Assembly (NCBI GenBank): GCA_020057015.1
Contig: JAGVGS010000083.1
Coordinates: forward strand, 1 to 37,742
DNA: 37,742 nt
Direction: 5' to 3'
From: Candidatus Omnitrophota bacterium
GTDB lineage: Bacteria; Omnitrophota; Gorgyraeia; Aquiviventales; Aquiviventaceae
Positions 1 to 37,742 of this stretch are shown piece after piece. Within the stretch, counting starts at the first letter, position 1, and each line of letters starts with the position of its first letter. A program made the position numbers and the translations under genes. Under the pieces are notes generated by a model. That model did not search any database. It saw nothing but the letters and a program-made list of their open reading frames with translations, and was not told where the DNA came from.

Positions 1-1920
1 CACCAGCGCCGTCATCGGCAACACCTGACGCCCCTTCAGCAACAGCTGCACCCGATAGCGGCCGCGCAGCTTGGGAATGCGATGCGGGGCCGGCCCCAGC
101 AATACCAGGCGTTGGCGCTTCCCCTGGCGCTGCAAGGCCTCCTTCAACGCCAAGGCTGCAGCCTCCACGCGCGGGGCCTTGGGGCCCAGCACGGTCAACT
201 CCACCAAGTGCACGAAGGGCGGCAGTTGCACGCGCCGGCGCATAGCGAGCTCCTCGACGTAGAATCGCCCATAGTCATGCGCCTGGGCGGCCTGAATCGC
301 GTAGTGCTCCGGGCAGTACGTCTGCACAATCACGCGCCCGGCTTTTTCCCCGCGCCCCGCGCGGCCGGCCATTTGCGTCAGCAGCGCAAAGGTGCGCTCG
401 CCGGCGCGGAAATCCGGCAGATTGAGCGACGTATCCGCCGAAATGACGCCCACCAGCGTGACGTGCGGAAAATCATGCCCTTTCGCGATCATCTGCGTGC
501 CGACGAGCAGCCCAATTTGGCGCTGGGACATCGCCTCATAGAGCGCTTGGTGCGCGCCCGGGCCGCGCATCGCATCCAGATCCATGCGCGCAATCGCAGC
601 CTGCGGAAAGGAGCGATGCAGCTCGGATTCCACCCGCTCGGTGCCGCTGCCCCGCAGGCGGAAGTACCCTTTCTCGCACGCCGGGCACATCTCCGGCAGC
701 GCCTCGTGATGCCCGCAATGATGGCAGATGAGCTGCGCTTTGGCCGCATGGTAAATCAGCGGCAGGATGCACTGCGGGCAGCGCAGCACGATCCCGCAGA
801 CCGGGCATTGGATCGTGCGCGCAAAACCCCGGCGATTGAGCAGGAGCATCGCCTGCTCGGCGCGCGCAACCGTCTGCTCGAGCGCCCGATGCAGCGGCCG
901 GGAAAAAGGGCCAAAGCGCCGCCGGGTAGACCACTCGTTGCGCAAGTCGACGATCTCGACCTGCGGCAATGCCCAGCCGCCCACGCGCTCAGGCAAGGAG
1001 ATTACATGCTGCGGGCTGCTGTGCGTCGCGGCATAGTACGTTTCAATCGAGGGCGTGGCACTGCCGAGCACCAGCAGGGCTTGGGCTAGGCGTGCGCGCT
1101 CGAAGGCCACTTCGCGCGCATGATAGCGTGGGCTCTCGGCCTGTTTGTACGCCGCATCATGCTCTTCATCCAGAATCACAAGGCCCAGCGCCTGTGCCGG
1201 CGCAAAAATCGCTGAGCGCGGCCCGATGAGCACCCGGGCGTCGGCCTGCAGCAGCCGCTGCCAGGTCTGCGCGCGCTGCCGCGCCGTCAGCCGGCTGTGC
1301 CACACCGCCACGAGGCGGCCAAACCGCGCCTCAAAGCGCTCCAGGGTCTGGGGGGTGAGCGCAATTTCAGGGATCAGGCAGATCGCTGAGCGGCCCTGGG
1401 CCAAGGTCTGCGCGATCAGTTGCAGATACACCTCGGTCTTGCCTGAGGCGGTGACCCCATGCAACAGCGCCCAGTCGAACTGGTGCTGTGCGAGACTGCG
1501 ACCGAGGCGCTCGAGTGCGGCCTCTTGAGCGGTGGTTGGTGCCAGGGGGAGGGTGGGCTCATGGACAGGGGTGTGCGCCTCAAGGGCTGCGGCAGGCTTG
1601 TTCATTGTGAGCCGCAACGCCGAGGGCACCATCGCAAAAAGCGCCTCGCCCAGGCTGCAGCCGTAGTAGGCGGCCAGCCATTGCGCCAATTGCCAGCGCT
1701 GCGCATCAATCAGGGGCATCGGATCAAGGACCCGTCGGATCGCCTTGAGTTGGGCAATGCGGCTTGCCCCCACCAGCCCGGTGACCAACCCCACGCGCTC
1801 CCGCGGGCCAAAGGGCACGAGCACGCGCATGCCCCGCTGCACCGCGTCTGCTTGTGCCGCTGGAATCGTGTAGTGGAAGGAGCGCTCCAGTGCGAGGTTG
1901 AAGATGACCTCGGCGATCAT
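1..1920 (-). CDS. priA: Primosomal protein N' (replication restart helicase), 3'-truncated by window edge
   Basis: Missing from the ORF track because the frame runs off the window. Manual translation from ATG at 1920 gives MIAEVIFNLALERSFHYTIP, Walker A LLHGVTASGKTEVY, ILDEEHD, LNRRGF and four CxxC pairs (CPVC, CPQC, CHHC, CPAC). ATGA overlap with the udg stop. Confidence 0.97.
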   Translation of the reverse strand, partial: MIAEVIFNLALERSFHYTIPAAQADAVQRGMRVLVPFGPRERVGLVTGLVGASRIAQLKAIRRVLDPMPLIDAQRWQLAQWLAAYYGCSLGEALFAMVPSALRLTMNKPAAALEAHTPVHEPTLPLAPTTAQEAALERLGRSLAQHQFDWALLHGVTASGKTEVYLQLIAQTLAQGRSAICLIPEIALTPQTLERFEARFGRLVAVWHSRLTARQRAQTWQRLLQADARVLIGPRSAIFAPAQALGLVILDEEHDAAYKQAESPRYHAREVAFERARLAQALLVLGSATPSIETYYAATHSSPQHVISLPERVGGWALPQVEIVDLRNEWSTRRRFGPFSRPLHRALEQTVARAEQAMLLLNRRGFARTIQCPVCGIVLRCPQCILPLIYHAAKAQLICHHCGHHEALPEMCPACEKGYFRLRGSGTERVESELHRSFPQAAIARMDLDAMRGPGAHQALYEAMSQRQIGLLVGTQMIAKGHDFPHVTLVGVISADTSLNLPDFRAGERTFALLTQMAGRAGRGEKAGRVIVQTYCPEHYAIQAAQAHDYGRFYVEELAMRRRVQLPPFVHLVELTVLGPKAPRVEAAALALKEALQRQGKRQRLVLLGPAPHRIPKLRGRYRVQLLLKGRQVLPMTALV

Positions 1921-2561
1921 CTCCCGAGCACTTTCATCACCACCTGCAGGTCAGCCCACGTATCTTTCTTGGCCGGCGGGTTGCGCAAGAGATACGCTGG
2001 ATGAAACGTCGGCACCACCGGGATCCCGCGGTAGTCGCGAATCTGCCCGCGCACTTTCGTGATCGCCGCGTAGGGGCCTAAGAGCGCCTTCGTGGCCACG
2101 GCCCCCAGCGTGCAGATCACCTGTGGTGCCATCAACGAAAGCTGTGCCTCGAGAAACGGCTGGCAAGCCTCCAGTTCCTCGGGCAGCGGCGTGCGGTTGC
2201 CGGGCGGGCGGTGTTTGAGCACGTTGCAGATATACACCTCTTCGCGCTTCAGGCCCATCGCGCCGATCATCTTCGTGAGCAGCTGGCCGGCCGCGCCCAC
2301 GAAGGGCACGCCTTGCAGGTCTTCATCGCGGCCCGGGGCTTCGCCGACAAAGACCAGGCGCGCCTGCGGCGTGCCATCGCTGAACACTGCTTGGGTGGCG
2401 GTTTGATACAGCGGACAGCGCTGGCAGGCCCGCACCTCGGCAGCGAGTGCGGCCAGCTGCGCGCGCTTGGACGGGCGCGGCAGCACCGATACGCCAAAGC
2501 GCGCCAGGCCCTCGGCATGTTGACGAGCCTGCCGTGCCAAGCGCGGCCCTGGGGAGCTCAT
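1917..2561 (-). CDS. udg: Uracil-DNA glycosylase, family 4 (Fe-S)
   Basis: CQRCPL, VGEAPGRDEDLQGVPFVGAAG and TFHPAYLLRNP motifs. Start reassigned to ATG 2561 (ATGA overlap with upstream stop at 2558). Confidence 0.93.
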   Translation of the reverse strand: MSSPGPRLARQARQHAEGLARFGVSVLPRPSKRAQLAALAAEVRACQRCPLYQTATQAVFSDGTPQARLVFVGEAPGRDEDLQGVPFVGAAGQLLTKMIGAMGLKREEVYICNVLKHRPPGNRTPLPEELEACQPFLEAQLSLMAPQVICTLGAVATKALLGPYAAITKVRGQIRDYRGIPVVPTFHPAYLLRNPPAKKDTWADLQVVMKVLGR

Positions 2562-3736
2562 CGCGTCTGGGCCGAAGGGAGCTTGGCCAGCAGCGGCAGA
2601 ATCACTTCTCGGGCAATGTCTGCCGCGGCCTGGGGGCGGCCCAGCGCCTTGGCCTGCGCTTGCATGCGATGCAAGCGACTTGGATCGATGAGACAATATT
2701 CCACGGCCTGGGCCACGGCAGCCGGCGTGTGGGCAATGACCCCGGCGCCGTGCGCAGCCACGTACTGGGCATTCATGCGCTCTTGTCCTGGAATGATGTG
2801 ATACAGCACGAGCGGCTTGCTGCAGGCGAGCGCCTCGCTCACAGTGAGGCCCCCAGCCTTGCTCACCACCAAGTCGCTCAAGGCCATGCACTCTGCCATG
2901 GTATCGATAAAGCCAAACACCCGCATCGGCATGGGGCTTTGGAGGGCGCGCTGTTCCAAGCGCCGGCGGATGATTTCATCTTCGCCGCACACCACCAGTA
3001 ATTGCAGCTGGCCGGGCCGAGGGCCTTCGAGAGCCAGCAAGGCCTCGACCACCTGCTCAAACTGCCCCACGGTCGTGCCTCCGCTGGTGACCAGCACCGT
3101 GCGGCGCTGGGCCTCCAGCTTCAGGCGCTGGCGCCAATCCAGCACATCAATTGCCGAGCCAAAGGCCGCAGCCACCGGGATGCCCAGTTGCCGCAGGCGA
3201 TGGTGCGACATGCCGCGCTCACCAGCCACCAGCAGGCTCTGCGGCGTGGCCACGATCATCATCTCACATTCTGGGGTGAGCCAAAAGCGATGCGGATGCA
3301 GGTCCGTCACCACGACCACCAGGGCGGCCTTGAGCCAGCCGGCTCGCTTGGCCGCACCGCACACATCGGCAGGGAGAAAATGAGTGGTGACGATCAGCGC
3401 CGGCGGATGGGCCACGACCCAGGCGCGAAAGCGGCGCGTCATCAAGCAATTCCACGCGCGGCGCAGCGGCTGCAGCCCCCGGTAGAGCGCCTGCCCATCC
3501 ACGGCATGGTAGCTGAATTTCCACACCCAGGACGCGTGGCGCACGAGAAATAGATACGACCAGCCGTAGCCCTGGCGAAACCATCGGGGGGCAAACGTCA
3601 GGAACTCCAGGCACTGAACGTCGGCCTCCGGGGCGGCGGCTGCGATGGCCTGCGCCAGTGCTTCGGCCGCCCGGCGATGCCCGGTCCCGGCCGTCACATA
3701 GGTGACGAGAATGCGGGGCTTAGCCACGAGCGACAC
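2558..3736 (-). CDS. UgtP/MGDG-synthase-like glycosyltransferase (GT28), probable diacylglycerol glycosyltransferase
   Basis: AGTGHRRAAEAL, IVTTHFLP, VVTDLHPH, VSKAGGLTVSEALA and IPGQERMNA motifs typical of the UgtP/MGDG synthase family. Confidence 0.85.
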   Translation of the reverse strand: MSLVAKPRILVTYVTAGTGHRRAAEALAQAIAAAAPEADVQCLEFLTFAPRWFRQGYGWSYLFLVRHASWVWKFSYHAVDGQALYRGLQPLRRAWNCLMTRRFRAWVVAHPPALIVTTHFLPADVCGAAKRAGWLKAALVVVVTDLHPHRFWLTPECEMMIVATPQSLLVAGERGMSHHRLRQLGIPVAAAFGSAIDVLDWRQRLKLEAQRRTVLVTSGGTTVGQFEQVVEALLALEGPRPGQLQLLVVCGEDEIIRRRLEQRALQSPMPMRVFGFIDTMAECMALSDLVVSKAGGLTVSEALACSKPLVLYHIIPGQERMNAQYVAAHGAGVIAHTPAAVAQAVEYCLIDPSRLHRMQAQAKALGRPQAAADIAREVILPLLAKLPSAQTR

Positions 3737-3749
3737 GCGCGGTGCGAGC

Positions 3750-4451
3750 CTACGCCGGCGCCGGCAGGTGGCGGAAGTAGTCGTAGAACCCGGAGAGTTT
3801 GGCCCAGAGGATCATCAGGTGCACGTCCTTATCCGTCATTTTGATCCGGCGGATCGCAAACAAATCGAGCCCGTTGCGATGAAACGTGCGGTTCGTCGTA
3901 AAGGCCGCGGCGTAGCCGGCTTCCCGGGCGAGCTGCTGGGCTTCGGTCGTGAAGCCCCCGACCGGATAGCTCAGATACGCGACGGATCGACCAACCGCCT
4001 GCTCGATCTGTTGCTTCGAGGCGCGAAACTCCTCCTGCACCAAGGCCGTTGCCGCCCGCGGCACATACGTATGATGCACCGTGTGGCTGCCAATGGTGAA
4101 CCCATCGGCCGCGATCTCCCGCAGCTGGGCCCATGTGATAAATCCCGGCAGCCCGACTTCGGCGGTGGCCACGAACACGGTCGCCGGAAACCCAAAGCGC
4201 TTCAGCAGCGGCCAAGCCACGGTATAGGTCTCTGCGTAGCCATCATCAAACGTAATCGCCGTCACCCGCGGCGGCAGGCGCTGCCCTGCTGCCAGTGCGC
4301 CCACCAGCCGCTCCACGGGCCAGACCTCGAACCGGTGCTGCTTAAGGAACGCCAAGTGCTGCTCAAACACCTCGGGAATCACCGTGGGCACATGGTCGCC
4401 TTTGTGGGCGCCGATTTTATGGTAGCCGAGAATAGGGATGTAACGCTTCAT
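3750..4451 (-). CDS. Polysaccharide deacetylase (CE4/NodB, IcaB-like)
   Basis: ILGYHKI, ITFDDGY, IGSHTVHH and SYPVG motifs. Start reassigned to ATG 4451 (ATGA overlap). Confidence 0.9.
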   Translation of the reverse strand: MKRYIPILGYHKIGAHKGDHVPTVIPEVFEQHLAFLKQHRFEVWPVERLVGALAAGQRLPPRVTAITFDDGYAETYTVAWPLLKRFGFPATVFVATAEVGLPGFITWAQLREIAADGFTIGSHTVHHTYVPRAATALVQEEFRASKQQIEQAVGRSVAYLSYPVGGFTTEAQQLAREAGYAAAFTTNRTFHRNGLDLFAIRRIKMTDKDVHLMILWAKLSGFYDYFRHLPAPA

Positions 4452-5251
4452 AGCTTGCGCGCCATCACGAGCGTATAGCGCCCTTGGGTAGCTTCGGCCG
4501 GCGTAGCGGCCTTCAATTCCGCCTCCAACCAAACGTGCCGGGCTGTTTCGTCGAGCTGCGAGGGGCTGAAACCCTGCTGCCACGCCTGGCGGTCAATCGG
4601 CGAAAGCGTCACCTCGGTCAACCCGAGCTCCTGATAGAGGGTCTGCAATTGCTCGGCTGTCTGCCAATTGAAATAGTTGCCGCCCAACAGGGCGCCTTCG
4701 CCCGTGCGCAGCACGCGCGCGACCGCTTCGGTATCCCCTGCCCGCAGCGCTTGCTGCTGGTAATAGAACGGTGAGCGGTGCGAGGCGCACAGCAGGCCGC
4801 CAGAGCGCGTCGCGCGCACGAGGGCCTGCAGGATGGCTCGGAAATTCGGACACAGGTACAAGACTTCCAAACACAGCACGAGGTCAAACTGCCGCTGCGG
4901 CGAGCGCTTCAGCACTGCAACAATGTCCCCCTGGATCAGTTCGGCCTGCAGACCCGCCTGGCGCAGGTGCGCCTTGGCCCGGCGCAGCCCAAAACCGGAC
5001 GCATCCACCCCTGTGACCCGAAACCCCTCCCGCGCCAAGGGGAGCACGAAGCGTCCGGCCTGGCAGCCGGCCTCCAGCACCGTAGCGGGCGGCGCCACGC
5101 CAACGCTGCGCGCGCGCGTCAGGATCTGCGCCAAATACACCCCGGCGAAGCACGCCTCGTTGGCGTCCTTGTGCATATCGTAATAGGTCGGGTCGTAGTC
5201 CGCTACGGATCGCAGGGCCTTGCGGATGAAGCGCGCAATCGGATGCGCCAT
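4448..5251 (-). CDS. Class I SAM-dependent methyltransferase
   Basis: VLEAGCQAGR, VTGVDAS and FDLVLCLEVLY motifs. Confidence 0.85.
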   Translation of the reverse strand: MAHPIARFIRKALRSVADYDPTYYDMHKDANEACFAGVYLAQILTRARSVGVAPPATVLEAGCQAGRFVLPLAREGFRVTGVDASGFGLRRAKAHLRQAGLQAELIQGDIVAVLKRSPQRQFDLVLCLEVLYLCPNFRAILQALVRATRSGGLLCASHRSPFYYQQQALRAGDTEAVARVLRTGEGALLGGNYFNWQTAEQLQTLYQELGLTEVTLSPIDRQAWQQGFSPSQLDETARHVWLEAELKAATPAEATQGRYTLVMARKL

Positions 5252-6140
5252 CAGCGCCCCGCCTCTGTTCGACGAAAGAAGAGGTTCGTGTAGCCCCGCC
5301 CGTGCGCGCAGAGCTGCGGCAGCTGAGCAATGGTCGCGGGCACCAAGCGCCCCGAGGGCTCTTCAATGCGATAGACGCCGAATCCCGCCTGGGCGACTTC
5401 ATCCGCCAGTCGCTGGCGCAGCCCCGCCTCAGGCCACGAGCGCTCAGGCCAGATTTCCATCATGATCCAATGCACCCGCCGGACAGCCAGCAACTCGCGC
5501 ATGCCGGCCCAGACCGCGCCCTCGGCCCCCTCGACATCGATCTTCAGCACATCAATGTCCGGCAAGCCGTGCGCCTTCCAAAACGCATCCAACGAGGTCA
5601 CCGCCACCTCAAGATCGTCCGCCCGCTGAGTGGACACGAGTTGATGAGCGCCGCGGTTGGTGGTATCGCACCGTAGCCACGCAGTGCCGGGCTGCGCCCC
5701 CACCGCCTGGCCATGACCGTCGCCTGTGTCAGCGCGTTGTCCCGCACATTGGCCTCCAGGAGCGCCCGATTGCCTGGGTCAGGTTCGAAGGCGATCACGC
5801 GCCCCGAAGGCCCGACGCGCTCGGCGGCCAGCACGGTGTAGAATCCGACATGCGCACCGATATCGACGACGCACTGCCCGGGCCGGAGGGCTTTGAGAAA
5901 AATCGGCACCTCCCACTCTTCATGCTGGCCGGTGAGCAGGAGGCTTTGCGTGAAGTACCGATCGCCCAAGTCCAGATGCCACCAGCGGCCGTGGATACGC
6001 TCGAGGATGGTCCCTTCAGCCGGACACACCCGCCGGTAAAGCCAGCGCGTGGCCTTCCACAGCGGGCGCCAGCGGATGAGCCCTGATTCGCGGAGGACGC
6101 GACAATGCCAGCGTAAGGCGCGAAACGCCCAGCGTTGCAT
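5251..6140 (-). pseudogene. FkbM-family methyltransferase split by a 1-nt frameshift near 5709 (pseudogene or sequencing error)
   Basis: ORF 5598-6140 carries VVDIGAHVGFYT and VIAFEPDPGN. ORF 5251-5703 carries IDVLKIDVEGAE. Restoring one base (ATGGCC[C]AGGCGGTG) gives a continuous 296-aa FkbM protein reading ...VMAQAVGAQPG... Confidence 0.88.
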
Positions 6141-6155
6141 CTCAAGCAGCCAAGA

Positions 6156-7160
6156 CTAGCGCTTGCCACCCGCCCCAGAAACCATCGTCGCTTGCTGCCG
6201 CGACAGCTGCACTTGCTGGCGCCAATACTCCAAGAGATCCGCGAGAGTCTGCTGCAGAGGGATCGTCGGCTGCCATCCTGTCTGCTGGGCAAAACGGGAC
6301 GCATCGCCTCGAAGCACCAGCACGTCGCTGGGACGCAGCCGTTGCGGATCCACCCGAATCTCCGTGTCCGCGGGCGATAAGGCCCGTAGCATGTCGAGCA
6401 CTTCTCCAATACCCCAATCATGCCCGGAGCAGAGATTGTACACCTCGCCAGACTCCCCGCGCTCCAATGCCAGCCAATAGCCGCTGACAATGTCCCGCAC
6501 ATCGGTGAAATCCCTGCGGGCGTCCAAGTTGCCGACTGCGATCACGGGGGGCTGCAATCCCGCTTCAATGAGGGCGATTTGCTTCGCAAAGTTCGAGGTC
6601 GCGAACACTTCCCCACGCCGCGGGCCCGTATGATTGAACGCTCGCGTCCGCACGATGTGAAGCCCATAGCTCTTCGCGTACTGGTAGCCCATGAGATCCT
6701 GCGCCACCTTCGAGACGCCATAGGGACTTAAGGGGCGCAAGGCTTGACCTTCGCGGATCGGCAGCTCCTGAGGATGCACCAACCCATACTCCTCTGAGCT
6801 GCCCGCGATGTGCACCCGGGCTCTAGGCGCCACCTGTCGGATGGCTTCAAGCAAATTGAGTTGCCCGATGATATTGGTCGTGAGCGTTTCCGAGGGGGCG
6901 GTCCACGACACACCCACGAAGGACTGGGCCGCCAAGTGAAACACCCAATCGGGCTGCACCTCGCCAATGACCCGCCTGATGGACGTCGCATCCCGAATAT
7001 CGCAATCGTACAGCATCACACGCGGCTTCAGATGCTCAATATAATCGGTCTTGCTGCGCCAGCGCTCGATGCCAAAGAGCTCCACGTCAGGTTGCTGCAA
7101 CACAAACTCCGCCAAGTGGCTGCCGACAAAACCCGTAATGCCTGTAATCAAGACGCGCAT
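6156..7160 (-). CDS. rmd: GDP-4-dehydro-6-deoxy-D-mannose reductase (Rmd)-like / GMD-family extended SDR
   Basis: MRVLITGITGFVGSHL, HLAAQSFV, GSSEEYG, SPYGVSK and RAFNHTGPRR. GSSEE rather than GMD-type STSE favours Rmd. Start reassigned to ATG 7160. Confidence 0.65.
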   Translation of the reverse strand: MRVLITGITGFVGSHLAEFVLQQPDVELFGIERWRSKTDYIEHLKPRVMLYDCDIRDATSIRRVIGEVQPDWVFHLAAQSFVGVSWTAPSETLTTNIIGQLNLLEAIRQVAPRARVHIAGSSEEYGLVHPQELPIREGQALRPLSPYGVSKVAQDLMGYQYAKSYGLHIVRTRAFNHTGPRRGEVFATSNFAKQIALIEAGLQPPVIAVGNLDARRDFTDVRDIVSGYWLALERGESGEVYNLCSGHDWGIGEVLDMLRALSPADTEIRVDPQRLRPSDVLVLRGDASRFAQQTGWQPTIPLQQTLADLLEYWRQQVQLSRQQATMVSGAGGKR

Positions 7161-7954
7161 GACTCGCTCCCCTTTGCTGGGCACGGCTCCAGGCGGTCGC
7201 GCACAAGCTCCCAATACTTGGCCCACTTGAGAAAATTGACCCACGTGTAGAGCATCGCGAAGATGAGGCCATGCCATCCCTCGCGATAGCCCTGTTTCTT
7301 CACATAGCTCTTCCAGAAGAGCTTAAGCGGGCGGATCGCCATTTGATACCGCACCTCGCGAGCCGGCAGCACGCCGCGCGTCTCGAGCAACTCCTGGGCC
7401 TCCAGGCTCGTGTACCGGTTGTGGCGGGTGACAAACTGCTCCAGGCTGCTGAAGGGAAAATGGAGCACCGCGGCGTCCAGCACCCCAGCGCTGCCCTGGA
7501 TCTGGAGCACATGGTGCACCCGTCCCTGGAAATGGCAGCGCGAACGCCGATAGAGCGTGTAGTAATGATACTCCCAGCCGCCGCGGGTCATCCAATGCCC
7601 TAGAAAATTGCTCTTGCGGCGCAGCTGAAACGCCACGTGCGGGGTGCCCGTGGTCAAGAGCGCCTCGAGCGCTTGCCGCAGCTCCTCGCTCACCACGTCA
7701 TCGGCATCGAGTGCGAGCACCCAATCATGGCTTGCCGCCTCAGCACCTAAATTACGCTCATCCCCGAAGTTGCCGGCAAACGCATGCGGCACGACGTGGG
7801 CCCCGTACTCCGCGCAAATTGCCACGGTGCGGTCCGTGCTCAGGCCATCCACCACGACAATTTCATCCACCCACCGGATGCTCTCCAGGCACCGGGCCAC
7901 CCGCACCTCCTCGTTCTTGGTGAGTAGCACGGCAGTAATGGCCTCACGCGGCAT
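7148..7954 (-). CDS. Glycosyltransferase family 2 (KdtX/WaaE-like LPS core beta-glucosyltransferase type)
   Basis: LLTKNEE, VVDGLSTDRT, WVLALDADD and KQGYREGWHGL. Start reassigned to ATG 7954. Confidence 0.85.
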   Translation of the reverse strand: MPREAITAVLLTKNEEVRVARCLESIRWVDEIVVVDGLSTDRTVAICAEYGAHVVPHAFAGNFGDERNLGAEAASHDWVLALDADDVVSEELRQALEALLTTGTPHVAFQLRRKSNFLGHWMTRGGWEYHYYTLYRRSRCHFQGRVHHVLQIQGSAGVLDAAVLHFPFSSLEQFVTRHNRYTSLEAQELLETRGVLPAREVRYQMAIRPLKLFWKSYVKKQGYREGWHGLIFAMLYTWVNFLKWAKYWELVRDRLEPCPAKGSESCAS

Positions 7955-8699
7955 GGCGCAGGGCCCGATACTTCTGGTAGCTTTTCCATTGATAGGCCCC
8001 ACCCATCCAGGCGGCAAACCACCCCAGGCGCCCATCGCGAAACCCCTGCTTGAGCACCAGCGTGCGGAAGAACCGATCGATGGTCCGCCACAGCGCCTTG
8101 CCAACACTCATGCGTCGCTGATCAGCAACCCACTTTTGGGCCTCCAAGGCGGTCTGGCGTTCGAGCTTGCGACGGTAATCCGCCGTGTCCCGGTAGGAAT
8201 AATGGAGCAGATCAGCCTTCAATGTGCCGGCCGGGGGGCCGAAGGCGCGGGGATGGACAGAGACTTCTTCCCACCGAAACACCGAGCGCTTGAAGAGCTT
8301 GAGTTGCGCGCTCGGGTACCAGCCGCCATAACGCAGCCAGCGCTCGCCGATGTAGTTGCGCCGCGGAATCGCGTAGGTCTCGTGGGATCCGGAGGCCAGG
8401 GCCTGGGTGATCTCTTCGGCCAACGCGGGGGTGACGCGCTCATCCGCATCGAGGCTGAGGATCCACTCATGTTGGGCCTGGCTGTGCGCCCAATTGCGAT
8501 GGCGCCCTTCGATCTCCATGCGGCGCCGGATCACCCGGGCGCCCAAGCGCTCAGCGAGTGCTGCGGTGTCATCCGCGCTCTCGTCATCGACCACCAGCAC
8601 CTCCGCGGCCCAGCCCTGCACGCTGCGGATGCACGCCTCAATGCGCGAGGCCTCGTTCTTGGCGAGGATTACGACTGTGAGCGGGAACGTTGCTGGCAT
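7944..8699 (-). CDS. Glycosyltransferase family 2 (KdtX/WaaE-like), paralog of the neighbouring gene
   Basis: ILAKNEA, VVDDESADDT, WILSLDADE and KQGFRDGRLG. Confidence 0.87.
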   Translation of the reverse strand: MPATFPLTVVILAKNEASRIEACIRSVQGWAAEVLVVDDESADDTAALAERLGARVIRRRMEIEGRHRNWAHSQAQHEWILSLDADERVTPALAEEITQALASGSHETYAIPRRNYIGERWLRYGGWYPSAQLKLFKRSVFRWEEVSVHPRAFGPPAGTLKADLLHYSYRDTADYRRKLERQTALEAQKWVADQRRMSVGKALWRTIDRFFRTLVLKQGFRDGRLGWFAAWMGGAYQWKSYQKYRALRHAA

Positions 8700-9835
8700 G
8701 CGGACGTAATCGCCTCAAGCTCTTCCTCGACCACGATGGCCCGGTGCCAACTCTGCAGCGCCCGAACCACTTGGCTCCAGAAACCTTTGGGCGTCACAAT
8801 AACGTCAAAAGGCTTTCTGCGGGTGCGCACCAGCACGCGCCAGAGCGCCAGCCACGGCACCATGCGCTGTCCGCCGCAGTGCCACTGCACATCAGCATGC
8901 GGCACGATGCCTGCCGAGACACACAGCGCGCGCAGATCCGCCGCCCCACTTCTGACCGCATACGCGTACACATGCGTGCGCCGCCGCGCCAAACCTACCA
9001 ACTGCTCCAGCCATCGCCGCAATTCCGGAGAACCGGCCTGCAGCGGCTCAAACCGTGGCCACAGCACGCGCACCCGCCGTCCCCAGCGCCGCGCGCACCA
9101 GTCGCGATTGCGCGCAAAAAGCGCTTCACGTTCCGGCATCTTGCGCACGGTCTTATGCTCCGCATGGTAGACATAGGCCCCGTGGGCCACAGCGCAACGA
9201 AACCCTGCTTGCTGCACGCGCATGCAAAAATCCTCGTCTTCAAAAAAGATCCTGTCCACTTCTTCGCTAAAGCCCCCGATGCGCTGAAGCACCTCGCGCG
9301 TGATCAACATGCAAAAGCCGATGCACATTCCCACTTCGGTGTACTGGCCGGCACGCTGGCGAAGGCGCGCGGCATACGCCTCGAGCGCCTGGCCTGGGGC
9401 CGGCGCCTCGCCAAAGGTGCTGCTGCTGGGATTGATCACACCAAGATCACGGTGCGCTTGCGCCAGGGCGATCAGTTCTTCCAGCCATCCCGCCGTGAAG
9501 ATCAGATCGTTGTTCAAAATGCAGGCGTAAGGCGCGGTGGATGCCCGAAGACCCCGGTTCATGCCGCGGGGGAACCCCTCGTTGGCATCGTTCTGCAGCA
9601 GCACGACTTCCCGAATGCATCCTTGCGGCTGCACACCCTTCAGATACGTGCGGACGGCTGGTTCGCTGCCGTTATCGACAATGAAGAGCCGGCAGGGCAC
9701 TGTGGTCGCTGCAAACAGGGTCTCCAGGCAAGGCTGCGTTTCCTCGAGGTGGTTCCAGCTGAGCAGGATGAGATCGCAGACGATGCGCCGCACGTCCGCC
9801 TCCTGCGTCTGGGGATCCTCACGACCTGGAGTCAT
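8669..9835 (-). CDS. Glycosyltransferase family 2 (WbbL-like) with an extra C-terminal domain
   Basis: ILLSWNH, IVDNGS, ILNNDL, GFCMLI and FFEDEDFCMR, followed by about 130 extra residues. Start reassigned to ATG 9835 (ATGA overlap). Confidence 0.85.
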   Translation of the reverse strand: MTPGREDPQTQEADVRRIVCDLILLSWNHLEETQPCLETLFAATTVPCRLFIVDNGSEPAVRTYLKGVQPQGCIREVVLLQNDANEGFPRGMNRGLRASTAPYACILNNDLIFTAGWLEELIALAQAHRDLGVINPSSSTFGEAPAPGQALEAYAARLRQRAGQYTEVGMCIGFCMLITREVLQRIGGFSEEVDRIFFEDEDFCMRVQQAGFRCAVAHGAYVYHAEHKTVRKMPEREALFARNRDWCARRWGRRVRVLWPRFEPLQAGSPELRRWLEQLVGLARRRTHVYAYAVRSGAADLRALCVSAGIVPHADVQWHCGGQRMVPWLALWRVLVRTRRKPFDVIVTPKGFWSQVVRALQSWHRAIVVEEELEAITSACQQRSRSQS

Positions 9836-10944
9836 TGGCTCGCCAGACCGCGCGATGCCAGCTCTTGCGACGCTTGCTGCACCCGGTCCACCGAAGCTTG
9901 CGTCTTGCCCCAAGCCACGAGCTCCTCCAAGCCCTGCTTCAGCGTGGCACTGGGACGGTAGCCGAGGGCGGCGAGTTTGGTGATGTCCGCATAGCAATGC
10001 CGGATATCCCCGGCGCGATACTTCAGCGTCAGTTCCGGCTCCAGGGGCACGCCATACAACTGCGCCAGCACCCGGGCCACTTCCCCGATGCTCGTGGGCT
10101 GACCCGTTCCCACATTGAAGACTTCGTAATCCGCACGCACATCCTCCATGACGAGGAGGTTGGCGCGCACGATGTCGCGCACATGCACGAAATCACGGGT
10201 CTGCGCCCCATCTTCATACACCAATGGGCGGTGCCCATTCTTCAAGCGGGCGGAAAAGATGGCGCAGACACCTGTGTAAGGATTTGACAAGGCTTGGCGC
10301 GGCCCATACGCGTTGAAGTACCGCAGCGCCACGGTGGGGATCTGATATGCACGGCCCACCGTCAGGCATAACTCTTCTTGATCGCGCTTGGACACGGCGT
10401 ACACCGATGTCGGCTCCAGCGGCTTGCGCTCCCCTGTGGGGGCGGACGCGGCCGCCTCGCCGCAACTCGCACAGCGCATCTCCCACTCGCCGCGCTTCAG
10501 CTGTGCCAGCCCGCGCAAGGACGGCGCGATAGGGCCGCAACGCTCGCATCGGTACTGCCCCTCGCCGTAAATGCTCATGGAGCTGGCGACCACGAGCTTC
10601 TTCAGCGGCACGCGATCGTTGACGATCACATCCAGCAGGATACCCGTGCCCAGGGCGTTGGCGGCGACATAATGCTCGATCGCATACATCGATTGGCCCA
10701 CGCCCACCACGGCCGCCTCATGAAACACAACGTCGCTTTGCCGCAGCGCCTGGCGCAGCATGGCGCGATCGCGCACGTCGCCGCTTACGTATTCGGCCGC
10801 CGGGTTCAAATACTCGGGGCGGCGGCCTTCGTGCACCTGGGGATCAAAATTATCCAACACCCGCACCCGGTGGCCGCCCTGCACCAACGCGTCCACCAAG
10901 TGTGAGCCGATGAACCCAGCACCCCCGGTCACGAGGACGTGCAT
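9832..10944 (-). CDS. NAD-dependent epimerase/dehydratase, WbiB (dTDP-L-rhamnose 4-epimerase)-like
   Basis: VTGGAGFIGSH, GVGQSMY, YAVSK and YGPRQALSNPYTG, plus an internal CERCG...CASCG insert. Confidence 0.8.
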   Translation of the reverse strand: MHVLVTGGAGFIGSHLVDALVQGGHRVRVLDNFDPQVHEGRRPEYLNPAAEYVSGDVRDRAMLRQALRQSDVVFHEAAVVGVGQSMYAIEHYVAANALGTGILLDVIVNDRVPLKKLVVASSMSIYGEGQYRCERCGPIAPSLRGLAQLKRGEWEMRCASCGEAAASAPTGERKPLEPTSVYAVSKRDQEELCLTVGRAYQIPTVALRYFNAYGPRQALSNPYTGVCAIFSARLKNGHRPLVYEDGAQTRDFVHVRDIVRANLLVMEDVRADYEVFNVGTGQPTSIGEVARVLAQLYGVPLEPELTLKYRAGDIRHCYADITKLAALGYRPSATLKQGLEELVAWGKTQASVDRVQQASQELASRGLASQ

Positions 10945-11807
10945 GCCTGCGTGTCCTTTCCATCAACGGTCAGCGCCCTGACCAGCCCCTGCGCCGCCAG
11001 ATACGCCCAGAGTTGTTTGAACCGCTCACGATACGTATGATGTTGCCGGACGGTCTCGCACCCCCGTCGTGCGATGACGTCGCGCTCCTCGGCGTGGGTC
11101 AAATAATAGGCCACCAACCCCGGCATCTCGCGCAACGAACGGTAGGCCACAAAATGACGCCCCGCCTCCAACCCAAGCTGCGCGTAATCGTCGTCTCGAA
11201 TGGCATTCGTTACCAGCAGGCATCCCGAGGCCATCACTTCAAACGCCCGCATGTTTACGTCATCTGCTATTGAGTAATTAAAGCCGATCTTAGCCTGACT
11301 GTAAATCTCGGAAATACGCTCGTAAGGTGCGGAGCCGATCTGGCTGATCGGGTACTGCTCGCGCAGCGCTTGCAGCACAAACTTTCTCGGAATCCCGCCC
11401 TCGGTTCCGACGAACCCAATATCCCAGCGCCGCGGTCCCGGCAACGGCCGGTGCCATTCCGGATCGCAGGCCAGCGGCACCCACGCAGCCCCCAGCGCGT
11501 GCGCCGCCCGCTGATGGCAGCAACAGAGCGCCTCAAACCGCCGAGCCATGCGCCGGATCTTCCGCCAGCTATGCGGCAAGTGGGTATCAATCGCATAAAA
11601 AACCGCCGGACGGCAGTGCACGGGCAGCGGCCGTTCATAATCATCCCCATGGTCCACTCGGAGGTAGAGATCATACCCCCCAGGGATGCGGTCAGCGTCT
11701 CGCAACCACCAATGCTCCGCAGCCAAGCCCAACTGCTTTGCCGCGCGGCAAAAATAGATCCCGGTCGTCTCCGGGCGCGCACTGTCGAAGATCAGCGCCA
11801 CGCGCAT
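10929..11807 (-). CDS. CgeB-like glycosyltransferase (Glyco_trans_1_2 type)
   Basis: WVPLACDPEWH, DIGFVG, KIGFN, NMRAFEVMASGCLLVT and HHTYRER motifs. Confidence 0.8.
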   Translation of the reverse strand: MRVALIFDSARPETTGIYFCRAAKQLGLAAEHWWLRDADRIPGGYDLYLRVDHGDDYERPLPVHCRPAVFYAIDTHLPHSWRKIRRMARRFEALCCCHQRAAHALGAAWVPLACDPEWHRPLPGPRRWDIGFVGTEGGIPRKFVLQALREQYPISQIGSAPYERISEIYSQAKIGFNYSIADDVNMRAFEVMASGCLLVTNAIRDDDYAQLGLEAGRHFVAYRSLREMPGLVAYYLTHAEERDVIARRGCETVRQHHTYRERFKQLWAYLAAQGLVRALTVDGKDTQACTSS

Positions 11808-11824
11808 GACCCTGCACTGCCGGC

Positions 11825-11853
11825 TTGCGCATAGGAGACGACATCCGTAGAAT
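11825..11853 (+). promoter_or_regulatory. Candidate sigma70 promoter for the plus-strand methyltransferase (probably leaderless)
   Basis: TTGCGC (11825-11830), a 17-nt spacer, then TAGAAT (11848-11853). The ATG at 11861 follows after a 7-nt gap, inside the only divergent intergenic gap in the window. Confidence 0.6.
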
Positions 11854-11860
11854 ACCCTGT

Positions 11861-12373
11861 ATGGAAATCCTCGATGTCGGTTGCGGCGATGCCCGCGACG
11901 CCCGCGCCACCGTCGGCATTGATCTTCGCAAGCACCCCGGCGTGGATGTGGTGCACAACCTGGAGCAGTTCCCCTGGCCCCTGCCCGAGGCGCAATTTGA
12001 CCGGGTCATTCTGCGCGATGTCATTGAGCATCTGGACGACGTTGTGGGGACGATGGAAGAGCTGCACCGCATCTGCAAGCCGCAGGGCATCATTGAAATT
12101 TGGACGCCCCATTTCGCCCATCCGAATTCCTTCCATGACCCCACGCACAAGCATCACTTTACCCTGGCCACCTTTGATTATTTTACCGGCGACCGCACCT
12201 ACCCGCGATATGTGCGCTGCCGCTTTCGCATGGCGGTCCGCCGGTTGCTCTTTGACAAACATGAATGGACAGGCCGATGCCTCGCCCGGCTCAGCGAGCG
12301 CCATTACGAAAAGCATTACTCTCACCGGTTTCCTCCACGGGGTTTGTACTTCGAACTGCTAGTGCTGAAATAG
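11861..12373 (+). CDS. Class I SAM-dependent methyltransferase (Methyltransf_11-like); only plus-strand gene
   Basis: ILDVGCG, VHNLEQFPWPL, DVIEHL, ELHRICKPQG and DPTH motifs. ATG 11861 preferred over TTG 11825. Confidence 0.85.
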   Translation: MEILDVGCGDARDARATVGIDLRKHPGVDVVHNLEQFPWPLPEAQFDRVILRDVIEHLDDVVGTMEELHRICKPQGIIEIWTPHFAHPNSFHDPTHKHHFTLATFDYFTGDRTYPRYVRCRFRMAVRRLLFDKHEWTGRCLARLSERHYEKHYSHRFPPRGLYFELLVLK

Positions 12374-12764
12374 CCTCACCCGACACCGGGATGCCGCCGC
12401 GCGAGAGGACGTAGCGCCCATCCGGCCCCAGCGCGATAAGCGCCAGCGGCCGGCGCAGCAGGCGGGCCAAGAGAATCCAGCGCCGCTGAGATTTCTCATT
12501 ATCAACGAGCAAGGCGCTCAGGCGTCCGATCCCAGCCAAGTACAGCGCAAGACCCAAGACCGCGGGCACAAACCACGAGCGCGGGACATCCACGATACGA
12601 ACGCCCGCGAGGGGGCGGATCAGCGGCCGCGCGGCGCCCAGGCGTCCTTTCACGACATGGTAGCAGCCCCGGCCCTCACGGCTCAGCATGATGGAGTATT
12701 CCCGGGCCGCCCGCCACTCGCGCTCTACCAACGAAAGCACAACCTGCCTAGTGGGTGCGGTCAA
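12291..12764 (-). CDS. Hypothetical protein resembling a stand-alone GT-B N-terminal Rossmann-like domain
   Basis: TTG start at 12764 overlaps the upstream TGA (TTGA). Alternating beta/alpha pattern (VVLSLVERE...CYHVVKG...SALLVDNE). The 3' end overlaps the convergent methyltransferase. Confidence 0.55.
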   Translation of the reverse strand: MTAPTRQVVLSLVEREWRAAREYSIMLSREGRGCYHVVKGRLGAARPLIRPLAGVRIVDVPRSWFVPAVLGLALYLAGIGRLSALLVDNEKSQRRWILLARLLRRPLALIALGPDGRYVLSRGGIPVSGEAISALAVRSTNPVEETGESNAFRNGAR

Positions 12765-13873
12765 TTCGGCGCTTCCGTCAGGAGTGCCACACAGGCCTCG
12801 ATCACCTCGGCCGCGTCGATCGTCGTGAGACACGCGCGCTCGTAAGGGCATGGGGGCAACCGGAACTGATGGTAACACGGGCGACAGGCTAACTCCATCC
12901 GGCAGACCACCCGGTGCCGAGGGTTCGTCATGGGATAGGGCCCGTAGACCACCGGATCAACAGGGCCGAATAGCGAAACAGTGCGCACCTGTTGGCTGAC
13001 CGCCAGGTGCAGTGGGCCGCCATCGTTGCAGATCACGAGGTCCAGTTCGCTCAAGAGACTGACGAATCCTCCCAGGTTGGTTTGGCCGCTTACATCCACC
13101 GCCAGGCCTTTCATCTGTTGCGCAACTTCTTGGCACGTCTGGCGATCCGCGGCCTCGCCGAACAGCAAAATGTGTGCCTGGAAGCGCTCCTGCAGGGCAT
13201 CCGCGACGGCTGCAAAGCCGGCGGCCCCCCACCGCCTGAAGGGCGCGCCGCTGCCCCAACTCACCCCGCCGGCAGGAATGATGCCCACCCGCGGCCGGTG
13301 GCGGTCCAGCTGATGCGCTGCCAGCCACTGTCTCGCCCAGTGGTGATCCGTGTCGGAGGGCTGGAATTCGAGCCGCTCATGGCTCCCCCGGACTCCGAGC
13401 CATGCCAGCAGCTCCCAGTAGAAATCGACGATATGACGGCCATGGTAGCCCTCAATATCAAACGCCTCGCTGAGAAACCTCCCGCGGGCTTTATAGTTGA
13501 AGCCCACCCGCCTCGGCACCCCCAGCAGCCGCAGCAGAAAGCTATAGCGCTCGCCGAGCGAAAGGTCGATCGCGAGGTCAAAACGCCGTCGGCGGATCTC
13601 GGAAAGCAGCTGCCCCAGGTAGGCCAATCCTCGTAGGGGCGCGCGGCGCCACAATCGGATGGCATCATCCTTCTCGTAGACAAAGACCTCGTCAACATGC
13701 GGATTGGTCTTTAGGACGGGTTCGGTCCGCCGGTTGCACAGGTAGCCCAGGAAGCTATGAGGAAAAGCCTTCCGCACCGCGCTGACGAGGGGCGTGCTGA
13801 ACAGCACATCCCCGATGCCGAACGGATTGACGATCAGAATGCGCTGCGGCGCGCTACGCGGCCTAGCCCACAT
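12761..13873 (-). CDS. Glycosyltransferase family 9 (LPS heptosyltransferase-like)
   Basis: ILIVNPFGIGDVLFSTP, ICNDGGPLHLA, SLFGPVDP and the C-terminal CRPC...C...C motif. Confidence 0.9.
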   Translation of the reverse strand: MWARPRSAPQRILIVNPFGIGDVLFSTPLVSAVRKAFPHSFLGYLCNRRTEPVLKTNPHVDEVFVYEKDDAIRLWRRAPLRGLAYLGQLLSEIRRRRFDLAIDLSLGERYSFLLRLLGVPRRVGFNYKARGRFLSEAFDIEGYHGRHIVDFYWELLAWLGVRGSHERLEFQPSDTDHHWARQWLAAHQLDRHRPRVGIIPAGGVSWGSGAPFRRWGAAGFAAVADALQERFQAHILLFGEAADRQTCQEVAQQMKGLAVDVSGQTNLGGFVSLLSELDLVICNDGGPLHLAVSQQVRTVSLFGPVDPVVYGPYPMTNPRHRVVCRMELACRPCYHQFRLPPCPYERACLTTIDAAEVIEACVALLTEAPN

Positions 13874-14843
13874 AGCCCTTGACAGCCTCTAGCACCTCCT
13901 CGACACTGATGTCTTCCATGGAAGGCTTGGCGATGACGGTATGGCGTTGCCCCCAAGGGCCCCAGCGCCCTGGACCTTCGGCCGCAGCACTCGTCCCGAA
14001 CAACGCCACGACAGCGGTACCCACGGCGGCTGCTAAGTGGACCGGTCCGCTGTCATTGGAAATCAAGAGTCTCGCCTGCTGCAGGACGGCTGCCAGCTCC
14101 TGCAGGTCCAAACGGCCGACGAGATCATACACCAGGCTGTGCGATGGCACGAGTGTCGGCACGCGCGCCTGCATCGCCCGCTCACCGACAATCGCCACCG
14201 GCAGATGCCACGTCTCTGTGAGCCGGCGAATCAGCTCGGCATATCTCGCCAGGGCCCATTCTTTCTTGGCTGTTGAGGCCCATGGATGGATGACCGCCAA
14301 GTGCCCCACCCCTCTCCAGCCCTGAACCTCCAGGATCCTCTGGCTTTGCTTCATGGCATCCTCGGTAGGCCTAAGACGCCACTCCGGAAGCAATCGTAGC
14401 AGAGGATCAAACACCTGCAGCAAGGCGAGGTTGGACTCGACTTCATGCCGCCAGCCAGCCTGGCGCGTGTCTTCAAGCGTCCGGTTGAGCAGCCCACCCC
14501 ATTTTCTGCGATAGCCGACACGCAGCGGAATGCCTGCAAGCCATACCGCCAGATGCAGCTCTTTCGACGCGTTGGACACGATGGCCGCATCAAAATGATG
14601 CGCCCTCAACTGCCAGCCCAGACGCAGAGCCCGCCACCACCAGAGTCTCCGATCCCCTGGAGCGTGGGGCAGCACCCCTGCAATGCCCGGTATCGCCCGC
14701 ATGAGCTCCGCAAGCTGTGGTCGCACCAGCAAGGTGATGCGCATCTCGGGATGCCTGCCGGCCAGGGCCGCCAGGGTTGGCAGGTTAAGAATAGTTTCAC
14801 CGAGACGATCAGTGCGGAGATACACCAGCCGATCGACCCGCAT
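13863..14843 (-). CDS. Glycosyltransferase family 9 (LPS heptosyltransferase-like)
   Basis: RTDRLGE, IHPWAS...KEW, ISNDSGPVHLAAAVG and ALFG. Confidence 0.9.
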   Translation of the reverse strand: MRVDRLVYLRTDRLGETILNLPTLAALAGRHPEMRITLLVRPQLAELMRAIPGIAGVLPHAPGDRRLWWWRALRLGWQLRAHHFDAAIVSNASKELHLAVWLAGIPLRVGYRRKWGGLLNRTLEDTRQAGWRHEVESNLALLQVFDPLLRLLPEWRLRPTEDAMKQSQRILEVQGWRGVGHLAVIHPWASTAKKEWALARYAELIRRLTETWHLPVAIVGERAMQARVPTLVPSHSLVYDLVGRLDLQELAAVLQQARLLISNDSGPVHLAAAVGTAVVALFGTSAAAEGPGRWGPWGQRHTVIAKPSMEDISVEEVLEAVKGYVG

Positions 14844-14856
14844 CGCGGATGGCTGG

Positions 14857-16140
14857 CTAGGTCAGCTGAGCTTCTACGATGGCCGCCGGGCTTGCTGAGC
14901 CAGGCTCACGCACCGCGCTGGATTCGTGCGAGCTCGACATCCGGATCCGCTCCGCCAGGCCAAGCGCCAAGCCGGCCAGCATCCAGAATAACACCGCGTG
15001 GCGCAGTGAATAGAAGTTCGTGTCGATGCCAGCTTGAGCAAGAAAACCCACGAGTCCCGCAATGAGGGCAGCCAACAACGCCCGCAATGGTCCATCCGCT
15101 GTCCGGCGCACTTCTCGGAACAAGTATAGCCCCATCTGCGCGAGTAGCCACACAAACGCCACTAACCCGATGAGGCCGGTTTCAGCCCACATCTGTAGAT
15201 AGCAATTGTGTGCGTACCGCGGCTGTTGTTCCCCCCCCACCCAGTAACGGAGGTAATTGGCCATAAAGGTGTTCAGCCCGTGGCCGACGAGGGGCCGCGT
15301 ACGGATCATGCCCCAAGCAGCTTGCCACATGAACCATCGGTCCTGCATGCCGCGATCCACCCATCTTGTGACAGTGTGCATGCCTCCCGTCGGCACGAGG
15401 ATCGCCGCACCCAAGCCGATCCCAAGCATGAGAAAGACCATGAACGGTCCGCGCAGCCATCGACTTAACCAGAAGCCGCAACCCAGCGCGATGACAAATC
15501 CTATCCACGCGCTTTGGGCTTCAGTGCGAATCAGACAACCGGCTGCGACGCCGACCACACCCCACACTCCGACACGTGGCACACTACGGACGTGACCCGT
15601 TAGGGCGATGAGGATAGGAATTGCCACGAGTAGATACGTCCCCAAATCGATCGGGTTCTTATATGGGCCTGTCATTCGCTCATAGACTATCCAGGAATAA
15701 CCCCGCAGCAATCCCCTTCCCGTGAGTTCCTGCGTGATCCCTTCGAAGGCTACCAAAAGTGTGGACCAGGCCATGAGCATCCCGCAGCGCTCGGCGACTC
15801 CTGGCCTGACACCGAGATCAGCGACCGCCATAAAGAGGAGTAGGTATTCAAGCCACTTGTTTACGAGCCCATTCAAGCTTAGAGCCTGGTCGGTGCTCAC
15901 CAAGACTGAGAACGCGAACACGCCAACGCAACCTGCCAGAGCCCATATCACGGGTCGGACCTGCGGCCGCAACCAGAGAGTTTGCCACCGTGTGCGCGGA
16001 TTGCAACGGTCGCATAGCCACCCAAGAATGAGCAGGCTGGACGAGATCTCGGCCACTGCGTTGGAAAACGGCAGGAGCAGGAAGAGGAGAAACAAAGCCA
16101 CATATTGCACAGAGGCCGAGAGGCGGCGCAGCTCGTCCAT
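14857..16140 (-). CDS. O-antigen ligase family protein (WaaL/Wzy_C)
   Basis: Many hydrophobic segments, RMTGPYKNP, DRWFMWQAAWGMI..RPLVGHG and YAHNCYLQMWAETGLIG. Start at ATG 16140 (TAATG overlap). Confidence 0.88.
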   Translation of the reverse strand: MDELRRLSASVQYVALFLLFLLLPFSNAVAEISSSLLILGWLCDRCNPRTRWQTLWLRPQVRPVIWALAGCVGVFAFSVLVSTDQALSLNGLVNKWLEYLLLFMAVADLGVRPGVAERCGMLMAWSTLLVAFEGITQELTGRGLLRGYSWIVYERMTGPYKNPIDLGTYLLVAIPILIALTGHVRSVPRVGVWGVVGVAAGCLIRTEAQSAWIGFVIALGCGFWLSRWLRGPFMVFLMLGIGLGAAILVPTGGMHTVTRWVDRGMQDRWFMWQAAWGMIRTRPLVGHGLNTFMANYLRYWVGGEQQPRYAHNCYLQMWAETGLIGLVAFVWLLAQMGLYLFREVRRTADGPLRALLAALIAGLVGFLAQAGIDTNFYSLRHAVLFWMLAGLALGLAERIRMSSSHESSAVREPGSASPAAIVEAQLT

Positions 16141-17954
16141 TAGGCCACAATAACGCCAGCTGTTACCACTTTCCACGCCACTTCCCTCGGCATACAGAGA
16201 TTCCGAATGTGCTCAAGCAGATCTCCGGGTGGATCAGCGACCGCGATGAGCACTTCCCGCACCTCATACCTATCCAAAAGGTTGCCGAGCTGGTGACGTG
16301 TGCCTAATACCGTGGCGCCGTGAAGGCGCTCACCCTGTTTGCTTGGATCATCATCGAGAAATCCGACTACGCGCCAGGCAGCCTTTGTATCGCTCCGGAG
16401 CATCCGCAACACGTGAGCCCCTGTGTCCCCTGCCCCTATAATGAGGATCGGCACACCCGGCTTGACCGCTGCGCGGATCCATTCATCGAACAGGCGCTCT
16501 AGCATCCTGGAGCCACCCACCGCGAAGAGGCAGAGCATCCAATCAATTACGAACACCGCCCGTGAATATCCCTCAAACCGCCAGAGGTAGAGCAATGCCA
16601 CAGCGCAGAGGATCGATGAGAATGTCGCCGCTTTCACTATAGCCATCACATCCCGCAGACTCAGATAACGCCAGACCCCTCGATACAAGCCGCAGCCTGC
16701 AAAGCACGCAAGTTTCAAAACTAAGATTACGGGGAGCGCTCGAACGATGAGCCCTTGGTCCTCTGCGCTTAACGAGCCTTCGAAGCGGAGGAGATGTGCA
16801 AAGATATAGGCGCTGACCACGAGAATAAAATCCACGAGTATCTCGATCAGACGCCGCTTATGGAGCAGCATGGTTTCAATGAGAGTGGTGTCCTCGCGGG
16901 TGCCTCCTCCCGCATATTTCGTCGTCGCATCCGCCAGGCGATACACCTTGACTTGGGCCAAGAAGCGGCCGCAGAGCACAAGAACAGCCAACGCGCACAG
17001 CCACACCATCGCAGCGATCAATGATGTGAAGGTGGCAGACACGACACTTACCATACCAAATGAGAAACTCAACAGGTAGAGCACGACCACCGTTTGCCTT
17101 GTGCTCAACCCAAGGATCGCCAGACGGTGAGAAACGTGGTCGGTGCCACCGATAAAGGGATGTTGACGGTGCGCCAATCTCTGCAGCGTGACGAAGCAGG
17201 TATCAAAGATTGGAACTGCCAGGACCAATGTCGGCCCTGCCAGCACCATGAGCAGCTGGGTCGAATGGCGCCAGGTCCCGAGCAGGGCAAGGCCTGCCAG
17301 GCTTAAGCCAAGAAGATGGCTGCCGGAATCTCCCATGAAGATCTTCGCGGGAGCGAAATTATAACGCAGAAATCCGATGCAGGCTCCGCTGACAATGAGG
17401 GCCATCGCTGCCACGGTCCATTGATTGGCCAGGGCCGCATGGAAGGCGCAGAAGAGTGCGGCGATTCCGCCAATGCCGGCTGCCAAACCATCCATATTAT
17501 CAAGGAGATTAAACGCGTTCATGATGAACACGAGCCACAAAATGGAGAGTGGGATCGACATCCACGGCCATGGAATCAGCTCAATCCGCAAGCCTCCCAC
17601 GACGGCCACGCAACCCACTAAGAGCTGTGCCACCAGCTTCGTATAGGGCTGCATCCGCCGCAAATCATCCACCAGCCCTACCCCAAAAACAAGCGTTCCA
17701 GCTATGAGGAGCGTCATGATTTTCGGCTCGAGCGGCACCCAGCTTAGCGTGGCCGCCATGAAGCCGATGAACATCGCCACACCCCCGAGACGCGCGATGG
17801 CGCGCCGCCCCCATCGATCCTCAAGCGGCTTTGTAATCAGCCCAAGGCGCACCGCCATGGCGCGGACCAACGGGGTAATAACCGCTGTCAACCCTAACGC
17901 GGTCGCACCCGCAAGAACAGCCCGCAATCCTTGTTGGGGTATCTCTAGAGACAT
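16140..17954 (-). CDS. WecA/MraY-family polyprenyl-phosphate N-acetylhexosamine-1-P transferase fused to a CapD/WcaJ-type N-terminal TM + Rossmann (CoA-binding-like) module
   Basis: N-terminal half has GLVDD, NAFNLLDNMDGLA, IFMGDSG and DHVSHRL. C-terminal half has GLYRGVWRY, ILIIGAGDTG and VVGFLDDDPSKQG. Confidence 0.85.
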   Translation of the reverse strand: MSLEIPQQGLRAVLAGATALGLTAVITPLVRAMAVRLGLITKPLEDRWGRRAIARLGGVAMFIGFMAATLSWVPLEPKIMTLLIAGTLVFGVGLVDDLRRMQPYTKLVAQLLVGCVAVVGGLRIELIPWPWMSIPLSILWLVFIMNAFNLLDNMDGLAAGIGGIAALFCAFHAALANQWTVAAMALIVSGACIGFLRYNFAPAKIFMGDSGSHLLGLSLAGLALLGTWRHSTQLLMVLAGPTLVLAVPIFDTCFVTLQRLAHRQHPFIGGTDHVSHRLAILGLSTRQTVVVLYLLSFSFGMVSVVSATFTSLIAAMVWLCALAVLVLCGRFLAQVKVYRLADATTKYAGGGTREDTTLIETMLLHKRRLIEILVDFILVVSAYIFAHLLRFEGSLSAEDQGLIVRALPVILVLKLACFAGCGLYRGVWRYLSLRDVMAIVKAATFSSILCAVALLYLWRFEGYSRAVFVIDWMLCLFAVGGSRMLERLFDEWIRAAVKPGVPILIIGAGDTGAHVLRMLRSDTKAAWRVVGFLDDDPSKQGERLHGATVLGTRHQLGNLLDRYEVREVLIAVADPPGDLLEHIRNLCMPREVAWKVVTAGVIVA

Positions 17955-18982
17955 GATTTAGTTTTCCTTGCTCGTTTCCGACGAGGGGGTTCCTTGGCCG
18001 AACTCGCGGCGCCCCCTACGGGCGTCTTCCCCATGCTCCGGACGACGCTGGCGATGATTCCAGCTAAGTTCATGGTTGGCTGAAATCCGATCAGCGCGTG
18101 GATCTTGCTGATATCAGGAATGCGGCGCGGCATATCCTCATACCCTTCCTCATAGGCCTCTTCGTAGGGAAGGTGCTCGATGGAGGAGGGGCTACCGGCA
18201 ATTCGAATCACCCGTTTGGCTAATTCCTCGATGGTTACTTCCTCTTGGCTGCCGAGATTAAAGACCTGGCCTACCGCCCCGGGATGCTCCACCAGCTTTA
18301 TTAACGCATTCACCACATCGTGCACATGAAGAAAGCAGCGCGTTTGGCTGCCATCACCATGGACCTGCAGCGGTTTTCCAGCGAGTGCTTGGCTGACGAA
18401 GCGAGGGATTACCATACCATACGCGCCACTTTGCCTGGGGCCTACCGTGTTAAACAGCCGCACAATAATGGTAGGAACGCCCTTTTCCTTCCAGTACACA
18501 TGCGCGAAGATCTCGTCCACCGCTTTCGATGTGGAGTAGCTCCAGCGCGTCTTCAGCGGAGAGCCCAGCACACGGTCGGTATCCTCCCGGAGCGGGCCTT
18601 GGCTGTTCTTGCCGTAGATTTCAGACGTTGAGGTAATGAGCACCTTCTTCCGGTAGCGATGGGCCATCTCCAGCACCACTTCGCTGCCTCTAATGTTCGT
18701 CATCATTGATTCGAGCGGTTTCTTGATGATCAGCTCTACGCCGACCGCGGCCGCCAGGTGGAAGACCATGTCGCATCGCTCAACAAGTTTGTCGACGAGC
18801 GTTTCATTCAGGATGGTACCGGTGACCATCTGGAAGTCCGCGCGTCCGTCGAGGTGAGCGACGTTCTCGTACCGACCAGTAGAGAGGTTGTCCATGACGG
18901 TCACGGCGTGTCCGCATGCGAGCAGCGCCTCAGCAAGGTGAGAACCGATGAATCCCGCACCACCGGTGACGAATACCTTCAT
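17945..18982 (-). CDS. NAD-dependent nucleotide-sugar epimerase/decarboxylase (extended SDR; UXS/ArnA-C-related)
   Basis: VTGGAGFIGSH, HLAAAVGV, TSTSEIYGK, RWSYSTSK and RLFNTVGPRQ. Confidence 0.85.
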   Translation of the reverse strand: MKVFVTGGAGFIGSHLAEALLACGHAVTVMDNLSTGRYENVAHLDGRADFQMVTGTILNETLVDKLVERCDMVFHLAAAVGVELIIKKPLESMMTNIRGSEVVLEMAHRYRKKVLITSTSEIYGKNSQGPLREDTDRVLGSPLKTRWSYSTSKAVDEIFAHVYWKEKGVPTIIVRLFNTVGPRQSGAYGMVIPRFVSQALAGKPLQVHGDGSQTRCFLHVHDVVNALIKLVEHPGAVGQVFNLGSQEEVTIEELAKRVIRIAGSPSSIEHLPYEEAYEEGYEDMPRRIPDISKIHALIGFQPTMNLAGIIASVVRSMGKTPVGGAASSAKEPPRRKRARKTKSCL

Positions 18983-20253
18983 GCGACCACCTCTTGGTAA
19001 AGAACTTCCATCTCCTCGATCAGCCGACGTGTGCTATAGTGCTCTCGCACGAACGCGCGCCCCGCGCGCCCCATCGCCAGCCGCTTCTGCACGTACGTAA
19101 CCAAATACCGCAATCCTTCGTACAGCGCCTCTGCATCCGCCAACACACCGTGCTGGGTTAGCCTGAACCGACCGGGTCCGTGTTGGATGTCGCCTAGTAG
19201 ATCGCGCACGCCACCCACATCGGTCGCCAGCACTGCTCGACCGGCAGCCAGCGATTCGATGAGTGACACTGGTGTCCCTTCATTCAAAGAGGTGAGGCAC
19301 ACAATATCCAAGTTTTGATAGACGCTTGCCATCGCTGTTTGCCATCCTGTGAATGTCACGGACTCCGTGAGCCCTCTAGCCTTAACCTGCAGCTCTAGCT
19401 CTTGGCGCAACTCCCCATCCCCAACCAGGATGAACCGTAGACAACATAACTGGGGCTCATCCTTGGCGCGCGCGGCGAGCTCGAGGAACAACCCTGGGCG
19501 CTTGATGGGAACGAGCCGCCCGACAAACCCTACTGTGATGGGGGCGACATCCTCGCGCGGCAGCGGCAGTGCGAGCAGTTCATTCAGGGGTAGCCCAAGC
19601 CTGACGACGCGCAGGCGGCCTTCGCGTCCGATCTTCAGTCGGATGAGGTCTGCCCGCACGGCGGGACTCACTGCAATGATGCGGTTCGTCTGCCACCCAA
19701 GCATTCGCTCAATCCATAGAAACACCGTAGACCGCACTCGTCCAAAGTATCGCTCCAAGACGTGTCCGTGGAAGGTGTGCACTAACCGACACTCATGGAT
19801 CTGCCGACCTGTCACTGCGCGCTCCAGGCGCACCAGTTGATTGGAAAGGAGGGTGGCCGCGCGTCCTAGCGTTCCAGCCTTGGCCGTATGCGTGTGAACT
19901 ACGGCTGGGCGTTCCCGGCGAATGATGCGAAAGAGCTGCCACCATGCATGCAGATCGCGCCATGGACGTATGGGCCGGCGCAACGAAGTCAATCGGACGT
20001 GCCTTACTCTGGTGCCGGTTAGGAGCCCGCTAAGATCTCCTTCGCTCGATTCGGGCTGGCCGGTGATCAGCAGAGACTGGAACGCTCCGCCGTTCAGCTG
20101 GGATGCCAGCGTGATGACGTGCTGCGCTGTTCCGCCCACATTGAGTCTGGTGATGACCTGCAGGATGGTTATCGCGCCAGTCATTGGTTCACGGGTGCGT
20201 GCCGACATATTCGCAGATCGCGGGCTGGCGACGAACGTCGGTGCGGCGCTCAT
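18979..20253 (-). CDS. Glycosyltransferase family 4
   Basis: ITRLNVGG, HTHTAKAG, VGRLVPIK and SLNEGTPVSLIESLAAG. Confidence 0.9.
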   Translation of the reverse strand: MSAAPTFVASPRSANMSARTREPMTGAITILQVITRLNVGGTAQHVITLASQLNGGAFQSLLITGQPESSEGDLSGLLTGTRVRHVRLTSLRRPIRPWRDLHAWWQLFRIIRRERPAVVHTHTAKAGTLGRAATLLSNQLVRLERAVTGRQIHECRLVHTFHGHVLERYFGRVRSTVFLWIERMLGWQTNRIIAVSPAVRADLIRLKIGREGRLRVVRLGLPLNELLALPLPREDVAPITVGFVGRLVPIKRPGLFLELAARAKDEPQLCCLRFILVGDGELRQELELQVKARGLTESVTFTGWQTAMASVYQNLDIVCLTSLNEGTPVSLIESLAAGRAVLATDVGGVRDLLGDIQHGPGRFRLTQHGVLADAEALYEGLRYLVTYVQKRLAMGRAGRAFVREHYSTRRLIEEMEVLYQEVVA

Positions 20254-21497
20254 GCGACCCTCACTGAACAGCGGGGTTCGGCGCGAATATTTTCGGCTCG
20301 GCGCAACGCCGTAAGACAGCGCTCAAGTCCGAACGCGGCGAACACGATAAGGGCCGGTTCCACGGGCAACCGGAAACGAATCATCCCGGTGAAGAGTCCG
20401 TGCTGAATCACAAACGTCACGATGAACAACCCGAGCAACCCAACCACGGCACAGCGCTGAGGCATCCGCAGTGCCCCCCATATGCCCACACAGGCCCAGC
20501 CCAGGATGAAAAGGTATGAGCTGCCGAGCACAATACGGTTGCGCCAAGAGGCATCGGCATAGGTCGGGCGCCACATATTGACAAGCTTGCGAAGAAACAG
20601 CCTAGGGATAGCAGTCGGATGATGGCGCAGGAAGCTGAGCGCTTGCTCCCAGTGGTAGCGGTTGACGCGGACTTCGGGCCATTCGACCGGCAGGATGAGG
20701 GGCGTGTAATCGGCATCATCAACGTAGCCTCGGCTGCCGCCGGTCGCCTCTGGACTGTTCCCCTGGTAGAAGACTGGACCTGCTTCTGTCGAGGTGAGGA
20801 TAGGAGCACCCATCACCATTAGGTTCCTGATCACCCATGGCGCTAGCACGATTAAGAGGCCGGCGAAAATGGCGACCCCCTTCCGCAGCGCTCGCAAACC
20901 CGTGGACCGATTGCGCCAGCACCACCAGACGGGCACCACGCCGGCAAAGACGAGGATGACCGGGCGAACGAGCGCCGCCAGTCCCAAGCATATCCCCGCG
21001 AGCATCGCGCGCATCATCGAAGGCCGCTCGGTGAACCTTGCCACCGCAACCAGTGAACCGACAACGCCCAGAACGAACAGCGTCTCAGTTAGCAGATAGC
21101 CTGTCCAAAAGATGAGGTGGGGATAGCCGGCGCTTAGAATTCCGGCCAACACAGATGTGGAGCGTCCACCAAGGCGCGCGCTTAGCTGGCTGATGAGGAC
21201 GCAGGTGAGCCCACCCAACACACACTGTACCAGCCCGATGCCGATGGGGGTCACGATCCCCATCCAAGAGAGCGTTGCGAGAAAAAGCGGGTAACCTGGC
21301 GTTACCGATGCTGTCGGGATTCCATCCACGCTCATACCCGCTCCCTGCGCCAACGTCCGGGCGAGATTGATGTATCGTCTTGAGTCTGAGGCGACGAACT
21401 CCAGATGGAACCAATTGCCATGCGCCTGCCCCAGCACGACGAGCAGCCGAATGCCGACGGCGAGCAGAAAGATCATGAGCAAGGCCCGCCGGCTCAT
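20250..21497 (-). CDS. ArnT/PMT-like polytopic (GT-C) glycosyltransferase
   Basis: Multiple TM segments, DSRRY, TPGYPLFLA, LLTETLF, LAALVRP, PWVIRN and RFRLPVEP. Confidence 0.75.
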   Translation of the reverse strand: MSRRALLMIFLLAVGIRLLVVLGQAHGNWFHLEFVASDSRRYINLARTLAQGAGMSVDGIPTASVTPGYPLFLATLSWMGIVTPIGIGLVQCVLGGLTCVLISQLSARLGGRSTSVLAGILSAGYPHLIFWTGYLLTETLFVLGVVGSLVAVARFTERPSMMRAMLAGICLGLAALVRPVILVFAGVVPVWWCWRNRSTGLRALRKGVAIFAGLLIVLAPWVIRNLMVMGAPILTSTEAGPVFYQGNSPEATGGSRGYVDDADYTPLILPVEWPEVRVNRYHWEQALSFLRHHPTAIPRLFLRKLVNMWRPTYADASWRNRIVLGSSYLFILGWACVGIWGALRMPQRCAVVGLLGLFIVTFVIQHGLFTGMIRFRLPVEPALIVFAAFGLERCLTALRRAENIRAEPRCSVRVA

Positions 21498-21509
21498 GCG
21501 CAGGCCCAG

Positions 21510-22955
21510 TCACTCATGCGTCACCTGGCTGGCGTGCGCTTCCTGACTGGACCTGCAAAGACGCACTCGATCTAGGAATGCGACAAGACCAGCGCAACCC
21601 AACATCACCAGCACCATTAGGTAAGGGTACCTAAATCGATAGATGGCACCCATGTTGGTCGTCACGAAGCCATACATGATCAAGAAACCCAGACAACACA
21701 CGACGAGTGTCCAGAACTGCGTACATCTGCGCCACACCCACATGGCGTACGGGAGAAAGTACAGCGCCAAATACACACCGAGCATTTCCATCGCCGCCAC
21801 CCGGCGCATCAGGGTGTTCTGCGGAATCCGTCCCGGCTTGACCCAGTCCCTCGGAAACGGCGAAAACAAGGCGATCTGCGCGGCCCGCGGCAAGTAGCCA
21901 AGCATCTCCCCTGCGCTGTGCAACGCGATCTCGGTATCGATGTTGCTGGTGGCAGTCGGGTAACTGACGCGGAACCAATCCCGCGCGAGCGCCAACGCGC
22001 TGAGCTTGTCCTCGATCCGCGCCGGCAGGATTCCAGAGGCTCTCCAATACGGCTGGGACGGCGCCACCAGCGCAGGTGGAGTTGTAACCGTTGGATCTGG
22101 CAGCTCGACCTCAGTTACTTGAGGGGATGCCTTGACGTGCTGCAAGATATGAAACCGCCGATCCTGGATCTTGGTCAAAGAGCCCAGGCTGATACTCATA
22201 ACCCCAACACATATCACCGCTATGACGTTCCAGTGCCATTTCGCCTTTCTCTGCACCACCCAAATTAGCCAGCGGAGTACGGCATATGTACCGACGAGAA
22301 CCAGCGCCACTTGCAAGAGGTGCACTACGTACGGGCGAGCGATCGACACCAGCACAGATCCCAAGACCACCCACCCTACTGCACGAATCGGTCCCCATGC
22401 CGTTCGCTGCCAGGTGCCGGCGGCCGACAACTGGGCCAATCCGTAGAGCGCAACCATCACGCCGGTCGTCGCAAAGACCTCCTTATGTAGTTGTGCATAC
22501 CAGCTCATCGCCGATGGCCACATCATGTACGGCACGACGCACCATAAGGCCTGCTGTTGGGTTCTCACGAAGGGCCGGATGATGCGCAGGGCCATCGCGG
22601 TTCCAGTCGCATGTAGTGCCGCATTGAGGGGGATCACCGCCCAGGGTGTAGGCCAAATCAACGCGTAGAATACGGCAAAGACCCCCGCGCCGGACATGCC
22701 GTGTGGGCGCAGCTCCCATCGTCCCCACCCAAACTGTAAGATCTCGTTAGCAAGTTCAAGCGTCCGGCTATGATACGGTAACCAGTCTCCTCCTAACAAC
22801 AACCCGCCACCCCCGTGCCAAGCGGAAAACACGTAGGGAAGTAGAAAAAGCTGGACTAGAAACCCTATGGCCGCGGTGTAGGCGAAGACGATCAACCATA
22901 GCTGCAGTTCCGAAACCGCGGACGATCTCTGAGCCACTCCGATCGCGCGGGTCAT
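21510..22955 (-). CDS. Polytopic membrane protein, possible Wzy-like polymerase / GT-C enzyme
   Basis: Many hydrophobic segments, GDWLPYH, QLHKE, FSPFP and C-terminal NMGAIYRFR. Located between glycosyltransferase genes. Confidence 0.55.
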   Translation of the reverse strand: MTRAIGVAQRSSAVSELQLWLIVFAYTAAIGFLVQLFLLPYVFSAWHGGGGLLLGGDWLPYHSRTLELANEILQFGWGRWELRPHGMSGAGVFAVFYALIWPTPWAVIPLNAALHATGTAMALRIIRPFVRTQQQALWCVVPYMMWPSAMSWYAQLHKEVFATTGVMVALYGLAQLSAAGTWQRTAWGPIRAVGWVVLGSVLVSIARPYVVHLLQVALVLVGTYAVLRWLIWVVQRKAKWHWNVIAVICVGVMSISLGSLTKIQDRRFHILQHVKASPQVTEVELPDPTVTTPPALVAPSQPYWRASGILPARIEDKLSALALARDWFRVSYPTATSNIDTEIALHSAGEMLGYLPRAAQIALFSPFPRDWVKPGRIPQNTLMRRVAAMEMLGVYLALYFLPYAMWVWRRCTQFWTLVVCCLGFLIMYGFVTTNMGAIYRFRYPYLMVLVMLGCAGLVAFLDRVRLCRSSQEAHASQVTHE

Positions 22956-23218
22956 GGCGGTGACAGACCTCTCCTGTCCCGCGGAGCGGCCAACTGGGTG
23001 GTTTCATTGAGGATATCCAGATGCTCCTGCAGGCTCACCAGTTGGTCTTGCAGAAGGCGCAACCGCTGCTCAAGCTTCGTGAACAGCTCACGCGTTCCTG
23101 AGAGGTAGCCCCACAACGACAGCGCGAGGAAAAATGCCACTATCATCCTAACAAAGAACAAGATGGCGTGCCGTCCGACCTCTTGGTACGTCCGCCTCTT
23201 TCGTGTGCGTATAGTCAT
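22952..23218 (-). CDS. Small bitopic membrane protein with leucine-zipper coiled coil (88 aa)
   Basis: ATG 23218 lies immediately after the upstream stop and the stop forms an ATGA overlap with the next gene. Basic N-terminus, one TM segment and a heptad Leu repeat. Confidence 0.65.
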   Translation of the reverse strand: MTIRTRKRRTYQEVGRHAILFFVRMIVAFFLALSLWGYLSGTRELFTKLEQRLRLLQDQLVSLQEHLDILNETTQLAAPRDRRGLSPP

Positions 23219-23219
23219 G

Positions 23220-24269
23220 TTAGCCTCGGCACAGGAAATGCCAGTAGGGCAACTGATCCGAAATGAGCACCTCGTGGAAGGTATCCCGCAATTCCGCGAT
23301 TTGCGCTCGACTGTACCGCTGTTCAATCCCTGTGAAGAATCTGTCATAGATATCCTGCCGAATCCGCTCCATCCCTTTGCCGTCATACACCTCCGCAAGC
23401 GGTACGTAGCGCGCCCATCCAAACGGCCGCAGGAACCTCCCGAGCTTAATACATGGACGGTAGATCAGCCAGGCGAGGACCCAGGTGAACCCGGCGCGAA
23501 ATTCCCGGTGCTGGATCTTCGACAGGACGCGACGCATCCGGGTCACGCATCCCAGTAGTGGGCGGAAATACCAGGGACGGTTGTCGACCGCATAATAAAG
23601 GTAAACCAGCAGCGTCGCCGCATAGCGTCTGAGGCGCCGGAGTTCAGCCAAAGCGTCGGTGGGCAGTGTGTGCAGGACACCGAGACAGAAGAGGAAGCCG
23701 GCAAACCGCTCACGGAAGGGCAGCCGCCTCAAATCGCCCATGAAAAAGAGGGTTCGGGGCGACCCCCGCAGATTGTGCCGGCCGACAAAGATCGCGTCGG
23801 AGAAATCGACGAGCACCAGCTCCCGGCACCGCTTGGCCAGAAAATAGCTCCACCGCCCGATGCCACAACCTAGATCGCAGACCCGCGCAGCCCGTAGATC
23901 CTCGAGATTCATGAGGTCGAAATACTGCCGGAATTCCCGTTCGTGCTCCGGGAGGATCTTCGGAAATGCTTGCCATTCGGCCCCGAACGTCCTCTGAATC
24001 GTTTCGCTCCCGTCGACGCAGCGGTTGGTCGCCGAGTCCTGCCCAGCGCGATGGAACCGCGCCGTGAGGCCCGCAGGATACTGCGCGGGATCAAGGAGGA
24101 TGATGACGTCATCTATAATAGGGTATGCGTGACCCGCTACCGTCAGCTGGTGGGTATCAAGCTGGACGTCCGGCGTGCCGAAGAGATCCCGCAAGCTGTC
24201 CAGCTTGTCGGCGTAGTACAGGGCTGGCGATTTAATTACCGTCGACGACTCGGGTGTAGAGAGACTCAT
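23220..24269 (-). CDS. Class I SAM-dependent methyltransferase with Trm112-like N-terminal segment
   Basis: YPIIDDVIILL, TFGAEW, DLGCGIGRW, CLGVLH and DIYDRFF. Start reassigned to ATG 24269. Confidence 0.82.
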   Translation of the reverse strand: MSLSTPESSTVIKSPALYYADKLDSLRDLFGTPDVQLDTHQLTVAGHAYPIIDDVIILLDPAQYPAGLTARFHRAGQDSATNRCVDGSETIQRTFGAEWQAFPKILPEHEREFRQYFDLMNLEDLRAARVCDLGCGIGRWSYFLAKRCRELVLVDFSDAIFVGRHNLRGSPRTLFFMGDLRRLPFRERFAGFLFCLGVLHTLPTDALAELRRLRRYAATLLVYLYYAVDNRPWYFRPLLGCVTRMRRVLSKIQHREFRAGFTWVLAWLIYRPCIKLGRFLRPFGWARYVPLAEVYDGKGMERIRQDIYDRFFTGIEQRYSRAQIAELRDTFHEVLISDQLPYWHFLCRG

Positions 24270-25368
24270 AGGTTCGTACAATGCACTCCAGGGAAAACTG
24301 CTGCGCAATCCGCTCGCGCGCAGTCCGCCCCAACGCCTGGCGGGACTCCTCATCCATCGTTAAGAGCTCATGCCACGCCTCAGCGAGCGCGACGGGATCA
24401 CGGGGCGGAACCACGCGCCCAGTCTGACCGACGAGAGAGGCGGTATCTCCAACATCCGTCACTGCGCACGGCACCCCGCATGCCATTGCCTCGCCAATCG
24501 CATTCGGGAACCCTTCCCCATAGGCAGAGGAGGAAGTCCCCACATCCAAAGCGGCGTGGAACCTGGGCATATTGTCCAGGCGGCCGAGAAGGTGGCACGC
24601 GTCATGAACACCTGCAGCCTTGGTCCACTCCGCGAGAGGCCGGTTGGCCCATATCACCCCATCCCCGCAGAGGACAAAATGTGTCTGCGGCATCCGCTCG
24701 CGAAGCAGCCGCGCCGCCTCCACAAAAGTCCGGTGGTCCTTTTGAGGGTTAAAGCGCGCAGCTAATCCAACCAAGGGCGTGCACTCCGCCACCCCTAGCT
24801 CTCGTCGGAGCGCTGCGCGAGCCTCCGGAGCCGGGTGAAACTCGGTTAGATCAAATCCGTTCGGAATCACAACCATGCGGTCAGCCGCGTAGCGCATCCG
24901 AATATGGATCGTCCGGGCGACATCGGAACAGCACACGACTTGCCTAGGAATCCAATGCGACAGTGCCGCGCAAGCTCTGGCGGTCCAGACGGTAGTTCGG
25001 GGACTCAACCTAGCATCCAAGCTGCCGCGAATCCCCCAAATGACGGGAATTGGCCCCGACAACTTAGCCGCTAACCCACCCAAGAGATCGGCATGATACA
25101 GCCAGGTCTGCACGATATCCGGGGTGAGTCGCTTGAGTAGCCGCCAGAGCTGCCACAGTCTCTGTGGATCCGGAAGACCCCCACGTCGCATGCTCAGTGA
25201 ATGCACCTGGATCCCGGTGTCCCGGATCCGCTCTCCGACTGGCCCGATCGGCATGAGCGACACCACGGTGTTATCAAACTGTGCGCGATTAATCCGGCTC
25301 AAAAGCTTGCAGAGCATCATTTCTGCCCCACCGATATCGAGTCCGGTGATGACGTGCACGCATCGCAC
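24232..25368 (-). CDS. Glycosyltransferase family 4
   Basis: HVITGLDIGGAE, QTWLYHAD, ARFNPQKDH and GEGFPNAIGEAMACG. Start uncertain (GTG 25368 or ATG 25437). Confidence 0.88.
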   Translation of the reverse strand: MRCVHVITGLDIGGAEMMLCKLLSRINRAQFDNTVVSLMPIGPVGERIRDTGIQVHSLSMRRGGLPDPQRLWQLWRLLKRLTPDIVQTWLYHADLLGGLAAKLSGPIPVIWGIRGSLDARLSPRTTVWTARACAALSHWIPRQVVCCSDVARTIHIRMRYAADRMVVIPNGFDLTEFHPAPEARAALRRELGVAECTPLVGLAARFNPQKDHRTFVEAARLLRERMPQTHFVLCGDGVIWANRPLAEWTKAAGVHDACHLLGRLDNMPRFHAALDVGTSSSAYGEGFPNAIGEAMACGVPCAVTDVGDTASLVGQTGRVVPPRDPVALAEAWHELLTMDEESRQALGRTARERIAQQFSLECIVRTYESLYTRVVDGN

Positions 25369-25387
25369 GCGCCGGACGACTGGCTCG

Positions 25388-26290
25388 CTACGGAGCTCGA
25401 TGGACGGCACGGTACCAGGCAACGCACAGCTCTTCATCAGTAAATGTCCGAAATTTGGTTGCCAGGCGCTTCCGCGAGAACTGCGGATGCAATTCAGCCC
25501 GCTCCAACCGTTTGGCCACTGGAACGACGCCTGCGGCGGCAAATATTTCATCCCACTGCGGCGCGCGCAACCGGTTCGTCCACGCGCTTCGCCGGCTAGT
25601 CATAGACTCCCAGAGCTTGTTAGAGTATCGCAGGAACCGGAGCCAGTCCATGTCCTTTCCGAAGGTGTAATGGTCGCGCAGGTCGATGATGTGGCACATC
25701 ACGCCCTCCGGCCGAAGCACGCGGCACATCTCGTTGATGAGTTCGGTAGGAAACCGCACATGTTCTAGCACGCTCTTCGACCAGATGATATCGACCGAGT
25801 TGTCAGGCAGTGGGATTGTTTGTCCGTCATATAATGAGAGCTTCAAATCATCCTCTGAGATGCTGGCCTGACCCTCGTATCTGGAAAGCCGCAGACCGGA
25901 ATCGCTGGGCAGCTGGCCTGTGGCCAGGCGCGCGGCGATCCATTCCCGCGTTGCGGTGTACGTCCAAACACGGCGCACCGATTCAGAAAGATACGGGACA
26001 ACATCAACGCCAACAGCCCGGCGCACACCGTAGAGCAAGGCGGCGAACAGGAGGTCGGGCGTCTGGCCTGGCCCCAGCTCAAGCAGCACTTGTCCTTGCA
26101 GTTTGCCGCCCGCCTCCAGTGTCATGGACAACAGTTCTCCCAAAACTGGGGCGATCTTATCCGGATCGCGCCCCAATCCTGTGTGGTGAAATCGCCGGGC
26201 AGAGGATCTGACCACCGGAATGCCCATGAGAGCGTTCTGCACGACATGCCGCGTGGGCGAATCCAGCAGTAGCTCACGGATGGCATTCAT
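25388..26290 (-). CDS. Class I SAM-dependent methyltransferase
   Basis: LLELGPGQ, VDIIWSKSVLEHV, RVLRPEGVMCHIIDLRDH and NRLR. Confidence 0.82.
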   Translation of the reverse strand: MNAIRELLLDSPTRHVVQNALMGIPVVRSSARRFHHTGLGRDPDKIAPVLGELLSMTLEAGGKLQGQVLLELGPGQTPDLLFAALLYGVRRAVGVDVVPYLSESVRRVWTYTATREWIAARLATGQLPSDSGLRLSRYEGQASISEDDLKLSLYDGQTIPLPDNSVDIIWSKSVLEHVRFPTELINEMCRVLRPEGVMCHIIDLRDHYTFGKDMDWLRFLRYSNKLWESMTSRRSAWTNRLRAPQWDEIFAAAGVVPVAKRLERAELHPQFSRKRLATKFRTFTDEELCVAWYRAVHRAP

Positions 26291-27546
26291 GACACGATTA
26301 CCCGGTGGGGCTCCGCGGTTTCCCGGAACAGCTCCGTAACGGCTCCAGCGGGTTCAGGGTCGCCCAATGACACTCGAGGCGCTGCGAGGGACTGCCCAAG
26401 CTGCCTATCGATCCCTCGCCCTCGCTCTTCAAGAGCCTCGAGAAACAGTGCTTCATATTGCGGAACGATCACGCGCATGTCAAACCGTGCGCTGGATGCT
26501 TGGCCAGCGACGGCGTACCGATGGCGCGTGTCAGGATCGACCGCTAGCCTCTTAATCGCCTGCGCTAGCTCCTCGGCCGACTCGGGCGCACATAACAGCC
26601 CATCCACCCCATCAACAATGATTTCCTCTGGCCCTGAAGGGCATCGCGTCGCCACCACCGGTGTGCCGCACGCCATCGCTTCCACTATGACATGCCCGAA
26701 TCCTTCCCACCGCGATGAGAGCACGAACAGATCCGCCCGTGCCATCCACGCAAACGGATTCGCTTGTGCACCGGCAAACACCACCCGCGGCTCGATGCTC
26801 AGCTGCCGCGTAAGAGCACGCAACGATGAGCTTTCTTCACCCTCCCCGATGATAGTCAGACCCCATTCGATCCCCTTCAAGCGAGCCGCCGCTTGCAAGA
26901 GCACATCGAATCCTTTCTGACGCACCAGCCGTCCGACCGCAACCATCTCAAACGGCCGGCGAGCACTCAAGTCTGCCAACCTACATCCTAGTGGGATGTC
27001 CGCGATGAGCCGCCGAATGGAATCGCGATCCACCGGATTATAGATGACTCGAACGCGTTTCGGTGCCAGGCTATTTCGCGCAATGCAATCTATCGCAACT
27101 CCGCGTGAGAGACAGACGACACGATCGGCCCGGCGATACGCAGCAGCCGTCAGCCAATCACTCAGCGTAGCGGGCTGACGACCCGCGGCGGTCTGATGAT
27201 TGGCCTCGCGCACAATGGTTACGGGTCGATAACCCGATAGCCGCTGAGCCAGGATGACCGCGGCGTTGGGATACAAGAGTGTTGAAAACAGCAGATCCGG
27301 CTTGTGCCGACGAATCAATCGAGCCAGTCGCCCCACTAACTGCCGAGCACGGTGTATCTGCAGGTTGAGCACCTCTACGTCGTCGCGCAACCACTGGCGG
27401 TACTCGCCAGTCTCCTGATACAGCGCCAAGACGGGTGTGAATCGATCACGATCGAGCCCATTGACGATGTTCAGGACGGTACGTTGCGCGCCTCCATATT
27501 CCATGGTTGGAAGCACGAACAGTGCGCGGATGCGGGGAAGCGACAT
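26287..27546 (-). CDS. Glycosyltransferase family 4 (PglJ/WabH-like)
   Basis: YGGAQR, IYNPVD, VGRLVRQKGFD and SRWEGFGHVIVEAMACG. Confidence 0.9.
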   Translation of the reverse strand: MSLPRIRALFVLPTMEYGGAQRTVLNIVNGLDRDRFTPVLALYQETGEYRQWLRDDVEVLNLQIHRARQLVGRLARLIRRHKPDLLFSTLLYPNAAVILAQRLSGYRPVTIVREANHQTAAGRQPATLSDWLTAAAYRRADRVVCLSRGVAIDCIARNSLAPKRVRVIYNPVDRDSIRRLIADIPLGCRLADLSARRPFEMVAVGRLVRQKGFDVLLQAAARLKGIEWGLTIIGEGEESSSLRALTRQLSIEPRVVFAGAQANPFAWMARADLFVLSSRWEGFGHVIVEAMACGTPVVATRCPSGPEEIIVDGVDGLLCAPESAEELAQAIKRLAVDPDTRHRYAVAGQASSARFDMRVIVPQYEALFLEALEERGRGIDRQLGQSLAAPRVSLGDPEPAGAVTELFRETAEPHRVIVS

Positions 27547-27552
27547 GGCACG

Positions 27553-29457
27553 CTAGGCTTCGCACCGTAACAGGACTTTGAGCGGCTTGCGGCTCTTAAC
27601 GAGATCCCAAGCTTGCGCATACTGTTCCAGCGGCAAGACGTGCTCTAGCAAGGGTGTCACCGGCAGCTGCGGCAGCAGATGAATCGCCGCCACCATATCA
27701 GCCGCACTGCTTCCCACCGATCCGATCACCATCTTATCGTAGGCCACCACTTGCTCGAATGAGAACTCGCGCTTCCCGTAAGGCAAACCCAGCAACAAGA
27801 GGACTGCCCCCGGGCGGCTACTGCACAGCAGCGTCTCCAGTGCGTTCGGATCGCCCGTCGCCTCGACCAGGACATCAAAGGTATGTAAGCCGCTGGGAGA
27901 ACCCGTCTGAGCCGGTGTGATGCGCGGCTGATGGAAGGCATTGAGCCGATCCGGATTTCGGTCAAACACCGTCACCTCATGGCCTTGATGGGCTAGGACT
28001 TGCGCACACAGATACCCGAGCGGACCTGCACCGACCACTCCGCACCACCGGATACTACCGCTCTTGCAGACCTGCCCGAGCCGTCTGAGGCCCTTGAGGA
28101 CGACAGCCACTGGCTCGCAGAGCACTGCTGTCTTTAAATCAAGGGTCTCGGGCAACTTATGCACGAACCGGCCGGGAATAACGACGTACTCGGCGTACGC
28201 ACCGTCCTTGCCCAGGACGCCAAGCTCCCGTCTCTGGTTGCAGCTAATACCGTTGTCTTGTTTGCATGCATTACACTCCCCGCAACCCTGGATGCACTCG
28301 GCCACCACAAGATCGCCAGGTTGAAGATGCTGAACGTTTGGACCTACCGTCACCACCGTACCAGAAAATTCGTGTCCCGGCACAATCGGGTAAACCGCAC
28401 GTCCGGTCCTGTAGTAGTCCAGCGTGCCATGGAATACTTCCAAATCCGTTGCGCACACACCCACGTATGCCGTTCGAATGAGCACATCGCCCGGTTTGAT
28501 CTCCGGCAAGTCACGCTCGTCCAACGCGGCATGGGAGGCTCTGTGGACTACCACCGCACGATAGGTGCGATCAAAGAAGACAGCGTCACGTTTGCGAGGA
28601 TCCTGCATGACCGCCCCGTCAGCTAGACCGTGGATCGTGCCCAGTACCTTGCGCATTCTAAACATAGCGATGTCGTGTGCCTCAGCACGCAGTCGCCCTT
28701 GGCGGCCGGCCTCCACCAGGTCCCCGAGAAATCGCGTGCTCTCTCGCGCCATCTCAAGCGGGATATGCCGCCGTCCTTTCAGTCCCATCCACTTCGCGGC
28801 CATGGCTTCTCTGTAGTAACGTCGCCGTATTTGGCGCCACGTCTCCTGATGAATGTGGTAGACCGCGGCGTTCGGCTCGTAGAAGATCTGCTGGCCGCGC
28901 GCCACCCAGTACCGAGCCCACTCAATGTCTTCCAAACCTGGCAATGCCTCGTCGAACGGATGCTTATCCCAAAGCTCTCGTCGAATGGCCGAGTTCGCGT
29001 TGTTGGCGAAGCACGCCTCAATGGTAAGAAGCCTTGGCTCTGGCCCGAACGTCCGATTGAAATCCTGCCCTTCTGAAAAGTTCGACTCAGGGGCCCCCAC
29101 CTGCCGTCCGTACACCATCGCCGTGTCCCGCTGACGCAACGGCTCAATAAGTTTCTCCAACCAGTGGGCGTCCAGCGGCTTGGTATGAGCTGAGACGATG
29201 GTAAGGAAATGGCCCAAGCTGTGGCGGATACCAACATTAAGTGAGTACCCGAACGTAAAGTCCCGGCTGGCAATGCGGATCAGCTTCGCGCCAAAGCGCT
29301 CGACGATCTCAGGTGTTCGATCGTACGAACCGGAATCCACCACGAGGATCTCAAAGGATTGGTACGCTTGCGCCCGAATCGCCTCCAGGAGCCCTGGCAG
29401 GCAACGCTCTTCATTGAATGCTCGAATGATGATGGAGCTCTCAACCGTCCGGCTCAT
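27553..29457 (-). CDS. Fusion of GT2 glycosyltransferase (N-terminal) and Zn-dependent medium-chain dehydrogenase (C-terminal)
   Basis: N-terminal IIIRAFNEE, VVDSGSYDRT, NANSAIRR and LEDIEWA. C-terminal GVCATD, GHEFSG, CGECNAC-x7-C, GAGPLG and EATG. One continuous frame. Confidence 0.88.
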   Translation of the reverse strand: MSRTVESSIIIRAFNEERCLPGLLEAIRAQAYQSFEILVVDSGSYDRTPEIVERFGAKLIRIASRDFTFGYSLNVGIRHSLGHFLTIVSAHTKPLDAHWLEKLIEPLRQRDTAMVYGRQVGAPESNFSEGQDFNRTFGPEPRLLTIEACFANNANSAIRRELWDKHPFDEALPGLEDIEWARYWVARGQQIFYEPNAAVYHIHQETWRQIRRRYYREAMAAKWMGLKGRRHIPLEMARESTRFLGDLVEAGRQGRLRAEAHDIAMFRMRKVLGTIHGLADGAVMQDPRKRDAVFFDRTYRAVVVHRASHAALDERDLPEIKPGDVLIRTAYVGVCATDLEVFHGTLDYYRTGRAVYPIVPGHEFSGTVVTVGPNVQHLQPGDLVVAECIQGCGECNACKQDNGISCNQRRELGVLGKDGAYAEYVVIPGRFVHKLPETLDLKTAVLCEPVAVVLKGLRRLGQVCKSGSIRWCGVVGAGPLGYLCAQVLAHQGHEVTVFDRNPDRLNAFHQPRITPAQTGSPSGLHTFDVLVEATGDPNALETLLCSSRPGAVLLLLGLPYGKREFSFEQVVAYDKMVIGSVGSSAADMVAAIHLLPQLPVTPLLEHVLPLEQYAQAWDLVKSRKPLKVLLRCEA

Positions 29458-30458
29458 CGCACGATCGAACGTGCCTGCTTCGACGCTTGCGTGGACGATG
29501 ATTCTTCCAGACCGGCAATGAGGTTGTGAATCGTCTGCTCATGGACTCGCTCAACTGCCTCCACCGTGTTATAGGCGTTGTGGGGGGCGAGGAGCACGTT
29601 TGGAAATCGGCGCAATGGGCTCGTTGCCGGCAGCGGCTCATCTTCGAAGACGTCCAGCGCGGCCCCGGCGATCCGGCGCTGCTCCAATGCTTCTCCCAGT
29701 GCTCGTTCATCCACAATTGGCCCGCGGGCCGTATTGATCAGCACGGCGGTTGGCTTCATAGCGCGCAGTTGATATTCTCCAATAAGGTGAAAGCTTGTTG
29801 GATTCAGGTCGCAGTTAAGGCTGACGTAGTCTGACTGGCACAGGAGCTCATCTAGCTGCACCATCGTTAGCCCCATCTCCTGGCAAAATGACCTGTCGAT
29901 CTCTCGGATATCCCGCCCCAGCAGACGCAAGCCGAAAGGCCGTGCCCGTTGCACCACTTCCCGCCCGATATCTCCAATCCCGATAACGCCGAGGGTCTTC
30001 CCCCGCAGGCTTACGCCTGGAAGTTGCTCCCATTTGCCCTGCCGCATGAGCGCATCGACCTGATGCACCGGCCGCGCGAAACAGAGGAGATAGGCCATGA
30101 CGACATCGGCCGCGGCATCGCTGAAGGCGCCCGGACTGTTACAAACGCGGATCCCGCGACGTCTGGCTGCCTCTCGGTCAATGGCGTCCACCCCAACCCC
30201 CCACTTGGAAATCACTTTTAGTCGCGTGGCGCGCGCCATGATCGGCTCTGTAATCGGATCATCGCTGCAGACGACTCCGTCCACGGTTTCGTCCATGAAT
30301 GTGAGCATTTCTGATTCCGAAAACCGGTGCCCCCCCTCTGGGACAATTACTTCAATCTTCCGCTCCGCCAGCAGCGGGAGAAAACGCGGCAGGATACGGC
30401 GAATGTGGACTGATGCGATGAGCACTCGCCACCGGGCGGGCGGCGTTACGCCTGCCAT
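29454..30458 (-). CDS. D-isomer-specific 2-hydroxyacid dehydrogenase (SerA-like, no ACT domain)
   Basis: KWGVGVDAID, GVIGIGDIG, INTARGPIVDE, LDVFEDEP and APHNA. Confidence 0.88.
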   Translation of the reverse strand: MAGVTPPARWRVLIASVHIRRILPRFLPLLAERKIEVIVPEGGHRFSESEMLTFMDETVDGVVCSDDPITEPIMARATRLKVISKWGVGVDAIDREAARRRGIRVCNSPGAFSDAAADVVMAYLLCFARPVHQVDALMRQGKWEQLPGVSLRGKTLGVIGIGDIGREVVQRARPFGLRLLGRDIREIDRSFCQEMGLTMVQLDELLCQSDYVSLNCDLNPTSFHLIGEYQLRAMKPTAVLINTARGPIVDERALGEALEQRRIAGAALDVFEDEPLPATSPLRRFPNVLLAPHNAYNTVEAVERVHEQTIHNLIAGLEESSSTQASKQARSIVR

Positions 30459-31231
30459 CGGGACTTCGCAGCCTCCAGGTACTGCGGCACAAGCGGATCG
30501 TCTGTCAGGGCTTGCTCAACCCGTCGCACATCGTTGGGTACGTCCACGCTGATCGTTGGACGGTCGACGGCAAATGTGTGAATCTTGTAGCCGTGTTCTA
30601 GAATGCGCAGGATATCGACTGACTCGGCCTGTTCCAGTGGCGTCTGCGCAAGGCACGTGTAAGTCTGGAGGAAGTCACGGCGGAAACTCAGCACGACGAC
30701 AAGTTGGCGCTTCTGGATGCCTGATTCACCCAACCGCACGGTAGTCGGAATAGGTTCCCGTGACATGAAGAGGACTGCACCCTGTTGGTCGGTCACCACT
30801 TTGATGACGTTGCGGTTGCGGAATGTCTCGCCATCCTCGATGGGAGCAAGGGGGTGAGCGCACACCACAGCCGGGTCTTCCGCGAGCATCCGGACTCCGC
30901 CGTTCACGAGTTCCGGGTACAGCATGGGCTCATCACCCTGGATATTGACGACGACGTCGGCCGCCTCGTGGATTGCCGCCGCCGCCTCCGCGACCCGGTC
31001 CGTGCACCGCTCATGATTGGGCGATGTCATAATGACCGGCGCGCCGTAGCTCTCCACTACATCGCGGATTGCAGGATCCGGTGTGGTGACATATACCGCG
31101 TCTAGCGTCTTGCACAACCGTGCGCGGAAGTAGACGTGGAGAACCATTGGTAGTCCCAGTATCGGCACGAGCGGCTTGCCTGGAAACCGTGAGGAACCCA
31201 TGCGCGCTGGAATGAGACCGATGGCTCTCAT
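30446..31231 (-). CDS. KdsB-like CMP-ulosonate synthetase (cytidylyltransferase), divergent paralog
   Basis: IPARMGSSRFPGKPL, NIQGDEP, NVIKVV, MSREPIP, LEQAESVDILR and SVDVPND. Confidence 0.85.
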   Translation of the reverse strand: MRAIGLIPARMGSSRFPGKPLVPILGLPMVLHVYFRARLCKTLDAVYVTTPDPAIRDVVESYGAPVIMTSPNHERCTDRVAEAAAAIHEAADVVVNIQGDEPMLYPELVNGGVRMLAEDPAVVCAHPLAPIEDGETFRNRNVIKVVTDQQGAVLFMSREPIPTTVRLGESGIQKRQLVVVLSFRRDFLQTYTCLAQTPLEQAESVDILRILEHGYKIHTFAVDRPTISVDVPNDVRRVEQALTDDPLVPQYLEAAKSRWQA

Positions 31232-32292
31232 CGACGGCCTCTCACGCCACTCATCGTGTGGCCGCGCCTGGTAGCCGCTCGCCTCCTGGCGATGCGTACG
31301 TCCTTCACTTCGCGGGGTGCGCCGCCCAGCAGCGTGCGCAGGTAGTCCGCACTAGCCTGCCATTCCTTTTCTTCATATTCCACGACGTTCCTCGGGGCTT
31401 GTCCGCACTCATGCGGTGTACGATAGTCCTGACCTGTAGGCTGAGCGTGCTCCAGCACAAATTTCATGACCTCGGCAACCTGCGCGGCCGGCCGTGCAGG
31501 GTACTCTGGCCAGAAGTCCGATTCCAGCATTCGGACGTGCCTGGCCTCCAACGCGCCAATCTCGAGGCTGGCCCACTCTGCGCGACCGTGCCGCTCGAGC
31601 AGCCCTATAAGCTCCGGGAACGGTATGACCCCGTGACCGACCGGACAGCGTACCAAACGGTAGCCGGACTCGCTCAGGAAAATTCGATAGTCTTTCAGGT
31701 GGACGTGCTTGATGAAGGGTGCGATCCGCTCGGCAAAGGCGAGTGGCAACTCCACAACGGAGAGCGCATTCGCCGTGTCCAACGTTACCCCGAACCATGG
31801 GCTATTAATCGTCTCGCACAGCCAGACCAACTCCTCGGAAGTGAGGTCCTGGTGGTTCTCGACCGCAAGTGGAATGTTCTGCCGCTCGGCCTCTCGCACC
31901 GCCCGAGCTAAGCGGTCCCTAACGGTCTCGAGAAATGACTTCCAGGTCCCGATGAACTCCCGCCGGTCCCCTCCAAATTTCGCACCGCCTACGACCGTTC
32001 GCACCACCGCGCATTCCATCACCCCCGCCGCCTGCAAAGTTCGGATGAGACGACCCGGGTCGACTCCCTCCGTCGAAAGCACCATCCGTAGCTGGTGCTC
32101 ACGGGCAACATCTCTGAGCATGATCCAGTGTCGCTCGTCTTGGAGGTCCACGAGGGCCGCCGGCAGCTCTACACCTGGGAATCCTCGCGAAGCCGCCTCT
32201 CGAATCACCGCCTCAGCGCTGCGGCGCTCAGCCCCTTCAGGCAGCCAACCGAACGTATAGAGCGAGCCGTAGATATTGAAAAGCAGCTTCAT
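31228..32292 (-). CDS. Xylose-isomerase-like TIM-barrel (AP endonuclease 2 family) sugar isomerase/epimerase or decarboxylase
   Basis: Metal-ligand pattern VENHQD, LDTAN, HVHLKDY and SLE, plus GHGVIPF. Confidence 0.75.
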   Translation of the reverse strand: MKLLFNIYGSLYTFGWLPEGAERRSAEAVIREAASRGFPGVELPAALVDLQDERHWIMLRDVAREHQLRMVLSTEGVDPGRLIRTLQAAGVMECAVVRTVVGGAKFGGDRREFIGTWKSFLETVRDRLARAVREAERQNIPLAVENHQDLTSEELVWLCETINSPWFGVTLDTANALSVVELPLAFAERIAPFIKHVHLKDYRIFLSESGYRLVRCPVGHGVIPFPELIGLLERHGRAEWASLEIGALEARHVRMLESDFWPEYPARPAAQVAEVMKFVLEHAQPTGQDYRTPHECGQAPRNVVEYEEKEWQASADYLRTLLGGAPREVKDVRIARRRAATRRGHTMSGVRGRR

Positions 32293-33107
32293 GGCGCTTT
32301 TACTGAGTCCAGCAGTTCTTTGGTGGCTCGCTCGTACGCTACGTGCGGCATCTGCACGGAGAACTTGCCCCCGCTGATATCAATGTGCGCCCCTGTAATA
32401 TAGCCGGACAGCTCACTCGACAGGAAGACCACCAAATTCGCAATGTCACTGGCCTGCCCCCAGCGCCGCAACGCGAGCGTGTTCAGGAGCCGTTCTTGGG
32501 TTTCGGGCGGCGCTTCGGCGAAGTGGTTGAGTTGGGTGGGAATCATACCCGGCGCGTAAGAGTTAACCGTGATGTTATAAGGGCCAAGTTCGGCGGCCAG
32601 CACTCGGGTTAGCGAAACAACCCCGGCCTTGGAGGCAGCGTAGGCTGAGAAACCCGCTGAGGGTACAATCGCCGCGAAGGAGGACGCATTGATGATCCGG
32701 CCTGAGCACTGCCGCTTCATGATCGGAATGACGGCCTGACTACAAAGAAAAACTCCTTTCAGATTCACATCGAGGTTATCATCCCAGGCGCGTTCATCGA
32801 ACGACTCGACGAATCCGCTCGGGGCGACTCCAGCGTTGTTCATGAGAATATCAAGACGCCCATAGCGTTCCGCCACAGTGCTCGTCATCTGGCGCACATC
32901 GTTGCGTACACGGACATCGCAGCGGAGTCCCTGGCCTTCAAGTTTTCGGCTCTGGAATTCTGCCTGTAGCCCCTTAGCGAGAGTCTCGTCAATATCCACT
33001 CCAATCACGACGACCCCTTCCTCCGCTAGCGTCAAGGCAATCACACGACCGATGCCCTGACCCGCACCGGTTACAATCGCGACTTTCCCGTGTAGGTCAA
33101 TCTGCAT
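32289..33107 (-). CDS. Classical short-chain dehydrogenase/reductase
   Basis: VTGAGQGIG, NNAG, YAASK and VNSYAPG. AGGAG Shine-Dalgarno upstream. Confidence 0.9.
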   Translation of the reverse strand: MQIDLHGKVAIVTGAGQGIGRVIALTLAEEGVVVIGVDIDETLAKGLQAEFQSRKLEGQGLRCDVRVRNDVRQMTSTVAERYGRLDILMNNAGVAPSGFVESFDERAWDDNLDVNLKGVFLCSQAVIPIMKRQCSGRIINASSFAAIVPSAGFSAYAASKAGVVSLTRVLAAELGPYNITVNSYAPGMIPTQLNHFAEAPPETQERLLNTLALRRWGQASDIANLVVFLSSELSGYITGAHIDISGGKFSVQMPHVAYERATKELLDSVKAP

Positions 33108-33114
33108 AGCTACA

Positions 33115-33119
33115 CTCCT
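33115..33119 (-). promoter_or_regulatory. Shine-Dalgarno sequence for the SDR starting at 33107
   Basis: AGGAG 7 nt upstream of the ATG, in a short intergenic gap. Confidence 0.6.
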
Positions 33120-33131
33120 GTTGCACTCCGC

Positions 33132-33875
33132 TTAGGGCATCCATAATCCGCCATTCACCGGAATCGTCACTCCGGTCATGTATGCACTTTCCTCCGAGGC
33201 AAGGAAGGCTACGGCCTTTGCCACCTCCTCGGGCATGCCGAGACGGCCTAACGGAACTCGTTGCACCAACGCACGCAGTGCCCGGCGAGGAAATGCACGC
33301 GCCATGTCGGTGTCGATAATACCAGGAGCCACACAATTGACTCGAATCCTAGAGCTGGCCAGTTCCTTGGCTAAATATTTTGTGAGACAAATAAGCCCGG
33401 CCTTCGACACGGCGTAATGCGCTCCCACAAAAGCACCCCCGGTCTGGCCGGCCTGGGAAGCGATCATCACAATACTTCCACACCGCTGGGATGTCATGAT
33501 GGGTGCGACCCGTTGGCAGCACAAAAATGCCCCACGCAGATTGACTGCCAGCACTGTATCCCATTCAGCCACGCGAAGGCGCTGAAACGGCGTGACAGAG
33601 GCGATTCCTGCATTATTGACGAGCACATCGATCCGTCCCCAACGATGTTTGACCTGTGCAACCAGCCGTGCCACTGCCTCCGGACGTGCGACATCTGTCT
33701 GAATCGTCACCACATCTCGGCCAAGAGCCCGGATGCACTGTGCCACTGCTCTGGCCTCATGCGCCAGGCTGCGGTACGTAATGGCAACATCAAACCCGAC
33801 TTCCGCTAGCCGGATGGCACACGCGCGCCCGATCCCGCGAGAACCTCCAGTCACCAAGGCAACCCTGTTCCTCAT
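33132..33875 (-). CDS. Classical SDR, FabG-like
   Basis: VTGGSRGIG, NNAG, YAVSK, VAPGIIDTDM and VNGGL. Start reassigned to ATG 33875 (ATGA overlap). Confidence 0.9.
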   Translation of the reverse strand: MRNRVALVTGGSRGIGRACAIRLAEVGFDVAITYRSLAHEARAVAQCIRALGRDVVTIQTDVARPEAVARLVAQVKHRWGRIDVLVNNAGIASVTPFQRLRVAEWDTVLAVNLRGAFLCCQRVAPIMTSQRCGSIVMIASQAGQTGGAFVGAHYAVSKAGLICLTKYLAKELASSRIRVNCVAPGIIDTDMARAFPRRALRALVQRVPLGRLGMPEEVAKAVAFLASEESAYMTGVTIPVNGGLWMP

Positions 33876-34843
33876 GTGAGCGACGCCATCACCTCGCACT
33901 CGAGGGAAGCTCTAGGAGCCAACTGCCCGCACGTACCCTGCCGCTGAGCCTGACGCAAATCTTTTGGGATGTTTGTGCATGGCTCCAGGACCACCGTATA
34001 GTGGCTGCGCCAGCCACCCAGTGCCATGAAGATCCACACGTAAGGAAACACGCGCATGGGAAAGTTGAGGGTGAAGCGCGCACCGGTGACGCCATCCTCC
34101 ACCCCGCACCACCCAGAAGGAAGTCCGTCGACGTACACAAACTCCTGATGGCGGCTTTCGACCGGCGGCAGGCGGCTCAAATCCCATAGTGTTCCGGATG
34201 GTCCAGGAACGTGTGGCCAGGAAGCAGGTCCCGGCTGGCTCATGATGGTGCTGAATGTCGGATCGACCTGCATTACGCGCCCTCCTGGCAAAAGCACCCG
34301 GTCCTGTGGCCGCACAGCCAGCGCTGGATGGAGCTTGAACAAAAATACCTGCGGCTCATCCGTCAGGTTCGTAATGCGATACCGTATCTTCACCACCGCC
34401 TCGTCATCGAGAAGCTCCACCCATTTCTCGTAGCGGAGCGGTAGCGCACGACCGGAGCACCATAACCGAATCCCTGTGCAGTTCGACCCTGGCAGTTGTT
34501 CATACGCCCACGCCTGAGACCACCACTCGCCGTGATCAGGAAGCGCGCGTCCGTTGAACTCACCAGCGGCATCGTTCGGAAATAGCTCCTCCCAACCTCC
34601 CCCCCAGTTGTCGTCATAGGAGGCACCGTAGTCAACCCGGCGCAATCCCACTTGGGCGTCTCGCCACAACCATTCCTTGCCCGTAGGCTTGTGCAGAAAA
34701 CTCCAGATCTTGCCGCCGAGTTCCGGCACCACCTGGATGGCGGTCAGCTTATGCTCCAGTCGAATGGTTTCGAACCCATCTACCCACGCGCGGGTCACAC
34801 GTGCGCGGCAACTCGATTGGGTGCTGGATGGCGCGTCAGGCAT
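33872..34843 (-). CDS. Galactose mutarotase-like (aldose 1-epimerase fold) protein
   Basis: VVPELGGKIWS, GGWEELFP, PDHGEWW, HPAL and LEPCT; beta-rich. Start reassigned to ATG 34843. Confidence 0.75.
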   Translation of the reverse strand: MPDAPSSTQSSCRARVTRAWVDGFETIRLEHKLTAIQVVPELGGKIWSFLHKPTGKEWLWRDAQVGLRRVDYGASYDDNWGGGWEELFPNDAAGEFNGRALPDHGEWWSQAWAYEQLPGSNCTGIRLWCSGRALPLRYEKWVELLDDEAVVKIRYRITNLTDEPQVFLFKLHPALAVRPQDRVLLPGGRVMQVDPTFSTIMSQPGPASWPHVPGPSGTLWDLSRLPPVESRHQEFVYVDGLPSGWCGVEDGVTGARFTLNFPMRVFPYVWIFMALGGWRSHYTVVLEPCTNIPKDLRQAQRQGTCGQLAPRASLECEVMASLT

Positions 34844-35747
34844 TAGTGCTGGTCGCCTTAGGTCTCGATCTCTCGAGCTCGCAGTCCTCACCCGAGATCG
34901 AATCCAGCCTCCCTAAACCGTTGCTCGCTATACGGTAGGCCGCCACCTTCCAGCATTCATGAAGCCTGGCGCAGTGCTTGTCACAGAGTAGCTTCACTGC
35001 CTGGATGTCGGGCCAGTGATGATCGTCCAGCATCATAACGCTGTTGGAGTGGAGCAGTCCGCAGGATAGGCCGAAATCGAGCAGCGGATTCAACCCCTCA
35101 TGCGAGCCGTCGATGTAGATGAGGTGAAATCGCCGGCCCGCCTGGTGCAGCGCCCGCAGTCCATCGAGGCTGATCATCTCGAGCAGCTCGACCTCAAGAC
35201 CCACCGATTGGTAGAGGCTGAGGGCGAGCTGTCTTGTGCGTTTTGTAATACCGACATGGATGCCCTTTTCCCAGATTCCTTTTGACCCCTCGAAGTAACC
35301 CATATCGAAGTACGGGTCAATGGAGGTGAGCTGGCCAAGCGCGCCCCGCGCCCTCAGCAGGAGACCGATGACGCTCATCGAAAGACCTTGAGCCGAACCG
35401 ATCTCCAGAAAATCCACTGTTCCGAACCGCTCGGCCACATCCAACACGGCGCGTTCAAACGTCTCGACAACCTCCCGCCGCAGCGCATTGCTGTAGAAGT
35501 TCCATCCATGCTGCTCTCCCTGGTGGATTGTCTGAGCATTACCCTGGACGGTCTGGATGGCTTCTTCTGAAAACGGCGCCAGCTTTACAGACGAATAATC
35601 GAGCCCCTTTAACCGCAACAGCTCCCGCTGTCCAGCATCACGCAGAAGCTGCATCTGGACTGCGTGCTTGAGCTTAGTTGATAGCGCGCCGAACCATGAC
35701 GGCGGCGTCTCAGAATTGCGGCAGCGGGCCAACAGCGGATGGCTCAT
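34836..35747 (-). CDS. Class I SAM-dependent methyltransferase (Methyltransf_24-like)
   Basis: FLEIGSAQGLS, SIDPY, HLIYIDGSH and LDDHHW. Start at ATG 35747 (ATGA overlap). Confidence 0.8.
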   Translation of the reverse strand: MSHPLLARCRNSETPPSWFGALSTKLKHAVQMQLLRDAGQRELLRLKGLDYSSVKLAPFSEEAIQTVQGNAQTIHQGEQHGWNFYSNALRREVVETFERAVLDVAERFGTVDFLEIGSAQGLSMSVIGLLLRARGALGQLTSIDPYFDMGYFEGSKGIWEKGIHVGITKRTRQLALSLYQSVGLEVELLEMISLDGLRALHQAGRRFHLIYIDGSHEGLNPLLDFGLSCGLLHSNSVMMLDDHHWPDIQAVKLLCDKHCARLHECWKVAAYRIASNGLGRLDSISGEDCELERSRPKATSTNA

Positions 35748-37742
35748 AAAGCGTTTGTCCACACCTTGTCACTGCCCCATTGCTGCTGGTACGTTTCAAC
35801 GGCCGCGCGCAGCGCGACCTCACGCGTCAGGCCCTGCTCGCACGCCTCGAGAAACCATCGGACGAACATCCCAATGCGTCGGGCTGCCTGCCCATCGCGA
35901 AAGGGGTCCAAGTGGGAGAGCATTGTTGATAGATCTCCCACACTGCCTTGCGCTCCACCGGAGACAAAGAACTGCTCGACGGCCTGCCTCAACTGCTCTA
36001 ACTCCGTAAACATGACTTTTGGATTATCCCACTTGGTACTAGCGAACCAATCCTTCATAGGCCCTTCGGTCACCCTGGCAGGATCCCAGAACACCGTCCG
36101 GGCTCCAGCGAGCGCCGCCACGACTCCGCCAGAATTGTACCCTAAGGCCACCACCAGATCAGACGCCCGCGCAGCCTCGTGAACAGAACGATGTCCTTCC
36201 AGTAGGACTGCGCGCCCTTCAGCCATGAGCGCCTGGAGGCGCGCCAAGAATCCCGGGGTGGAGGCAAAGATCTTCGGGGTCGGATGCTTCGGTTTGATGA
36301 GCAATCCGATGCGGGGGTTGGCCTCGGCCCACGTCAACATCGCGTCGTAGAACTGGCGGTGCTGAGTTGAGGAATAGTGGCTCGCCAGGCCTAGCGATCG
36401 ATCGAGGACACCGATCACGCGTGTCGTCTCGCCAAAGCACCGCCGCATCGAGGCGACGCCCTGACTGGTCACCGGTCCGTCCGACAGATGATGAAAGATG
36501 CACCCTGTTTGCAAAATCACTTCCGCGCAGCTGCCCCAGCGATCCGAGACAATGGCTTGGTGCTGGGGCCCCCAGACCCCATAGACCTGGTGTAATGGTA
36601 AGAGCGCCCCACTGGTCGGGTACAGTTGACTCCAGTGGTACCCGAGGCGAATCGCCCCCACAAGATCCGCAGCCAGCGACATCGCGTCAAGGTTCGTCTC
36701 TTCCACACTAAACAGCACTTTGATATGCTCCGCTTCCATAAGCGCCTGCCACCGACGCAGGTGTCCTACCACGTGTGCACATCGAGCGACGTGCCATGCA
36801 GGCGCCATGCTCCGGGGAGCCTTGAGCAGCAGGCGCATCAGCCAGAGTCCGTCGAAGACGGTTCTGCTGATGGGTTGGGCCGGAAAACCCGCGGTGGGCG
36901 TTGTGGCGCTCGCATTCGCATCAGCATAAAGAATCCGGTATCGATAGCCGCCTCGTTGTAAGTGGTCGATGGCCTCATCCGTCGCCTGAGAACGAGCGCG
37001 GTCAAAAAAGATCAGGCATCGCGCAGGAGGCAGTCCGGAAGCGGCATACCACCATAAATCGTTTAATCGATCGGCCTCGCTGCCGAATCCCCACGCGTAT
37101 TCGAGGGCTACCGTCGCAGGCTTCACGGCGGCAACGGAGAGGCCAAACGTCCCCCACGCCTTCAGGCGCTGAGTCACCTGCCACAAGAGATAGAAGCACA
37201 ACCGAGCCACCCTAACCAAGGAGGACGTCCGAACATCGGCATAGCCAAGGAACTGGATCTGGACCGCTGGGCTGAACGATGTCCGAACTGCGTCAGTCAG
37301 GGCAGGGGCTAAGTCGGCCACGTTGGCTAGGACCAGCACCTGTGGCGCTCCGGAAAACAGCTGGCCCTGTTGCTGCGCAAGCAGCCCGAGCAGGATCGGG
37401 TCATAGATCTCCCGCTGCACGAGCTTGCGCCAGAACGCCCGCAGTCGTTGCGGTGCAATCCCGGCTGCAAACTGGGCGAATAAGAACCCCTCCGCTTCCA
37501 GTCGCTGGACCAGGGTGCACCCAACCTGCTGTACGGTGAGCTGTAACCAGTCATAGAGTGAACCCGCAGCGGGCATCTGGCTCGTGAGATCCGGCTCGAG
37601 CCGCTCGACATCGTGGCAGAGCTGCAACCACCGGATGAGGTGCAACCATCGCTCGCCCCAGCAGCCGCTCCGTAGGATCCGGATGGCTGTGACGCGATAG
37701 CGAAGTGACAGCCGCCAGAGCCGCAGACCTGAACAGAAGTTC
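35744..37742 (-). CDS. Large surface-carbohydrate biosynthesis protein with GT-B-like C-terminus; candidate CMP-ulosonate transferase (5'-truncated)
   Basis: The frame stays open upstream of TTG 37645 to the window edge. GYHWS, YGVWG, LLIKPKHP, SDLVVALGYNS and LDPFRDGQAARRI motifs resemble GT-B nucleotide-binding halves. Confidence 0.55.
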   Translation of the reverse strand, partial: NFCSGLRLWRLSLRYRVTAIRILRSGCWGERWLHLIRWLQLCHDVERLEPDLTSQMPAAGSLYDWLQLTVQQVGCTLVQRLEAEGFLFAQFAAGIAPQRLRAFWRKLVQREIYDPILLGLLAQQQGQLFSGAPQVLVLANVADLAPALTDAVRTSFSPAVQIQFLGYADVRTSSLVRVARLCFYLLWQVTQRLKAWGTFGLSVAAVKPATVALEYAWGFGSEADRLNDLWWYAASGLPPARCLIFFDRARSQATDEAIDHLQRGGYRYRILYADANASATTPTAGFPAQPISRTVFDGLWLMRLLLKAPRSMAPAWHVARCAHVVGHLRRWQALMEAEHIKVLFSVEETNLDAMSLAADLVGAIRLGYHWSQLYPTSGALLPLHQVYGVWGPQHQAIVSDRWGSCAEVILQTGCIFHHLSDGPVTSQGVASMRRCFGETTRVIGVLDRSLGLASHYSSTQHRQFYDAMLTWAEANPRIGLLIKPKHPTPKIFASTPGFLARLQALMAEGRAVLLEGHRSVHEAARASDLVVALGYNSGGVVAALAGARTVFWDPARVTEGPMKDWFASTKWDNPKVMFTELEQLRQAVEQFFVSGGAQGSVGDLSTMLSHLDPFRDGQAARRIGMFVRWFLEACEQGLTREVALRAAVETYQQQWGSDKVWTNAL

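Follow-up and report, generated by a model that had tools for sequence, protein, structure and literature searches.

A putative route to a CMP-activated keto-sugar acid in a surface-glycan locus of a Candidatus Omnitrophota bacterium

In the canonical CMP-Kdo pathway, the sugar is made and activated by KdsD, KdsA, KdsC and KdsB, the last having a capsule counterpart in KpsU. For the Shewanella sugar Kdo8N, the KdnB dehydrogenase and the KdnA aminotransferase act before KdsB. How Kdo is recognised is described in the passages of PMC12199768 on a 3K8D-based model, where the Kdo C5-OH is held by Y185 and Q98. Redox conversions of sugar acids are catabolic in the parts of PMC13753588 on Ltn2D, Den2D and Rib2D, which oxidise aldonates at C2 before OtnI or OrnI isomerises the product; SDR-type dehydrogenases, such as the SDR-like Ltn3D, also act there on free sugar acids. 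An E. coli K3 capsule with 4-deoxy-2-hexulosonic acid is the subject of Dengler et al. 1988 (cited in PMC10433991), going by its title.

The operon analysed here probably serves to make and CMP-activate some acidic keto-sugar destined for the cell surface, in a way not described before. A fuller reading is put forward tentatively: the operon would be an accessory unit within an LPS core/O-antigen locus, responsible for producing a 2-keto (ulosonic) sugar acid distinct from Kdo, activating it with CMP and transferring it.

Operon layout and genomic setting

The window, i.e. the whole stretch of DNA analysed (Candidatus Omnitrophota bacterium, GCA_020057015.1, contig JAGVGS010000083.1, positions 1-37,742), is the contig in full. 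ORF reading, and Pfam and NCBIfam domain calls on the window proteins, gave nine co-directional, mostly overlapping genes on the minus strand at 27553-37742, listed here in transcription order:

35744-37741, minus strand: large GT-B-fold protein, PFTS_polysacc-like, with a KPKHP motif (weak NCBIfam match and predicted fold)
34836-35762, minus strand: SAM-dependent methyltransferase (Pfam Methyltransf_24, E = 7.8e-11)
33872-34891, minus strand: mutarotase-like protein, DUF5107/DUF4432, aldose-1-epimerase-like (Pfam DUF5107, E = 2e-7)
33132-33899, minus strand: classical SDR 1 (adh_short_C2, E = 8.5e-72)
32289-33107, minus strand: classical SDR 2 (adh_short_C2, E = 5.3e-61)
31228-32292, minus strand: metal-dependent xylose-isomerase-like TIM barrel (AP_endonuc_2, E = 3.5e-26)
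30446-31231, minus strand: KdsB-like cytidylyltransferase (CTP_transf_3, PF02348, E = 2.2e-45)
29454-30458, minus strand: D-isomer-specific 2-hydroxyacid dehydrogenase, 2-HADH (2-Hacid_dh_C, E = 5.7e-57)
27553-29457, minus strand: GT2 glycosyltransferase fused to a Zn-dependent medium-chain dehydrogenase (Pfam)

These coordinates and domains bear out the sequence-only reading, which had described eight contiguous, mostly overlapping genes preceded by a large one. Successive genes overlap by 19 bases (large GT-B-fold/methyltransferase), 56 bases (methyltransferase/mutarotase-like), 28 bases (mutarotase-like/SDR 1), 4 bases (SDR 2/TIM barrel, and again TIM barrel/KdsB-like), 13 bases (KdsB-like/2-HADH) and 4 bases (2-HADH/fusion), the two SDR genes being separated by a 24-base gap. 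A GT4 gene comes next after the operon, 6 bases away. Promoter-like and terminator-like sites were not above shuffled expectation, which fits a single long operon, and the same locus holds heptosyltransferases and an O-antigen ligase. The contig edge at 37742 falls within the first gene, of which about 20 N-terminal codons are missing (homologues of its product reach 45-55 residues further at this end). No upstream DNA is therefore readable in this assembly (completeness 73.6%), and a synthase or aldolase gene may still lie upstream.

The large protein had no Pfam match and matched TIGR04417 (PFTS_polysacc) weakly, with 29.7 bits for a cut-off of 100. Its ESM Atlas look-alikes bear PFTS_polysacc, Glyphos_transf and Capsule_synth, and its AF2 model (pLDDT 94.0) recovered UDP-GlcNAc 2-epimerases, TagF/TarL and PimB' with Foldseek (TMq 0.3-0.4). 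A GT-B-type fold is thus predicted with confidence, in agreement with the KHP motif and GT-B-like character previously noticed, and the protein is a candidate transferase for the CMP-activated sugar. From its gene position, the methyltransferase may possibly O-methylate the sugar or the glycan.

The KdsB-like cytidylyltransferase and its clade

The KdsB-like protein scored above the cut-off of the PRK13368 subfamily model (265.6 bits, cut-off 255) and short of that of the equivalog TIGR00466 (150.8 bits, cut-off 155.2), its top PDB match being E. coli KpsU (1GQ9, E = 3.2e-43). As KdsA (C156:2968-3729; 367 bits, cut-off 314) and a canonical KdsB (C156:5498-6127) are located on contig C156, the window gene is an accessory paralogue and not the housekeeping copy. 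In a KdsB-family alignment of 280 rows, the window protein retained all CTP/Mg residues, and R10, R15, K19, Q98, D100, E101, R157, R213 and D235 were kept in it and in nearly all rows. In 111 rows, E. coli and the genome's own housekeeping copy among them, positions 181, 183, 185, 210 and 211 spell HGYEQ; in the window protein they spell LVLDI (H181L, G183V, Y185L, E210D, Q211I). The five canonical residues were invariant or almost so among 115 canonical rows, and H181 and Y185 were both missing in 136 of the 280 rows. Judged from this alignment, the window enzyme is a catalytically intact KdsB paralogue with its predicted sugar-contacting residues replaced, and its proposed substrate for CMP activation is some non-Kdo 2-keto sugar acid.

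The phylogeny called for by the sequence-only reading placed this remodelled pocket in a distinct clade, a split with 98% SH-aLRT setting the window's clade (42 rows) apart from the canonical side (33 rows). The window protein fell within an 8-row group (100%) sister to a Methanoperedens group. The nearest named clade members belong to Methanoperedens archaea and Chloroflexota (Dehalococcoidia), and KdsA was above cut-off in none of the four genomes carrying these relatives. Of 12 clade loci, 9 had a 2-HADH gene no more than 8 kb from the KdsB-like gene; this was so for 3 of 85 canonical loci and for none of 14 intermediate ones.

The gene could encode a second, KpsU-like CMP-Kdo synthetase for O-antigen or capsule Kdo, with neighbouring oxidoreductases acting on unrelated glycan sugars, as would suit the KpsU top match, the NCBIfam subfamily models above cut-off (named '3-deoxy-manno-octulosonate cytidylyltransferase'), the complete catalytic residues, the heptosyltransferases and O-antigen ligase of the locus, and the occurrence of the fusion elsewhere without a KdsB-like gene. 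This is however improbable, given the replacement of all five residues conserved in the 115 canonical rows, the equivalog score short of its cut-off, the presence of the clade in Methanoperedens and Dehalococcoidia genomes without KdsA, and the strong link to 2-HADH.

In the clade's sister branch, an HpcH pyruvate aldolase of the YfaU-like 2-keto-3-deoxy-sugar type is present in 6 of 12 loci (aldolase-bearing KdsB-like loci: L014, L015, L028, L093 and L097), which counts against a redox-only route; HpcH-type aldolases were among the genes that the sequence-only reading had proposed to look for beyond 37742. The branch holding the window protein showed no aldolase. Because 2-HADH is retained even in this branch, it is not necessarily the source of the 2-keto group. 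No Pfam match to HpcH (PF03328) was found among the 29 window proteins scanned; the family is also absent from the assembly, which is weak evidence at 73.6% completeness.

Conservation of the gene set elsewhere, on which the earlier claim depended, is partial. Parts of it recur in L099, in L013 and, by inference, in metagenome contigs. In L099, the mutarotase-like (43% identical), 2-HADH and fusion (50% identical) genes adjoin one another and occur with a KdsB-like gene, the four being 43-50% identical to those of the window. The Methanoperedens locus L013, from the closest archaeal relative, comprises an SDR, a KdsB-like gene, a Zn-ADH, a TIM barrel and two 2-HADH genes, its SDR 1 homologue (49% identical) lying immediately upstream of the KdsB-like gene; no aldolase was found within 10 kb on either side, and HpcH had no match in the whole L013 genome. 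The L013 TIM barrel, however, gave no tblastn match to that of the window at E 1e-5, so that no orthology was detected, and the two Zn-ADH parts share only 26% identity. A search of 400 other Omnitrophota genomes recovered neither the TIM barrel nor the fusion, and close comparative support is therefore thin.

Sugar-modifying enzymes and the proposed route

ESM Atlas look-alike clusters of the mutarotase-like protein were DUF4432, DUF5107 and Aldose_epim, with no match in a sequence search of the PDB. SDR 1 was above the cut-offs of the NCBIfam FabG subfamily NF009466 (259.6 bits, cut-off 222) and the glucose 1-dehydrogenase subfamily NF005559 (228.1 bits, cut-off 215), its top PDB matches being FabG enzymes, and SDR 2 reached 217.8 bits for NF005559. 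The 2-HADH is a candidate for introducing (or reducing) the sugar acid's 2-keto group. Its top PDB matches were phosphoglycerate dehydrogenase (1wwk), glyoxylate/hydroxypyruvate reductases and an enzyme listed as a probable 2-ketogluconate reductase (9m0t).

With the AF2 model of the TIM barrel (pLDDT 91.1), Foldseek returned Art22 isomerase, UlaE, IolI, ketose 3-epimerases and AtHYD hydratase (TMq 0.5-0.6), the nearest folds being ketose and sugar-phosphate 3-epimerases and isomerases; the matches to IolI, and to IolE in the NCBIfam search, were weak. E145, D172, H198 and E244 were invariant across 60 homologues. The protein is a candidate epimerase or isomerase working beside a keto group. 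Homologues 45-50% identical occur in Paenibacillus, and some homologues are named '3-oxoisoapionate decarboxylase' by JGI, which counts against the redox route.

The fusion combines Glycos_transf_2 (residues 8-162) with ADH_N/ADH_zinc_N (residues 321-619), its top PDB matches being L-threonine 3-dehydrogenase, ketose reductase and sorbitol dehydrogenase. With 1347 homologues at E <= 1e-30, mainly of 631-669 aa, it is widespread in glycan loci, including some that have no KdsB-like gene; a 32-kb region of G465 has it without a KdsB-like, 2-HADH or mutarotase-like gene, which counts against the proposed reading of the operon.

From these assignments, a redox route from aldose to aldonate, 2-keto-aldonate and CMP-sugar is plausible. 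The mutarotase-like protein would handle the free aldose, an SDR or the Zn-dehydrogenase would convert it to the aldonate, the 2-HADH would oxidise C2 to give the 2-keto-aldonate, and the TIM barrel and second SDR would epimerise or isomerise beside the keto group. The KdsB-like enzyme would then link CMP to the anomeric hydroxyl, the large GT-B-fold protein (or the GT2 domain) would transfer the sugar to a glycan, and the methyltransferase would O-methylate it. No C-C bond-forming synthase would be required. A literature search found no published pathway for this route or for an aldolase-based CMP-sugar-acid route, nor any characterised pathway matching the one claimed earlier. The claim of a CMP-activated keto-sugar acid built by redox and isomerase steps gains from the accessory paralogue, its own clade and the KdsA-less relatives; it is weakened by the sister-branch aldolase and the truncated contig.

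The genome's KdsA and three NeuB genes, possible precursor suppliers, also count against a redox-only route (in G401, NeuB is present on the same-numbered contig). The operon might instead tailor an ulosonic acid made elsewhere, be it free Kdo supplied by the housekeeping KdsA pathway, a NeuB product or that of an aldolase beyond the contig, its dehydrogenases, TIM barrel and methyltransferase epimerising, oxidising or methylating this precursor before activation by the KdsB-like enzyme. Besides those genes and the contig end within the first gene, the aldolase found with the same kind of 2-HADH in the sister branch argues for it, as do the hydrophobic window pocket (L, V, L, I), which could favour a deoxy or methylated sugar, and the precedent of Shewanella Kdo8N, where free Kdo is oxidised before CMP activation. 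Such tailoring nonetheless appears rather unlikely, as KdsA is absent from all four genomes with the nearest named relatives (G401 also being without HpcH), HpcH was not found in the 73.6%-complete assembly, and the mutarotase-like protein and glucose-1-dehydrogenase-like SDRs suit free aldoses more than a keto acid.

Activation of a non-sugar (for instance a small 2-hydroxy or 2-keto acid, or an acid derived from a cyclitol) to give a CMP-derived non-sugar glycan substituent is very improbable. In its favour, the nearest relatives of the 2-HADH are phosphoglycerate dehydrogenase and glyoxylate/hydroxypyruvate reductases, those of the Zn-ADH part include threonine, inosose and sorbitol dehydrogenases, and the TIM barrel has weak matches to IolE and IolI; but all solved PF02348 relatives returned are named for 2-keto sugar acids (KdsB, KpsU, NeuA), the CTP- and Mg-holding residues are intact, and the sister-branch partner is a 2-keto-3-deoxy-sugar aldolase.

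Comparison with known systems

Read as a unit for a non-Kdo 2-keto sugar acid, the operon shares with the canonical CMP-Kdo pathway a PF02348 enzyme with full CTP/Mg residues and a surface-glycan locus, but is without KdsA, KdsC and KdsD, which are elsewhere in the genome; unlike canonical KdsB, its cytidylyltransferase shows replacement of the Kdo contacts (H181, Y185) as well as of E210/Q211, and belongs to a separate clade. With the aldolase-based cassette (HpcH aldolase, KdsB-like, 2-HADH, HAD, NAD-epimerase and cyclase) it has in common the KdsB-like clade, the 2-HADH companion and the glycan-locus setting. It differs in lacking the aldolase, HAD and cyclase, in possessing the mutarotase-like protein, two SDRs, TIM barrel and GT2/Zn-ADH fusion, and in a cytidylyltransferase of the sister sub-clade shared with the aldolase-less L013. 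Under the tailoring alternative, modification of a free ulosonic acid by a dehydrogenase before CMP activation would resemble Shewanella Kdo8N, although the operon has no aminotransferase and its cytidylyltransferase is itself re-tooled.

The proposed sequence of aldonate, 2-oxo acid and isomerisation resembles the catabolic pathways in the cited parts of PMC13753588, by described steps and not by homology; those continue to kinases, decarboxylases and central metabolism, whereas the window has a cytidylyltransferase and glycosyltransferases. The E. coli K3 capsule, as named in the title of Dengler et al. 1988, offers a precedent, by sugar class alone, for six-carbon 2-ulosonic acids in bacterial surface glycans.

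Organization of the operon within the glycan locus

The window is the complete 37,742-bp contig C149 of a genome bin of 1.73 Mb and 223 contigs (completeness 73.6%), and nearly all of its genes are carried by the minus strand. A lipopolysaccharide (LPS)/O-antigen locus spans 6.1-27.5 kb, and the operon at 27553-37742 forms the promoter-proximal end of this glycan gene array. The contiguous, mostly overlapping genes of the operon and the families assigned to them in the sequence-only reading were borne out by gene calls and Pfam/NCBIfam domains, with seven of the eight junctions overlapping by 4 to 56 bases and the remaining one being a 24-base gap. The 2-hydroxyacid dehydrogenase (2-HADH) gene lies directly downstream of the KdsB-like gene, with a 13-base overlap. 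Promoter-like and terminator-like sites showed no excess over the shuffled expectation.

Genes of the operon, in order of transcription, and of the neighbouring LPS/O-antigen locus
35744-37741, minus strand: large gene, predicted GT-B type; open frame of 665 codons, cut by the contig end
34836-35762, minus strand: methyltransferase (Methyltransf_24)
33872-34891, minus strand: mutarotase-like protein (DUF5107)
33132-33899, minus strand: classical SDR 1
32289-33107, minus strand: classical SDR 2
31228-32292, minus strand: TIM barrel (AP_endonuc_2)
30446-31231, minus strand: KdsB-like cytidylyltransferase (CTP_transf_3)
29454-30458, minus strand: D-2-hydroxyacid dehydrogenase
27553-29457, minus strand: fusion of GT2 and Zn-dependent medium-chain dehydrogenase, 634 aa
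6.1-27.5 kb, LPS/O-antigen locus: GDP-mannose-dehydratase-type epimerases; GT2 and GT4 transferases; methyltransferases; two GT9 heptosyltransferases; Wzy_C O-antigen ligase; WecA-like GT4/PglD_N protein

The G+C content fell from 0.61-0.67 in window positions 1-15000 (priA, uracil-DNA glycosylase and the first glycan genes) to 0.57-0.62 in positions 15000-37742, such a drop being usual in surface-glycan islands. Within the glycan locus, two ORFs on the minus strand (21510-22955, 481 aa; 12291-12878, 195 aa) matched no Pfam family at E <= 0.001.

The large first gene also matched no Pfam family. It had 1207 homologues at E <= 0.001, mostly of 600-700 aa, its look-alike clusters in the Atlas were commonest in Omnitrophota, and a PDB sequence search returned nothing meaningful. 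Its AF2 model (pLDDT 94.0, 70-row alignment) was matched by Foldseek to UDP-GlcNAc 2-epimerases, the CDP-alditol polymerases TagF/TarL and PimB' with a probability of 1.00 and a TMq of only 0.3-0.4, and it is from these nearest solved folds that a GT-B-type protein is predicted. The KHP-motif GT-B-like gene noted ahead of the other eight agreed with both the predicted fold and the presence of KPKHP. Homologues reached 45-55 residues further N-terminally, the window's copy lacking about 20 codons; neither the missing N-terminus nor overlapping ends were found on any other contig of the assembly, and no public sequencing runs were listed for window positions 33742-37742.

The mutarotase-like assignment came from a DUF5107 match (E 2e-7) together with look-alike clusters in the Atlas that carry DUF4432, DUF5107 and Aldose_epim, a PDB sequence search yielding no match. 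Both SDRs scored above the cut-off of the glucose-1-dehydrogenase subfamily, and SDR 1 also above that of the FabG subfamily, FabG structures being its best matches. The closest PDB relatives of the 2-HADH were phosphoglycerate dehydrogenase, glyoxylate/hydroxypyruvate reductases and a probable 2-ketogluconate reductase, while the Zn-dependent dehydrogenase part of the fusion was closest to L-threonine 3-dehydrogenase, ketose reductase and sorbitol dehydrogenase. The TIM barrel (PF01261-type; AF2 pLDDT 91.1) had as Foldseek neighbours the isomerase Art22, the L-xylulose-5-phosphate 3-epimerase UlaE, IolI and ketose 3-epimerases, as well as 2-hydroxy-3-keto-glucal hydratase (TMq 0.5-0.6; probability 1.00 for UlaE, IolI and the ketose 3-epimerases). 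Art22 was its sole PDB sequence match, and a literature search on Art22 returned nothing related. Residues E145, D172, H198 and E244, which we take to be the metal ligands, were invariant in 60 homologues. Sequence relatives of 45-50% identity were common in Paenibacillus, and some are named "3-oxoisoapionate decarboxylase" by JGI. The protein may work beside a carbonyl as an epimerase, an isomerase or a decarboxylase.

The KdsB-like cytidylyltransferase and its sugar pocket

Elsewhere in the same genome, contig C156 carries the canonical pair of KdsB and KdsA, the latter scoring 367 bits (cut-off 314). Contig C119 carries three NeuB-type synthase matches (1475-2191, 19539-20261, 20572-21249) and several NeuA-like cytidylyltransferase matches, with PF02348 at 2794-3773 and 18672-19295, and judging from these genes the organism probably makes one or two nonulosonic acids besides.

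The window's cytidylyltransferase matched CTP_transf_3 (PF02348) over its full length (E 2.2e-45), residues 4-217 covering all 217 positions of the profile. It scored above the cut-off for subfamily models only (PRK13368, 265.6 bits, cut-off 255; PRK05450.1-5) and fell below that of the KdsB equivalog models TIGR00466 (150.8 bits, cut-off 155.2) and NF003948 (159.4 bits, cut-off 281). Among solved structures, its best relative was KpsU, a capsule enzyme of E. coli (1GQ9, E 3.2e-43).

The sugar pocket was compared in a 280-row alignment of the KdsB family, comprising the window protein, the genome's own housekeeping copy, KdsB of E. coli K-12 (NC_000913), 119 database matches and 158 proteins from fetched loci. 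The CTP/Mg residues R10, R15, K19, Q98, D100, E101, R157, R213 and D235 (E. coli numbering) were all identical in the window's enzyme and invariant or nearly so across the three signature classes of the alignment. At positions 181/183/185/210/211, the window's enzyme read LVLDI and 111 rows, including E. coli KdsB and the housekeeping copy, read HGYEQ; the 115 canonical rows had H, G, Y and E in all 115 and Q in 111. His181 and Tyr185 were both absent in 136 of the 280 rows, where QCIDM was the commonest signature (n = 76). In the 3K8D-based model of PMC12199768, Kdo is bound at its C5 hydroxyl by Tyr185 and Gln98, and His181 is handled there as an active-site residue whose protonation state is important.

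A third signature class kept Tyr185 and had Gln at 181 (QCYEI, 17 rows; QGYEM, 6 rows). It came from loci L060, L074, L079, L092, L130, L140-L143 and L165-L171, and L070, L071, L078, L082 and L136, in Bacillota, gut metagenomes and Magnetospirillum/Hyphomicrobiales, and fell on the canonical side of the tree.

In the phylogeny (75 rows, IQ-TREE quick search, SH-aLRT only), a branch with 98% SH-aLRT parted 33 canonical-side rows from the 42 rows of the window's clade. The window's enzyme fell among 8 rows (100%) whose sister group is formed by 6 rows including the enzyme of the Methanoperedens locus L013, and the 14 rows together make up one clade (100%); this finer structure is to be read with caution given long branches and the quick method. 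At the sequence level, the window's enzyme is an accessory KdsB paralogue with its catalytic residues intact and an altered sugar pocket.

The nearest named relatives came from two Methanoperedens genomes (55% and 48% identity), Chloroflexota (51%) and Dehalococcoidales (48%). KdsA scored above the cut-off in none of these four genomes, and the window's clade is independent of KdsA. A plain second CMP-Kdo synthetase would suit the conserved CTP/Mg residues and the KpsU match, but sits badly with the altered pocket and the hosts of the clade, and is improbable. A non-sugar substrate is more improbable still, because of what all solved relatives act on.

Distribution and companion genes of the clade

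The regular companion of the clade's KdsB-like gene is a 2-HADH. Among loci with at least 6 kb of flank, counting genes within 8 kb of the cytidylyltransferase, a 2-HADH was found in 9/12 loci of the window's clade, 3/85 canonical loci and 0/14 loci of the Gln181/Tyr185 class, and an HpcH aldolase in 6/12, 0/85 and 0/14 respectively, the loci being inter-related and the counts non-independent.

Two architectures occurred in the clade. The aldolase type (L014, L015, L028, L093, L097) combined an HpcH aldolase, methyltransferases, the KdsB-like gene, 2-HADH, HAD and NAD-epimerase genes; the methyltransferases of L028 included a B12-radical SAM enzyme, and L028 and L097 also had a cyclase-family gene. 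The aldolase was closest to the 2-keto-3-deoxy-sugar aldolase YfaU (E 7.6e-46). Phosphonate-type chemistry, considered for L013 and L028 on account of B12-radical SAM and cytidylyltransferase genes, was rejected in view of the aldolase's strong match to HpcH/YfaU and the lack of any PEP mutase.

The aldolase-less type was represented by L013, in the window's own branch, with an SDR (49% identity to SDR 1 of the window), a KdsB-like gene (54%), a Zn-dependent dehydrogenase, a TIM barrel, two 2-HADHs, an epimerase, HAD and cyclase genes, and a protein of 615 aa that matched DUF6716 only faintly. Its TIM barrel had no detectable orthology to that of the window, and the Zn-dependent dehydrogenase parts were only 26% identical. 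No aldolase lay within 10 kb on either side, and this Methanoperedens genome gave zero HpcH matches, against one in each of three aldolase-type genomes. HAD and cyclase-family genes were both present in L013 and L028 (and in L015 by one of two tallies); neither was found by the Pfam scan of the window.

An HpcH/HpaI aldolase (PF03328) was likewise absent from the 29 window proteins scanned by Pfam, and PF03328 was unmatched in the 73.6%-complete assembly, the DNA upstream of the operon lying beyond the contig end. These results bear on the main rival reading, which we consider rather unlikely, namely that the operon only tailors a skeleton of outside origin, be it Kdo, a NeuB product or the product of an aldolase gene past the contig end. 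The aldolases of related loci and the position of the contig end are compatible with it; the lack of HpcH matches in the L013 genome speaks for a skeleton made without such an aldolase, although that genome has a NeuB on its contig C2, which may be about 36 kb away if the cassette is on the same contig.

Conservation of the gene set elsewhere, as the sequence-only reading implied, was found in part. Besides L013, the metagenomic locus L099 followed the gene order of the window with a mutarotase-like gene (43%), a 2-HADH (48% identical) and the fusion (50%), and adjoining these were a flippase gene, a gene for a large DUF6716-like protein and a KdsB-like gene that is divergent (46%). In 400 other Omnitrophota genomes, no match was found to the TIM barrel or to the fusion, so the cassette is rare in this phylum. 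Its patchy cross-domain distribution suggests spread by transfer. The closest relatives of the window's cytidylyltransferase were 56-70% identical, the genome and metagenome scans yielding at most 55% identity. Gene content around these closest relatives was inferred from equal contig sizes across three match lists, not from sequence: on this basis, an 11,752-bp contig would carry a KdsB-like gene (63%), the TIM barrel (55%) and the fusion (60%), a 4,057-bp contig a KdsB-like gene and the TIM barrel, and eight more (17213 bp and seven other sizes) a KdsB-like gene and the fusion.

The fusion family is wider (1347 homologues at E <= 1e-30, often named BchC by JGI). The fusion was absent from two Thermodesulfobacteriota/Deltaproteobacteria genomes and was found, without the cassette, in one genome (G465) of a 401-genome Thermodesulfobacteriota sample. 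There it is 51% identical (G465:C9:709051-710928) and lies in a polysaccharide locus with epimerase-like, WecA-like and Wzy_C-like genes, the surrounding 32-kb region having no KdsB-like or other cytidylyltransferase gene, 2-HADH or mutarotase-like gene; the fusion is therefore not specific to the pathway.

The Methanoperedens cassettes were flanked by IS21-type transposase genes (IstB, rve integrase) and B12-binding radical SAM enzymes (L013:253-2272, L013:2760-4154, L013:18856-20241, L028:11567-13099), a hint that the cassettes are mobile and that the sugar is C-methylated. In a Dehalococcoidales genome, a 466-aa fusion of GT2 and a partial CTP_transf_3 (L015:5964-7364) lies upstream of the aldolase cassette. 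An Omnitrophota MAG locus (L017, identical to L101) had a KdsB-like gene at 10001-10756, basal in the His181-less clade with the signature MFVEY, and an HpcH-like gene near 5726, 4 kb upstream and 34% identical to the L015 aldolase; no 2-HADH lay within 8 kb of this KdsB-like gene.

Candidate pathway and likeness to known systems

Our preferred but tentative reading is that the operon makes a non-Kdo 2-keto sugar acid, CMP-activates it and passes it to the LPS glycan, the skeleton arising by oxidation of a free sugar. We infer every chemical step of this pathway. A free aldose would be handled by the mutarotase-like protein and converted into an aldonate by an SDR or the Zn-dependent dehydrogenase, after which the 2-HADH would oxidize C2, and the TIM barrel and second SDR would set the stereochemistry beside the keto group. 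The KdsB-like enzyme would then carry out CMP activation, the putative GT-B protein or the GT2 domain transfer, and the methyltransferase methylation. Catabolism offers a precedent in PMC13753588, where an aldonate 2-dehydrogenase followed by an isomerase is described (Ltn2D/Den2D/Rib2D with OtnI/OrnI), and a 2-hexulosonic acid is, according to a reference title, present in the capsule of E. coli K3.

A wider proposal is more doubtful: a third, condensation-free route, in which an aldose or aldonate oxidized at C2, and epimerized at C3, would give a hexulosonic-type acid activated directly by a re-tooled KdsB, with no KdsA/NeuB and no pyruvate aldolase. Such a route would be common to the Omnitrophota bacterium and Methanoperedens archaea and would define a new class of acidic sugars in LPS and archaeal surface glycans. 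To our knowledge, all known CMP-activated ulosonic acids are built by PEP-dependent synthases.

The sequence-only reading had called the pathway a candidate undescribed one, and the literature search, which had supplementary files outside its scope, found no published account of the aldolase-based gene set, nor of the one without an aldolase; a Bacillus coahuilensis paper concerned an ordinary Kdo island, and a Halomonas genome report also came up. The general kind of pathway, to a CMP-activated ulosonic acid, is already known; what is new here is a branch without a visible C-C bond-forming enzyme, shared with an archaeon without KdsA and HpcH matches. Kdo and the sialic, legionaminic and pseudaminic acids, all of them CMP-activated ulosonic acids, rank among the key sugars of cell surfaces, and a large KdsB-like clade with one altered pocket (136/280 rows) in hosts without KdsA points to as yet undescribed acidic surface sugars in bacteria and archaea. 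If the preferred reading is right, catabolic-type sugar-acid enzymes have been recruited into glycan biosynthesis, providing new enzymes for CMP-sugar synthesis and new markers for the glycan loci of uncultured microbes. Because the cytidylyltransferase (261 aa) is a small soluble enzyme, the central claim lends itself to a direct in vitro test.

Compared with known systems, the operon shares with the aldolase-type cassette the KdsB-like enzyme without H181, which groups with 41 such rows (98%), and the companion 2-HADH, but lacks the HpcH, HAD and cyclase genes. With KdsB/KpsU (EC 2.7.7.38), the window's cytidylyltransferase has in common the full-length PF02348 domain and the CTP/Mg residues, but differs in its sugar-pocket residues and its equivalog score. 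The predicted large protein would share two Rossmann-like domains with GT-B glycosyl/phospho-alditol transferases, and the modelled TIM barrel appears to share both its fold and its Glu-Asp-His-Glu set with the PF01261 sugar epimerases/isomerases.
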